A stretch of DNA of 62,753 bases, filler included, from an uncultured Methanosarcinales archaeon (lineage in GTDB: Archaea > Nanobdellota > Nanobdellia > Woesearchaeales > CAZXZL01): the NCBI GenBank assembly GCA_964645415.1. It is 4 parts of 4 records of this genome, joined end to end, with 100 filler letters (N's around TTAATTAATTAA, not from the genome) between each part and the next. Parts side by side here need not be neighbours in the genome. Positions count along the whole stretch, not along the records: positions 32,781 to 48,290 come from CAZXZL010000023.1; 3 more parts are not named here. One strand, 5' to 3'. Position 1 is the stretch's first letter; each line of letters starts with the position of its first letter. Under the pieces are notes generated by a model that did no database searches, had not been told where the DNA came from, and was given only the letters and a program-made list of their open reading frames with translations. Shown here in pieces: positions 1-62,753 of this stretch. The translations under genes were made by a program, and so were the position numbers.

Positions 1-158
1 TTAGGGCAAAATCCTCTAAGAAGGGATAATTATTTGAATGAAACAAAATGAAATAGACTTTTTGTTTATATGTGTTTTTAATCTTGTATAAAATTCCTCT
101 TTTCACGGAGTATACTTTTTTGTATATTCATTTGTATACTGGGATATTAATCTAAACA

Positions 159-166
159 TTTAAATA
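159..166 (+). promoter_or_regulatory. TATA box (TTTAAATA) about 22 nt upstream of the ATG at 189, probably a leaderless transcript
   Basis: Archaeal TATA consensus with an A-rich BRE-like stretch upstream. The same motif and spacing recur at 14667 and 15185. Confidence 0.5.
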
Positions 167-188
167 TCATTTTCTCGCTTATTTATAT

Positions 189-896
189 ATGACTTTTGTA
201 AGAGATGAATGGATTTTGAATCAAAAAATATTCTATAATATGGTTAAGTTAATGGTAGAAAGAGATATAGAATATGGTCAATATGGCTTCAAAGGTCATG
301 AAAATTCAATGATTTCTGGAATTGTTTCACTTGTTTCAGATATTGAAATAATTTCTGAAATTATGAAAGGAAGTGGAATTGAGTCCAGTTACTCTTCTGT
401 TGAAGGTGCTCTAAAAGAGATATGCTTAAAAGATAAAGCAACTGTCTTCTTACCTGACCAAAATAAATTCATTCACAACTTAAGAATAATTGATCTTACT
501 GATGTAGCTCTTTCAAAAGTTAGAGAATGGGGCTGGAAGGTTGGATGTTTTGAAGATGTCCTTGAAAGATTCTATGGGAAAAAACATGTTGGCACAAAAA
601 GAGAATTAACCTTAGCTCTTGCTTTAGCTTTAGAAAAACCTGTTTTTGTGATGAGTCAAACAGTATATACTGATGTTGGGACAGGAAGATTATACTGGTT
701 AGATAAATCCGGAATAAGATATGTAGTTTATTTAAAAAAAGCAAAAGATGAAATTAAACTAGTGGTTGAAGAAAGAGTTATAAAAAATAAACGATCAGAA
801 ATTATTGCTGAATTTGAAATTTCCGTTGATACAATTAAATCTAATAGTGAAAGTTTCTATGACATTATGTTTGATAAAGAATTAATCAAAAAGTAG
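189..896 (+). CDS. Hypothetical protein, possibly a degenerate diadenylate-cyclase (DisA_N/DAC)-like fold
   Basis: 235-aa ORF. KDKATVF and HVGTKRELTLAL fall where the DAC motifs DGA and GTRHRAA would be. Weak similarity judged by eye. Confidence 0.5.
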   Translation: MTFVRDEWILNQKIFYNMVKLMVERDIEYGQYGFKGHENSMISGIVSLVSDIEIISEIMKGSGIESSYSSVEGALKEICLKDKATVFLPDQNKFIHNLRIIDLTDVALSKVREWGWKVGCFEDVLERFYGKKHVGTKRELTLALALALEKPVFVMSQTVYTDVGTGRLYWLDKSGIRYVVYLKKAKDEIKLVVEERVIKNKRSEIIAEFEISVDTIKSNSESFYDIMFDKELIKK

Positions 897-948
897 TTAC
901 ATAACTTTATATAGTGTTTTCAAGGTTTTATCTTAATTGGGATTATTA

Positions 949-3900
949 ATGAAAAAGTTAGCTTTTCTTTGGACTTGTATTTTTTTTTTAGTTTTTTCTT
1001 CTAATCTAGTTTTATCTAACGATGTCCATATTAATTCTTTTGAAATCTCTTCAGACCTTGATAATATTAATGAACATGATGGGTCCTTTTATGGTATTCT
1101 TCAAAATGATTATTTAACGATTGATATTAATTTAACTGTTTATGATACTGATTGGGATTTTGATGATAAAAACATAAAAATTAAATCAAATGAAATCACA
1201 AATAATGAAGATATTGAATTTGAAGAAGATGATTGTGAACAAACAGATGAACATAATTATTCTTGTAATACTAACTTTGATTTAATTGATTATGATGTAG
1301 ATAGCTCTTCATTAGATTATAATGATAATTTTGAATTTGAGATAGTAATATTATCTAATGAAGGTGTAACTTATTCTGGAAATGTTGCTGGAAATACTAA
1401 TTCTTTTGTTTGTTATAATTCTTTTGATGAATCTGAATTTGAAGATATTTCTATTTCTGATCCAATAATTACAGAAGATGATATCTCTTTTGAATTTGAT
1501 ATGAGTGATTTTAACCCTAATATTAATAATTGTCCATCTTTAGATATTGAATCTGTTAGAGCTAATTTAGTTTTAGATGAAGATAATAATCGTTTTACAT
1601 CTAATGTTTCAAATAAATTGACTTTTTCAGACACTTCAAATCTTGAAGGTGGTTCTTATAATTTAACATTAAGTTTTCATCCAAATTATGGCTCTGTTTA
1701 TAACTTAGAAAAAGAGTATCAACTTTATTTAGATGGTCCAATAATAGAAGATGTTAAATTAAAAAATCATGTTATTAACCAAGAGATATTTAATGAATAT
1801 ATTTATGATCCTGATGAAGATAGATACACTTGTTCTTATCTTAAATTTGTAATTAATGATCCTTTTTTTGAAGGTATTAATTTAGATGTATCTGATGTAA
1901 ATCAAGATTTTTTTGATGATAATGAACCTATTATATTAAATAAAGATGGTTTTGGTTGTGAAAAAGATGATGATAATGAAGATATGATTATTTGTCGATC
2001 TAATGTTGACCCTTATGGCTGTTTTAATATTTTAAGTAGTAATTTTGACATTGAATTTGAAGTTTGTAGTTCTCCTGAAAATTATGATGAAGATTTATGT
2101 GTTGAAGATTCTAGTTCGTATAGTTTAGAAATTAATAATGATGGTCCTGAACTGATTGATTGGAAATCATATACTACTTTTAGTGACGATTTAGATTTTG
2201 ATGAAGATGATTTAGAAATACTTGCAAATGAAATGATAAAAAATGTTTCAAATAGTTTCTTTGGTGAAAACTTAATATTTCAAAATTGTTATGACGATGA
2301 ATGTTTTTTTAGAGATGGTGTACCAATTAATTATACACTTACTTTAAACAATCCAAATTTAAATCATGATAGTGCATCTTTTGATTTTTCTGAGATTGGA
2401 GGTTCACAAGAAAATTCAGATTATCTTTTTAACGATGAAAGTAGTACTACTTTTGGATTAAATAGAACATTAAATGATAATTATGATAATTTTTCAATTC
2501 CTTTATCAGGTACTGATTCATTAGGTAATTCATTCTCTTTTTCTGATGTTAGATTCTATCACGATGATAAGCCTCCAATAATTGAGAATGTTAGTGCATA
2601 TAGGGCTACTGGAGGATCTTATGCAAAAGATACAATTGCAACAAATGATCGAATTTTAATTAATATTACAGCCAATGATTCAATTTCATCAAATGTTGGA
2701 TTTATAGTTGATTTCAATGACTTAACAACATCTCATGAAATTAAAAAAGGATATTGTGAAAAAACAAAAAAGAACACTTTTAATTGTGAAGTTGAATCTG
2801 AAAGAAGTGTTTCAGCAAAAAATGTTGGTGGTGAAGGTGAAATAGAAATATATGTTTTTGATTTAGCAGGTAATGTTATTAAAGAGACTAAAAATGTTGA
2901 AATATTAGAAACTTCTGATGATGATACTCCAGAAATAAGTTTATATGCTGATAACTTTGTACCTGATTTTATTGATAGAAAAATGGTTTCAATTTTTGAA
3001 TATCCTATTCATGGTGAATTAAATACACAAGCTCCTAGTGGAGTATATATTGATAATCAATATTTTAATGATTGTAGTTTTGTAAATTATGCCAGAGAAC
3101 TATATAGTTTTGATTTAATTTCTCCAACTAGTTTAGAAGATGATAGCTCAACTATGATGTTTGATTTACCAATTTTTGAAGAAGATGACTTAAATAATGT
3201 AGAAGAGTTAAAAATAAGTTGTAATGTAGAAACTTTCTTAAGAACAGATACTCATATTTATACTAGACCAAACAATCAAAACGTTAATTTTACATTGAAT
3301 GTAAAAAATGCTCCATTTGGAATGCCTTCAGAAGAGATATATAATGAAGTTAGTGAAAATATAGATAGTTTTATTGTTGAGCATGGTGATTTTCTTCACA
3401 CTGCTGCAAATATTCATCGTTTTGCAGAAAATATTTGCTCTTTAAGAGAGGGATTAGCAACTTCCGAATTTGGTGTTTCTGTAGGTGGTGGTATCGTTCA
3501 AGGATCTGAAATTATAATTGATGGCATTGGAACAGCAGTTCCTGCTGCTAGACCGTTTACTGAACCAATTGCTCAAGCCTTAAATATGATCGAAAGTGGA
3601 TTAGATGTAGCTCATAATACAATTAACTCTGTCTTTGAAACTACTTTTGAATTAGTTGACTTTGGAGGAGGTGATGGAGAAAAAGGAGTTTTAGGAAGAG
3701 TTTGTGATTATGTTATGTGTGATCAATGTGACCCAATAGATTCTGCAACTTTTGTTGGTGATATGTGGGGTGATTCAGTCGATGATCATTATGTTTTCGG
3801 TAAAGATATAAGTGGAAAAGTTGACCCTACTGAAAGTATGGTTCTTTCAATGGGTTGTGGTTGTTTAGGTCCAATTATTTATAAAATGGAATCTTGGAGA

Positions 3901-4443
3901 CAAATGAAATGTGAAAGAGATCTCTGTCTTTTACAAGGTGGTGCATTAGGTGCTGAAACTATTCATTGTAGACAAGCTTATATTGAACAGAAATGTAAAT
4001 TAATTGTTGGTGAAGCTTATGTTTTATTCCCTTATGGTATGGGTATAGATTCTTATTTTAGTGAAATTAATGATATGTTATCAATTGATCCTGATTTTAT
4101 TGAAAATGCTGTTGGTCAACTTATTTGTCCTGAAAGTGGCGGTAAATCAGATATTGGAAATATTGCTGGTGATTTTTTACCTGATGTTGGTGGCTCTTTA
4201 GGAGATTTAAGAAAGTGGATTTGTAATATTGGTGAAGGTGCTTTTAAAGTTGAACGTGGAATTAATATGATTCAAGAATCTTATGATATTTATGATCGAG
4301 ATGGGATTTCAGGATTACTTGCTCATGAAGCTGGTTTAGCAGGAGTAAGTGATAGTCTTAGTGATTATTGGGGAGATATTTGGAAAGATGATCCTTGTAA
4401 TCAAACTATTGAATTAATGCAAGAATTAGAAGGAGATGCTTAA
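949..4443 (+). CDS. Large secreted acidic Cys-rich surface protein
   Basis: ATG 949 gives the signal peptide MKKLAFLWTCIFFLVFSS. D/E/N-rich beta-type repeats follow, then a Cys-rich, Gly-rich C-terminal region. Confidence 0.8.
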   Translation: MKKLAFLWTCIFFLVFSSNLVLSNDVHINSFEISSDLDNINEHDGSFYGILQNDYLTIDINLTVYDTDWDFDDKNIKIKSNEITNNEDIEFEEDDCEQTDEHNYSCNTNFDLIDYDVDSSSLDYNDNFEFEIVILSNEGVTYSGNVAGNTNSFVCYNSFDESEFEDISISDPIITEDDISFEFDMSDFNPNINNCPSLDIESVRANLVLDEDNNRFTSNVSNKLTFSDTSNLEGGSYNLTLSFHPNYGSVYNLEKEYQLYLDGPIIEDVKLKNHVINQEIFNEYIYDPDEDRYTCSYLKFVINDPFFEGINLDVSDVNQDFFDDNEPIILNKDGFGCEKDDDNEDMIICRSNVDPYGCFNILSSNFDIEFEVCSSPENYDEDLCVEDSSSYSLEINNDGPELIDWKSYTTFSDDLDFDEDDLEILANEMIKNVSNSFFGENLIFQNCYDDECFFRDGVPINYTLTLNNPNLNHDSASFDFSEIGGSQENSDYLFNDESSTTFGLNRTLNDNYDNFSIPLSGTDSLGNSFSFSDVRFYHDDKPPIIENVSAYRATGGSYAKDTIATNDRILINITANDSISSNVGFIVDFNDLTTSHEIKKGYCEKTKKNTFNCEVESERSVSAKNVGGEGEIEIYVFDLAGNVIKETKNVEILETSDDDTPEISLYADNFVPDFIDRKMVSIFEYPIHGELNTQAPSGVYIDNQYFNDCSFVNYARELYSFDLISPTSLEDDSSTMMFDLPIFEEDDLNNVEELKISCNVETFLRTDTHIYTRPNNQNVNFTLNVKNAPFGMPSEEIYNEVSENIDSFIVEHGDFLHTAANIHRFAENICSLREGLATSEFGVSVGGGIVQGSEIIIDGIGTAVPAARPFTEPIAQALNMIESGLDVAHNTINSVFETTFELVDFGGGDGEKGVLGRVCDYVMCDQCDPIDSATFVGDMWGDSVDDHYVFGKDISGKVDPTESMVLSMGCGCLGPIIYKMESWRQMKCERDLCLLQGGALGAETIHCRQAYIEQKCKLIVGEAYVLFPYGMGIDSYFSEINDMLSIDPDFIENAVGQLICPESGGKSDIGNIAGDFLPDVGGSLGDLRKWICNIGEGAFKVERGINMIQESYDIYDRDGISGLLAHEAGLAGVSDSLSDYWGDIWKDDPCNQTIELMQELEGDA

Positions 4444-7404
4444 ATGAATAAAAAATTAATAATATTTGGAACTATTGTATTCTTATTTTTAACAAGTATA
4501 GGTTATAGTTCAGACCTTGAAAATATCTCTTTAAATAATCATTTTACTGAATCAGGAGAAGAATTTTTAGAAGCTGATGGTGAATCAGTTTATATATTTA
4601 ATATTTCAATAACTAATAAAGAAGGTGAAATTGTATCTAAAGGTTCAGAGGTAGATATAGATGGTTATGGGTCACTAGTATCAGATTTTGGTGATCTCTT
4701 TGATTCAGATTTAGATTGGAATGAAGTAGATAATGAATACTGGTATGATGATGAAAATAACATCTATATTCCTTATCAATCACCAGTTGGTGTTCCTTTT
4801 GATGATAATTATTTTACTGATTATTTAACGATTTCATGTGATTCATGTCAAAATGAAGATTCTATTGATTCTATTAACATTAACTATAAACATGGCTCAT
4901 TAGAGGTATCTAATATTGAAGTTGAAGGTAATTTTTTACGTTTTGATTTATATGATGAGCATGGGAATAGAGTTTCAATATTAAATGAAGATGATATTAC
5001 AGTAACTGATGGTGAGATTGATTTTTTCGATGATAGGAATCCTTATAATATATTTGTTAATATATATGGAGAAAAAACTAATGTAGATATTAAAGGATTA
5101 CATACTGAAGAAATAACTGATAGTGATTATTATAACTATCTTAATGCCTTAAAAAATCTTATTGATGAAATTTATGATGATTACCTAAATCTTAATAACT
5201 TAGATGAAAAGTATACAAAAGAGTCTATAAAATATTTAGAAGAAGCACACAATGATGCAAAAGAAGTTATAAATGATGATTCAGCTGAGCATGATGATTT
5301 TTTAGATAATATTGATGATCTCAATGAAGCTAGAAATGATTTAGTTGAAATTAGTGAATTGTATGATAAAATAAATGAAATAGAAAATGAAGATGATTGT
5401 GAAGATGTTGATGGAATAGAAGATAAACTAAATGATGCTAAAGACTTATTAGAAGATGGTAGTGAAGATGATATTCAAAATAAAATTAATGATTTGAATA
5501 AGATTGATTGTAATATGGAAAACCTTCTTTCTGAATTAAATGACTTAATTGGAAAAATTGAAGAAGGAGATTATCTAGATGATTATGATGAAAATGATAA
5601 AGCTAATGAATTAAAAGTTATATATGATGATGCAAAAAGAAAAATAGATGATGAAGGATTTGATGATTCAGAAGATATATTTAATAAAATAAATAAATTA
5701 AATGAAAAATTAAATGAAATTGAAAATTTAGACTTAAGATCAGATATAAAAGATTTAAAGGAGAAATATAACGATTTAGATGATGATTTAAGTGATTATG
5801 ATTATTCAGAAGATTCTTTGAATGAATTAACTAACCATTATGAAAGAGCTGGTGAATTATTAGATGATTTTGATGATTATACTGTTAATGAAATTACTGA
5901 ATTCATAAATCAATTTATGTCTGCTTTTGATAATTTAGTTGAAATTAAAAATTGTCGTGATTTAAATGATGGAATGGTAATATCACATGAATTATCTGAA
6001 TGTAATATGTATAATAATATTGACGGGATAGACCATACTTTTGATGATGTTTCCGATGATCAAATTTGTATTGATGATAACACTTGGAGTTGTTCAGCAA
6101 AGAATTATTGTAATGGTTATTGGATTTTTATGGAAAGTAATGATATTATTTTAAAAAATTCTGATTATATTGATGGAATTAATTGTTCTGATATTGATGA
6201 ATTTGATCAAAATGATTGTGATAAGTTAAGATGTATATATAATTCAAAACCAGAATACAGAAGAGAAGAACCGCCATCAACTTATGGTGGAAGTTATTTT
6301 AGAGAACGATTTGAAATTGATACTGATAATTTTGATTCAGGAAGAAATGTTGTTCAAAATAACTGCCATTCTAATATGAATGAAAGTGAATGTAGGGATG
6401 AGTTAAAAAATTATTATGATGAAAATCCTAGACTTAGAGATTGTATTGAAAATCAAGATGGTTCTAGATTTAGAAGTAGATATTGTCGCGGTGTTTCAAG
6501 TGCAATAACTGATTTAAGATCTGAAAGATCAATTATTTCTATGTTTGGTGAAGACGAAGATGATGGAGTAAGGGGTTTTTTGAATACTATTAATAGTATG
6601 GGTTATAATGAAACAGCAATTCGTGGCTGGGATTCTATAATTGGTCTTTTTTCTGATGAGGATAGTGTTATTTCTGATGCACTTAGTTCAGTTAATGTTT
6701 TAAAAGAACCTTTAAGTCGCTGGAATGAAGTAGTAGATACTTTTACAGATTCTCCTGTTAGAAGAGCTTTAAATGAGATATGTGAAAGATACATTTTCTC
6801 AACAGATCTTGATTCAACTTATGGTGGTGATTTAATTGATGTTCAAAGATCTCTTTCAGAAAATGAAGTTCTAAGTTTAGATTCACAAAAGAATATTTTC
6901 ATTGATGATGGTTCTGAAAGTTATTTCTACTATTATCAGGTTGAGTTAGGTAATTTTGTAAAAGATTTAGAATATGGTATATGTTTTGGAAATGATAATA
7001 TTGATACTTGGAATGATTGTGATGGAAATAAATTAGGGTCTTTTTATAATGAGAGTGAAGATAAATTATATATGTTTAATTTAGATGAAGGAGAATCTCG
7101 TAGCACTTTAACTTCTAATAATCAATCTTATTATGTTGTTCAATTAGAAGATAATTATGATTATATCTCTTTATGTTTTAATAATGAATTTTCATCATTT
7201 ATCGATACAAATAACTTCTTTGATGATTTAAATGATAAGAATTGTATTTCAAAACCAATTCTTGATTTTACTGATAAAGACAATGTTCCTAATTATCATC
7301 TTTTTGATAATAAAAGAGATGACTCTGGATCTGATGTTTCTGATAAGGAGGAAGATGAGGGAGATAAGGATGATGATGTTGATGAAGGAGGTGTTATAGT
7401 ATAA
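4444..7404 (+). CDS. Large secreted acidic protein with FIVAR-like helical-bundle repeats and Cys-rich segments
   Basis: Signal peptide. Repeats KYTKESIKYLEEAHNDAKEV..LNEARNDLVEI and DYSEDSLNELTNHYERAGEL..AFDNLVEI. Starts immediately after the previous stop codon. Confidence 0.75.
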   Translation: MNKKLIIFGTIVFLFLTSIGYSSDLENISLNNHFTESGEEFLEADGESVYIFNISITNKEGEIVSKGSEVDIDGYGSLVSDFGDLFDSDLDWNEVDNEYWYDDENNIYIPYQSPVGVPFDDNYFTDYLTISCDSCQNEDSIDSININYKHGSLEVSNIEVEGNFLRFDLYDEHGNRVSILNEDDITVTDGEIDFFDDRNPYNIFVNIYGEKTNVDIKGLHTEEITDSDYYNYLNALKNLIDEIYDDYLNLNNLDEKYTKESIKYLEEAHNDAKEVINDDSAEHDDFLDNIDDLNEARNDLVEISELYDKINEIENEDDCEDVDGIEDKLNDAKDLLEDGSEDDIQNKINDLNKIDCNMENLLSELNDLIGKIEEGDYLDDYDENDKANELKVIYDDAKRKIDDEGFDDSEDIFNKINKLNEKLNEIENLDLRSDIKDLKEKYNDLDDDLSDYDYSEDSLNELTNHYERAGELLDDFDDYTVNEITEFINQFMSAFDNLVEIKNCRDLNDGMVISHELSECNMYNNIDGIDHTFDDVSDDQICIDDNTWSCSAKNYCNGYWIFMESNDIILKNSDYIDGINCSDIDEFDQNDCDKLRCIYNSKPEYRREEPPSTYGGSYFRERFEIDTDNFDSGRNVVQNNCHSNMNESECRDELKNYYDENPRLRDCIENQDGSRFRSRYCRGVSSAITDLRSERSIISMFGEDEDDGVRGFLNTINSMGYNETAIRGWDSIIGLFSDEDSVISDALSSVNVLKEPLSRWNEVVDTFTDSPVRRALNEICERYIFSTDLDSTYGGDLIDVQRSLSENEVLSLDSQKNIFIDDGSESYFYYYQVELGNFVKDLEYGICFGNDNIDTWNDCDGNKLGSFYNESEDKLYMFNLDEGESRSTLTSNNQSYYVVQLEDNYDYISLCFNNEFSSFIDTNNFFDDLNDKNCISKPILDFTDKDNVPNYHLFDNKRDDSGSDVSDKEEDEGDKDDDVDEGGVIV

Positions 7405-9713
7405 TGAAGAAATCACAAATTTCAATGTTTATGATTATTGGTGCAATAATTTTTATTAGTATTAGTTTAGTTGTTTATGTTGGCAATCAATTACATGAAA
7501 TAAGTTTTGATCGTGCTAGAGATGAGGTAGGTGTTGGTGATATTCATGGGATTGAACCATTAAATAATTATTTACATGAATTATTAAGAGATTCAGCAAG
7601 AAGAAAGATTGAAGAAATTGGTTTAAGAGGTGGTGTTTTTGATAGTGATCACTCTATTGCTGATCATCCTCATTTAAGTGAAGGAGTAAAATTAGGTTCA
7701 ATTGATTCTCCATATTGGTTATATCTTGAAGAATCAAATGGTGGTTATTCTTATGGTCAAAATAAACCTGATTTAGAAGGAAGTTCTGATTCAATTCAAG
7801 ATCAATTATCAAATGCTATTGCAGATGACTTTTATGATAGAGTTTCATTTGAAGAATTTGAACATCTTTATAATGTTGAAACTCAATCAAAACCTGAAGT
7901 TGATATTGTTTTTACTGAAAATGATGTTGTTGTAAATTTATTTTTTAGATTAGAGATTGATGAAAGAGGATCTGATTCACAGATTTTATTAAATGAGTTT
8001 TCTGTCAGAAAAGATGTTCCTTTAAGAAGTATGTATGATGCAGGTGAAAGAATAACTTATATTGAGAGTGAAGATTCTGAGATTACTAGACGTTATTGGA
8101 ATTTATTATCTTATTATATGACATCTAATAATGATGAGTTATTACCTCCAATCTCTCATACTGAATTTTTACAAACTTCTCCTCTATTTTGGCATTCTTC
8201 TGATGTTGAAGATATTATTAATTCACTTTCATCTATTTTCTTACCTCAGTTTAGAGTAGTTAATTCATATAGTGAACCTGTATTCTATAATCGAGAGAAT
8301 ATGGGTGATTTAGAGGCAACTCTTACAGGTGGTTTTTCCAATTTATTTTCTTTATATCTTGGTGAAGAATCTTTTCCTTTTAAAATTGATTTTATTCATC
8401 CAGGTGATATCTTTGTTGAATTAAACAAAGGTGAACAAATTATTACTTCGGAGGATATTTTAGAAAGAGACATTATTTCAATTATGTTAGGATTAGGATA
8501 TCGAAATTATAGAACTGTTTATGATATTACTACTCCAATTATTATAAATATGAAAGATCCAGATGCTTTTGATGGAGAGGGTTATACTTTTTCATTTCCA
8601 ATTCAATTAAATATTAGAGATAATTATCCAATTAGTGAACATGTTGAACCTATTGAGCCACCAACTTTTACTGAAAGACTATCCTCATTTGATGATTCAA
8701 GAACTGAGAAAAACTTAAGAATTGTTCCGAATAATCCAGTTGATGAAGATTTAACTGATACACAAGTCATTTATGAATGTGGTAACGATAGATATACATT
8801 AGGTTATTTTGATGATTCATCAACTTTTGAGACTGAAGCACCATATTGTGCTATGAATGGAAAGATAATATTAGAAAAACAAAATTTAATTTTTGAAGAA
8901 AAAGAATATGTAAATATAGAAAATACTGGTATGGATTTATTAGAACCAAAAGTTTATCCTTTAAAATCATTTGATGTAAATATTAAGAAAATAACTGTTG
9001 ATGACTCTTACATTTATCTTCCTGGAAAAGGTATTGATCAGTATTTAAATGATTTTAGAAGATTTTATTCAAGTGATAGTTCAATATGTAATAATTTAGA
9101 CTTTCCTTTAGATTCTTTTTGTGACTCATTTATTTCAACTGGACTTTCTAGTGATTCCGAAAGAGTATTTGATCAAGCTGGAGTATCTTCAAGTGATACT
9201 GAAGAAGAGGTAGTTTCAAAGATTTATGATGAGTTTGGTGATGAGATTTTAAGTAATACTGAAAAAACAACTTCTTCTTTATCAAAATTTGATCAAGCAA
9301 TATTATTAATGGAAAATGATTTTTCAGATTATGTTCCACTCCCACCTTCATTGTCATTTACTGAAAAAGAAAATGAATTTGAAGCTTATTTTGTTCCTGG
9401 CGAGTATGAGATTGAAACTATTTTAATTTCAAACGAATCATTTACTATTCCTTCTGAATGTGCAGTTGCATCTCGTCCATTATCAGATAATTGTCTTTTT
9501 GAAGAGTTACCTGAAATGGAATTTGATGAGTTTATGCTTGGTAATAATGAAGTTACTTTTGAACTTTCTGTTGATGATTATTTAGAATCTGATTCAATTA
9601 CATTTTATGTTGTTGAAAATAAACCTCCTCAAAATTATGATGACTTACAAAGAATGGCTTCATCTGATTCACAAGATTTATATTCCTACCTTACTATTCC
9701 TAATTTAAGTTAA
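7404..9713 (+). CDS. Type IV pilin-like large protein with class III signal peptide
   Basis: N-terminus MKKSQ-ISMFMIIGAIIFISISLVVYV resembles the KK[GAS]Q prepilin-type signal. TAATG overlap with the upstream gene. Confidence 0.75.
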   Translation: MKKSQISMFMIIGAIIFISISLVVYVGNQLHEISFDRARDEVGVGDIHGIEPLNNYLHELLRDSARRKIEEIGLRGGVFDSDHSIADHPHLSEGVKLGSIDSPYWLYLEESNGGYSYGQNKPDLEGSSDSIQDQLSNAIADDFYDRVSFEEFEHLYNVETQSKPEVDIVFTENDVVVNLFFRLEIDERGSDSQILLNEFSVRKDVPLRSMYDAGERITYIESEDSEITRRYWNLLSYYMTSNNDELLPPISHTEFLQTSPLFWHSSDVEDIINSLSSIFLPQFRVVNSYSEPVFYNRENMGDLEATLTGGFSNLFSLYLGEESFPFKIDFIHPGDIFVELNKGEQIITSEDILERDIISIMLGLGYRNYRTVYDITTPIIINMKDPDAFDGEGYTFSFPIQLNIRDNYPISEHVEPIEPPTFTERLSSFDDSRTEKNLRIVPNNPVDEDLTDTQVIYECGNDRYTLGYFDDSSTFETEAPYCAMNGKIILEKQNLIFEEKEYVNIENTGMDLLEPKVYPLKSFDVNIKKITVDDSYIYLPGKGIDQYLNDFRRFYSSDSSICNNLDFPLDSFCDSFISTGLSSDSERVFDQAGVSSSDTEEEVVSKIYDEFGDEILSNTEKTTSSLSKFDQAILLMENDFSDYVPLPPSLSFTEKENEFEAYFVPGEYEIETILISNESFTIPSECAVASRPLSDNCLFEELPEMEFDEFMLGNNEVTFELSVDDYLESDSITFYVVENKPPQNYDDLQRMASSDSQDLYSYLTIPNLS

Positions 9714-9714
9714 G

Positions 9715-10518
9715 ATGAGTAATAATATAAAGAGATTTATTTGGAAAATTGGAAAAGTATTTACAGTGGATGTATTTTTAATTTCACTTATTATTCTTTA
9801 TTTTTTTATTAGTATTTCAAATTATCACTTTATAATGAATCGTTCAGGTGAAATTTTACCTGAAGATGTATCAAATGATTTTATGTCTATGGTTGAATCA
9901 GGAGATATTTCTGATGTTGCTTTTCTTTCTGAATATGAAGAACCTTTAGAGAAGGTATCAGAAGATATTGGATTAGAGAATATTTTTAGATGGGCCTTTT
10001 CTCTTATGATTATTTTATTATTTCCCTTCTTTTTACTTTTAAAAATTTCAATGTTTTTTGATAAGAAGTTTTTAAAGTCAAATGCAATATTATTTCCTTT
10101 TGCTTCATACATTATTCTTTTTATTTTATCCATTCCAATTAATCTTTTTACTATCTCTTATCGAAATACACCATTAAATTATTATGGATTGATTTTTGGA
10201 TTAGTATCATTACTTCTTTTCTTATATGGTTTTTCTTATTTGGTTATTTATTGTTTAAAAATTGTATTAAAAGAAGAAAAATTAAATTTTATTGAGATGA
10301 TTTCTAATTATTTTAAAAACTTTTTTTCCAATATTAAATTTAAATTTTTAGATTTCATTTTCTTAATAATATTTATTTTATTTATTTTATTTTTACCAAT
10401 AATTATTGCACCTCCTACCACTTATACACTATTAATTTTTGTTTTATTATTTTTTATTTTCTTAATTAATACTGTCTTATTTTCTTATTTTTCATTTAGA
10501 AAAGATTTATCTTTTTAA
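9715..10518 (+). CDS. Multi-pass membrane protein of unknown function
   Basis: 267 aa with about 6 hydrophobic segments, at the end of an apparent operon. Confidence 0.7.
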   Translation: MSNNIKRFIWKIGKVFTVDVFLISLIILYFFISISNYHFIMNRSGEILPEDVSNDFMSMVESGDISDVAFLSEYEEPLEKVSEDIGLENIFRWAFSLMIILLFPFFLLLKISMFFDKKFLKSNAILFPFASYIILFILSIPINLFTISYRNTPLNYYGLIFGLVSLLLFLYGFSYLVIYCLKIVLKEEKLNFIEMISNYFKNFFSNIKFKFLDFIFLIIFILFILFLPIIIAPPTTYTLLIFVLLFFIFLINTVLFSYFSFRKDLSF

Positions 10519-10523
10519 TTCTT

Positions 10524-10597
10524 GGGCTAGTAGCTCAACCTGGCAGAGTATCCCCTTGGCGTGGGGAAGGCTTCGGGTTCAAATCCCGACTAGTCCA
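10524..10597 (+). tRNA. tRNA-Ala(GGC)
   Basis: Acceptor stem GGGCTAG/CTAGTCC with G3:U70. Anticodon arm TCCCC-TTGGCGT-GGGGA. T-loop GGTTCAAATCC. Confidence 0.95.
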
Positions 10598-10695
10598 TAT
10601 TCTTTTATTTTACTTTAATTTTATTGACACATTCACAAAAAAAGAAATAAGAATATTTAAAAAACATAATTTCAATATATTAGATAGGTGGAATT

Positions 10696-11064
10696 ATGAA
10701 AAAAATGTTTTTAGTAGGATTATTAGTTTCTGTTTTTTTATTAGCTGCTTGTCAAGTAGATGAAACAATTGAAGAAGAACCAGGAGAAGAAATTAGAACT
10801 ATTGAAGTAGAAGGATATGGAAGAACTTTTGAACCAGATGTAATTGATGTCGAAGTTGGAGAAGAAGTTGAATTTGTTTTTAAAAATACAGGTGGGACTC
10901 ATGATTTAGTCATTCCTGAACTAGATATTGGTACTGATGTTATTAATGAAGGTGAAACAGATAGTTTTACATATACTTTTGATGAAACTGGAACTATTTT
11001 ATTTGAGTGTAGTGTTGGTAGTCATGCTGAAGAAGGAATGGTCGGAGAAATTATTGTTTCCTAA
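10696..11064 (+). CDS. Cupredoxin (plastocyanin/halocyanin-like) lipoprotein
   Basis: Lipobox LAAC. Type-1 copper ligands H (GTHDL) and C-x4-H-x4-M (CSVGSHAEEGM). SD GGTGG. Confidence 0.85.
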   Translation: MKKMFLVGLLVSVFLLAACQVDETIEEEPGEEIRTIEVEGYGRTFEPDVIDVEVGEEVEFVFKNTGGTHDLVIPELDIGTDVINEGETDSFTYTFDETGTILFECSVGSHAEEGMVGEIIVS

Positions 11065-11168
11065 TTTTTCTTTTTTTCTTTTTATTTAATTAATACATTC
11101 ACTAAAAAATTCTTAGATGAACATTTTTTATTATAAAATTATATAAATTGAAAACATATTACAAAAAT

Positions 11169-12224
11169 ATGAATAAAAAGAATATTGGTATTATTAAAAG
11201 TAATGAGTATGGAAACATTAATGGAAAAGAAATTAAATTAGCTTTGGATGATAAAGAAATTGAATTTTATAATGAAAGAATATTGAAAGTAAATATGAGT
11301 GAATCAGATATAAATAAATTAAAATCTATTTATTCAATAAGAGAATATGGAAAACTAATAAAAGTAATAAATAATGAGAATTTTCTTGAAGAATTTAAAA
11401 AAATTAAGTGGGAAAATCATATTGAAAATCCTTATTATATAGAAAAAATTCCAGCTATACCTAAAATTAAATATAACCGAATAAAAAAAGATATTAATAT
11501 TTTAAAAACAAAAGACATTTGTGATAAAATTTGGTTTTACTTGAAAGATATCAATTTCAATCCAAAAGTAGACTTAGATAATTTTAAGACAAAGATATCT
11601 TTTTTTGTTACAAAAGATTATACTGCAATTATTAAAAATGTGAAAAAAGGAAATCAATCTTTTGAATCCAGATCAAATAATAATAGACCGTTTAGACATC
11701 CAACTACTTTAAAACCAAAATTAGCAAGAATTGTTATAAATTACCTTTCTATTTTTAATGAAGATGAAATTAGTATTATTGACCCTTTTTGTGGTACTGG
11801 AGGTTTTCTTTTAGAATTATGTTCTTTAAAAAAAGAGCTTAATAAGAAATGGAATATTTATGGAAATGATATAAAAGAAGATATGATTGATGGTTCTAAA
11901 AAGAATTTAAAACACTATGGATTTAGTTCAAAATTATTTAATCAAGATACATTTAACCTTGATATTAAGGTTGATTATTTAGTTTCTGATATTCCTTATG
12001 GTAAACATAGTTTTACAAGTGATAAAATGACTGAGATGATAAAGAGATTTATAAAATGGATAAGATTTCATATTGAAAAAAAATCTTGTATTGTTTTTCC
12101 TAAAAAATATCAAGAAGAATTTGAAAAGGAATGTAATCACTTTGATATGAAAATAGAAGAATTGGATGAGATTTATGTTCATGGAACTCTTTCACGAAAA
12201 ATAGCACTGATCTCTAAGAATTAG
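11169..12224 (+). CDS. Trm11/TrmG10-family tRNA guanine-N2 methyltransferase
   Basis: Motifs RPFRHPTTLKPKLAR, IIDPFCGTGG, DIPYG and YVHGTLSR. Start could be TTG 11148 or ATG 11169. Confidence 0.8.
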   Translation: MNKKNIGIIKSNEYGNINGKEIKLALDDKEIEFYNERILKVNMSESDINKLKSIYSIREYGKLIKVINNENFLEEFKKIKWENHIENPYYIEKIPAIPKIKYNRIKKDINILKTKDICDKIWFYLKDINFNPKVDLDNFKTKISFFVTKDYTAIIKNVKKGNQSFESRSNNNRPFRHPTTLKPKLARIVINYLSIFNEDEISIIDPFCGTGGFLLELCSLKKELNKKWNIYGNDIKEDMIDGSKKNLKHYGFSSKLFNQDTFNLDIKVDYLVSDIPYGKHSFTSDKMTEMIKRFIKWIRFHIEKKSCIVFPKKYQEEFEKECNHFDMKIEELDEIYVHGTLSRKIALISKN

Positions 12225-12244
12225 TTATTATTATAAATCTAAAG

Positions 12245-14023
12245 TTAAATTCCCCATGTAGGTTGTTGTTCTCTTTTAATATTAGAAATTTCTTTTAATA
12301 TCTCTATTTCTTTATCAGTTAAGTACTTCTGTGAATCTTTATATTGCCTAAATTCTTCTTGATTTAAATTACAATATAATTCATCATTCTCATTTATTTG
12401 TCTACCTACTGTAACTCCATCTATTGATATTGGTACTTTCATGCCAGATTTTGCTTCACTTATATTTTCTTGTTTATCATTTTTAATTGATTTAATTAAG
12501 CCAACAGTTCTTGAATTTTTTGTTAAAAGTTGAGCTTGTGTTTTTATTTTTCCTGAAATTACTTCTACTCCTACAATAGCAGGATTATTTTGTCTAAATA
12601 CATAACCTGGAAGGATTCTAAATTTACCTATTGGTGAAAGTTTTTCTAATTTTTCTTTTTCAAGTGATATTTTTTTCTTATCATGCCAAATTTCATATCC
12701 TTCGATTAATTGATAAATTACTTGATTAATAAAAACCATTACTTCTTCTGAATTTATATTTAGTCCTTTCTCAACATCAACATTAAATCCTAATATTGCT
12801 CCATAAAGTGGATTTTTTTTCCTTACTGATTCTGCAACAGCGATATCTTTTTTATTTATATTTCCAATTCCGGTATATTTTACAGGAATATCATTTTTCT
12901 TTAAAAGGTTCATTAATGCTTCAAGAGATCCTAATGAATCAGCTTTAATTACAACACCCATTTCATCGTTTTCAAAGATTACCTCTGATGTTTCTTTTTT
13001 AATTTCTTTTATTGCATTTTCTTCAGAAATATTTCTTAATGATCTTATTGGCATTCCTGCGATTGCACTTTCTAATTTTTTTGCAGAAATTCTAACTCCT
13101 GTTGCTGCAACTGCTTCATCAACAGTCATCATTTTAACTTTTTTATCTCTTATTTCACTAAGTTTCTTTGGTTGATAAATTGCTCTAATATTTGTAATTA
13201 TAGGTTCTCCAAGGTTTCCAATTATTATATTATCATCTTTTTTCAAAAAACCATCATAAAGAATAACATCAATACATTCTCCACGACCTTTTACTCTTTT
13301 TACTTCTAAAATAGAACCTTTCGCATCACTATCAGTGTTAATTTTTAAAGAATCTTTTAGAAAATTCTGAGATAGTCCAGAAACTAAAGCTAAAAGTTCA
13401 CTAATCCCTTCACCAGTAATTGCAGATGTTGGGACAATTGAAACAGTTTTTGAAAAGTCATCAACTCTATCAAATCTCTCTGATTGAATTCCAACCTCAC
13501 TTAATGATCCAACAATAGAATAGATCTTCTTATCAACTTCCGCTTTAACTCTTGATGATTGACTATTTATATCTTCTAATATGTCTTTATCTTTAAAACT
13601 AGTCCAACTTTTTAAACGATCGATCTTATTTGCTGCTATAATAAAAGGAGTTTTATACTCTTTTAATATTTCAACAGCTTCATATGTTTGTGGTTTAAAA
13701 CCTTCATTTATATCTACAACTACAATTGCAATATCAGCTAAATTACCTCCTCTTTTTCTCATATTCATAAATGCTTCATGTCCAGGAGTATCAATAAATA
13801 ATAAAGAAGGAATATCTAAATTAAATTTCATTTGTTTTAAAAACTTCCCTGAGATTCTTTCTATAACATCTTTAGGGATTATAGATGCTCCAATCTCTTG
13901 AGTAATCCCTCCTGATTCTTGATGAATAATACTACTATCTCTAATAAAATCTAATATACTTGATTTTCCATGATCTACATGCCCTACAACAGTACATATA
14001 GGAGATCTTATTTTTTCACTCAT
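12245..14023 (-). CDS. infB: Translation initiation factor aIF5B (IF-2)
   Basis: MSEKIRSPICTVVGHVDHGKS, GGITQEIGA, DTPGHEAF and NKID motifs, archaeal-type length. Likely start is 14023, not 14125. Confidence 0.97.
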   Translation of the reverse strand: MSEKIRSPICTVVGHVDHGKSSILDFIRDSSIIHQESGGITQEIGASIIPKDVIERISGKFLKQMKFNLDIPSLLFIDTPGHEAFMNMRKRGGNLADIAIVVVDINEGFKPQTYEAVEILKEYKTPFIIAANKIDRLKSWTSFKDKDILEDINSQSSRVKAEVDKKIYSIVGSLSEVGIQSERFDRVDDFSKTVSIVPTSAITGEGISELLALVSGLSQNFLKDSLKINTDSDAKGSILEVKRVKGRGECIDVILYDGFLKKDDNIIIGNLGEPIITNIRAIYQPKKLSEIRDKKVKMMTVDEAVAATGVRISAKKLESAIAGMPIRSLRNISEENAIKEIKKETSEVIFENDEMGVVIKADSLGSLEALMNLLKKNDIPVKYTGIGNINKKDIAVAESVRKKNPLYGAILGFNVDVEKGLNINSEEVMVFINQVIYQLIEGYEIWHDKKKISLEKEKLEKLSPIGKFRILPGYVFRQNNPAIVGVEVISGKIKTQAQLLTKNSRTVGLIKSIKNDKQENISEAKSGMKVPISIDGVTVGRQINENDELYCNLNQEEFRQYKDSQKYLTDKEIEILKEISNIKREQQPTWGI

Positions 14024-14230
14024 CTTAATCACAAAAAGGAAAAATTTCTCCTCAATACATGTAATTTTACAAAATATATAAACTTTTTCAAATATAAATT
14101 GAAAATTAACACTTCTAAATAACAAATTCGGAGCATAGAAGAGTTAAAAAAGAAAGATTTAAATACTAGGGTTAAAGTATAGTAAATAAGTTATACTCTT
14201 ATTTTAAATAATAAGGGGGAATGATAAAAA

Positions 14231-14401
14231 ATGGCTGATTTATTAGTTGTAAAAGCAAAGGTAAAAGAAGTTGCGAAAGGTATGAATGTCAGTGGAGATT
14301 TTGCTGAAGAATTAAATAACAAAGTAGAAGATATGATCTTCGAAGCTATGAACAGAGCAAAAGCTAACGGTAGAAAAACTGTCATGGCAAAAGACCTTTA
14401 A
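14231..14401 (+). CDS. Short histone-fold protein (56 aa, DUF1931/face-to-face type), not in ORF track
   Basis: Translates to MADLLVVKAKVKEVAKGMNVSGDFAEELNNKVEDMIFEAMNRAKANGRKTVMAKDL, with the RKTVxxxD motif. TATA at 14158, GGGGGA SD, poly-T tract downstream. Confidence 0.9.
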   Translation: MADLLVVKAKVKEVAKGMNVSGDFAEELNNKVEDMIFEAMNRAKANGRKTVMAKDL

Positions 14402-14526
14402 TTCGCATATTAATTTTTTTCTTTTTTTTTCTTTTCTATTTTATTCTTGATATCTTTAATTTAACCTTATGTTCTTTTAAAAATAATTTATGTATTAATC
14501 TTCTTTGAAAATAGTATTCGTTGAAT

Positions 14527-14632
14527 CATCTTCGATGGTTGTATTCGTGTTTAGCTAAAGAAAGTAGAAATCAAAATCATCTAAAAATAAAATAATAAAA
14601 GATTATAAAAACAGAAACAAAAAGAAATGTCT
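14527..14632. repeat. Degenerate partial copy of the dispersed intergenic repeat
   Basis: CATCTTCGATG matches about 32888. GTAGAAATCAAAATCATCT..TTATAAAAACA matches 17545-17600 and the reverse complement of 32200-32265. Confidence 0.65.
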
Positions 14633-14695
14633 GTTAATTACTTATTTCTAAATACATACTGAAAACTTTAAATATGTTTATTACTATTAGTTTTT

Positions 14696-15166
14696 ATGAC
14701 AAAACATGTTAAGTTCTTAAATAATAAGGAAAAAAAAGAGTTACTAAATGAAATCTATCATCACTGGGAAGTTGATTTGAGGGACTTCTTCGAAGATCTT
14801 ATTGTGAATATTTCGAGTAATAATAAGATCTATTTAATTAAAAGAGATATTATGAGACTGGATTTAAATTTTGAATTAACTGGTTCTATCGGACTTTATT
14901 TTGGAAAAAAAGAAAATGATGGAATAAGAGTTTCAATACAAGGATCTCAGTTGATTAAGGATACTGATTATAAATTAAAATTAGATAAAAAATTAGCAAA
15001 AAGATATTATAATAATGAAAAAATTAATGTTTCTGATCTTAATTATAAACAGAATCCATACTTATTAGTAACTTATGAAGATTTAATTTTAGGCTGTGAT
15101 AAAGTAAAAAATGGAAAAATAATTAATTATGTTAATAAAAATATTTCTGGTACAACTCTGTTTTAG
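14696..15166 (+). CDS. NIP7/PUA-like RNA-associated protein
   Basis: SIGLYFGKKENDGIRVSIQGSQL and a C-terminal PUA-like YLLVTYEDLILGC. TATA at 14667. Confidence 0.6.
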   Translation: MTKHVKFLNNKEKKELLNEIYHHWEVDLRDFFEDLIVNISSNNKIYLIKRDIMRLDLNFELTGSIGLYFGKKENDGIRVSIQGSQLIKDTDYKLKLDKKLAKRYYNNEKINVSDLNYKQNPYLLVTYEDLILGCDKVKNGKIINYVNKNISGTTLF

Positions 15167-15215
15167 CTTATTTAATTAAAAAACTTTAAATATTGTCTAC
15201 TCTCTAAATTGGTAT

Positions 15216-17060
<1,845 letters not shown>

Positions 17061-17160
17061 NNNNNNNNNNNNNNNNNNNNNNNNNNNNNNNNNNNNNNNN
17101 NNNNTTAATTAATTAANNNNNNNNNNNNNNNNNNNNNNNNNNNNNNNNNNNNNNNNNNNN
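17061..17160. other. Artificial contig linker (N44-TTAATTAATTAA-N44)
   Basis: 100-bp N run with a six-frame-stop palindrome. Identical linkers at 32681 and 48291. Confidence 0.97.
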
Positions 17161-17169
17161 TATAAACTG

Positions 17170-17695
17170 TTTTTTACTTAGATGATTTCCCCTCAAATTT
17201 TATCAAATTTTATCACACTTTTAAATTTGTAATTTAACAAGTTCTAAACTTTAGTTTAGTAATTTGATCAGGATGGTACCATTCTAAAGAATGGCACTGT
17301 TGTTCCCATAATATTCTATTTCTTTTTGCTTCTTTTTTTATAAGCTTCTTTTTTTCTTTAGATGATTTTGCCCTACACACTGCACTTAAACGAAGAAATA
17401 TTCTTTAGGTAAAACGTAGCTATTTTCGTAGAAGATAAAACGTAGACTAATTGCTAAGTTAAAAAAAAGTGAAGCTTTTTGAACCTAAAAAAGTTAAGAA
17501 GATAAAGTGCTAAAGAGTGTAGAAAATGAAAACCTAAAGAGTGTCGAAATCAAAATCATCTTAGAGAAAAAAAAGATAGAATTTTATAAAAACAAAAATA
17601 AAATTGAATAGAATACTATAGGAACCACTGTCCTATACGAAGTATAGTAATATCATTACCCATTTTGATAAAAATCAAAGTAAATCGTAAAATAT
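17170..17695. repeat. About 520-bp composite non-coding repeat; inverted copy at 32135-32650
   Basis: For example, 17210-17281 is the reverse complement of about 32548-32620. Contains hairpin copies at 17271-17297 (+) and 17630-17655 (-). Confidence 0.9.
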
Positions 17696-17765
17696 ATAAA
17701 TCACATTAAAGGAAGTTTTTTAGTCTATTTATGAGATATTCTCTCATGAATGTGAGGTGATTCTA

Positions 17766-18005
17766 ATGGTAAATTATTATAATGTGGATAAAGATGATAA
17801 TCCGGTGGAAGCTGGTTTCGTTGAGGGTTTTAATGATTTTGATAAAGAACGTCATTGTGAATATTGTGGTAAAGAAATTGATGACTTTGATGATCCTGTT
17901 GTAAAATCTCATGAGGGAGAATTACTTTACTTTTGTTCAGAAGAGTGCTTTATGAGTTTTAAAAAAGAAGTAGATGATTTTATTGACGAAGGATCTGAGG
18001 AATAA
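17766..18005 (+). CDS. Small YHS/TRASH-type metal-binding protein
   Basis: CEYCGKEI...LYFCSEEC motif. SD GAGGTG upstream. Confidence 0.75.
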   Translation: MVNYYNVDKDDNPVEAGFVEGFNDFDKERHCEYCGKEIDDFDDPVVKSHEGELLYFCSEECFMSFKKEVDDFIDEGSEE

Positions 18006-19115
18006 TTAATTAAATAACTTTGAAAAAAATCCTCTGTTGTTTAAGTTTTCATCTAATTCTTTAATTAATTCTTTTTCTTTTTTATTTACTTTCTTTGGAA
18101 TTTTAACTTTCACTTTCAAATATAAGTCTCCTCTTCTATTAGACTTCATGATAGGCATACCTAAGTTTTTAAGCCTTAATTTATTATTAGGTTGAATCCC
18201 TTTAGGAATTTCAACATCAATCTTTTTATCAAAATGTTTAAGTTTAAATTCACAACCTAAAATAGCTTTTGTAAAAGGTATTTCTATTTCTCTTAAAAGA
18301 TCATTGTTTTTCCTTTCATAATCAGAATTCTTATTAATATTTACTTTAATGTATAAGTTTCCTTTATGATCGGTCATATTCCCCATACCATTAAGTCTAA
18401 TTGTATCTCCGTCTCTAATTCCTTTTGGTATATCAATAGTAATATTCTCTTTTTTAGTTACTCTACCTTTTCCTTTACAAGTAGAACATTTATTTTTTAT
18501 TATCTTTCCTGAACCATTACATCTATCACAAACTCCGGTTCTTTTCATCATTCCAAAAGGAGTTCTTGATGTTTGTGTGATTCTTCCACTTCCATTACAT
18601 TTAGGACAAGTATTCATATCACTTCTATTTTCTGCACCTGTTCCTTTACAATCATCACATAATGTTTTTCTAGTATAATTAACTTCTTTAGAATTTCCAA
18701 AGTAAGAGTCTTTTAAATCAATATTTAGTCTTATTCTTAAATCGCTTCTACTTCTTCTTTTATTTTGGTGAAAATTACCTCTTCTTCTTTGATTAAAGAA
18801 ATCATCAAAGAAATCTCCTCCAAACAAATCATCAAAAACATCTCCAAAACCACCAAAGTTATTAAAATTAAATCCCTGACCGCTACCATCCGGGTCATAT
18901 TCATAACCAGCTCTTTTTGCTTGGTCGTATTCTTTTCTCTTTTTTTCATCTCCTAATACAGAAAAAGCTTCATTAATCTCTTTGAACTTATCTTCACTAT
19001 CTTCACTTTTATTTCTATCAGGATGATATTTTTTAGCAAGCTCTTTATATGCTTTTTTAATTTCTTTTTTCGTAGCGTCTTCTGAAACTCCAAGTATATC
19101 ATAATAATCTTTCAT
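18006..19115 (-). CDS. dnaJ: Chaperone DnaJ
   Basis: J domain with HPD, G/F-rich region and four CxxCxGxG repeats. Confidence 0.97.
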
Positions 19116-19186
19116 CTTTAGAAAAAACACCTTCTTTTTAATAAATCTGTTGAATTTAAATTGATAAATATATAAATAATTTATGA

Positions 19187-19252
19187 TGTTGATTTAAGGT
19201 CAACAATAAAAACTTTTATAAAACCCTTTTTCTTTCGTTGATATGGAGTCAA
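19187..19252. promoter_or_regulatory. Two TTGA-N7-TCAA inverted repeats flanking a TATA box in the dnaJ/grpE divergent region
   Basis: TGTTGA-TTTAAGG-TCAACA (19187-19205) and TTGA-TATGGAG-TCAA (19238-19252), with TTTTATAAA at about 19214. Confidence 0.4.
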
Positions 19253-19253
19253 A

Positions 19254-19895
19254 ATGAATGATAAAAAAAACAGTGAAAATAAGGATTCCTATGAAGATAT
19301 GTCTAGAGATGATTTAATTCAGGAGATAGAGGAATTAAATAAAAAAATCTCTGAAAAAGATTCTAAGATAGATAATTTAAAAGAGAAATTTGATGAAAAA
19401 GAAGAAGAGCTTGATCAGACTATTGATCTATCAAAAAGAATCAAGGCAGATTTTGAAAATTATAAAAAAAGAATGAAAAAAAATCGAAAGAAACTAAGAG
19501 ATAATTTATTAAATGGATTAATCTCAGATATTATTCCTGTTTTAGATAATATTGATTTATCTCTTAATCATTCAAGTTCCAACTTAGAAGATTTTAAAGA
19601 AGGAGTTGAGATGATTTGTGATCAATTAAAAAACTCTTTAGAAAATCATGGTCTTAAAAAACTGAACGTTAAACCAGGAGATGAATACGATCCAAAAATT
19701 CATGAAGCAATACAAATGATTGATAGTGATGATTCAAGTGATGATAAAAAGATTGCTGAAGTTTTGGCTCAAACATATCAGTTAAATGATGATGTTATAA
19801 GACCTGCAAAAGTAAAAGTTTATAAATATAAATCTAAAGAAGATAAAGAATCTAATGAAAAAGAAAATAATTCTAATAACTCAGATAAAAATTGA
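19254..19895 (+). CDS. grpE: Nucleotide exchange factor GrpE
   Basis: ADFENYKKR, YDPKIHEAI and VIRPAKVKV motifs. Lies upstream of dnaK. Confidence 0.95.
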   Translation: MNDKKNSENKDSYEDMSRDDLIQEIEELNKKISEKDSKIDNLKEKFDEKEEELDQTIDLSKRIKADFENYKKRMKKNRKKLRDNLLNGLISDIIPVLDNIDLSLNHSSSNLEDFKEGVEMICDQLKNSLENHGLKKLNVKPGDEYDPKIHEAIQMIDSDDSSDDKKIAEVLAQTYQLNDDVIRPAKVKVYKYKSKEDKESNEKENNSNNSDKN

Positions 19896-19928
19896 TTTTA
19901 TTTTTACAATTAAAAAAAGGTGGTTTTT

Positions 19929-21866
19929 ATGTCAAAGAAAGAAAATAAAAAAAATGAAGGAAATAAAAAAACAAAGAAGAAAAAAGTACTTGGTATTGAC
20001 TTAGGTACTACTAACTCTTGTATGGCTATTATGGAAGCTGGTGAAGCAGATGTTGTTCCAAACTCTGAAGGTTCTAGAACAACACCTTCTGTTGTAACTA
20101 TAAAAGAGGATGATGTGACTGTTGGGGAGCATGCAAAGAGACAATATATTACTGACCCACAACATACTGTTAGAAGTATTAAAAGACATATGGGTGAAGA
20201 TTATAAAGTAGACATTGAAAACAATGAATATACTCCTCAAGAAGTTTCAGCTTATATTCTTCAAAAAATGAAAAAAGATGCTGAAGAATATATCGGTGAG
20301 AAAATTGAAGATGCTGTAATTACAGTGCCTGCTTATTTTACTGATTCTCAAAGGCAAGCAACAAAAGATGCTGGAAAGATTGCTGGACTTAATGTTCTTA
20401 GAATTATTAATGAACCTACAGCAGCTGCTTTAGCTTATGGTTTAAATAAACAAGATAAAGAACATAATATTTTAGTATATGATTTTGGTGGAGGTACTTT
20501 TGATGTATCTATTCTTGAAGTTGGAGATGGTGTTATTGAAGTAAAAGCAACAAGTGGTGATAATCATCTTGGTGGTGATGATATTGATGAGGCTTTAATT
20601 GACCATTTTGTTGATTCTTTCAAAGAAGAACATGGTGTTGATTTAAGGTCTGAAAAAGATGCTATTCAAAGACTGAAAGAAGCTGCTGAAAAAGCAAAAA
20701 TTGAATTATCTTCAAAGAAATCAACAGAAGTTAGTATTCCATATATTTATTCAGATAATTCAGGTCCAAAGCATCTTAAGATGACTTTATCAAGAGCAAA
20801 ACTTGAAGAGTTGATGGAACCTATCATTGAAAAAACAATTAAACCTACTAAACAAGCATTGAAAGATGCTGAAATGAGTTCCAGTGACATTGAGAAGATT
20901 ATTTTAATTGGTGGATCAACAAGAATTCCATTAGTTAGAAAAAAATTAAATGATATCTTTAATAAAAATCCAGACAGACATGTAAATCCTGATGAAGCAG
21001 TAGCTATTGGTGCTGCACTTCAAGGAGGGGTTTTAGCTGGTGAAGCAAAAGATATCTTACTTTTAGATGTTACTCCATTGTCTTTAGGTATTGAAACATT
21101 AGGTGGTGTTTTTACTAAATTAATTGAAAAAAACACAACAATCCCTGTAAAAAAATCAAAAACATTTACTACTGCAGAAGACAATCAAAATGCAGTAACT
21201 ATTAGGGTTTATCAGGGAGAAAGACCAATGGCAAAAGATAATCATTTCCTTGGTCAGTTTGATTTAGTGGGAATCCCTCCAGCTCCGAAAGGTACTCCTC
21301 AAGTAGAAGTAACTTTTGATATTGATTCAAATGGTATTTTGAATGTAAGTGCAAAAGATAAAGGAACTGGAAAAGAACAGAAAATTGTAATTTCAGAAAC
21401 AGCTAATCTATCTGAAGATGAAATTGAAGAGATGAAAGAGCAAGCAGAAAAGTTTGAAGAAGAAGATAAGAAGAAAAAAGAAAGAGCAGAAAAAATTAAT
21501 CAAGCACACTCTCTTGTAAACTCTGTTGATAAAACTAAAGAACAATTAGGAGATAAAGTTGATGAATCTAAATTTGAAGAAGTTGATGAGATTAAAGAAG
21601 AATTAGAGGAATTAATTAAAAAAGGAGAGAAAGGTTATGATCAATTAAGTGATGATGATGTAGAGAAAATTGAGAAGAAAAAAGATAAACTTTCTGAAAA
21701 ACTTCAAGAGATTAGTAAAGAACTTTATCAACAAGCACAAGGTGCTCAAGGACAACCTGGTCCTGGTGGAGTAAACCCTGGTGCAAACCAAAAGAAAGAA
21801 TCTAGTGATGATGATGAAGATGTTGTAGAAGGAAATTACAAAGAAAATGAAGATGGTAAAAATTAA
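19929..21866 (+). CDS. dnaK: Chaperone DnaK (Hsp70)
   Basis: [32 protein letters not shown] and [11 protein letters not shown] motifs. Confidence 0.98.
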
Positions 21867-21902
21867 ACCATCTTTTTTTATTTTTTATTTTAGGTGATTA
21901 AA

Positions 21903-23525
21903 ATGAATCGTAATATGCAACCTATTTTTATACTGCCTGATGATTCTAAGAGAGATTCTGGAAAGAACGCTCAGAAAAATAATATTGCTGCATCAAAAGC
22001 TGTTTCAGATGCAATAAAAAGTACTCTTGGACCAAAAGGAATGGACAAAATGTTAGTTGACTCACTTGGTGAGGTTACAGTTACAAATGATGGTGCTGCT
22101 ATTTTAGAGGAAGTAGAAATCTCTCATCCTGCAGCAAAAATGATTGTTGAGATTTCAAAAACACAAGAATCAGAAGTTGGTGATGGAACTACTTCTGCTG
22201 TTGTTTTAGCTGGTGAATTATTAAAGAATGCTGAAAATTTATTAGATAAAAACATACATCCTACATTAATTATAAAAGGTTATCAGATGGCTAATCAAAA
22301 AGCTATAGAAGTCTTAAATGATTTATCTATTGATGTTGATGTAGACGATAGAGATACATTGAAAAAAATCTCCATGACTGCTATGACTGGAAAGGGTGCC
22401 GAATCATCTAAAGAATTTTTATCCGATATTTTAGTTGATGCAATTAATATTGCAACTGAAGATAATAAATTTGATCAAGAAAATATCAAAATCGAAAAAA
22501 TGTCTGGTAGTGATGTTGATGATAGCGAATTAATAAAAGGAATTCTTCTTGATAAAAGTAGAGTACATAGTGATATGGATAAAAAAATAGATGATGCTAA
22601 TATTCTTCTTTTAACATCACCTATTGAAGTAAAAAATACTGAGATTGATGCAAACATTCAGATTAATGATCCTTCCCAAATACAAGGATTTATTGATCAA
22701 GAAGATAAGATACTAAAGCAAAAAGTAAAGAAAATTAAAGAGCTTGGTGCAAATGTTGTTTTCTGTCAAAAAGGAATTGATGATGCTGCTCAATCTTACT
22801 TAGCAAAGAATGGAATCTTTGCAATAAGAAGAGTTAAGAAAAAAGATATGTCACGATTAGCAAGAGCAACTGGTGCAAAATTAATCTCTGGTTTAGAAGA
22901 TGCTTCAAAATCTGATTTAGGTAATGCTGGATTAGTTGAAGAAAAAATTATTGGTAATGAAGAAATGACTGTTGTAAGTAATTCTTCAGAAACTAATACT
23001 GCAACCATCTTATTAAGAGGTGGAAGTGATCATATTGTTACAGAAATTAAAAGAGCATTTGAAGATGCGATTGGTGATATTAAGTGTGTAATAGAAAGTG
23101 GAAAAGTTTTACCTGGTGCAGGTGCGATTGAAGTTGAGTTATATCAAAAACTTAAAGATTTTGCATCTAAACATTCTGGAAGGATTCAACTTGCACTAGA
23201 AGCATTTGCTGAATCTATGTTAGTTATTCCTAAAGCATTATCTGAAAATGCTGGTCTTGATCCTATAGATGTAATCACTCATCTTAATAAAGAACATGAC
23301 TCAGGAAATAAACATTCTGGAGTTAACATAGATACAGGAAAATCTGTTGATTCTGTTAAAGAAGGAATTATTGAACCATTTAATTTAAAAGTTCATGCAC
23401 TAAATTCAGCAAGAGAAGTTGCTGTAATGATTCTTAGGATTGATGATGTTATTTCTTCATCTCCTAAAAATGATAAAACACCACAAAATCAACAGATGCC
23501 ACAAAATTTACCTAACTTAGGTTAA
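21903..23525 (+). CDS. ths: Thermosome subunit (group II chaperonin)
   Basis: [28 protein letters not shown] and ILRIDDVI motifs. Confidence 0.97.
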
Positions 23526-23549
23526 TTTTTTTTCTTTTTTTCTTTAAAA

Positions 23550-23870
23550 TTAAAGATCCTTCTCAATTTCATTAAGCTCATCTTTAGTTAATGAATATTC
23601 TGGATTTTGAGTTAACTCAAATTCAATTAATGCAATTTCTTGCAAAATTTTTTCAAGATCAGAAAAACTTTTATCACTAACTTCTTTTAATTCTCTCTTA
23701 TAAAGTGATAAGTCTTCATATTGTTTATCATTTTTATCATAGTGTTTCTTTAATTCATCAATTAAATTGTTTACTTGTTTTGAATTATACGTTTTTAGTG
23801 TCTCAAAATATGTTTCTTTTAGTCTTCCTTCAAAAAACTCAACCATTTTTCCGTTATAATTTTCATCCAT
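23550..23870 (-). CDS. Hypothetical protein
   Basis: 106-aa ORF. Upstream GGGGTTAAAATG context is identical to that of thyX. Confidence 0.6.
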   Translation of the reverse strand: MDENYNGKMVEFFEGRLKETYFETLKTYNSKQVNNLIDELKKHYDKNDKQYEDLSLYKRELKEVSDKSFSDLEKILQEIALIEFELTQNPEYSLTKDELNEIEKDL

Positions 23871-24004
23871 TTTAACCCCTTTGTTAACTTATACTTTGTA
23901 ATACTTTTTTTTATTTATTGTTTTATGTTTTAGATGATATCTTTGTAAAAATACATGTTTGAATATACAGATAATTATTTAAATTATCTTTTATGAATTA
24001 ATTT

Positions 24005-24751
24005 ATGGGTTATTTTTCACATTCAAAAATAAACACATTTTTTAATTGTAAGTATCAATATAAGTTAAGATACATTGATAGAGTCAAAGTTGATTATAAA
24101 ACTTCTATTGAAGGTTTTATGGGGTCTTTAGTTCATAATACTATTGAAAAATTACATAGAACTTTAAAAAATAAAAAAACCTTAATTCCAAAGCCTTTGT
24201 TAGTCCAATTTTATAATCAAAGATGGGATTTAAAATGGAGCGATGATATTTTAATAGTAAAAGATAAACCGATGAATTATTATAAAAAGAAAGGAGAAAA
24301 TATCATTTCAAACTATTATGAACGTTTTCATCCTTTTAATAAATTTTCAACAATTGATTTAGAAACTAAAGATTACTTAAAATTAAATAATGATAACTAT
24401 TCAGTAAGAATTGATCGTTTAGCAAAAGATAAATCTAACAATTACTATGTTATTGATTTTAAAACATCTTCAAGATTACCTTCAGATGATGATATAAAAA
24501 ATGATACACAGTTATCTATGTATTCTTTACATATCTTAAAAAAGTTTAATTTAGATGAGATCAATCTTATTTGGAGAATGCTTGCTTTTAACAAAAGCTT
24601 AAAACTAAAAAGAACAAAAAAAGAACTAAGTGAGATTAAAGAAAGTATTGAAAATAAAATAAAGATAATAAAAAAAGAAAAAGAGTTTAAACCTAATTTA
24701 TCTAAACTTTGTCACTGGTGTTCCTATCAAGATAAATGTGAGTATTTTTAA
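24005..24751 (+). CDS. PD-(D/E)XK nuclease, RecB/Cas4-like family (PDDEXK_1) with likely Fe-S cysteines
   Basis: SHSKINTFFNCKYQY, RIDRL..VIDFKT, QLSMY and C-terminal CHWCSYQDKC. Confidence 0.85.
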   Translation: MGYFSHSKINTFFNCKYQYKLRYIDRVKVDYKTSIEGFMGSLVHNTIEKLHRTLKNKKTLIPKPLLVQFYNQRWDLKWSDDILIVKDKPMNYYKKKGENIISNYYERFHPFNKFSTIDLETKDYLKLNNDNYSVRIDRLAKDKSNNYYVIDFKTSSRLPSDDDIKNDTQLSMYSLHILKKFNLDEINLIWRMLAFNKSLKLKRTKKELSEIKESIENKIKIIKKEKEFKPNLSKLCHWCSYQDKCEYF

Positions 24752-24758
24752 TTATTGT

Positions 24759-25292
24759 TTATTCTACACATTCGTTTTTGATATTATATATGAAACTATC
24801 TATTGAACCTTGTGCAAAATCATAAACTTCTTTACATTCTCTTTTAATATTTACTGCATCAATAATATAATCCATTTTCTTTGGATATCTTTTTACTATA
24901 AAGTAATCTCCTCTAATCTCTTTTAATCCAATACGATTAAATGCATATATGTCAACTAATCTTCTTTTTGAAATTTCATCAAAAGTCACATTCTCAAATA
25001 TTAAATCATTATAACTACTTGAAATACATTTGAGTTTACTATCAATCTCTTCTTTTTCATATGTTTCAAGTTTTTTTTCTTGATTTATCTCTGAAATAAC
25101 TTCACTTAACTCATTCATTATCGTTTCTGATTTATATTTCATATCTGCAATTCTCTGAAAATGTTCCATATTATTATAAGCATATTCTTCAATTTCATGA
25201 TAAATTACATCTTCTAAAGAACCATCTTTTTTTTCTCTTTTTTCATTTTCTAATTGTTTAATTTTTTCTTTAAACTCTTTTTCAATTTCCAT
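24759..25292 (-). CDS. Hypothetical protein
   Basis: 177-aa ORF abutting the thyX stop codon. Confidence 0.65.
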   Translation of the reverse strand: MEIEKEFKEKIKQLENEKREKKDGSLEDVIYHEIEEYAYNNMEHFQRIADMKYKSETIMNELSEVISEINQEKKLETYEKEEIDSKLKCISSSYNDLIFENVTFDEISKRRLVDIYAFNRIGLKEIRGDYFIVKRYPKKMDYIIDAVNIKRECKEVYDFAQGSIDSFIYNIKNECVE

Positions 25293-26450
25293 TTAAATCA
25301 TCCTCTCTAAGCTATCCTTTCCAAAATAACAAGGTTCTAAACAATTAACATCTGGAAAAGTACATTTTGGACCATTATTATATTTCTTTAATTCATCATG
25401 TATCTTTTGATAATTTCCTTCTGTTTGTTTAAGATATTTTTCAAGTGTATTCTTTGTTTGATTCATAATCTCTAATTGTGCATGTCCACATAATCTTTCA
25501 GTTGCTTTTGATAAGAAATCTTCATAAGTTCCTCTCTCTTTTACTTTTACTAAAGTTGCTTGTGGAAAATTCATTGCAACTTTCTCTAAATCACTTAACC
25601 ACTCTTTTTCTTCAGATTTACCTCTGATTATTTTTGGGACATAGAATTCTTTTGGTTCTTTTATGGATTCCATCTCATAATTAATTGTTCTATGTCTATG
25701 AGCTTGTGCTAATCCTGCAAAAGAAATTTTGTAATTTGTAGAATATATGTCACCAAAAAATTCTTTATCATTTAATTTATCTTTAAATAAACTTAGTGAT
25801 CTCTTTTTTTGGTCTGGATTTAAATTTTCTTCATATAAATTATCCAATTGATTATTGAATTGTAACATACTTTCTTTTAGTTTCTGATTAAAAATAGTAT
25901 TTTTTTCTTTATTAACAAAATCATTAAACCAATGCATAATATAATTTAACTGTCTGAAATTAGTTGTATATTCCATTTTTGCAGGAGTAAATACTGATGT
26001 TAAATATCTTGCATTCTCCATTGCTAACTTTTCAGTTTTTTTATCTGTTAAATCAGGATATTTATCTTCAATATTTTCATAAAATTTTGATTTCCACTTT
26101 TGATATAAACTCTCTTCTCTTTTGCTTAAATCCTTCATTTTTGTATATCTTGCTGACTTTTCAGAAGTCGTATATACTTTTTCATTATTTAATACCATAG
26201 CCAACATCTTTGGTATATTCTTTATATATAAGTTATAAGTTGGATGTCCATAAACACTATGATGTCCGCTATTTAACGTCCTTTTGATTCTATTATTTGT
26301 TTTCTCTTCACTTTCATTCTTTATTTTATCAAAAGAATCACTCATATAACAGATTGCTGCAGCATGAGAACCATGATTTAATGCTTCATCTTTTTTCATT
26401 TCATATCCTTCTTTTGTTGACCCCAATAATTCAATTTCTAAATTTTCCAT
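25293..26450 (-). CDS. thyX: FAD-dependent thymidylate synthase, tandem two-domain form
   Basis: SGHHSVYGH, SEKSARY, ENARY and TNFRQL in the N-half. QAHRHRT and ERLCGHAQLEI in the C-half. Confidence 0.85.
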   Translation of the reverse strand: MENLEIELLGSTKEGYEMKKDEALNHGSHAAAICYMSDSFDKIKNESEEKTNNRIKRTLNSGHHSVYGHPTYNLYIKNIPKMLAMVLNNEKVYTTSEKSARYTKMKDLSKREESLYQKWKSKFYENIEDKYPDLTDKKTEKLAMENARYLTSVFTPAKMEYTTNFRQLNYIMHWFNDFVNKEKNTIFNQKLKESMLQFNNQLDNLYEENLNPDQKKRSLSLFKDKLNDKEFFGDIYSTNYKISFAGLAQAHRHRTINYEMESIKEPKEFYVPKIIRGKSEEKEWLSDLEKVAMNFPQATLVKVKERGTYEDFLSKATERLCGHAQLEIMNQTKNTLEKYLKQTEGNYQKIHDELKKYNNGPKCTFPDVNCLEPCYFGKDSLERMI

Positions 26451-26559
26451 TTTAACCCCATATATTAGTAGTATATTTTATTACTAATAGATAGTATTTA
26501 TTTTTTATTAACTTATTTTTATGAATTAATTTTTTAAAGTATATTATTTTATTGTTATT

Positions 26560-26790
26560 ATGCTAAAAAAAATTCATTTTGTTGTTCAATGTCCAGATTG
26601 TGAAAGAATTTTCGTACATAAAAAAAATAATTACTTTAATTGTAGATTTTGTAAAAAAAGGATTAAAATGTTTAAACCAAAAGCACAAGTTAAAATATTC
26701 TTTAAAGGTTCTCAGAAACAATGTAGACAATATATTAAAAATATGAATCCAAACCCAGAATTTAAAAAATATAAATACAAAGACAAATAA
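26560..26790 (+). CDS. Small zinc-ribbon protein (DUF1922-like)
   Basis: CPDC...CRFC motifs in a basic protein. Confidence 0.6.
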   Translation: MLKKIHFVVQCPDCERIFVHKKNNYFNCRFCKKRIKMFKPKAQVKIFFKGSQKQCRQYIKNMNPNPEFKKYKYKDK

Positions 26791-26860
26791 TTATTGTAAT
26801 TACTGTCGAGTAAATAATAAATAGAAATCTTTATAAAATAGTATTACTCTTCAGTAACAC

Positions 26861-27142
26861 ATGATAAAAGATTATTTATTTGTTGGATTTGGATTATTAT
26901 TAATTTCAACTTTTTTAAGTTTTTATACACTTGCAGAAGGTGTTACTGAAACTACAATTACTCACTCTACTCAGTATGCTACAGCAGTTGATTGTGGATT
27001 TCAAGGTATTCCTATTGAGAATTGTATGAACCAATCTACAGAAGAACTTGAAGAAGATATGGATGATTCTTTGGATGAATACTTAAAATTACTAAATGAA
27101 ACTAAAGAAGAATTATCAAATGAGATAGAATCACTTTCTTAA
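26861..27142 (+). CDS. Small secreted or membrane-anchored acidic protein
   Basis: N-terminal hydrophobic signal, a Cys pair and an acidic helix. Confidence 0.6.
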   Translation: MIKDYLFVGFGLLLISTFLSFYTLAEGVTETTITHSTQYATAVDCGFQGIPIENCMNQSTEELEEDMDDSLDEYLKLLNETKEELSNEIESLS

Positions 27143-27382
27143 TTTCTTTATCAGTATTACATTTCCTCTTTCTTCAACTACTTTAACTTTTAATTTTTCT
27201 TCAATAAATTTTATAGCATCTTTTTTATTTTGTGTATGTACAAAAGACTTTAGAAATTTTATTTTTAAAAAATTTTTATTTTTCATTTGTCTTTTAATTT
27301 CTTCTAAAATTTCTAATGTAATTCCATTTTTACCTATTCTAAGTGATACTCCTAATTTATTCATTTTTTTTCCTTTTTTCAT
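27131..27382 (-). CDS. yhbY: YhbY/CRM-domain RNA-binding protein
   Basis: LRIGKNGIT, LKIKFL and RGNVIL motifs. Confidence 0.85.
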   Translation of the reverse strand: MKKGKKMNKLGVSLRIGKNGITLEILEEIKRQMKNKNFLKIKFLKSFVHTQNKKDAIKFIEEKLKVKVVEERGNVILIKKLRK

Positions 27383-27397
27383 ATTTATCACTACTTT

Positions 27398-28540
27398 TTA
27401 AATAATATAACAATCTTTTTCAAAATCTAGATTACCATCATGACTTACTCTTTGACATAAATCTCTTATTGAATCTTCGTTATAGTTATCTACAACTTTA
27501 TTCCATTTAAAATCTGGTGATGGGTCCCATTTACCAGTCCCCTCACATCCAAATGTATCAAACTCCCATGCATAGTAATTATCTTCAACTTCAAAATGTC
27601 CAATAACAAATGGTTCTTTAATAAAATTAGGTTTTCTTTTCTCAATTTCTTTTTTTAAGTAATCTACTATTTTTTTTACACTTTCATACTGCTCATCAGT
27701 ATATTCTTCTGTTTCTCCATCATTAACTATTTCTATTCCGATTGTTTCTTGGTTTGCACCACACGCATGATGGGTTCCTTTATTTAAATCAACGTGTTTA
27801 GTAACTCTTCCATCTTTATCGATTAAAAAGTGAGCTCCTACATTATATTCATTACTTGAAAATACTCCATGTGCACCTTCCCAACTTGAACCACCTGTAT
27901 GATGAAGAATTATTCTTCTTGGTCCTTCAAAGCTTCTTCTTATTGGATAATTTGAGTCCATCATAAGTTCTAGATCGATTTCACTTGATAAATCTTCATA
28001 AAATGATTCAGATAAATCATTTAATTCTTCAGGACCTGTTCTTGTTGGATCTTCTGGAGGGACATATGATCCTTCAGGTCTATCCTCATCAACACCTATT
28101 GTGATAGGGTCTATACTTTCACTTTGTGAGCTATAATCATACTCATATCCTGGTAATGGATTATTATCATAATAAAGTTCACAAATTCTGTTTCCTTCAT
28201 CAATTGTAATAGTTGTAACTGATTCTGAAGTTGTCCTTCGAGAATTAATCCTTTTTAATTCCTCTTCTTCCACATTTGAATCAACAACATAACCGCCTTT
28301 TTTCTTATCTATTATTCTATTTACTGCCATTTTCTCAAGAACTTCTCTACATGTCCTGATACTATATACATCTTCAAGATGTTCTAATCTATTAATTGCT
28401 GTTGGTATTTCTCCTGCTGTGAATCTAACAAATAAATTACTTATATTTCCTCTCCAAAAACCCATATAAACAAATAGAACTAAGACCATTAATATTATGA
28501 ATACAATTACTCTTTGTGCTTCAAGCTGAGATTTTTTCAT
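27398..28540 (-). CDS. Pilin-like (class III signal) protein with C-terminal N-acetylmuramoyl-L-alanine amidase (Amidase_2/AmpD family)
   Basis: MKKSQ plus hydrophobic helix. IILHHT, AHFLIDKDG, HHAC, NQETIGIE, YTDEQY, IGHFEV and KWDPSP give all three Zn ligands and the catalytic Glu. Confidence 0.88.
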   Translation of the reverse strand: MKKSQLEAQRVIVFIILMVLVLFVYMGFWRGNISNLFVRFTAGEIPTAINRLEHLEDVYSIRTCREVLEKMAVNRIIDKKKGGYVVDSNVEEEELKRINSRRTTSESVTTITIDEGNRICELYYDNNPLPGYEYDYSSQSESIDPITIGVDEDRPEGSYVPPEDPTRTGPEELNDLSESFYEDLSSEIDLELMMDSNYPIRRSFEGPRRIILHHTGGSSWEGAHGVFSSNEYNVGAHFLIDKDGRVTKHVDLNKGTHHACGANQETIGIEIVNDGETEEYTDEQYESVKKIVDYLKKEIEKRKPNFIKEPFVIGHFEVEDNYYAWEFDTFGCEGTGKWDPSPDFKWNKVVDNYNEDSIRDLCQRVSHDGNLDFEKDCYII

Positions 28541-28675
28541 TTTTATTTAATCTACTTTTCTTTCCTTTAAATATTTTAGTAATAAAAAGTATAGTTTTAT
28601 ACAATATAATTAAGATATATATAATAAATTACAAAGTTATTTTTATATTAAATTTTCTATATTAAGTATAATGAA

Positions 28676-28723
28676 ACACAATATGTTGTGGTTTTTTTTA
28701 TTAATTAACACAATATATTGTGT
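28676..28723. promoter_or_regulatory. Tandem NrdR boxes
   Basis: ACACAATATGTTGTGG (28676-28691) and the perfect palindrome ACACAATATATTGTGT (28708-28723), 32 bp apart and directly upstream of nrdR-nrdJ. Both match the acaCwAtATaTwGtg consensus. Confidence 0.9.
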
Positions 28724-28741
28724 TGGAGTTGTCACTATAAA

Positions 28742-29200
28742 ATGAAATGTCCTTTTTGTTATTCTGAAAAAACACGTGTTATTGATAAGCGTGAGAAAAA
28801 TGAAGATAGGGTTGTTAGAAGAAGAAGGGAATGTCAAAGTTGTGAAAAAAGGTTTACAACTTATGAAAGAATTGAAAATCCTTCATTAATTGTAGTGAAG
28901 AAAAATGGATCTAAAGAAAATTTCAATAGAGAAAAATTAATGTCTGGAATTATTAAGTCTTGTGAAAAACGTGATATTTCTAAAAATGAAATTAGAAAGG
29001 TAGTAAATGAGATACAAAGTGATTTAATTAAAAATTTTCAAAATGAAGTTTCAAGTGAAGAAATTGGAAAAATAGTTACATCAAAATTAAAAAAATTAGA
29101 TAGTGTTGCTTATATGAGATTTGCATCTGTCTATAAGAATTTTGATGATGTTGATTCTTTTAAAAAAGAATTAGATTTATTAGAAGAAAAAAAGGTATAG
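28742..29200 (+). CDS. nrdR: Transcriptional repressor NrdR
   Basis: MKCPFC, VRRRRECQSCEKRFTTYE, ATP-cone and VAYMRFASVY. True start is 28742. Confidence 0.96.
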   Translation: MKCPFCYSEKTRVIDKREKNEDRVVRRRRECQSCEKRFTTYERIENPSLIVVKKNGSKENFNREKLMSGIIKSCEKRDISKNEIRKVVNEIQSDLIKNFQNEVSSEEIGKIVTSKLKKLDSVAYMRFASVYKNFDDVDSFKKELDLLEEKKV

Positions 29201-29210
29201 GTGTTTTTTA

Positions 29211-32006
29211 ATGATATATGAAAAAATTAAGTCAAAACTGGAAGAAAAGTTTGATTTATCTCTTTTTAATAATACTGAAGTTTTGAAAAGAGATGATACA
29301 AAATCTTTTTTCGATGTTGAAAGAGTTTATAATTCAATTTATAAGGCCATGATGGCAAAACAAACTTATGATGAGGATAAGCTTTACAAAGTAATGATTG
29401 ATGTTTTAGAAACATCAAAAGAGATTATTAAAGAAAAAAATTTACCTTCTGTTGAAGATATTCAAGATGTAATAGAAGTTTCTTTAATGAAAAATGGCCT
29501 TTTTGAAACTGCAAAAGCTTATATATTATACAGAGAGGAGAAATTTAAAGTAAGGGAAAAGAAAAAAGAAGTATTGAATAAAGAAAAATTAGATGATGTT
29601 GATAAGAATTTCAGTCTTAATTCTCTTCGTGTTTTAGAATCAAGATATCTTAAAAAAGATAATGATGGAAATATTATTGAATCTCCAAAAGGAATGTTTA
29701 AAAGAGTTGCAATAAATGGTGCTCTTTCTGAGATTGTTTATGATGATAGAATTTTTAATAGAAAAAATTTAGATAAAAATTTTGTTTTTGAATATAATGA
29801 AAAAGAAGAAGGTCATATTTATGATGATGAGGAAGATAGTTATGGTGTTGACAAAGAGACTTTAGAACTTGTCAAATCTTATCTTCCATTTCTCCATAAT
29901 TTTGATGAGTATCATAATGTTTTTTCTATTGGAAAGTATCATCTTAATAAATATCATTTTGAAAGGTTAATTTATGGAATCATTTATGAAGTTTTGAATG
30001 GAAGAATTGAAATTGAGGCAAAAGAATTTATCGAGATGCTTAAAGATTCCAAATTTGATAAACATGAATCTTTTATTAATGACATGTATGATGGAATGGT
30101 TAATCAACGTTTTATGCCTAATACTCCTTCTTTAGTGAATTCTGGTAGAAGGTTGGGTATGCTTTCTGCTTGTTTTACTATGGATATGGAAGATAATATG
30201 GAAAGTATTATGAGAGCAGCTTATGATGTTGCTTTAGTCCAAAAAACAGGTGGTGGAACTGGTATTAATTTTTCAAAACTTCGACCTAAAGATGATTTAG
30301 TTGGCTCTACAAAAGGAGTATCTTCAGGACCTCTATCATTTATGAAAATAATTGATTCTGTTTCTGATGTAATTAAACAAGGTGGTGTTAGAAGAGGAGC
30401 TAACATGGGAATTTTAGATGTCTGGCATCCTAATATTAATGATTTCATAAGATGTAAAGAAGAAGAAGGTAAGTTTGAGAATTTTAACATTTCTGTTGGT
30501 TTATGGGAAGACTTCTGGGAATCTTTTTACAATAAAGAGGGTTATAGTTTAGTTAACAAAAGAATTGATAAAAAAGTTAGAGAAATTGACCCTGAAGAGT
30601 TAATTGAAAGATTATCTTATTATGCTTGGTTAAAAGCAGATCCAGGAGTTTTATTTTTTGATAATATCAATAAGAGAAATGTTTTAATTGAAGCTAAGGG
30701 AGGAAAAATTAACACAACAAATCCTTGTGGTGAAGAGCCTTTATATGTTTATGAATCCTGTAATTTAACTAGTCTCAATATTAAGAAGTATGTTAAAGGA
30801 AAAGAATTTGACTGGGACAGTTTTCATAAAGATGTAAAAACTGTAGCTCATTATTTAGATAATGCAATTTCAATTAATAAATATCCTATTAAAAAGATTG
30901 AACACCATACTAAATTAACTAGAAGAATTGGTTTAGGAATTATGGGATTAGCAAATGCTCTTTTTGAAATGGATATTAAATATAATTCTGAAGAGGGATT
31001 TAATTTCATGAGAAAAATAATGGAACATTTAACTTATTTCTCTTATGAAAAATCTGCTGAATTATCAAAAGAAAGAGGATACTTCCCATTATATAAGGAT
31101 TCTGATTTTAAAGATGGTGATTTACCTGTTGAAGGTTTTTATGATTCAAGTGAATGGACTTTAAATTGGAATGATTTAATGAAAAAAATCAAAGAGAATG
31201 GAGTAAGAAATGCGATGGTAACAACTATGCCTCCTACAGGAAGTACTAGTATGATTTCTGATACTTCTTCTGGAATTGAGCCTACATTTGCACTTGCTTA
31301 TGAAAAAAGAGTAACTGTTGGTGAATTTGTATATGCAAATGATGTATTAGAAAAGAAACTTAAGAAAAGAGGTATCTTTTCAAATAAGTTACTTAAAAAA
31401 ATAGCAAAAAATGGAGGTTCTCTTCAAGGAATTGATGAAATCCCTGAGGATTTAAAAGACATTTTTGTTACATCAATGGATATGCATTGGTTAGATCATG
31501 TTGTTGCACAATCTGAAATGCAAAAATGGGTTACTGATAGTATTAGTAAAACAATTAATATGCCTAGTAATGTTGAGTCAGAGGATGTTATGTATTCATA
31601 TCTGATTGCTCATGAATTAGGTTGTAAAGGAGTTACTGTGTATAGAGATGGATCAAAAGCAAATCAAGTGCTAAATGCTGAGAATGATGAGGAAGAAAGA
31701 GAAATCCTTTCACCTTCTGATTATTCTGTAAGTGTTTTAAAAAATAAAATGGAGAGTTTTCCTAAATTTGGAAGAATTATTGATATGAAAAGGATTCTTA
31801 AAAGTAATGATAGTAATCTTGAATTGTTTTTGAATGAAAAAGATGATGATGAGGATAATCATTCAGAAAATGAAGAAGAAGAAGAGTCAACTTCTCACTC
31901 TCCTTCAAATGATTCAGAATGTCCTTCATGTGGTTCTGATGTAGCAATGGAAAGTGGTTGTAAAACGTGTTATTCGTGTGGATGGAGTGCTTGTGGGAGT
32001 TCTTAA
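29211..32006 (+). CDS. nrdJ: Class II (adenosylcobalamin-dependent) ribonucleotide reductase with ATP-cone
   Basis: FMPNTPSL, LSACF, RRGANMG, TNPCGEEPL..SCNL, PPTGSTS and YRDGS motifs, C-terminal CPSC..CYSCGWSAC. No beta-subunit gene adjacent. Confidence 0.92.
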   Translation: MIYEKIKSKLEEKFDLSLFNNTEVLKRDDTKSFFDVERVYNSIYKAMMAKQTYDEDKLYKVMIDVLETSKEIIKEKNLPSVEDIQDVIEVSLMKNGLFETAKAYILYREEKFKVREKKKEVLNKEKLDDVDKNFSLNSLRVLESRYLKKDNDGNIIESPKGMFKRVAINGALSEIVYDDRIFNRKNLDKNFVFEYNEKEEGHIYDDEEDSYGVDKETLELVKSYLPFLHNFDEYHNVFSIGKYHLNKYHFERLIYGIIYEVLNGRIEIEAKEFIEMLKDSKFDKHESFINDMYDGMVNQRFMPNTPSLVNSGRRLGMLSACFTMDMEDNMESIMRAAYDVALVQKTGGGTGINFSKLRPKDDLVGSTKGVSSGPLSFMKIIDSVSDVIKQGGVRRGANMGILDVWHPNINDFIRCKEEEGKFENFNISVGLWEDFWESFYNKEGYSLVNKRIDKKVREIDPEELIERLSYYAWLKADPGVLFFDNINKRNVLIEAKGGKINTTNPCGEEPLYVYESCNLTSLNIKKYVKGKEFDWDSFHKDVKTVAHYLDNAISINKYPIKKIEHHTKLTRRIGLGIMGLANALFEMDIKYNSEEGFNFMRKIMEHLTYFSYEKSAELSKERGYFPLYKDSDFKDGDLPVEGFYDSSEWTLNWNDLMKKIKENGVRNAMVTTMPPTGSTSMISDTSSGIEPTFALAYEKRVTVGEFVYANDVLEKKLKKRGIFSNKLLKKIAKNGGSLQGIDEIPEDLKDIFVTSMDMHWLDHVVAQSEMQKWVTDSISKTINMPSNVESEDVMYSYLIAHELGCKGVTVYRDGSKANQVLNAENDEEEREILSPSDYSVSVLKNKMESFPKFGRIIDMKRILKSNDSNLELFLNEKDDDEDNHSENEEEEESTSHSPSNDSECPSCGSDVAMESGCKTCYSCGWSACGSS

Positions 32007-32019
32007 CTCAACCTTTATC

Positions 32020-32680
32020 AAGCTTGACCAGGATAGTACTATACTCCGTATAGCACAGTATTACTATAGTATTCAATTTATTCCTGTTTTTGTTTTTATA
32101 AACTTTTTTTTCTTTTTTTAGAGGATTTGATCTCAATTTTTATCAAAATTGGTAAGGATAGTACTATACTTCGTATAGCACAGTGGTTCCTATAGTATTC
32201 TATTCAATTTTATTTTTGTTTTTATAATATCCTATTTTTTTATTTGGATGATTTTGATTTCTACACTCTTTAGCTTTTTATTTTCTACACTCTTTAGCAC
32301 TTTATCTTCTTCACTTTTCTAAGTTCAAAAAGCTTCGCTTTTTGTAACTTACGAAAATAGGTCTTTTCTAAGTTCAAAAAGCTTCGCTTTTTGTAACTTA
32401 CAAAAGTAGTCTACGTTTTACCTAATGAATATGTCTTCGCTTTTTTTCTAAAGAAATAGTAGGGCAAAATCATCTAAGTAAAAGTAACTTTAAAAATGAA
32501 ATAAAAAGAAATAGAATATTAAGGGAACTTACGTGCCATACAACGTATGGTACCATCCTGATCAAATTACTAAACTAAAGTTTAGAACTTGTTAAATTAC
32601 AAATTTAAAAGTGTGATAAAATTTGAGGGCAAAATCATCTAAGTAAAAGTAACTTAAAAGAATGAAATAAAAAGGAATAG
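32020..32680. repeat. Composite non-coding repeat array (hairpin copies at 32031, 32156, 32533; 39-bp internal duplication at 32314 and 32363)
   Basis: Direct inspection. Inverted homology to 17170-17695. Confidence 0.9.
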
Positions 32681-32780
32681 NNNNNNNNNNNNNNNNNNNN
32701 NNNNNNNNNNNNNNNNNNNNNNNNTTAATTAATTAANNNNNNNNNNNNNNNNNNNNNNNNNNNNNNNNNNNNNNNNNNNN
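32681..32780. other. Artificial contig linker
   Basis: N44-TTAATTAATTAA-N44. Confidence 0.97.
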
Positions 32781-33090
32781 ATTGACCAGGATGGTACCAT
32801 TCTAAAGAATGGCACGGTAGTTTCTATAGTATTCTATTTCTTTTTATTTCATTCTTTAATTTTTTTGTGATTTAGAAATCTTTTTTCATCTTCGATGTGT
32901 GTAGGGCAAATTCATCTAAATATAAGAAAATAATATATTATAAAATTGAAATAGAAACAAGTAAATTAAATCATAGAAATTTTTGTACTATACGAAGTAT
33001 AGTACTATCCTTACCAATTTTGATAAAAATTGGGGAAAATTCATCTAAATATAAAAGAATAATATATTATAAAATTGAAATAAGAAAAAA
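32781..33090. repeat. Composite non-coding repeat (hairpins 32789-32815 + and 32985-33010 -; roughly 45-bp direct duplication at about 32908 and 33037)
   Basis: 32789-32815 is identical to 17271-17297. AAATTCATCTAAATATAA..AATAATATATTATAAAATTGAAATA occurs twice. Confidence 0.88.
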
Positions 33091-33115
33091 TAAAGGAACT
33101 ATGTTTTCATATTAT

Positions 33116-35518
33116 TTATGTCAAAGCATTTAACACAAACGTGTCATAATCATTAGAACTAATATAACGATCATAATTAATTGATCCACAATTATGCTCG
33201 TTTAATTCCTCAATAAATAAACTTTGCATTCCATGTGGTGATAAAAACTCTTGACCAAAGTAAGATTTTATCTCACTAAATGATTCTTTTTGATCAGTTG
33301 TGATAAAATTAGATGTTTCATAAAATGGTTCTGAACCAGATTCTGCTTCTGTTTCAACTAATACTCCTATAGAACTACTACTTGCTGCACAAGAATGATA
33401 CGTTCCTTCATCAATATTTGAAAATAACTCTACTCGACCATCTCTATGAACTCCAATATCAATACCTAAATCATTATCTCTTAAAAAATCATGAGCTTGA
33501 TTTAAACTAGAACTTCCTGTAATATAAACAACAATATAATCAACATCAATCTCATCAAATACTTCATAATAACCAACACTATCAACAATATCTATTCCTG
33601 ACCCCTCAAGATAAGTAATAAAATGATCAGTTGTTTCAGAGTTGTCATGGTTTGTTTCAGTTGAACCAAAAATATTTGATTGAGTCATAAAAAGATCATC
33701 TACTGAAGGAGCATCAAAATATAAATCATCTACTTCAAAACCAAAATAATCTTTAATCTCATTAAGTGTTCTTTCTTGATTAGTTGTAATATCATCACCA
33801 TCAGAATCTAAAAATAAAATTGCAATATCAGAATCACTACCATCTTGATGAGCTGTTCCTTCACCAATATTTACATAAATATAGACATCACCTGAACTAT
33901 CAATCATCATATGAACTCCTTGATTATCAGAATCTAGGTTAGCTGCTGCTTGAGAAGATGAAGTTGTTTCAGAATAATATGTAGTTATGTCATTATGAGA
34001 ATCAACAGAACCTAAACTACTCAAGTCACCAACCCTATTGTAAACATCTAAGGAATCAGAGTCTCTAAAATGATTAATAAATTCTTCAGTCTCATCATTA
34101 ACCTCATCATGATATATCTCAATACCACCCTCATCTATACAATCTTGAACTTCAGGATTTTCACGTAATTCTAAAGTAGTACTTTCTTCAGATTTATATA
34201 AGTAATCAGCTGAAACAATAAAATAATCCATTGAAATATCATCATCAAGCTCCTCCATTTCATATTCACAATTAAATGTTACAAAATCACGAATATCATC
34301 ATAAACAGCTTCTAGATATATATTATCTGACACATCTAATAAAAAACTATTACCTTCTTTAGATATTTCATCATCAGAAACAAAGTCACAACTAATACTT
34401 TCTACCCAACTTGGAGCAATAATTGAAATTGTTTTTAATTCTTTTAAAACACCATCCCAATTATTTCTAATTGTAAAACCAAATGGATAGATGTCTTGTT
34501 GAGAAACATAATCAATAACTGGATGATTACCTAATTCTAAACCAATTGTTAAAGGAGAATCAGAAGCAATTGAATTTGGAACAGAAGGGATTCCAGGGAT
34601 ATTTCCATCTTCATCTCTTCTTGAAATATAATAATCTTCAGAAACAAAGTAAGCTTCTAAAGTAGCATGTGATTCAAATTCAAACCTTGATGTCAATGAT
34701 AATTCATAATCACCATGTTCATCATAAATTGAAAAAATCATTCTTAATGGAGATGAAAGCCCATCTCTTAATTGAACATTATAAGGGTCTACTCTACAAT
34801 CACCTTCCTCAACATTACACTCAAAAGTAGAATTTATTCCTTCATCAGTAATTGTTCTAACGTCAGCTTCAGCTCTTAAAGTATTATTTCTACAAGTAAA
34901 AAATAATGATCCTTCATCAAGAATATTCATAAAAAGTCCTGTTCTATCTCCACCTCCATCTACATCAGAGATATATTCACCATGAATTGCATAATGCATT
35001 TGGTTTTCAAACCAAGAATAAATACCATCATAAATTGAAAAAATTCCTTCAAAAACAAACTGTGCCGAATTGGAGATAGTCATAAAAGGAAGTCTTAAAA
35101 TATATTGAGCAGGATTCATCCCTTCATCTCTTGCTGCTTGTGTTGCTCTTCTGACACCAGTAGATAATACAAAAAAACCTATAACTGCAATAATAGACAA
35201 TGCAATTGCCCAAGGTAAAGCTTTTTGATACAATTTTAGTAAAGGATTAAAAAGAAAATACAATACTTTTGAAACAGGATTTAAAATTTTTGCAAGAATA
35301 ACTATTGCCTCTTTAAATGGAAAAGCCATCCATTCTTTCAGTGTACGCTCTCTTCGATATTGATTTCTTCTAAGCTTTTCTTTTTCTTTTTTTTCTTTCT
35401 CTAACTCTTTACGAGTTTTTTTTATTTCTTCTTGTGTATTTTTTTGTTCACTCTCAAAATCATTAAAGTGTTTTCCTACTTCTTTTTTAATATCTCTTCT
35501 AAGTTTGTCTTCATTCAT
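33116..35518 (-). CDS. Membrane-anchored acidic surface protein with two C-terminal degenerate Amidase_2-like domains
   Basis: Cytoplasmic coiled coil, TM helix and a large ectodomain. GVHMMIDSSGDV..GTAH..IAILF and YIVVYITGSSS..DGRV..GTYHSC..SIGVLV align with the active amidase at 27398-28540. Confidence 0.75.
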   Translation of the reverse strand: MNEDKLRRDIKKEVGKHFNDFESEQKNTQEEIKKTRKELEKEKKEKEKLRRNQYRRERTLKEWMAFPFKEAIVILAKILNPVSKVLYFLFNPLLKLYQKALPWAIALSIIAVIGFFVLSTGVRRATQAARDEGMNPAQYILRLPFMTISNSAQFVFEGIFSIYDGIYSWFENQMHYAIHGEYISDVDGGGDRTGLFMNILDEGSLFFTCRNNTLRAEADVRTITDEGINSTFECNVEEGDCRVDPYNVQLRDGLSSPLRMIFSIYDEHGDYELSLTSRFEFESHATLEAYFVSEDYYISRRDEDGNIPGIPSVPNSIASDSPLTIGLELGNHPVIDYVSQQDIYPFGFTIRNNWDGVLKELKTISIIAPSWVESISCDFVSDDEISKEGNSFLLDVSDNIYLEAVYDDIRDFVTFNCEYEMEELDDDISMDYFIVSADYLYKSEESTTLELRENPEVQDCIDEGGIEIYHDEVNDETEEFINHFRDSDSLDVYNRVGDLSSLGSVDSHNDITTYYSETTSSSQAAANLDSDNQGVHMMIDSSGDVYIYVNIGEGTAHQDGSDSDIAILFLDSDGDDITTNQERTLNEIKDYFGFEVDDLYFDAPSVDDLFMTQSNIFGSTETNHDNSETTDHFITYLEGSGIDIVDSVGYYEVFDEIDVDYIVVYITGSSSLNQAHDFLRDNDLGIDIGVHRDGRVELFSNIDEGTYHSCAASSSSIGVLVETEAESGSEPFYETSNFITTDQKESFSEIKSYFGQEFLSPHGMQSLFIEELNEHNCGSINYDRYISSNDYDTFVLNALT

Positions 35519-35524
35519 TTTTTA

Positions 35525-36673
35525 TCAAGGAGAATAAACTTTCAATCTAATTACATCCATTTCTATATATGGGTGTATTTCAATAAAATTTGTACCTTTA
35601 GAAACAATAGAAGTAATGTTTCTTTCCCAAAAATCATTATATGTATCTAAGTGTCTTTTAGCACCATTAATAGAAACATCAGCAACTTTTTCATCTGTTG
35701 AAGGTGCAAACTCAATATTAAGAAAAATATCATTTTCAATATCTTCTGAAGAAAGACTAAAAAGATGCTGTTTTATCTCAGTCTCATTTAGTTTATTTTC
35801 AATATACATATCAGTTAAATATAAATCACCAGTTGATTCCATGATTACTTCGTTTTTTCCCCTCCTTAAATCGTCAACAGGAACATCCAACCTATTTCTA
35901 CCATCACAAACAGGATAAGCATCATAAATATTATTATCATTAACTTCAACATTTAAGTTACCCTCTGAAATACAGTCAACATGAAAATGAAATCTCGAAG
36001 ACTCAATATAGTTAATTTCATCACCCTCTATACTGAAACTTGATTTATATTGAGATTGTTCTTTATCAAGAAATCTACCAAATAATTTTATATTCTTTAA
36101 ATCAGCATTATTACTTTCAAAAATATTCCAACCAACATCATCAACAGAAATTTCAATAAGATTAGTCCCTTTTCTAAACATATAATCATCAACGTTAATT
36201 CTAAATAAACCTCTACTAACTTCACCTCTATGTAATGTATAATTATTAAAAAAAATATTTAACTTAACATCTTGATCAACTTCAAAAGATAATTCTAATT
36301 GTTCATAATCTTTTTCTAAAGAAAACGAATATCTTGCAAATCGATTTTCAAATAAATTATTTACTATACTTTCACCACTTATAGAAAATATCGTTTCAAG
36401 AGATGTTCTAGTTCTAATTCTAGAAGACGGTAAAGAATGTCTTTGATAAGGTTCACTAATTGGTTTAAGGTTTCCAATATTTTCATCTAAAAAAACAGAC
36501 TCATTAACAGAATCAGGAGTATCCTCTTCTATTGTTTGATTTGAACCAAGAAGTTTTATTCTCTCTGAAGGAGGTATTGCTAAAATGTATGATAATATCA
36601 ATCCTGCTAAAATAAATACAATAATTGCTGAATGTCTTGCCAAAAAGGAGGCATTTTTATTTTTTCTTATCAT
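35525..36673 (-). CDS. Membrane-anchored or pilin-like beta-rich surface protein
   Basis: Basic N-terminus plus TM helix, and three repeats ending in xGxNxIEI. Confidence 0.7.
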   Translation of the reverse strand: MIRKNKNASFLARHSAIIVFILAGLILSYILAIPPSERIKLLGSNQTIEEDTPDSVNESVFLDENIGNLKPISEPYQRHSLPSSRIRTRTSLETIFSISGESIVNNLFENRFARYSFSLEKDYEQLELSFEVDQDVKLNIFFNNYTLHRGEVSRGLFRINVDDYMFRKGTNLIEISVDDVGWNIFESNNADLKNIKLFGRFLDKEQSQYKSSFSIEGDEINYIESSRFHFHVDCISEGNLNVEVNDNNIYDAYPVCDGRNRLDVPVDDLRRGKNEVIMESTGDLYLTDMYIENKLNETEIKQHLFSLSSEDIENDIFLNIEFAPSTDEKVADVSINGAKRHLDTYNDFWERNITSIVSKGTNFIEIHPYIEMDVIRLKVYSP

Positions 36674-36831
36674 TATATACCAAATGAATCACATTATTTA
36701 TAAATTTAATCATCTATATTATATATAGTACTTATTAGATTATATATTTAATAAAAAGTTTAAAAGGAAAGATTTAAATAAAAAGTTGAATATTTTGTTT
36801 ACATCATTCTAATGATATTATAGGTGAAAAA

Positions 36832-37227
36832 ATGGGTTTCAAAAATTTCAAAGATAAATTTTTCGGAAAAGTAGGGGTTCCATCAGAAGAGAAAGAAGAA
36901 ACAGATTATGTTGAATTAAATAGTAGTACAAAAGATAGCAAATTCGAAACAAAAATCATGGTTAAATTCTTCGAATTACATGAATTTAAAGATGTTAAAA
37001 AAATAATTAGATCAATTAGAGAAGGATACACACTAGCTTTAGTCAATATAAGAAAATTAAAAGAAAAAGATGTTAGTGAATTAAAAAGAGCTGTTGAAAA
37101 AATTAAAAAGAGTGCAAGAGTATCTGATGGAAGCATTAAAGGTTTTGGAAATGATTGGTTACTTGTAACTCCGTCATTTGTTGAAATTGCTAAAAAGAAA
37201 AAAAGGAAGAAGAAAAAAGATGAGTAA
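36832..37227 (+). CDS. sepF: Cell division protein SepF (archaeal DUF552)
   Basis: DYVEL, IREGYTLALVNI, ELKRAVEKIKK and GNDWLLVTP motifs. Confidence 0.88.
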   Translation: MGFKNFKDKFFGKVGVPSEEKEETDYVELNSSTKDSKFETKIMVKFFELHEFKDVKKIIRSIREGYTLALVNIRKLKEKDVSELKRAVEKIKKSARVSDGSIKGFGNDWLLVTPSFVEIAKKKKRKKKKDE

Positions 37228-37741
37228 GAAACCAAAATTAAAAAAACTGGAATCTTTGGAATTAACAGATGAGGAATGTCCTGGATGTAAAAATAAAACC
37301 CTTACTATTTCTCAAAATTTATATAAACTTCAAGAAGCTGGTGAGATATATCAATTTCATTCAAAATGTAGTGAATGTGGTTTTGATGCTAGTGATGTAG
37401 AAATAGAAAAAGATATTGATAAAAAACATGAATTAGTAGTAAATTCTGAAGAAGACTTAAATAAAATTCTAATCAAATCATCAACAGGAAATGTAAAACT
37501 AATGAGATTAACTGAAATAGGTCCTGATGAAATTATTTCTAAAGGAGAAATAACTACAGTTAGAAGTTTTTTAGAAAATACTAAAGAGTTATTAGAAAGT
37601 GATAGGGATTCAGAAAAAGATAAGAAAAAGAAGAAAAAGTTGAGAAATAAAATAAAAAAAATAATTAATGTATTAGTATGTAGAGATAAATTAAAGATGA
37701 GAGTTACCGATAAAAATCAAAATTCAGGAATTTTTGGTTAA
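37220..37741 (+). CDS. ZPR1 zinc-finger protein
   Basis: CPGC..CSECGF..DV, EDLN..IKS and GEITTV motifs. ATG 37220 overlaps the sepF end. Confidence 0.85.
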   Translation: MSKKPKLKKLESLELTDEECPGCKNKTLTISQNLYKLQEAGEIYQFHSKCSECGFDASDVEIEKDIDKKHELVVNSEEDLNKILIKSSTGNVKLMRLTEIGPDEIISKGEITTVRSFLENTKELLESDRDSEKDKKKKKKLRNKIKKIINVLVCRDKLKMRVTDKNQNSGIFG

Positions 37742-37742
37742 A

Positions 37743-38450
37743 ATGAGTCTAAAGAAAAAAATATTCGAAGAAAAACATTTGAATTCTCCAAATATGATCT
37801 TTAGTTTTCCTGGTGTAGGTTTTACATCACCAATTGTTGGAGAATATATTACAAATCATTCAAAAAATGAATTACTTCTTGGTGCATGGTTTGAAGATAG
37901 TCATTTAGCTATTGGAATACATGATGGTAAAATGAATTATCCTATCTCTCTTTATTATATTAAAAAATATGATACACTTTTATTACATTCTCTTGTTAAT
38001 CCAAATAAACATATTGAAGGTTTTTTAGAATTAATTAGTGATATATATACAGACTATAATATTAGTGAGATAATAACTATTGATGGTATAATTGGAAGTG
38101 AAAAGAAAAATAGTAACATATTTTATTATTCAAATCATGATTGTAAAATTAATGATTCAAATGTAAAGAAAATAGAAAATGGTGTTTTATTAGGTTTTAG
38201 TTCTCATTTATTACTTAAAGATATTAATACAACTGCAATATATTCAATGACTTCTTTAAAATCCAGTGATGTTTATTCTTCATTAAATGTTCTAGAACTT
38301 CTTAATAATGAATTTGGAATCGATATAGATGATAAAGAGTTAAAGAAGAAAGCAAAGAAATTTGAAAATAAGTTAAAAAAGATGAATCTAGAAAAGAAGG
38401 TAAATAAGTTAAAAAATAAAAAGAAAAAAGATTATAATTATATTGGTTAA
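37743..38450 (+). CDS. PAC2-family proteasome assembly chaperone-like protein
   Basis: FPGVGF, IITIDGI and IDDKELKKKAKKFE motifs. Confidence 0.75.
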   Translation: MSLKKKIFEEKHLNSPNMIFSFPGVGFTSPIVGEYITNHSKNELLLGAWFEDSHLAIGIHDGKMNYPISLYYIKKYDTLLLHSLVNPNKHIEGFLELISDIYTDYNISEIITIDGIIGSEKKNSNIFYYSNHDCKINDSNVKKIENGVLLGFSSHLLLKDINTTAIYSMTSLKSSDVYSSLNVLELLNNEFGIDIDDKELKKKAKKFENKLKKMNLEKKVNKLKNKKKKDYNYIG

Positions 38451-38451
38451 T

Positions 38452-39012
38452 TTAAGTAAAAAATTCTTTAAAATCATCATCAACAGAAATACTACTTTTC
38501 TTTTGAGAAAAAATAATATTATAATTTATCGTTTTATCATCAGTATTTAAGTTAAAAGTATTTTCAATAAAGTTAATGATTCTATCTTCTAAATAAGATG
38601 CTTTTCTATCTACAACAATATCTACTTCTACACTATCTTCTAAATTGATAATAGTAATGTGTCCTTCAGAAAATTTATTATGAATTAATTTCCATTTTTC
38701 AACAGAATCTTTACTAATTAGTCTTTCAATTTTAAAGAAAAAATCTTCATTAAATTCTGATGCCTTACTTTTTAATTCTTTTTTTGTTGGGAATTGAGAA
38801 CTTTTTAATCTATCGAGTAAAAAATCTCTTTCTTCAATATCTTGGGCAACAAACTCCTCAGTGAAATTTACATCTTTGCCATCAAAATATCTTTTAAAAA
38901 TAACCCATTCATTATTTTCAATGGCTCTTGCCTCGATTCTAATTTTAAACTCATCAAGGTCAACTTCATAACTTATGACATCATTATTTTCAATTAGCTT
39001 TTTCCAACCCAT
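38452..39012 (-). CDS. Hypothetical protein
   Basis: 186-aa ORF with no recognised motif. Confidence 0.65.
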   Translation of the reverse strand: MGWKKLIENNDVISYEVDLDEFKIRIEARAIENNEWVIFKRYFDGKDVNFTEEFVAQDIEERDFLLDRLKSSQFPTKKELKSKASEFNEDFFFKIERLISKDSVEKWKLIHNKFSEGHITIINLEDSVEVDIVVDRKASYLEDRIINFIENTFNLNTDDKTINYNIIFSQKKSSISVDDDFKEFFT

Positions 39013-39076
39013 AGATATGATGTGAGTTACATCTTTTTATTTTTTATGTAATTACTATTAAAGAAATATTTAAATA

Positions 39077-39160
39077 CGCCGAGAGTGGGATTTGAACCCA
39101 CAGGGCATTAGAGCCAATTGGTCTCGAACCAACCGCAATACCGGATTATGCGATCTCGGC
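39077..39160 (-). tRNA. tRNA-Ser(CGA)
   Basis: Reverse complement GCCGAGA..GTTGG-TTCGAGA-CCAAT, long variable arm, GGTTCAAATCC..TCTCGGC-G73. Confidence 0.93.
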
Positions 39161-40443
39161 TACCAAGAATTTTTTGTTCTTAATACCATTCTCTTTAAAA
39201 CTAGGTACCAAGAATACCCCATAATAACACCATAAGCTGCAAAATATATGAAAAAGACAAAAATAGATTTATGTTTATATTTTATAGGGTTCTCTCTTAG
39301 GTTTTTCATAGTATGATAAATTAGAATAATTGCAAAAAACAATAATGCTAATGTAGAAAATAGAATTCTATAATTAAGATCTAATAAGGAAAAGTTAAAA
39401 TTCCATTCAAAAAGTGTAAACACATCAAATCTTGTAAGAAAAAGATCTTTAATATGTCTTGAAAAACGCTCAGTTGTAGTATATATTAATAGAATAGCAC
39501 CTAATAAAGTTAAAATACCTGTTAAAGCAACCATTGGAAAAAAGAAAAAACCAAAATCACCATATTTTGGATTGAAAAAGAAATGTCTATAATCAATCAC
39601 ATTCATAATTGTTCCAAAATACCATCTAACTCTTTGTTTATAAAATGCTTTTATCGTAGAAGGTGCTTTTGTTAAAACTTCTGCTTCAGTACTTTGTCTA
39701 AGTTCATAATTATGATCTTGAAGTCTAAATGCCATTTCAAGATCTTCTGTCAAATGAGCTTCTCTAAATCCACCTGCTTTCTTTACTACATCTGTTCTAT
39801 AAACACTAAAAGGACCTGGAGCAACATGTATACAATTAACTTTTTCAAGAAGTTTTTTATAAAAAATATTAACTAAATATTCAATCCACTGCATAATTTC
39901 TAATGTATTTTTAGGATTATCAACTTTCATTGCAGGTAAACTACAAGCAACTCTTTCTGAATCAAAATCAAATAGAATCTTTTTTAATGTATCTTCTTTA
40001 ACAAAACTATCTGCATCTAAACATGCAAAGAATGGACTATCAACATATTCTAATCCATTATTCATCGCCATATACTTTCCTTGATTCTCTTGATCATGAA
40101 TAGTAATAGGATACTTTTCTTTTAATTCATTTAATACTTTTAAAGTATTATCTGTTGAACCATCATTTACACAAATAACATTAAGTTTATCTTTTGGATA
40201 ATCTAATTTAAAAACAGATTCTACTGTTGGTTTTATTGTTTCTTCTTCATTATATGCAGGAATAATAATTGAAAAGTCTGGAAATGAATCTTTAAGATCA
40301 TACTCTCCTTTTTCTGTAACTACTTTATTTTCTCTTTTTACTTCTTTTTCATCTATTAATAAAAGAAAAAAGTAAATAGTAAAATATAATGATAAAAGAT
40401 ACACCATCCAAACAAGGAAATTAACTCCTTCTTGAAATAACAT
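39160..40443 (-). CDS. Processive GT2 glycosyltransferase (PgaC/IcaA/cellulose-synthase-like)
   Basis: IPAYNEE, NDGSTD, LDAD, TED and QRVRW (D,D,D,QxxRW) motifs, with flanking TM helices. Confidence 0.9.
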   Translation of the reverse strand: MLFQEGVNFLVWMVYLLSLYFTIYFFLLLIDEKEVKRENKVVTEKGEYDLKDSFPDFSIIIPAYNEEETIKPTVESVFKLDYPKDKLNVICVNDGSTDNTLKVLNELKEKYPITIHDQENQGKYMAMNNGLEYVDSPFFACLDADSFVKEDTLKKILFDFDSERVACSLPAMKVDNPKNTLEIMQWIEYLVNIFYKKLLEKVNCIHVAPGPFSVYRTDVVKKAGGFREAHLTEDLEMAFRLQDHNYELRQSTEAEVLTKAPSTIKAFYKQRVRWYFGTIMNVIDYRHFFFNPKYGDFGFFFFPMVALTGILTLLGAILLIYTTTERFSRHIKDLFLTRFDVFTLFEWNFNFSLLDLNYRILFSTLALLFFAIILIYHTMKNLRENPIKYKHKSIFVFFIYFAAYGVIMGYSWYLVLKRMVLRTKNSW

Positions 40444-40478
40444 TAGAAATAAGAAAATAATTTCATTTATATATTTTC

Positions 40479-41480
40479 TTAAATATGTTTTAATTTATAA
40501 TCAATTTTTCCAAGATTTTGTTTTTGAGCATAATTTATTTTAAACATATTATTTGGTGAACTAATACTATCAAAATAATTATCTGATTTCTCATTTACTA
40601 AATCAAGACTAGCTTTTTCTATTGAAACAGGATCTTCACTTATTAAATAACCTACATCTTCCATAATTGGTTTCATTTTCCTTCCCATACAATCACAATC
40701 TTTAGTAATATTTTTTAAAGCATTAATATAAATAATATTTTCATCAAAATAATCAATTAGAGCTTTTGAGTAATCAATTATTTTTTTCTGCAATTCTTCA
40801 TTAGAAGAACCTCCCCAAGGAACATTTACTGCATTATATTTACAAACTGCAATACACATAGCACATCCTGAACATAAATTTTCATCTATCTCTGCTTTTT
40901 TATTAATTAATTTAATTGCATCAAAATCACAATTTCTAATACATTCTTTACATGCAACACATTTTGATTTAGAAATATTAGGACTAACATCTGAATGCAT
41001 ATGTAATTTTCCAGAACGACTACCTAAACCCATACCAAGATTTTTAAAAGCTCCACCAAAACCAGAAGCAACATGTCCTTTAAAATGACTTAAAACAATT
41101 AATGAATCATATCTTTCCACTCCTTTTCCAACATGAGCTTTTGAGACAGAACCATCATTTATTGAGAGTTCTAAATTTTTCTCCCCTTTATTACCATCAA
41201 GTATATCAATTTCTGCAAAATCAAATCCATGTTTTTTAGCAACATTAATATGATCTTTTTTTGTTGTTCTAGAACCACGATATAAAACATTACATTCAAT
41301 TAAAGAAGCTTCATAACCTAAAGAAATTACTTTATCATAAACTTTTTTTGCATGATGAGGACTTAAAAAAGTTTCATTACCTTCTTCACCAAAATGAACT
41401 TTAATTCCAACTTTTCCTTTAAGTTTTGTTTTATCAATTTCATTAATTATTTTTTCAAAGTTTTTTGAATAATATACCAT
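40479..41480 (-). CDS. DUF362 family protein with 2x[4Fe-4S] ferredoxin insert
   Basis: IKVHFGE, SHFKGH..GFGGAFKN, two CxxCxxCxxxC motifs and DCDC. Confidence 0.88.
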   Translation of the reverse strand: MVYYSKNFEKIINEIDKTKLKGKVGIKVHFGEEGNETFLSPHHAKKVYDKVISLGYEASLIECNVLYRGSRTTKKDHINVAKKHGFDFAEIDILDGNKGEKNLELSINDGSVSKAHVGKGVERYDSLIVLSHFKGHVASGFGGAFKNLGMGLGSRSGKLHMHSDVSPNISKSKCVACKECIRNCDFDAIKLINKKAEIDENLCSGCAMCIAVCKYNAVNVPWGGSSNEELQKKIIDYSKALIDYFDENIIYINALKNITKDCDCMGRKMKPIMEDVGYLISEDPVSIEKASLDLVNEKSDNYFDSISSPNNMFKINYAQKQNLGKIDYKLKHI

Positions 41481-41486
41481 TTATAA

Positions 41487-42875
41487 TCACATCAGGTTTT
41501 TTATTTCAGAGATTTTATATTTAGGAATATTAATTAAAGAATTTGTTATTTGTTCATCTAAGTTACTATTTTTTATAATTTCGATTGCATCTTCATGTGG
41601 TAATTCAGAACGATAAGGTCGATCAGAAGTTAAAGCATCATAAGTATCAGCAACTGCAAGAATTCTTGATCCATAAGGAATCTCTTCACCAGGAATATTT
41701 TCAGGATATCCTTTCCCATCCATTCTTTCATGATGATAATAAGCATAATTAGCAATTTCTTCAAGAGAAGGATATTTTGATATTTTTTCACCTAATAATT
41801 TTGGATGTTCTTTTACAATATCATACTCCTCATCAGTTAACCCATCAGGTTTTTCAAGGATTGTATTTGGTATAGCTATTTTTCCCAAATCATGAATTAA
41901 TCCAGCATAATAAAGATTACTTTCAATATTTTCATCTTCTTTCTTTAAAGTACTTTTTAAGTCATCATCTAAATAATTATAAATTAACTTAGAATATTCT
42001 GCAACACGACGACTATGATTACCAGTATATTCACTTTTTTCTGAAATAATATCTGAAACTAAGTTCATCATGTCATCTTTCATATTAGATTCAACTTTAA
42101 GTTTTGTTTGATACTCAATATTTGAATAAATATCATTTACTTTTCTTTCAAGTTCAGATTTTTCATTTGATAATTGATGATTAGTTTCAATTAATTCTGA
42201 AACAAAGTTACTTCTTTTTAATAGAAATTGTATTATTCTATCTTTTAAAGATACTCTATCCCATTTAACGTTAAATAAATAAATTTTATCTGATTGTTTT
42301 TCATAATTAACAGAAACATCTTTTGCACCACTAAACTCAGCGAGAGATTCAAAGATACCTCTATGGTATTCAAGTGCAAAATCATTTACAATTACATGAG
42401 GTTTATGTTTTAAGATAATATCATAATCATTTTTATCATTTTTTACAACACCTACTTTTTTTGTATTATTCCATTCAGACATTATTTTTGGTGATCTATT
42501 TATTATTTTTTCAACGCCTAAAATATGTCCAAAAAAAGATTTTAAAGAAGATTTAGAGTTTACAACATACCTTCCAATATCATAAGCAATATTTTGGTCA
42601 TCACTTTTTAAATCAATTTGATTATATAATTCTATAAAAAATTCATTAGAGCCCCAATTACTTAAATTACTTACATCTTCATAATTAACTTTCTTTATTT
42701 CATTATCTTCTATTTTTCTCAAATAATATTCTTTATTTTTATGAACATCTTCATTAATTAAACGTTCAGTATCAATCTTGTTAACTCTATTAGTATTATA
42801 TTCATTTTCTAAATATTTTACAAGAACTTCAAGATTTCTAAAGTTCACTTCCCGACTCATTGGTTTTTTATCCAT
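41487..42875 (-). CDS. HD-GYP phosphodiesterase with N-terminal putative sensor domain and coiled coil
   Basis: YTGNHSRRV, IHDLGK, HHERMDGKGYP and ILAVADTYDALTSDRPYR motifs. Confidence 0.92.
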   Translation of the reverse strand: MDKKPMSREVNFRNLEVLVKYLENEYNTNRVNKIDTERLINEDVHKNKEYYLRKIEDNEIKKVNYEDVSNLSNWGSNEFFIELYNQIDLKSDDQNIAYDIGRYVVNSKSSLKSFFGHILGVEKIINRSPKIMSEWNNTKKVGVVKNDKNDYDIILKHKPHVIVNDFALEYHRGIFESLAEFSGAKDVSVNYEKQSDKIYLFNVKWDRVSLKDRIIQFLLKRSNFVSELIETNHQLSNEKSELERKVNDIYSNIEYQTKLKVESNMKDDMMNLVSDIISEKSEYTGNHSRRVAEYSKLIYNYLDDDLKSTLKKEDENIESNLYYAGLIHDLGKIAIPNTILEKPDGLTDEEYDIVKEHPKLLGEKISKYPSLEEIANYAYYHHERMDGKGYPENIPGEEIPYGSRILAVADTYDALTSDRPYRSELPHEDAIEIIKNSNLDEQITNSLINIPKYKISEIKNLM

Positions 42876-42884
42876 TTACTTAAA

Positions 42885-44048
42885 TTAGGAATGAAAAGCA
42901 TATTTAAGAATCTTATGATTCTTATCAGCTCTTGTTTTTAAATTATTTGTTTTATCTTCAATAATTTTAGAAATATCATTATAATTTGTTTCAATATAAT
43001 TTATTTTTTGTTTTAATTTATTTATCAAATTACTTTCAAAATAATCAAGGCATAACTCTTCTAAGTTATATTCTTTAAAAAAGTAGTGTATCCTTTCATC
43101 ATTAGATATTCCAATAAATGGAACATTACCATCAGTAGATAAGATAAGTGCATGAAGTCTCGATGAGATTATAATTTTACTTTCTGTTAGAATTTTCTTA
43201 ATTTGAAAAGGATTATATTCGCTACTTGAAAAAAAAGAAATATTTTTTGAATCTTTCAAATGTTTAATTAAGTCTAAGTTAATCTTTTTATCCATAAAAT
43301 CTTCCATTACAATTAAGTTAACATGATAATCTTTTGAAAGCCATTTTATAAAACCACTAAATTCTTTTACAAAGTTATTGTATTTCTCTTTTCCATTATT
43401 ATGATATTTATAATAGTAAGGATATCTATAAAGATCTTTTTTATCTCCAATTAAAGAAAATTTAATAGGATAACAAAAAAAGTCTTTAATTGAAATTGAG
43501 ATTGTATTTTTCTTTTTAACATTTTTTACATTATTGAATAAGTAAGCACAATCAGAACCAAGATAAACATTAGATAATCCAAAATCTCTTTCTAATTTTA
43601 ATTTTGTTGATTTAGTTCTAGCTATCAATAAATCTGTCTTTTTGAGAACTTTTTTAGTAATAAAAGCATCTAATTTTGTAAGATGATCAATATCAAAAGA
43701 ATAACTTACTGTTTTTTTACCTAATAGATTAGAAATAAAAAGAACAGGTAAAAATAAAGCAAGAAAACCTTTTCCACAAAAATCAGTATAAGGAATTCCT
43801 TCACCATTTATGATAATATCATAGAAAATAGAATAAAACATTATAATTATTGTTGATATGATAGGTATAAATGGAATTTTAAGAGTTTTTACATCATTAG
43901 GGATTACTTTTTCATCATATTCATTCATTACTGCAACAGTTATTTTAGCATTATTATTTACTTTCTTTATATCATTAATAATTACATTTAAACGTGCATC
44001 ACTTCCAGTATTAGATGTTCCATAATAACCATAAATTAATACTTTCAT
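42885..44048 (-). CDS. Polysaccharide pyruvyl transferase family protein (CsaB/WcaK-like)
   Basis: GYYGTSNTGSD and SSRLHALILS motifs. Confidence 0.85.
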   Translation of the reverse strand: MKVLIYGYYGTSNTGSDARLNVIINDIKKVNNNAKITVAVMNEYDEKVIPNDVKTLKIPFIPIISTIIIMFYSIFYDIIINGEGIPYTDFCGKGFLALFLPVLFISNLLGKKTVSYSFDIDHLTKLDAFITKKVLKKTDLLIARTKSTKLKLERDFGLSNVYLGSDCAYLFNNVKNVKKKNTISISIKDFFCYPIKFSLIGDKKDLYRYPYYYKYHNNGKEKYNNFVKEFSGFIKWLSKDYHVNLIVMEDFMDKKINLDLIKHLKDSKNISFFSSSEYNPFQIKKILTESKIIISSRLHALILSTDGNVPFIGISNDERIHYFFKEYNLEELCLDYFESNLINKLKQKINYIETNYNDISKIIEDKTNNLKTRADKNHKILKYAFHS

Positions 44049-44132
44049 TATTATATATTAATTATAAATATTAGTATTTAAAAGTTTATTAAATAGAAAA
44101 AGTTAAAAATAAAAACTATGTTCACACATAAA

Positions 44133-44291
44133 ATGGCAAAATCAAATAAAATTTCATTACCTAGTGGAGGAGGAGGTTTAATTAGTTATAGTGAAGATGA
44201 GGACTCTTATTTTAAGATAGGTCCTAGAGAAGTTGTATTTATTTCAGTTTTTGTTTTAGTTGTTGTAATGATTCTCCATATTAGTTTATAA
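44133..44291 (+). CDS. secG: Protein translocase subunit Sec61beta/SecG, not in ORF track
   Basis: Translates to MAKSNKISLPSGGGGLISYSEDEDSYFKIGPREVVFISVFVLVVVMILHISL, the Sec61beta pattern plus a C-terminal TM helix. Confidence 0.9.
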   Translation: MAKSNKISLPSGGGGLISYSEDEDSYFKIGPREVVFISVFVLVVVMILHISL

Positions 44292-44303
44292 GCGGTGAAA
44301 TAA

Positions 44304-44630
44304 ATGAATCCAAGAAATATGAAAAAAATGATGAAGAGAATGGGCATTCAACCTAAAGATGTTGGTGCTGTTGAAGTGAGAATGAAACTAAAGAATGGAA
44401 ACGAATTAGTTATTAGTGATCCTAATGTTATGAAAGTTAACATGATGGGACAAGAAACTTTCCAAATCACAGGTAATGCTGAAGAAGTTGAAGTTGAGGA
44501 TAAAGAACTTTTTGATGAAGAAGATATTGAGATGGTAATGGATCAGACTGGTTGTTCAAAAGAAGAAGCAAAGAATGCATTAGAAGAAACTGAAGACATT
44601 GCAGAAGCAATTGTTTTATTAAGTGATTAA
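44304..44630 (+). CDS. nac: Nascent polypeptide-associated complex protein
   Basis: MNPRNMKKMMKRMGI and a UBA-like EDIEMVMDQTG..DIAEAI. Confidence 0.95.
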   Translation: MNPRNMKKMMKRMGIQPKDVGAVEVRMKLKNGNELVISDPNVMKVNMMGQETFQITGNAEEVEVEDKELFDEEDIEMVMDQTGCSKEEAKNALEETEDIAEAIVLLSD

Positions 44631-45640
44631 AACCAATCACGAAGATCAGATTGTTGCTGACTTTTTTTTAATTCTTTTATTACTTTATTTATTCTATCGT
44701 GAGAAAATTCATGTTTTTCACAGTAAAGTTCTTTAATTTTATTTTCATCAATATTATTAAATTCAAATGTGTAATTTTTTCTAATAGGAGGATTCATAAA
44801 GAAATCTAATAATTTTTTCCATTCAATATCAAAGTGTTTTTTCCATTCAACTTCTTCAAATAATTCATTCAAATCATCATGTTTTTTTACAAGCTTTATT
44901 GCTCGTTTTGGACCAATTTGAGGAATTCCTTTAGGATTATAATCAGTTCCTTTTAAAAGTCCAATTACGATAAGTTGTTTTCTAGTTATTTCTAATCTTT
45001 TTAAGTTTGATTCTAATTCAATGATTTCTGGACTTACATCAACATATCTATTTCCAATTTTTCTTTTTCCAGATATTGAAAGATTTCTTAACATTCTTTT
45101 TGACCCAAAAAGTAATGAATCAAAGTCTTGGGATAGACATGCATAAGCATCTCCTTTTGAAACCATATAAGATGCTTGAGCTTCTCCTTCACTTGGAGCA
45201 TCAATAAAAGGAATACCTAATGCTGTTAGTGCTTGTTTTGATTCTTCAATTATCTCTGATGTTAACTTTGTTGTTCTTTTAGAATATTTTTTCATCTCTT
45301 TTATGTTTCCTTCTTTTTTAGCAACTCTATATTTTTCTTTTGCTTTCATCTTTTTTTCTTTTCTTAGTTTCCTTTCTTCGTCTTTAAAATCTGGTGGAGT
45401 TCCATCAAAGATAAAAATTAACTTTATATCGTTTTTTAAAAGTTTAGATAATCTATATAATATTCCACTTAAATGACTTGTAATTCCTCCTTTATCTTTT
45501 AGAGGTGTTCCATCATATTGTCTAATTGTTGTCATAAATTGAAAAAGCATGTTATATGCATCTACTGCTAAAATTTTTCCTTTCAAATTAGGAATTGAAA
45601 TTTCTTCTCTTTCAAATAGTTTTTTTATTGCTACTCCCAT
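44627..45640 (-). CDS. fen: Flap endonuclease 1
   Basis: MGV, VDAYN..QF..IRQYDGTPL, APSEGEAQA, SQDFD, GTDYN and C-terminal PIP box QSDLRDWF. Confidence 0.97.
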   Translation of the reverse strand: MGVAIKKLFEREEISIPNLKGKILAVDAYNMLFQFMTTIRQYDGTPLKDKGGITSHLSGILYRLSKLLKNDIKLIFIFDGTPPDFKDEERKLRKEKKMKAKEKYRVAKKEGNIKEMKKYSKRTTKLTSEIIEESKQALTALGIPFIDAPSEGEAQASYMVSKGDAYACLSQDFDSLLFGSKRMLRNLSISGKRKIGNRYVDVSPEIIELESNLKRLEITRKQLIVIGLLKGTDYNPKGIPQIGPKRAIKLVKKHDDLNELFEEVEWKKHFDIEWKKLLDFFMNPPIRKNYTFEFNNIDENKIKELYCEKHEFSHDRINKVIKELKKSQQQSDLRDWF

Positions 45641-45641
45641 T

Positions 45642-46637
45642 TTAAATAGTATCGTTATCGATTATTTTTACGTTATTAATATTTTTATCTTTTAATTCTT
45701 TATCTATTGTGTTAGCTGATTCATTTGCTATAATCATACAAGGTAAGTTCTCTTTTGATGCAAGTAAAATACTTTCATAAAGTGTGGATTTTGTTGCTTT
45801 TTTTCTATCAGCTATTACAAAGAAATATTTAATTTTACCAAATTCTGAATCAAATTTTAAAATTCCTCTTATTGGTTTTTTAAGACTTATTGTTTTGATT
45901 ATCTCTGATTTAGAAAAGACATATTTAATTACATCTTCTAGTAACTCTTCTTTATTTACTTTATCTAATATTTCTGAAACATCTGATGATTCTTTTATTT
46001 TGGTTTGTTTAGGTTCTTTTTCTTCTTTTTCTTCTTTTTGTTCTTTTGATTTTTGTTTTGGTTCTTTTGTTTCTTTTGGTTTTTCTTTGGTTTCGTTGGG
46101 TTTTTCTTGTTTTTGTTTTGTTTCTTTTTGTGTTTCTTTTGGTTTTTGTTTTTCTTTATTTTTATCTCTGAATTTTTTTATCTCTGAGCTTAAATTTTGA
46201 GATATTAATTTTTTTGCAGTTTGTGAATCAATATCATATCTTTTATAGAACGTGATTTTTTTATCATTTAATTTAACATCTAATTCTTTGGCAAAGTCTT
46301 TTATGTTTTTCATTGCAACTCTTATTGCAGGATCTAATTCTTTTTCTCTTACTACTTTTTTTTCTTTGATTAATTCATATGCTGCTTTCTCTTTTTTATG
46401 TAATTCTTCAATATAATTTTCAAGTTTTTTTCTATCTTTTTCAACATAATAAAGTGGGCTTGAACCAATTTTTAAATGACTTGTTTTTAGTTCACCTTTA
46501 TTTTTTAATTCAGATAACATTGCTCCTATTATGAAACTATCGGAATTATATTTTGATACTATGTCAGAAATCATTGTTGGTCCGTTTTGTTTTACAAAAC
46601 TTAAAATTTCTTCTTTTGATATCATATCTTCACCCAA
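45642..46637 (-). CDS. Conserved hypothetical protein (N-terminal winged-helix-like domains, K/E/Q/P linker)
   Basis: ILSFVKQNGP..IIGAMLSEL..GSSPLYY, then a low-complexity KPKETK linker. Confidence 0.7.
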   Translation of the reverse strand: MGEDMISKEEILSFVKQNGPTMISDIVSKYNSDSFIIGAMLSELKNKGELKTSHLKIGSSPLYYVEKDRKKLENYIEELHKKEKAAYELIKEKKVVREKELDPAIRVAMKNIKDFAKELDVKLNDKKITFYKRYDIDSQTAKKLISQNLSSEIKKFRDKNKEKQKPKETQKETKQKQEKPNETKEKPKETKEPKQKSKEQKEEKEEKEPKQTKIKESSDVSEILDKVNKEELLEDVIKYVFSKSEIIKTISLKKPIRGILKFDSEFGKIKYFFVIADRKKATKSTLYESILLASKENLPCMIIANESANTIDKELKDKNINNVKIIDNDTI

Positions 46638-47089
46638 TCCATTTCATAATATACTACTTCATTATCAGAATCAATTATTGCTATTAGTAATCTCTTTTTT
46701 GTACTATGAACAACTCTTCCTTTTGCAATAAGGTTAAGTGCTTTTATGTTTTCATCTTCATATATTGGAAAAACAATCCACTTTGAGTGTCCTTTCTTAT
46801 TTTTATAAACTCTATATTGTTCTCCATATTTTGTTCCAGATTTTACATAGTAACCATTGTCTCTTAGATCTTCATATACTCTGTATCGCTTATAGAATTG
46901 TTTTTCTTGTAGTTTTTTTTCTAATTCTTCTATAGATACATTGATATGCTTTGAATCTATTTTATTATTTTTAAGTATGTAAAGTGCTTCTACTGCATTT
47001 ATTGTAAGATAATTCTCTTTTTTAGTGCCATATAATTTATCGTTAAGATATCCTATTGCACCACCATCTGTTATTTTAATTCTCATCAT
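46622..47089 (-). CDS. endA: tRNA-splicing endonuclease, catalytic unit
   Basis: YRVYEDLRDNGYYVKSGTKYG..YRVY, GHSKW and RVVHSTKK motifs. Confidence 0.9.
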   Translation of the reverse strand: MMRIKITDGGAIGYLNDKLYGTKKENYLTINAVEALYILKNNKIDSKHINVSIEELEKKLQEKQFYKRYRVYEDLRDNGYYVKSGTKYGEQYRVYKNKKGHSKWIVFPIYEDENIKALNLIAKGRVVHSTKKRLLIAIIDSDNEVVYYEMDWVKI

Positions 47090-47131
47090 TAATTAATATC
47101 ATCTATTACTTTAAATTTTTTTGCATAAATT

Positions 47132-47470
47132 TTAGTTTTCTTTATTTTCTTCTTTAAGATATGCAATCTCTCGAACTAGTTGAGTGTTTTCTTTTCTTTG
47201 TCTTTCTGTTTTTCGATATAGATAAAAGATTAGTAAGTAAGCAACAAATATACTTAAATAAATTATAAAGTTAATTGCTGATTGCATTCCAAATAAAAGT
47301 TCTATGTGATTAAGTAAATTTGGAAATAAAAATATTAATAGAATTATTAAATAAATAAATAAGTAAAATACTTCTAAAGTGAGTGAAAATCTTTTCTTTG
47401 TTGTTAGAACATATGTAAGATATATTATTACAACTACACTAAATAGGATAAAAAATAGGTTCATTAACAT
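47132..47470 (-). CDS. DUF2304 family membrane protein
   Basis: Three TM helices and C-terminal TQLVREIA. Adjacent to a DPM1-like glycosyltransferase. Confidence 0.8.
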   Translation of the reverse strand: MLMNLFFILFSVVVIIYLTYVLTTKKRFSLTLEVFYLFIYLIILLIFLFPNLLNHIELLFGMQSAINFIIYLSIFVAYLLIFYLYRKTERQRKENTQLVREIAYLKEENKEN

Positions 47471-47546
47471 TTTAATTAAATAATTAGATATTTTTTATAA
47501 ATTTTTCTTGGAAAATCTTTATATAATTTTAAGATAATAATTATTT

Positions 47547-48245
47547 ATGGAACTTAATCAAGAGATTAAAGATAAGATTTATTTTGTTATTCCTGCTTAT
47601 AATGAAAGTAAGGTTATTGGAGATGTTTTATGTGAGTTAATTGATTTAGGTTATAATAATATTATTGTTGTTGATGATGGTTCAAGTGATAATACTTATC
47701 AAATTGTTTCTAATTATGATGTTGTTTGTCTTAGGCATGTTATTAATCGTGGTCAAGGTGCTGCTTTAAAGACTGGTATTGATTATGCTATTAAAAAAGA
47801 TGATTGTGAATATATTTGTACTTTTGATAGTGATGGTCAACATAGAATTAGTGATCTTAAAGGAATGATAAAACCTTTATTGAATGATGAGTGTGAGATT
47901 GTTTTAGGATCTAGATTTTTAAAAAGGGAAAGTAAGAAGTTAGTTCCTTTGAAGAAGAGAATTCTTTTAAAAGGTTCTATTTTCATTACTATGATTCTTT
48001 CTAGGATTAAATTAACAGATACTCACAATGGTTATAGGGTTATGAAAAAGAGTGCTGCTAAAAAGATAGATATTAATTTTGATGGTTTTGAACATGCTTC
48101 AGAGATTATTGATGAGATTTCAAGGAAAAAATTAGATTATAAAGAAGTTCCTGTTCATATTGATTATACTGAGTATTCAAAACAGAAAGGTCAAAAGATA
48201 AGAAATGCAATTAGAATATTAATAAAAATGATTCTTAATAAGTGA
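47547..48245 (+). CDS. GT2 glycosyltransferase, DPM1-like
   Basis: VIPAYNE, VDDGSSD, NRGQGAAL, TFDSDGQH, GSRF and DTHNGYR motifs. Confidence 0.9.
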   Translation: MELNQEIKDKIYFVIPAYNESKVIGDVLCELIDLGYNNIIVVDDGSSDNTYQIVSNYDVVCLRHVINRGQGAALKTGIDYAIKKDDCEYICTFDSDGQHRISDLKGMIKPLLNDECEIVLGSRFLKRESKKLVPLKKRILLKGSIFITMILSRIKLTDTHNGYRVMKKSAAKKIDINFDGFEHASEIIDEISRKKLDYKEVPVHIDYTEYSKQKGQKIRNAIRILIKMILNK

Positions 48246-48290
48246 TATTTCTGATTATATTTTTCTTTTTATTCACACAATCTTTATCAA

Positions 48291-48390
48291 NNNNNNNNNN
48301 NNNNNNNNNNNNNNNNNNNNNNNNNNNNNNNNNNTTAATTAATTAANNNNNNNNNNNNNNNNNNNNNNNNNNNNNNNNNNNNNNNNNNNN
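48291..48390. other. Artificial contig linker
   Basis: N44-TTAATTAATTAA-N44. Confidence 0.97.
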
Positions 48391-48462
48391 TTGATAAAAA
48401 TTGAGATCAAATCATCTAAATAAAAAAGTAATTATCTGAATGAAATAAAAAGAAATAGAATT
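48391..48462. repeat. Partial copy of the dispersed intergenic repeat
   Basis: TTGATAAAAATTGAGATCAAATC is the reverse complement of about 32124-32146. AATGAAATAAAAAGAAATAGAAT matches about 32495-32517. Confidence 0.75.
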
Positions 48463-48486
48463 AAAGTTTTTTTTAGATTTTTAACT

Positions 48487-50364
48487 TTAGCTTTTATTTG
48501 TTCTAAAAAAAGTTTTTTCTAAGTTTTTATCAGAAATCTTTGCAATAACTGGTCTTCCATGAGGACATGTATATGGATACTCACAATCAAATAATCTTTT
48601 TATTAACTTACTTGAATATTTACTATTAAGCTCATCACCAGACTTTATTGAATCATTACATGCCATTTTTTTAATTACTTTTTCTTTTTTATTCTTTAAT
48701 ACATCCCTATCAATCTCTATTAAATCTATTAAATCTTTAATTATTTCAGGAGAAATCGATTTTCCCATTATTATAGGAACACTTCTAACTTTTATCATAT
48801 CTTTGCCAAAAAGATCTATTTCAAATCCAAGTTCTTCAAAATAGTTTTTATTATCTTCAAATTTTGAAATCTCAACAGGATCTAATTTTAATGTTTTTGT
48901 AGAAATTAATTTTTGTTTTTTTAAATCTTCATTATTTAATTTATTTTTAATTTTTTCATAATTTATTCTTTCTTCAGCAGCATGCTGATCAATAATAATT
49001 AATTCTTTATTTTCATTTTTATTATTTTCAAAAATAATGTACTTTCTATTAAACTGACCAATATATCTCCATTTCTTTTCTTTTTTATTTTCTTTATTTA
49101 ATGAAGTCCTCTCTGATTGATATGTTTTAATTTCTTTTTTCTTTTTATCAAATTTATTCTCTTTTGATTCTTTTATTTTGCTTTTAAATTTTCTTTTATT
49201 TTTTCCTTTTATCTTCTTTTTTATATCTGTTTTAATTTCTTCTTTCTTTTTACTTTTCAAATTATTCTTTTTTGAACTTATCTCTCTTAAATTATTTTCT
49301 TCTCTTTTTGTTCTTTTTGTTTTTTTTACATTTTTAAAATACTCTTTTCTTTTCAGATGAAATCTAATTACACTAAATAATGCCTTTCTAACTTTATCTT
49401 CTTCTAAAAATCTTACTTCTTCCTTCTTTGGATGCACATTTACATCAATTTTATCTTTAGGTGATTCTATAAATATAACAACTAATGGATTCTTTTTATC
49501 TAATAATCTACCATATGCTTTTTTTATTTCATCATTTAATTTTTTTGATTTTATGGGTCTTTTATTAACAAAAAGATGTATTATGTCTTTTGTATTTTTA
49601 GAGTAATCAGGGAGTGTAATATATCCTTTAAATTTATAATTCTTTAAAACTTTGTTTAGAGAATCTCTTTTAAAATGATAATCTCCTTTTTTATCTTCAG
49701 AATTAACTTTTATTAAATTTTCTTTGGCTTCTTTACCATAAAGTTTTATTATTCTTTTCTTTAGATTATTGTCAGTCAAGTTTAATTTTATCTTACTATT
49801 ATTTTTTAATTTAAACTTAATATCTTTATGTATTAGAGAATACTTTATTATTAAATTAGTTATTTTTTTTAATTTACTCCTTTTCTTTTTTAGATGTTTT
49901 TTTCTAGCTGGAATATTATAAAAAAGATCTCTTACAATAATTGTTGTTCCTTTATCTCTTCCACTAGGTTGTATTTTAATTCCATCTCGATCTTTTATTA
50001 ATTTATGACTCTCTTTACCATTATTTGAGATTATTTGTGTTTTACTTATTTCTAATATGCTTGATAGTGCTTCTCCTCTAAATCCTAAACTGTCTATATC
50101 GTATAAATCTTCACTTTTACTTATCTTACTAGTAGTGTGTTTTTTAAAAGATAATTTTAGGTCTTCTTTATTCATTCCTTCACCATTATCTCTAATTTTA
50201 ATCTCTTTTTTTCCTGATTTCTTTAATTCAACATAGATTTCAGTTGAGTTTGCATCAATAGAATTTTCTATAAGCTCTTTTACAACATTATATGGTGATT
50301 CGATTACTTCCCCTGCCGCAATTTTATAAGCAACTTCTTTTGGCAACTTTTTTATTTTCCCCAT
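48487..50364 (-). CDS. mutL: DNA mismatch repair endonuclease MutL
   Basis: IAAGEVIE, KELIENSIDA, GFRGEAL, DVNVHP, DQHAAEERINYE and CPHGRP motifs. Confidence 0.96.
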   Translation of the reverse strand: MGKIKKLPKEVAYKIAAGEVIESPYNVVKELIENSIDANSTEIYVELKKSGKKEIKIRDNGEGMNKEDLKLSFKKHTTSKISKSEDLYDIDSLGFRGEALSSILEISKTQIISNNGKESHKLIKDRDGIKIQPSGRDKGTTIIVRDLFYNIPARKKHLKKKRSKLKKITNLIIKYSLIHKDIKFKLKNNSKIKLNLTDNNLKKRIIKLYGKEAKENLIKVNSEDKKGDYHFKRDSLNKVLKNYKFKGYITLPDYSKNTKDIIHLFVNKRPIKSKKLNDEIKKAYGRLLDKKNPLVVIFIESPKDKIDVNVHPKKEEVRFLEEDKVRKALFSVIRFHLKRKEYFKNVKKTKRTKREENNLREISSKKNNLKSKKKEEIKTDIKKKIKGKNKRKFKSKIKESKENKFDKKKKEIKTYQSERTSLNKENKKEKKWRYIGQFNRKYIIFENNKNENKELIIIDQHAAEERINYEKIKNKLNNEDLKKQKLISTKTLKLDPVEISKFEDNKNYFEELGFEIDLFGKDMIKVRSVPIIMGKSISPEIIKDLIDLIEIDRDVLKNKKEKVIKKMACNDSIKSGDELNSKYSSKLIKRLFDCEYPYTCPHGRPVIAKISDKNLEKTFFRTNKS

Positions 50365-50481
50365 AATTGAATGAAATTTTCTTTTTATAAAAAATTATTT
50401 GTTACAACATCAAAAACTTTTTAAATGATTTTATTTTTTCGAGTTTATGTGGAAAATATCTATTAACTTTTTCACATATTT

Positions 50482-50555
50482 GCCTCGGTAGCTTAGCCCG
50501 GTAGAGCGCGTGGCTGTTAACCACGAGGTCGACGGTTCAAATCCGTCTCGGGGCG
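50482..50555 (+). tRNA. tRNA-Asn(GTT)
   Basis: Anticodon arm CGTGG-CTGTTAA-CCACG within a full cloverleaf. Confidence 0.96.
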
Positions 50556-50560
50556 TTATT

Positions 50561-50634
50561 GGATTCGTAGCTTAGCTTGGTAGAGTGCTCCGCTGATAAC
50601 GGAGTGGTCCGGGGTTCAAATCCCCGCGAATCCA
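50561..50634 (+). tRNA. tRNA-Ile(GAT)
   Basis: Anticodon arm CTCCG-CTGATAA-CGGAG. Acceptor stem GGATTCG/CGAATCC. Confidence 0.96.
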
Positions 50635-50639
50635 TTTTT

Positions 50640-50714
50640 GCTCCGGTAGTGTAGTCCGGTCAAGCATTTAGCCCTTTCGAGGCTGGGACCCGGGTTCGAA
50701 TCCCGGTCGGAGCA
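50640..50714 (+). tRNA. tRNA-Glu(TTC)
   Basis: Anticodon arm TAGCC-CTTTCGA-GGCTG. Acceptor stem GCTCCGG/TCGGAGC. Confidence 0.96.
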
Positions 50715-50743
50715 TTTTATTTTTTATAATAAGGTGATGATTT

Positions 50744-50860
50744 ATGAAAAGAAGTTCAAGGCGTTGGAAAAAGAAGGGACAAATGAGATGGAAGTGGCAG
50801 AGAAAAAGAAAGAAAAAAGAAAAAAGAAGAAGAAAAATGCGAAAGAAAAGAACTGCATAA
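50744..50860 (+). CDS. rpl41e: Ribosomal protein eL41 (eS32), not in ORF track
   Basis: Translates to MKRSSRRWKKKGQMRWKWQRKRKKKEKRRRKMRKKRTA. SD AGGTGA upstream. Confidence 0.88.
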   Translation: MKRSSRRWKKKGQMRWKWQRKRKKKEKRRRKMRKKRTA

Positions 50861-51021
50861 GTTTATTATTTTATTTTTATTTCTGTTTTCACTCTTTAAA
50901 TACAACAACATTTTTTATAAGATTGTATTGAATTATATTTTAGTATAGCAATTACTATATTAAAAATAGGGGTAATAAGTGTGGGGGAGAAGAATGAAAA
51001 GTATTTTAGAGGTGTTAATTA

Positions 51022-53112
51022 ATGCGAAAACTTATTTCAGTGAAGTATATTATTTTATTTGTCTCCTTTTTAATTATAGTTTCTAGTTCTATTTATGCTG
51101 TTGAAACCCCTCAATTGAATATTTCTTTTGATGAGCGAATTCAACAAGATGTTACTTACCATCCTCTGACACACCCACATAGTGATTATAATTTAAGTTG
51201 GATAAATAACTATGAAAATCAATCTTATTATAATATAACTGGATCTATTGTCTTTGAAAATATAAATGAAGAAACTACTAATGCAACTTTAATTGATGTA
51301 TGGATTGAGTTAAATAATCTTGATGACATTTTATGGCTTGATAGGATAACTGATACTAGAAATGCAACCATTTATGGTTTAGATGAAGAGGGAAATATAA
51401 ATCGTTCAATGAATAGTTCAACTTTTTTTGATAATGTTGAAAAAGATTTAACTGAATTTATAATTCATATCCCTGAACTAAATCCAAATGAGAATGTAAC
51501 TTTTGATTATTCTGTTGATCCTGTTAAAACAAGACCTCCTATTAATTTTACAACTCAATATGATCGTTCTAAAATAATTGCAGGAGATATTATAAAAATA
51601 ACTGATTATGTTGAAAATGTATTCGATCCTAATGAATATCAAAGAGATTGTATTTATGATATTAATATTGTACAAACAACTTATCGTGAAATGCTTGCTG
51701 ATACTTGGTATAATTATACTTTTTATGAAAATGATACAAATCAGTTACGAGGAGATGATTACTCAAATGCTGAAATATCTAATGATAATTATACTTTAGA
51801 ATGGAATGTTTTTGATGGTGATTGTTTAAATAGTGAAGAAATAACAAATATTACTTATGAGCTTCTTTCTCCAGAAACAACACCTGGAACTGATGATTAT
51901 AATATTATTGATGTCAATGTTAGCTATAAACTTGATTCAACAGTTTCAAATGCAAATGTTGTTGATGTTGTTGCTAGAACTGAAGGAGTTGATTTTAATG
52001 TTGATAAAAGAATTGATGATGTTGCAAGGGAAGATGTTACGCAAGATCGAAATGTAACTTGGGAAGTTATTTCTAACATTTCAACTGGTTTGGAAGGAAT
52101 ATCATATAATGTTACAGAGGTATCTTTATGGGTTTCTGAAAGAGGTGGTCAAGGAGAGATGGGTGACTTTGAAACTAACATGGAAAATATTGATGAAGAT
52201 ACTATAAGTGGAGCTCCTTTATTTGCAGAATATACTTCTGATGGGATGTTTCGTTGGCTTGATGAAGAAAATAATATTACTTATACTGACTGTTCAATTG
52301 ATGATATTTTATATCAAGGAAATGATTTAACCAACCAAGATTGTATTTGGAATTTTAATTACACTGAGTTACCTACTCCTATTGTTTGGAATTCTTTTGA
52401 TTTTTTATTAAACATTAATGATTATCATCTTTATAATGATACTGGTGATTCTGATGTTGCTCAAATTCAGAGTCATTCTTTGACTAAAGATCTACATGAT
52501 TATTATTTAAAACAAATGTATGTTATTGTTGATTATTGGCTAGATCTTGAAAAAGATATTACTTCTTTAGGTAATGATACTTATGAGATTGAAATTTGGG
52601 TTCATAATCAAGGAAATAGATGGACTCCTATTAATGCCCCTGTATCTATTTTTGATTTTGTTCCTGATGATTTTGAGATTCTTACAAATTTGACTGATTA
52701 TGATAATGAATCAATCTATTCTGATATTCATACTGATACTTACTACACTCTTCATGAAAATAGTTCAATTGAGAGTGAAGGTGGGTTTAATGGAGAGTTA
52801 TTAAAATGGACTTTAATGGATGATAATGATATGAATTCTTCACTTGCTCCTGGACATGATGGGGGGAGTAGTAATTGGGATGATTTTAATTCCACTTGGT
52901 ATACTCGTTATAGAGTTCGTGGTGATGAAGAATATAATATTGATGAATTATATATTGTTGGTCTTGATCCAGAACTTGTTGAAGGTGCTGCTTCAGATTT
53001 ATTAATTAAAATTGAAAGCGGTATTTATTCTTTAAGAAATGAAGAATTGACTTTTGTTATAGCTTTTTTATTTTCACTTTCAATTATGTTTGTGGTTGTT
53101 TTTAAAAATTAA
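51022..53112 (+). CDS. Acidic cell-surface glycoprotein, paralog 1
   Basis: Signal peptide, C-terminal TM anchor and many N-x-S/T sequons. Clear paralog of the next gene. Confidence 0.8.
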   Translation: MRKLISVKYIILFVSFLIIVSSSIYAVETPQLNISFDERIQQDVTYHPLTHPHSDYNLSWINNYENQSYYNITGSIVFENINEETTNATLIDVWIELNNLDDILWLDRITDTRNATIYGLDEEGNINRSMNSSTFFDNVEKDLTEFIIHIPELNPNENVTFDYSVDPVKTRPPINFTTQYDRSKIIAGDIIKITDYVENVFDPNEYQRDCIYDINIVQTTYREMLADTWYNYTFYENDTNQLRGDDYSNAEISNDNYTLEWNVFDGDCLNSEEITNITYELLSPETTPGTDDYNIIDVNVSYKLDSTVSNANVVDVVARTEGVDFNVDKRIDDVAREDVTQDRNVTWEVISNISTGLEGISYNVTEVSLWVSERGGQGEMGDFETNMENIDEDTISGAPLFAEYTSDGMFRWLDEENNITYTDCSIDDILYQGNDLTNQDCIWNFNYTELPTPIVWNSFDFLLNINDYHLYNDTGDSDVAQIQSHSLTKDLHDYYLKQMYVIVDYWLDLEKDITSLGNDTYEIEIWVHNQGNRWTPINAPVSIFDFVPDDFEILTNLTDYDNESIYSDIHTDTYYTLHENSSIESEGGFNGELLKWTLMDDNDMNSSLAPGHDGGSSNWDDFNSTWYTRYRVRGDEEYNIDELYIVGLDPELVEGAASDLLIKIESGIYSLRNEELTFVIAFLFSLSIMFVVVFKN

Positions 53113-53223
53113 TGGTGTTAAAAATGAAAAACTTAGTAAAAATAATAAAAATCACGTATCTCACTTTTTTTGGTATTTTTAATAACGATATTGATAAGTT
53201 AATCTTTTTAAAAGGTGATTTTT

Positions 53224-55263
53224 ATGTTTAGTAAAATAAAGTATTTTTTAATCTTTGTATTCTTTATTTTAATGTTTTCATCACTTTCATACTCTGTTGA
53301 ACAACCACAAATAAACATTACTTTTGATGAGAGTGTTGAGCAGTTTGTTAGATATAATCCTCTTGAAGATACTTCAAGTAATTATAATTCTGATTGGGTT
53401 GATGAAAATGAAAATCAGTCTTATTATAATATTACTGGTAAGTTAGTAATAGAAAATGTCAATGAGGAATGGACAGATGCAACTTTAGGAAATATTCAAA
53501 TTGAAATAGATAATGCTGATGAAATATTATGGTTTGATAGGATAAGAGATAGTAGAAATGCAACTATTTCTGGTTTTGATGGAGAAGAAGTAAATGAATC
53601 CATTAATGAATCAAACTTTTTTGATAATGTTTATTATAATCAAAGTGAATTACTTATTAGGATTCCAGAATTAGTTCCAGGTGACAATGTTTCTTTTAAT
53701 TATTCAATTAATCCTGAAACTATTAGACCACCTATTAATTTCACTTCAAGTTATAATCGTTCCAAAATTATTTCAGGAGATTCTTTTGAAGTAAATGATG
53801 TCGTTGAGAATGTTTTTGATCACAATGATTATCAAAGAGATTGTATTTATGATATTAATATTATCCAAGAAGCAATTTATTATGATGATTATGTAGATGG
53901 TTCTGATATGTGGTTTAATTTTACTTTTTTAAATGATAATGTTGATGCTGATGCTAGTGATGTTGCATCAATTAATGCTGATTTAACTACATTGGAATGG
54001 GATGTAAATGATGGTGATTGTTTATATTTTGGTGAAACAAGTGATATTACATATGATGTCTTGTCCCCTGAAACAATACCTTCCACAGATAATTATGATT
54101 TTTTAAATACTTCAATTAGTTATAATATTAATTCAACTCTTTCAAATGTAAATGTTATTGATGTTAAAGCTAGAAGTGAAAAAGTTGATTTTAATCTTTC
54201 AAAAAGAATTGATGGTGTTGCAAATGAAACTGCTTTTCCTGATAGAAATGTAACTTGGGAAGTAGGTTCTAATGTATATACTGAACTTGAAAATATTTCA
54301 TATAATGTTACAGAGGTTTCCTTATGGGTTTCAGAAGCAGGTGGAGATCCTAATGTGATTGATACAGATCATATTAGTGGTGAAGATCTTAATATGACTT
54401 ATAATTGGGATTATAAACAATTTAATGATCTTATTGATCCTGACTGTTCAATTGATGATATTTTATATTTAAATAATCCTGTTAGTAATGATGATTGTGA
54501 ATGGTATTTTAATTATTCTGATTTACCTTCTCCTATTGTTTGGAATAGTTTTGATTATCATCTTAATGTAAATGATTATTATTTATTTAATGAGACTGGT
54601 GATAGTAGTGTTGCTCAAATTCAATCTCATTCTCTAACAACTGATGAAGATGATCGTTTTGTTAAACAAATGTATATTATTGTTGATTATTGGCTTGAGC
54701 TTGAAAAAAATATTACTTCTTTAGGTAATGATACTTATAAAATTGAAGTATGGGTTCATAATCGTGGAAACAGATGGACTCCAGAAAATGCGCCAGTATC
54801 TATTTTTGATTATGTACCAGGTGATTTTGATGTTATTACAGATATGACTGATTACGATAATGAATCTATTTATTCAGATAGTTTAACTGATGTTTATTCA
54901 ACTGATCATGAGAGTCATGATGTTTCGGGTGAACAATATGATGGTCAAATGTTTAAATGGTCACTTCTTTATGAAGATGATGTTTATGAAATAAATTCCT
55001 CTTTAGCTCCAGGTTATGATACTGGATGGGATGATTTCAATTCTACTTGGTACACAAAGTATGTTGTTCAAGGTGATGGAGATTATGAGGCTACTGATCT
55101 TTATATTGTTGGTCTTGATCCAGAACTTGTAGATGGTGCGGCAAGTGATTTATTAATTGAAATTAAAGGAGGTATTAAGTCATTAGGTAGTGAAGAGATG
55201 TCTTTTTTAATTGCCTTTATGTTTTCTGTTTCAATTATGTTTATGGTAATATTTAAAAATTAG
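53224..55263 (+). CDS. Acidic cell-surface glycoprotein, paralog 2
   Basis: Colinear with 51022-53112 (ENQSYYNITG, RPPINFT, YQRDCIYDINI, LYIVGLDPELV). Confidence 0.8.
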   Translation: MFSKIKYFLIFVFFILMFSSLSYSVEQPQINITFDESVEQFVRYNPLEDTSSNYNSDWVDENENQSYYNITGKLVIENVNEEWTDATLGNIQIEIDNADEILWFDRIRDSRNATISGFDGEEVNESINESNFFDNVYYNQSELLIRIPELVPGDNVSFNYSINPETIRPPINFTSSYNRSKIISGDSFEVNDVVENVFDHNDYQRDCIYDINIIQEAIYYDDYVDGSDMWFNFTFLNDNVDADASDVASINADLTTLEWDVNDGDCLYFGETSDITYDVLSPETIPSTDNYDFLNTSISYNINSTLSNVNVIDVKARSEKVDFNLSKRIDGVANETAFPDRNVTWEVGSNVYTELENISYNVTEVSLWVSEAGGDPNVIDTDHISGEDLNMTYNWDYKQFNDLIDPDCSIDDILYLNNPVSNDDCEWYFNYSDLPSPIVWNSFDYHLNVNDYYLFNETGDSSVAQIQSHSLTTDEDDRFVKQMYIIVDYWLELEKNITSLGNDTYKIEVWVHNRGNRWTPENAPVSIFDYVPGDFDVITDMTDYDNESIYSDSLTDVYSTDHESHDVSGEQYDGQMFKWSLLYEDDVYEINSSLAPGYDTGWDDFNSTWYTKYVVQGDGDYEATDLYIVGLDPELVDGAASDLLIEIKGGIKSLGSEEMSFLIAFMFSVSIMFMVIFKN

Positions 55264-55286
55264 TAGATTTTAATTATGTTATTAGT

Positions 55287-56015
55287 ATGAAATTTTTCTC
55301 TTTAAAATGGGGTTTGTATATTTTAATGTTCATTTCAATATTTATTTTTATATCAAATTCTTCTTATTCTGCTCAAGTAATTGAAAGTTATGATATAGAT
55401 GTTGAGGTAATAAACCCTTCTACTTTTAATATTACAAAACAACTTAATATAAGAAACCTTGCAGATTCCGGATTAATCCCAGGAGAGATTATTTTTGATA
55501 TCTCTGAAGATAATAAACTTAGTTCTTTTTATTCTTATGATGATATAGGTAATGAATTAGAGGTAAATTTTGATAATATCCGAAATAGGATTATTGTTAA
55601 TAACTATATTCCTATTCCAAGTGGTTTTAGTCGTGAAGTAACCTTAGAGTATGATATGGAGATAGAAAACTCAGGAATTTTCTTTTATGAAATAATGTAT
55701 CCTGTATCAAAATCTGCAATCTCAGTAGATGAAGTTAATTTTTACTTTCATTCTGATAATTACCATTTTTCTCATGTACCGGGGGGTGAAGTAATTGAGA
55801 GAGATGGTAATAACTATGTTCATTTAAATTTTGATTTTGTGCCAGAGGAGCCAATTCATGTTGAGTTTTCTAGAATTCCTTTAGCACTTCTACCATTCTC
55901 GGGGGTTTATCTATTTTGGATACCACTAATTTTACTACCACTGATTTTCTCTCTGATACTATTTATGTATCGGAAGAAAAAAGATAAAGAAAAGTTTGAT
56001 CATTTAAAATGGTAA
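55287..56015 (+). CDS. Secreted, C-terminally anchored membrane protein
   Basis: Signal peptide, beta-rich domain, C-terminal TM helix and basic tail. Confidence 0.7.
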   Translation: MKFFSLKWGLYILMFISIFIFISNSSYSAQVIESYDIDVEVINPSTFNITKQLNIRNLADSGLIPGEIIFDISEDNKLSSFYSYDDIGNELEVNFDNIRNRIIVNNYIPIPSGFSREVTLEYDMEIENSGIFFYEIMYPVSKSAISVDEVNFYFHSDNYHFSHVPGGEVIERDGNNYVHLNFDFVPEEPIHVEFSRIPLALLPFSGVYLFWIPLILLPLIFSLILFMYRKKKDKEKFDHLKW

Positions 56016-57883
56016 TTAATGAGCCCCGATCCTTTATTAGTTTAAGGAAATTTGTAGTTAGTTTTTCGATTTTATTCTTATTGATTATTTTTAATGGGTC
56101 TTTTTCTTTTGATAGTTATTCTAGTTGTGATATTTATGAAAGTGTAGAAATTGATGTTTATGAAGAAGGTGAGATTGAATACGATTCTGAGAATCATATT
56201 GTTTCTACAGAGGGTGAAATTAAAGTTAATAACCCTTCTAATTTAACGATTTATTTATTTGATTTACCTATAAAAAGAGAAAGTAATATAGAGATAATCT
56301 CAGAAGACTTTGATTATTTTAGTCATAGTTTTAATGTTTTTAGAATAGAACCTAATTCAACATATACTATTGATTACTATTTAGATGGTGTTTTTTCGAA
56401 TGATTATCTCAATAATTCAAATTATAACTATGATGGCGATGATGCTTTTATCTATAATTTAATTGATCTTGATAATGACCTTTATAAACCTACTGCACAG
56501 ACTAATTTTGTGCCTCGTTTAAAATTTCATGGTGCTAATCAAACATTAATTGATAGCGGTGAAAATGATGAAAGATTAGTCTCTTTAGAATTTGAAAACC
56601 CAACTCCTTTCTTACTTGAAGTGAATACTTTAGAAGTTGTAAATTTAGATCCTAGTGATTATCGAGAGCCTTTTGATTTAGATACTGAAAATGAAACTGT
56701 GGAGCATTTTCAAAAAATATTTTTTAATTCAAATAATTCTTTTGAAGAGTTTTATGAAGAAACAAAAAAAATGAATATGAGTCTTCAATATTCTGAAATT
56801 CTTTATAATAAAATGCAAAATGGAACTTTAAATGAATCTTCTCTTTCATTTTTTGATCAAGATCCAAAAATATGTCCTAATGAAAATTATCTTGTTGATT
56901 TATTTTTTGATGCTGATTTAGAAAAAGAATTATTTTGGGCATTTCCTGATATATCTATTGCTGATTTTCTTTTTAACTTTACATCAGATATCTCTTATGG
57001 TCCTATTTCTAGAGATCGTCCTTCACCATCTCCTTCACCTACAGATCCTATTGAAGATGTTCCCGAAGAAGAAGGTGATTTTAGAGTTATTAGAAATTAT
57101 GAGTTTTTAAATGGTAATGTTAGAGTTGATTATTCTTTTATTAATACTTATGATTATGATAAGAACTTTACTTTTGATCAAGACTTTTCAGGCTATACTT
57201 TAGTTTCCTCAACTGACTCTTTAAATCTATTTAATAGTAGCTTTGAATATAGCTCTTCTGTTGATGCAAATTCTGTATCTTCTTTGAGTGTAGAGTTAAA
57301 ACCAAATGAGATACAGGACTCTTATGTTTTATCTTCTGCAGATATTGAAGTTGGAGATGAATTTGATTCTTTAAGACCTCTAATTATGATTCCAACTATT
57401 GATCGTAGAGAAGATGATTCTCTTCTTTCGGTAAAAAAATACTTCCTTTTTAAAAATGACAATGTTGATGTTATGATTGATGTTAAAAATAGAGGAACTA
57501 ATGATGTTGAAAATATCTATTTAAAAGATGAGTCTGATGAATATTTCATGATTAGTAAACAATGGGAAGAAAGAGGAAAGTGGTTTATTGATTCAATTTC
57601 TCCTGGTGAAACTAAGAGGATTTCTTATTCTGTTTCAAAAGAAAATTTAGTTTATTCTTTACCTGTATTAATTACTGATAGCGATGTAATTTATTCTTTT
57701 ATTTCTTCTGTTCAGTTTAGTGGTTCTGTTGAATCTGTTGATACTGACTATTTTTTTACATTTGCAATTATTAGTTTATCTTTACTTTTATTTCTTGTAA
57801 TAACATATATGTTTTTTACTAAAGTTAGATCAGAGGAGGATTATACTCTCGAAAAAATTGAAAAAGATCTAAAGAGGTTGTAA
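56009..57883 (+). CDS. Surface protein with Pro/Ser linker and C-terminal TM anchor
   Basis: Signal-like N-terminus, RPSPSPSPTDP linker, a CARDB/DUF11-like VKNRGTNDVENIYLKD segment and a TM helix. Confidence 0.7.
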   Translation: MVINEPRSFISLRKFVVSFSILFLLIIFNGSFSFDSYSSCDIYESVEIDVYEEGEIEYDSENHIVSTEGEIKVNNPSNLTIYLFDLPIKRESNIEIISEDFDYFSHSFNVFRIEPNSTYTIDYYLDGVFSNDYLNNSNYNYDGDDAFIYNLIDLDNDLYKPTAQTNFVPRLKFHGANQTLIDSGENDERLVSLEFENPTPFLLEVNTLEVVNLDPSDYREPFDLDTENETVEHFQKIFFNSNNSFEEFYEETKKMNMSLQYSEILYNKMQNGTLNESSLSFFDQDPKICPNENYLVDLFFDADLEKELFWAFPDISIADFLFNFTSDISYGPISRDRPSPSPSPTDPIEDVPEEEGDFRVIRNYEFLNGNVRVDYSFINTYDYDKNFTFDQDFSGYTLVSSTDSLNLFNSSFEYSSSVDANSVSSLSVELKPNEIQDSYVLSSADIEVGDEFDSLRPLIMIPTIDRREDDSLLSVKKYFLFKNDNVDVMIDVKNRGTNDVENIYLKDESDEYFMISKQWEERGKWFIDSISPGETKRISYSVSKENLVYSLPVLITDSDVIYSFISSVQFSGSVESVDTDYFFTFAIISLSLLLFLVITYMFFTKVRSEEDYTLEKIEKDLKRL

Positions 57884-57885
57884 TT

Positions 57886-60800
57886 ATGCGTAAAATTTTT
57901 TTCATTATTACATTTTTTTTTGTACTTTTCTCTTTTAGTGCACTTTCTCAAGAATTTATAAACTTTAATTTTCCTCAAAGTATAGATTATGTTTTTTCTG
58001 TTGATACAAGTTTGAATTTTAATTATTCTATTAGATCTGTTGTTGGTATTGATAGTGGTTATCTTTGTTTTTTTCCAGAGTCTGCTGAAAAAAGAAGAGG
58101 TCATAATGATTATTGTGAGAGATTAACTAGTATTTCAAAAGGAGATTATGATTTTACTGTTAGTAGTAGTATTCTTTTAGATGATTTTTATGTTCCTGTT
58201 TTTTATTATGGTTCTGAAGAAATCATTTATGATGATGTTTTAATTTTATATGATTATGAATATGCTCCTGAATTAAAACCTGATGATTATCAACCTCGTA
58301 CTCCCTCTGGAAGAAAAATAGGTCAAAACTTTAATGTTAATCGATCATATGGTCATGATTTTGAGGACCTTCCTGCTAGACAAGTTTCTCAAAATGAAAT
58401 TGATATTGAATTTCCAGGATTAGGTGCTATTTCTAAAGCTCGTTTTAAAGACTTGGATGTTGATGACGACCTTCCTTTAGGGATTGAAATGCTTGGTGAT
58501 CGTGGACATCAACCTCCTGGTTTAGATAAAAGTAGGGCACAAGGTTATGCAATTGATCCTGAAGAGTTAGATTTTTCTTCAGCTAACTTTACTGTTCATG
58601 GAAAAGGAGAAGAAGTTCATAAATGTCTGGATTGGAATTTTGAAGATCAAAATTGTGAAGGTGAATGGTTGCTTGAATCAGAAATTGAGCCTGGTAAAGA
58701 TTATAATTTAACTATTACTCCAGATGATCCAGGTTTTATTGAATATATTAATATTTCTGCTGCTGAACATCTTGATGAATCTCGTATGGTTATTGATGAT
58801 ATTTATGATATTGTTAGAAGATTAGATGGAAATACTGTTACAATTGATGGTAGTGAGTTTGTTAGAGTTCGTTTTGAAGAAAATTTAACTTCTAGTAACG
58901 ATATTACAATATTTGGTGAAAGTGAAGATGATGTTTCTTTAGAAGTTTATGAGGTAGGTACTAATAATTTAGTTGCTGAATTTGATGAGATAAATGAATT
59001 TGGTCGTTATCAGGAATTTTTAAATGATTTAGAAGGGGAGCAAGATAGTTTTGATATAAAAGTAATTGGTGGTTCAATTATTATTGATCATATTATTGAT
59101 CCTGCTATGGAATTACTTGAAAATCCTACTTTTATTAATCATTATGATCCATGGGTTTTAGATGAGATTCAATCTGATGGAGAGTCAAGGTGGAGTAGTG
59201 AAGGAGATTCAGAAGGAGGTTCTATTTATTCAAATGTTTTTGAGGATGGTAATATTATTTCCTCTCAAGAATCAACCTGGTCTCAAGAGATTGATTCAGT
59301 AAGTTCAGAAATAGATGTTGATGGAACATATCGTATTAATTCTGATGGAAGAGGTAATGGTGGATTGGAGTATGCAACTATTGAAATAAGAGTTTATGAT
59401 ACTGAACTCGGTTGGCAAACTATTCATTCATATACTGAAACTGAAACTGATTTGGATACTGGGTGGGTTTCTTTTGGTTATGATACTTATGATCCTGAAG
59501 GAGAAATTACTGAAGTCGAAGTTTATATGGATGTTTCTGTAGATGGAGGTAATCAAGATTATGAAGGTGAAATTTGGGTAGATAGTGTTAGTGTTTTAGC
59601 TCCTGAAACTTATGATCTTACAATGCAAGATCCTGATGGAGAAGGTAGTGTTTATGTTGATAGTGATGAAATTACTGATTTTCCTTGGGTAGATGATTTT
59701 TCTGATGGTACAAATGTTGACATAGAAGCAACTCCTGATTCTGATTGGTTCTTTGTTGAATGGTTATTAGATGGATCTTCTTACTCTTCTGATGAATCTG
59801 ATTTAATTTTTATGGATGATGATTATGAGCTTCAAGCTATCTTTGATACTTTTTATTTAGATGTTATTGAACCTGTTGGAAGAGGTGATGTCACTATTGA
59901 TGGTTATACAATTGATGATAATGAATATCCTTATCAAGATAATTTTGAAGATGATGTTGATGTTACAATTGAAGCAAATCCTGATGAAAATTGGTTATTT
60001 ATTGAATGGTTGGTTGATGGGTCTTTTTATTCTGATAATGAGGTAGATACAATTACTATGGATGATAACTATGAAATCCAAGCAGTATTTGAAAGTACGA
60101 CTTTGACTATATTAGATCCACAGGGATTAGGAGATGTTTATGTTGATGGGGTCTTAATTGATGATTTTCCTGAAGAAATTGGCTTTCAAGATGATGAAGA
60201 AGTTGATATAGAGGCTGTTCCAGAAGATTTATGGTTTTTTGAAGAATGGTTGGTTGATGGAAACTATTATTCTGATGATGAGATTGATACAATTATTATG
60301 GATGATGATTATGAACTTCAAGCAGTGTTTGGCGGGGATTTTAGCTATTTAACTATTAATGAACCTGATGGTGCAGGTGAAGTTTATGTTGAAGGAGAAT
60401 TAATAGAAGAATTTCCATATGATGAACCTTATGAAGATGGTGAGACTGTTTCAATAGAAGCAGTTGCTAATGAAAGTTGGGGTTTTGGTGAATGGATTGT
60501 TGATGGAGAACATTATTCTTACTCTTCTGATGAATCAATTACTTTAGATTCAGATAAAGAAGTAAATGTTACTTTTATTTATTATGAACTTGATATACAA
60601 ACAAATCCTGTTTTAGATTTTGGATTAAACTTTGCAGATTTAGCTGGTGAACTTACTTTGATGGAGGGCTATGAATCAGCAGATGTTTGGTTTGATTATC
60701 GAATTGAAGACGATGAATCTTGGTCTCAAAGTAGTAGTTTAACAGTAAATGAGATGGATGAATTTTCTGAAGAAATAACTGATTTAGATGATAGAACTTA

Positions 60801-62673
60801 TTATGAATATCGTGCTGTTACAGAAGATGATGGTGATTTAGTTTATGGAGATGTTCTAACTTTTTTTACTTTTCCTTGGGTTTATAGATTAGAAGAATAT
60901 CAAAGTGATTGGGAAAATTACTTTTCAATAGATGATTTAATTATTGACTCTGATGATCTGATACTTGATTTCTATGAAGAATTTGATTATGAACAAACCT
61001 TTTCTTACACTGGTGAAATGGAAACAATTGATGTATCTAATCATGTAAAAATTGAAGTTGTTATGTATGGTGCAGGGGGTGGTCATGGGGATGATAGTGA
61101 TGGAGGAAGTGGTGGTTATATTGAAGCAGTATTAAATGTTTCTGAATTTGATCAAATTGAAATTTGGGTGGGTGAAGGTGGTTCTAGAGGTGGAGGAGCT
61201 ACTTTTGGTAGGTCAAGTGGTGGTGCTAGTGTAGGTGGAGATTCTGGAAGTGGTGGTGGTTCGACGGAGATTACTGCTGACTCAGAAAGTGTTTTTTTAA
61301 TTGCTGCTGATGGTGCAGGAGGAGGTGGTCGTGACCACCCTAATAATGCTGAAAGAGGAGGAGGTGGAGGTGCTGGTGGTTCGGGAGGGAATAGCGGAGA
61401 AGATCCTATTTCTCCTAGAGATGATTCTGGTCGGGGCGGATCTGGTGGAATAAGTTCTAATGGTGATTCTGGAGGTCAGACTGTTAATGATGAATTTTTA
61501 ATTGAAGAAGAATATCAATCATCTGGTTCTGGAAGCCCACCTGAAACTGATGCTGAAGTAAATATTGAATTTTATGAGGAAGTTCGCTTATCAGAAGGTC
61601 AAAGAATTTCTCCTCCTTTAAGTTTAGATACTGTTGCTTCTGCAGGAAGTAGTTTAATTGAATGGGTTAGTACTGAGTCAGAAAATACTGATATAGAAGT
61701 TTATACTGCTTTGACTGATGATAGCTCTACTGAACCAACAGAGTGGGAATTAGAATCTTCTGGAGAGAGTATCTCCAGCTTTAATGAAGGTGATGATTTG
61801 ACAGATTACTATCTTTGGGTAAGACAGGATTTCTTTACTTCATCTCAAGAAACACCAATTCTTCATGAATTATTAGTTGAAATAGAAGAAGAATTTTTCT
61901 TTAATGTTCAGACATTTGAACCTGATGTTGATTTAGAATCTGCAACTTTTTATGGTAATCTTACAGATATGGATGATTATAATGAAGTTGATGTATTTTT
62001 TAGATATCGAGAAATGGGTGAAAGCAGTTGGATTGAAACATCTCATGAGACTTTATTTGAATTAGATAATTTCACTTATGAATTTACTGATATTGAAGAA
62101 GGAATTGAATATGAATATAAAGCAGTAGCTTATGCATCTGAAGATTCAAGAGAGACTACAGGTGAGATTGAAACATTTATGATTGCATCTGATGAAATAA
62201 TTAGTGTTGATTATAATCGAAATTTATTTTCATCTGAAAACCAAACTTTTGTTGTAAATTATTCTGTTGATGGCGAAGGTTATGATGATGAATGTTATTT
62301 AGATATTGATTATACTTATTTTAGTATGGATAAGATTGATGGACTTTGGGTATATGAGGATAATTATGATGAAGGATTTTATGATTTCACTATTGATTGT
62401 GACTCAGATATTTCATCTGGAGATAATTATACTTCAAGTTTTAATGTATTAGATGATATCTTTAATGATGTTTCTTTTTCCTCAACTGATTTTAATAGTT
62501 ATCATGTAGAGTCAGAAGGATCTAATGTTTATTTTAATGATACAATTGAATCATATGATGGTGACTTTAATACTTTTAATGATTTCACAGATTATTTTGT
62601 TTTTGAAGAAGTTAATAATTTAGATATAGATATCATTAATTTTTCATATCTTATTGGTTTAGGTTCTAATTAG
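57886..62673 (+). CDS. Giant mosaic adhesin-like surface protein (1595 aa)
   Basis: Signal peptide, four InlB-B-like repeats of about 80 aa, two FN3-like domains (A.L.G.L..V.F.YR..YEY.A) and a Gly-rich domain. Extremely acidic. Confidence 0.8.
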   Translation: MRKIFFIITFFFVLFSFSALSQEFINFNFPQSIDYVFSVDTSLNFNYSIRSVVGIDSGYLCFFPESAEKRRGHNDYCERLTSISKGDYDFTVSSSILLDDFYVPVFYYGSEEIIYDDVLILYDYEYAPELKPDDYQPRTPSGRKIGQNFNVNRSYGHDFEDLPARQVSQNEIDIEFPGLGAISKARFKDLDVDDDLPLGIEMLGDRGHQPPGLDKSRAQGYAIDPEELDFSSANFTVHGKGEEVHKCLDWNFEDQNCEGEWLLESEIEPGKDYNLTITPDDPGFIEYINISAAEHLDESRMVIDDIYDIVRRLDGNTVTIDGSEFVRVRFEENLTSSNDITIFGESEDDVSLEVYEVGTNNLVAEFDEINEFGRYQEFLNDLEGEQDSFDIKVIGGSIIIDHIIDPAMELLENPTFINHYDPWVLDEIQSDGESRWSSEGDSEGGSIYSNVFEDGNIISSQESTWSQEIDSVSSEIDVDGTYRINSDGRGNGGLEYATIEIRVYDTELGWQTIHSYTETETDLDTGWVSFGYDTYDPEGEITEVEVYMDVSVDGGNQDYEGEIWVDSVSVLAPETYDLTMQDPDGEGSVYVDSDEITDFPWVDDFSDGTNVDIEATPDSDWFFVEWLLDGSSYSSDESDLIFMDDDYELQAIFDTFYLDVIEPVGRGDVTIDGYTIDDNEYPYQDNFEDDVDVTIEANPDENWLFIEWLVDGSFYSDNEVDTITMDDNYEIQAVFESTTLTILDPQGLGDVYVDGVLIDDFPEEIGFQDDEEVDIEAVPEDLWFFEEWLVDGNYYSDDEIDTIIMDDDYELQAVFGGDFSYLTINEPDGAGEVYVEGELIEEFPYDEPYEDGETVSIEAVANESWGFGEWIVDGEHYSYSSDESITLDSDKEVNVTFIYYELDIQTNPVLDFGLNFADLAGELTLMEGYESADVWFDYRIEDDESWSQSSSLTVNEMDEFSEEITDLDDRTYYEYRAVTEDDGDLVYGDVLTFFTFPWVYRLEEYQSDWENYFSIDDLIIDSDDLILDFYEEFDYEQTFSYTGEMETIDVSNHVKIEVVMYGAGGGHGDDSDGGSGGYIEAVLNVSEFDQIEIWVGEGGSRGGGATFGRSSGGASVGGDSGSGGGSTEITADSESVFLIAADGAGGGGRDHPNNAERGGGGGAGGSGGNSGEDPISPRDDSGRGGSGGISSNGDSGGQTVNDEFLIEEEYQSSGSGSPPETDAEVNIEFYEEVRLSEGQRISPPLSLDTVASAGSSLIEWVSTESENTDIEVYTALTDDSSTEPTEWELESSGESISSFNEGDDLTDYYLWVRQDFFTSSQETPILHELLVEIEEEFFFNVQTFEPDVDLESATFYGNLTDMDDYNEVDVFFRYREMGESSWIETSHETLFELDNFTYEFTDIEEGIEYEYKAVAYASEDSRETTGEIETFMIASDEIISVDYNRNLFSSENQTFVVNYSVDGEGYDDECYLDIDYTYFSMDKIDGLWVYEDNYDEGFYDFTIDCDSDISSGDNYTSSFNVLDDIFNDVSFSSTDFNSYHVESEGSNVYFNDTIESYDGDFNTFNDFTDYFVFEEVNNLDIDIINFSYLIGLGSN
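59610..60585 (+). repeat. Four tandem intragenic repeats of about 240 bp (divergent InlB B-repeat-like)
   Basis: The pattern P.G.G.V.VDG..I..FP....F.D...V.IEA.P...W.F.EW.VDG..YS.DE...I.MDDDYE.QA.F occurs four times. Confidence 0.85.
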
Positions 62674-62697
62674 ATTTTTAATATTCTATTTATTTAT

Positions 62698-62753
62698 TTT
62701 TATCACACAATCTTTATCAAAGTTTTTAATCTCTGATTAAATAACCCTTAAAA
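62698..62753. repeat. Contig-end repeat fragment
   Basis: TCACACAATCTTTATCAA (about 62703-62720) also ends contig 3 (48273-48290). Confidence 0.6.

Follow-up and report, generated by a model that had tools for sequence, protein, structure and literature searches.

Two non-catalytic Amidase_2 domains at the exchangeable tip of an archaeal membrane scaffold: putative contact modules for bacterial cell walls

Introduction

The possibility that Woesearchaeota are parasites of bacteria has so far rested on scattered transglycosylase genes, and all cultured relatives of these archaea live, to our knowledge, on other archaea. Surface proteins with peptidoglycan-active domains have already been described in the same archaea, namely fam00969 of module 98 (PMC8204110) and the GH23 proteins of 'vampiristic' Woesearchaeota (PMC9723730), which have been proposed to bind and degrade bacterial walls. 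The fam00969 family comprises large murein transglycosylase proteins of Woesearchaeota and Pacearchaeota (1947 aa, signal peptide, one transmembrane segment, GH23 domain; PMC8204110); amidase tips, an exchangeable slot and dead domains are not named in the accessible parts of PMC8204110 and PMC9723730. Domain shuffling of wall hydrolases, prominent in Nanoarchaeota, has been surveyed for modular archaeal peptidoglycan hydrolases (PMC12352652), but that survey covers only proteins in which a catalytic domain is paired with a recognised wall-binding domain, a definition that leaves out scaffold fusions such as these as well as pseudoenzymes.

On the level of the fold, the closest described enzymes are the Amidase_2 zinc amidases of the AmpDh2/AmiD type. 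A 380-aa paralog in the genome studied here has their full His/His/Asp plus Glu set, whereas the two domains described below, d1 and d2, share the fold but have neither the first His nor the Glu and the Asp; d1 is also without the C-terminal loop, and both are carried by an archaeal membrane scaffold. The degenerate LytM proteins EnvC, NlpD and ActS are activators of bacterial amidases. They represent a dead hydrolase domain given a new role beside active hydrolases, and dead M23 tips occur on the present scaffold too, but their fold differs from that of d1/d2. Non-catalytic animal peptidoglycan recognition proteins (PGRPs; LC, LE and SA, and the non-binding LF, LCa and LA) share both the fold and the loss of Zn ligands. 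PGRP-LF is membrane-anchored and has two such domains that do not bind peptidoglycan (PMC3724876), and a tyrosine (Y78 of PGRP-LB) is invariant even among non-catalytic PGRPs (PMC8124813). In contrast, d1/d2 lack this tyrosine, appear to have arisen independently from an archaeal Glu-type amidase, and have lost most groove residues, which places them nearer to the non-binding LF and LA than to the receptors.

The scaffold protein and its operon

The window, that is, the whole stretch of DNA analysed (62,753 nucleotides), contains the features collected in Table 1. The source organism is a very small, Woesearchaeota-type archaeon from a soda lake.

Table 1. Features of the window discussed in the text (aa, positions in P800).
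Feature	Position	Strand	Remark
P800, 800-aa membrane-anchored scaffold protein with two C-terminal pseudo-amidase domains	33116..35518	-	'c0' of conserved operon
P800 N-terminal basic/charged predicted coiled coil (aa 1-60)	35339..35518	-	35% K+R, net +6
P800 membrane region, with a weaker hydrophobic segment (aa 62-80) followed by a clear transmembrane helix (aa ~98-120)	35159..35335	-	hydropathy
P800 conserved ectodomain, two Ig-like beta-sandwiches with conserved Cys (aa ~178-452)	34163..34987	-	AlphaFold2
d1, proximal pseudo-amidase (aa ~477-612)	33683..34090	-	GH...KxDP C-terminal groove loop absent
d2, distal pseudo-amidase (aa ~629-800)	33119..33634	-	Cys710/Cys777 retained
c1, upstream operon partner, 382 aa, N-terminal membrane anchor	35525..36673	-	HMM E 4e-71
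380-aa pilin-like protein with intact Amidase_2	27398..28540	-	His213, Glu270, His315, Asp339
Dispersed genome-wide repeat, copies flanking artificial contig linker (32681-32780)	32007..33100	.	after P800 stop

By the positive-inside rule, the coil of P800 would be cytoplasmic; hydropathy peaks in the membrane region reach 1.8 and 2.5 for the weaker and the clear segment, respectively. The ectodomain was modelled by AlphaFold2 with pLDDT 92 and pTM 0.86 and includes the invariant scaffold cysteines C234, C377 and C417. Its top structural match (Z 10.9, 97/296 residues) is generic Ig, and Foldseek on the scaffold returned low-TM Ig-like matches only (TM<=0.25). Matches to HAP2/Fusexin domain III and macroglobulin (Z 9-10.5, ~97 residues) were set aside as generic Ig and provide no fusogen evidence.

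The scaffold profile matches 202 of 251 genomes of the phylum (~80%), mostly as a single copy. Six bases separate the c1 stop codon from the P800 start; in loci from other genomes c1 immediately precedes the scaffold gene in 19/20 and c2 lies downstream in 20/20, and the order of c1, scaffold and one to four lipoprotein-like genes is conserved. NCBIfam holds no name for P800, c1 or c2. Wall hydrolases have been reported from these archaea before, while the P800 scaffold operon is new here: searches of the open-licence literature returned nothing on this operon, on amidases fused to the scaffold or on pseudo-amidases in archaea, although the scaffold may figure among the unannotated families in a table of PMC8204110. 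With its 800 aa, an N-terminal coil preceding the transmembrane helix and no SLT domain, P800 does not show the traits given for fam00969, and that family is probably not this scaffold, a distinction drawn from its description in PMC8204110 (1947 aa against 500-1400 aa for the scaffold).

Amidase fold and loss of catalytic residues

An earlier note on this DNA had proposed two catalytically dead amidase paralogs at the end of P800, the proximal one more decayed, and the searches bear this out. d1 and d2 share sequence homology and the T7-lysozyme-like alpha/beta fold of Amidase_2 (PF01510): BLASTP aligns d1 with the 380-aa amidase at 40.0 bits and d2 at 48.9 bits (E 8e-5 and 6e-8, respectively, by tblastn across the genome), and the two with each other at 50.1 bits (25% identity across 149 aa). 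Structure searches of the ESM Atlas placed d2 with Amidase_2 in 9/9 rows (TM 0.67-0.70) and d1 in Amidase_2 clusters in 6/6 (TM 0.62-0.74), just two of the six d1 rows being good enough for naming and none giving a usable feature match. Pfam Amidase_2 scores 19.3 bits on P800, under the 26-bit cut-off (380-aa enzyme, E 5e-24), and a single-sequence AlphaFold2 model of d1-d2 was discarded (pLDDT 32). Hydrophobic core columns are retained at 18/24 positions in d1 and 20/28 in d2, against a background of 36-39% and 27/28 in the intact enzyme, modestly above the neutral expectation with residual identity (p 0.05 and 0.01).

The damage to the active site goes beyond that listed earlier, the third Zn ligand being lost as well. 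The Zn-binding His213 is replaced by Tyr665 in d2 and Tyr514 in d1, Glu270 by Leu720 in d2 and, in d1, by Phe569 (ungapped) or Leu568 (shifted register), and K-W-D-P of the enzyme reads R-Y-I-S in d2 (Asp339 to Ile786), while the GH/KxDP segment is wholly missing from d1. One Zn ligand thus remains in d2 (His762, or His774 by an alternative alignment) and none in d1. A change from Glu to Leu common to both domains was rejected as register-dependent; only the change from His to Tyr is firm. Neither the AmpD-type Glu nor the T7/PGRP-type Tyr is present, the residues there being Leu720 and Ile686 in d2 and Phe569/Leu568 and Val535 in d1; at the position equivalent to PGRP-LB Y78, the parent enzyme already has Ala. 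Because at least three catalytic positions are lost in each, d1 and d2 are presumably unable to cut peptidoglycan.

The earlier note had likened the pair to PGRP receptors, and here the fold and the loss of Zn ligands hold up while an intact groove looks doubtful. Groove residues known from AmpD and PGRP complexes are mostly replaced. By alignment, d2 keeps Thr667, His708 and His762, together with Cys710/Cys777, with Arg784 in place of the conserved Lys, but loses the equivalents of His214, His237, Asn263, Asp339 and Pro340. In terms of motifs, HHT is without its second His (now Ile666), GAH without its His (now Asp687) and KxDP without its DP, and the Asn in front of SIGIE is changed too. K+R amount to 3% in d1/d2 against 11% in the enzyme domain, a composition unfavourable for an anionic ligand. 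Asp683 of d2, placed via AmpD numbering, would correspond to the site at which Arg/Asp governs stem specificity (PMC5036320). With the fold, the loss of Zn ligands and the residues kept in d2, it speaks for a PGRP-like receptor, which would bind muropeptides specifically in the old groove and relay a signal across the membrane to the coil. Binding PGRPs, by contrast, retain both the groove and the invariant Tyr (PMC8124813, PMC3724876), two rigid Ig domains lie between tip and membrane, and the same N-terminal coil occurs in the tip-less orthologs P0002 and P0003, which tells against the coupling through the coil that the note had suggested. We regard such a receptor as very unlikely.

Origin of the paired domains

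The kinship with the 27398 amidase that the note had suspected is borne out. At E<=1, Amidase_2 matches nothing in the genome but the 380-aa protein, and a search of 1.84 billion representatives with the P800 tail gave a single match, an ortholog of this enzyme. In a tree without PGRP rows, d1 and d2 fall inside the archaeal pilin-amidase clade with support of 100/100, on branches of 1.7-1.8 each plus a shared 1.97, compared with 0.67 for the enzyme. Among solved structures, AmpDh2 (E 1e-28) and AmiD (2e-26) are the best matches of the family profile, ahead of PGRPs (2e-14 at best), and d1/d2 do not appear to descend from animal PGRPs. An orthologous enzyme, P0115, scores above the genome's own by BLAST (65.9 vs 48.9 bits, under differing search settings); an AU test does not reject a clade of d1/d2 with the own enzyme (p 0.23; alternative, the P0024/P0115 orthologs as sister). 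Neither P0024 nor P0027 had a match when searched by sequence against the PDB.

Within the limits set by the long branches, sequence and tree show the order of graft, inactivation and duplication: the amidase domain of the pilin-like enzyme was copied onto the tip of P800 in the present lineage, then lost its Zn site (the change from His to Tyr being common to both copies), and the disabled domain was afterwards duplicated in tandem. The 380-aa amidase may be processed as a type IV pilin-like protein; it is one of 20 ORFs with a class III-like signal (here MKKS|Q plus hydrophobic stretch) by a custom pattern, in a genome that encodes a prepilin peptidase (Peptidase_A24).

No ortholog with d1/d2 was found in metagenome contigs, by word search or among the 1.84 billion representatives; 587 pattern matches for close P800 relatives in metagenome contigs yielded none confirmed, and a word-based search with the 330-aa tail yielded 0 of 1722 candidates at E<=0.1. 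The tail is still intact in frame although d1 and d2 have diverged to 25%, and a nonsense mutation would probably be tolerated, since tip-less orthologs exist at 43-45% identity.

An exchangeable tip and its decay

The C-terminal tip of the scaffold is a swap slot, in line with the variable C-terminal cargo anticipated earlier, and eight peptidoglycan-hydrolase families have been found there. In the 24-genome set, the least biased sample for tip counts, six genomes have tips above the Pfam cut-off (SLT in two, M23, Amidase_2, glucosaminidase and M15). Tips above this cut-off were also present in 12/100 database homologs (SLT 7, Amidase_2 2, M23, glucosaminidase, NlpC/P60) and in 13/29 tails from 38 loci chosen for long ORFs (SLT 9, M23 2, 3D, NlpC/P60), and one locus, L067, combines muramidase and amidase. 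No enzyme family other than peptidoglycan hydrolases passed the cut-off on a tip. The tail is shorter than 60 aa in 49 of 96 homologs, and the apparatus therefore works without a tip. The tip most likely faces the bacterial cell wall, and the earlier view that the cell targets such walls agrees with its other hydrolases, comprising three SLT proteins (one with LysM), an M23 protein and the intact amidase; the genome, in its fragmented assembly, contains no M15_4 or PG_binding_1 match.

Nor do d1/d2 seem to be a unique case, for within this order dead amidases, and dead hydrolases of other kinds, have arisen more than once. Disabled tips on the same scaffold include M23 in L005/P0027 and SLT in P0077 and L088, and M23- and lysozyme-like tips appear by eye to be eroded elsewhere. 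In genus g205, dead amidases show 26-42% identity vs 30-46% for their flanks, and intact ones 48-51% vs 23-37%; the dead domains thus change at the pace of their flanks, as ordinary surface domains do, which the intact ones do not, and their replacements differ in each genome. Together with the long branches of d1/d2, the loss of groove and basic residues, the shortening of d1 and the tip-less state of the nearest orthologs, this would suit a ligand-free relic, in which the pilin enzyme made an active tip amidase redundant and d1/d2 persist as folded acidic spacers or erode, as a stage in a cycle of tip gain, decay and loss. We consider this possible but doubtful: duplication after inactivation, indicated by the shared Tyr, is not needed for a useless domain, the 330-aa frame, the Cys pair and the fold are retained, and the dead domain of g205 persists in five genomes at 30-46% flank identity.

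Proposed role and consequences

The interpretation we favour, albeit tentatively, is that d1/d2 are non-catalytic contact modules with a remodelled groove, and putative binding, on a wall-facing stalk. P800 would be the membrane subunit of a surface apparatus conserved among Woesearchaeota-type archaea, with an Ig-like stalk whose tip is exchangeable and, in many relatives, occupied by a peptidoglycan hydrolase. d1/d2, the distal domain more than the proximal, would lengthen this stalk and keep it in contact with the envelope of the bacterium, binding weakly and multivalently via the remodelled surface, while cutting is left to the intact amidase and the three SLT proteins. A PGRP-type receptor of high specificity is improbable here, and nothing points to signalling.

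A broader proposal, speculative and rather improbable as a whole, is that the c1-scaffold-lipoprotein operon is a core host-contact machine of Nanoarchaeota-type archaea, whose tips in Woesearchaeales were repeatedly reloaded with bacterial wall hydrolases and these repeatedly turned into non-cutting wall adhesins, with d1/d2 as an independently evolved prokaryotic PGRP-like adhesin and the tip type predicting the bacterial host of each uncultured lineage. The many fused hydrolase families offer repeated, independent evidence that the structure meets bacterial walls, as well as concrete proteins to test, and a widespread surface apparatus may serve contact with, and attack on, bacteria. If d1/d2 bind walls, they would represent a convergent PGRP-like adhesin and a host-finding probe; if they do not, they document the decay phase of a weapon-swapping cycle.

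Genomic context of the two genes

As the earlier note had stated, the genes lie on separate contigs here, the pilin amidase on C22 and P800 on C23. In a protein collection, two of three C22 proteins and all three C23 proteins have the same longest contig (51,338 bp), the values being 15,520 for the third C22 protein, 92,482 for one from C21 and 63,713 for two from C24, which indirectly suggests that P800 and the pilin amidase are linked within 51 kb in another assembly. This probable linkage would be compatible with a docking or regulatory pseudoenzyme, in which d1/d2 would have given up peptidoglycan binding and serve as a docking site for the pilin amidase, or for some other protein of the surface, that positions or restrains it. 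The architecture resembles PGRP-LF, which with PGRP-LCa offers a precedent in flies (PMC3724876), and bulky hydrophobic residues (Tyr, Ile, Leu, Ile) occupy the catalytic positions. The genes, however, are neither adjacent nor co-transcribed, and a sister assembly appears to combine the pilin amidase with a tip-less scaffold (MFW6025230, MFW6024934), so that a dock is not needed; we hold this account to be unlikely.

C22 and C23 share repeats at the ends that face each other, but this was not taken as a sign that they adjoin, as the repeat sits at many contig ends (53 core copies, 31 of them <=400 bp from a contig end; 0 in three shuffles). The assembly is broken by this repeat behind the P800 stop: C23 has no exact end overlap with any contig, and no Logan contig of X1-X3, runs of one study that may include the source sample, extends beyond it except into the repeat. 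Contigs of X1 and X2 span the P800 gene without any internal difference and those of X3 cover part of it with one synonymous change; as far as contigs can show, the gene is no assembly error.

A conserved scaffold with an exchangeable tip

The larger finding, exposed by the two pseudo-amidase domains (d1 and d2) at the C-terminus of the membrane-anchored protein P800, is a conserved scaffold with exchangeable wall-hydrolase tips. At E<=0.001, a scaffold profile finds a match in 202 of the 251 genomes sampled from the phylum, usually a single one per genome (the 251 include the unpublished G325 and G326, used for this count alone). At loci from other genomes, the partner gene c1 lies upstream (19/20) and one to four lipoprotein-like c2 genes lie downstream (20/20), accompanied by genes that we take, by recognition of their sequence, to be RFC small-subunit-like (18/20) and pelota-like (15/20). 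No name in Pfam or NCBIfam fits the scaffold. Its ectodomain is predicted as two Ig-like sandwiches (pLDDT 92) with generic structural matches only (best Z 10.9 over 97 residues), and a weak match of the c2 profile to one scaffold ectodomain (E 1e-5) hints at distant paralogy between scaffold and c2. The frames of the 22 matches listed from other orders of the class, 389-529 aa, suggest that scaffolds there are bare.

In the present genome, the operon has probably been split, in the assembly or in the genome itself, by a dispersed MITE- or REP-like repeat. Of its 53 core copies (none in shuffles), 31 lie no more than 400 bp from a contig end, and it occurs at both ends of C23.

Homologs do carry variable C-terminal cargo, a check that the earlier note had called for. 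Wall-hydrolase tips exceed the Pfam cut-off in 6/24 genomes, 12/100 database homologs and 13/29 tails, three partly overlapping samples, the last drawn from 38 loci selected for long ORFs, of which 9 with tails <60 aa were left out of the scan. The families comprise SLT, M23, M15, Amidase_2, glucosaminidase, NlpC/P60 and 3D, with muramidase plus amidase in L067; elsewhere the tip is PKD, FN3-like or Cys-rich, or fits no named family, and in 49 of 96 homologs the tail is <60 aa. Because the intact scaffold amidases (L008, L066, L067, P0030, P0032) lie outside the d1/d2 clade in the tree, amidases evidently arrived at the tip more than once. By eye, the tips of L081 and L078 look like bind-and-cut fusions within one chain.

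Wall hydrolases in these archaea are already known: PMC8204110 and PMC9723730 describe large GH23 proteins, and PMC12352652 an enrichment of modular wall hydrolases in Nanoarchaeota. The accessible part of a Nanobdella surface study (10.1101/2023.10.27.564410) lists Ig-rich surface proteins, none matchable to the scaffold operon. Neither the operon nor its swap slot nor any archaeal pseudo-amidase is described in the literature covered, which took in few subscription papers.

Features of the scaffold system, related domains and other genes
Feature	Location	Strand	Description
P800	33116-35518	minus	800-aa ORF; d1 and d2 fill last third
P800 N-terminus	helix ~aa 98-120		basic coil, then transmembrane helix
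P800 ectodomain	between helix and d1		cysteine-bearing
d1	aa ~477-612 of P800
d2	aa ~629-800 of P800
A380	27398-28540	minus	pilin-like, intact Amidase_2
c1	35525-36673
c2 genes	C41:846-2806; C57:1889-3602		lipoprotein-like; apart from scaffold gene
Dispersed repeat	32007-32680; 32781-33100; genome-wide		~125-bp units, both orientations
SLT proteins	C55:372-1601; C17:9564-11546; C5:17881-19020		catalytic Glu motif; one with C-terminal LysM
M23 membrane protein	C79:399-1490		intact M23; 1.5-kb contig
Scaffold homolog	L067:1375-4734		serial tip domains, muramidase and intact amidase
Scaffold homolog	L066:7853-11224		lysozyme-like domain (by eye) and intact amidase in series
Tip	L081:1097-3052		eroded lysozyme-like (apparently dead) and intact M23; by eye
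Tip	L078:2409-3413		NlpC/P60 (apparently dead, no catalytic Cys visible) and intact SLT-like domain with its Glu; by eye
Disabled Amidase_2, genus g205	L133-L137 (G473, G378, G294, G496, G446)		large pilin-like proteins; erosion degree varies
Intact relatives of these	L118, L128, L129, L121, L122

Anatomy and origin of the two domains

The window comprises contigs C21-C24, strung together in size order with artificial linkers, of a 961-kb genome in 79 contigs whose nearest named proteins are from Candidatus Woesearchaeota. The P800 gene matches contigs of two sequencing runs exactly and those of a third with one synonymous change; all three are soda-lake metagenomes of one study.

The anatomy and origin of d1 and d2 are well supported, and the proposal of catalytically dead amidase paralogs proved real. 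Both domains match A380 and each other in sequence, and structure searches with ESM Atlas models returned Amidase_2 clusters for d1 (TM 0.62-0.74, no feature hit) and d2 (TM 0.67-0.70); a single-sequence AlphaFold2 model of d1-d2 (pLDDT 32) was not used. The replacement of the Zn-binding His by Tyr, proposed for the distal domain, holds there (Tyr665) and is seen in d1 as well (Tyr514); that of the catalytic Glu by Leu also holds in d2 (Leu720), and depends on register in d1 (Phe569 or Leu568). In d2, furthermore, Ile666 replaces the adjoining His, Asp687 replaces the one in GAH and RYIS stands in place of KWDP, with Thr667, His708, His762 and the Cys710/Cys777 pair kept; d1 lacks the GH...KxDP loop. 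The alternative T7-type Tyr is absent from both in the alignment. The two domains cannot cut peptidoglycan.

A search with P800 among 1.84 billion representatives gave 103 proteins at E<=0.001, of which P0024, an A380 ortholog, alone matches the tail besides P800 itself (E 8e-10). In a 26-row tree, d1 and d2 are long-branched sisters (99/97) nested in the clade of A380, P0024 and P0115 (100/100), which supports the suspected kinship with the amidase at 27398; within the clade, a placement with A380 itself is compatible with the data (AU p 0.23). Although d1 and d2 share 25% identity overall, the His-to-Tyr change common to both suggests that inactivation came first and tandem duplication second. 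The nearest scaffold orthologs, P0002 and P0003 (43-45%), stop directly after the ectodomain. Since the accession numbers of P0002 and P0115 differ by 296, a sister genome probably combines a pilin amidase with a bare scaffold. In another assembly, the A380 and P800 genes probably share one 51,338-bp contig, yet are not neighbours.

Recurrence of dead domains

The state of d1 and d2 is not unique. The His motifs are missing from the M23 tips of L005 and P0027, as is the Glu from the SLT tips of P0077 and L088; in each alignment, intact copies served as the reference for the motifs. Amidase_2 exceeds the cut-off in 58/401 genomes of the same order, often on pilin-like proteins, and is disabled in L044, L142 and five g205 genomes. 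The g205 dead domains are retained with replacements that differ from genome to genome and are conserved no better than their flanks (26-42% vs 30-46%), whereas in three intact relatives the domain reaches 48-51% against 23-37% for the flanks.

Function of d1 and d2

Because relatives display wall hydrolases on the same stalk, d1 and d2 most likely face the bacterial wall. Unable to cut it, they may have been kept as non-catalytic contact modules that would touch a putative ligand through a remodelled groove. We favour this reading tentatively, at somewhat under an even chance, since the P800 frame is intact although truncation of the tip appears tolerated, duplication followed the death of the domain, and hydrophobic core patterning stays above background in 18/24 (d1) and 20/28 (d2) columns (the two p values, compared with a roughly estimated neutral level, are 0.01 and 0.05). 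A ligand-free spacer or relic is a lesser but serious possibility.

The earlier note had proposed a PGRP-like peptidoglycan receptor whose coil could couple binding to the interior. A signalling receptor of this kind is unlikely. The flank-like divergence in g205, taken as a proxy, speaks against a receptor pocket under tight conservation. Several groove residues are replaced in d1/d2, and basic residues have been lost, K+R falling to 3% from 11% in the enzyme domain. With AmpD numbering placed on d2 as we presume it to run, Ile occupies the Asn35 position and Arg the Lys162 position. Asn35 and Lys162 are among the sugar-orienting AmpD residues named in PMC5036320. According to PMC3724876 and PMC8124813, non-catalytic PGRPs that bind peptidoglycan retain the groove, whereas PGRP-LF, -LCa and -LA, which have lost it, show no such binding and work through partner proteins; that d1 and d2 are protein-docking domains is improbable, if less so than signalling. 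As contact modules, d1 and d2 would function like non-catalytic amidase-fold modules; they do not belong to the PGRP family.

Other genes

The genome encodes one intact amidase, three SLT proteins and one M23 protein, whose gene on C79 may be foreign, a binning contaminant. The stretches 18006-23525 and 25293-32006 carry presumed bacterial-type DnaJ/GrpE/DnaK genes adjoining a thermosome subunit and, around the amidase, genes presumed to encode ThyX-like and NrdR-like proteins and a class II ribonucleotide reductase. Very large acidic surface proteins follow one another at 937-9713 and 51022-62673; the one at 7404 has a class III-like signal, and those at 51022 and 53215 are tandem paralogs.
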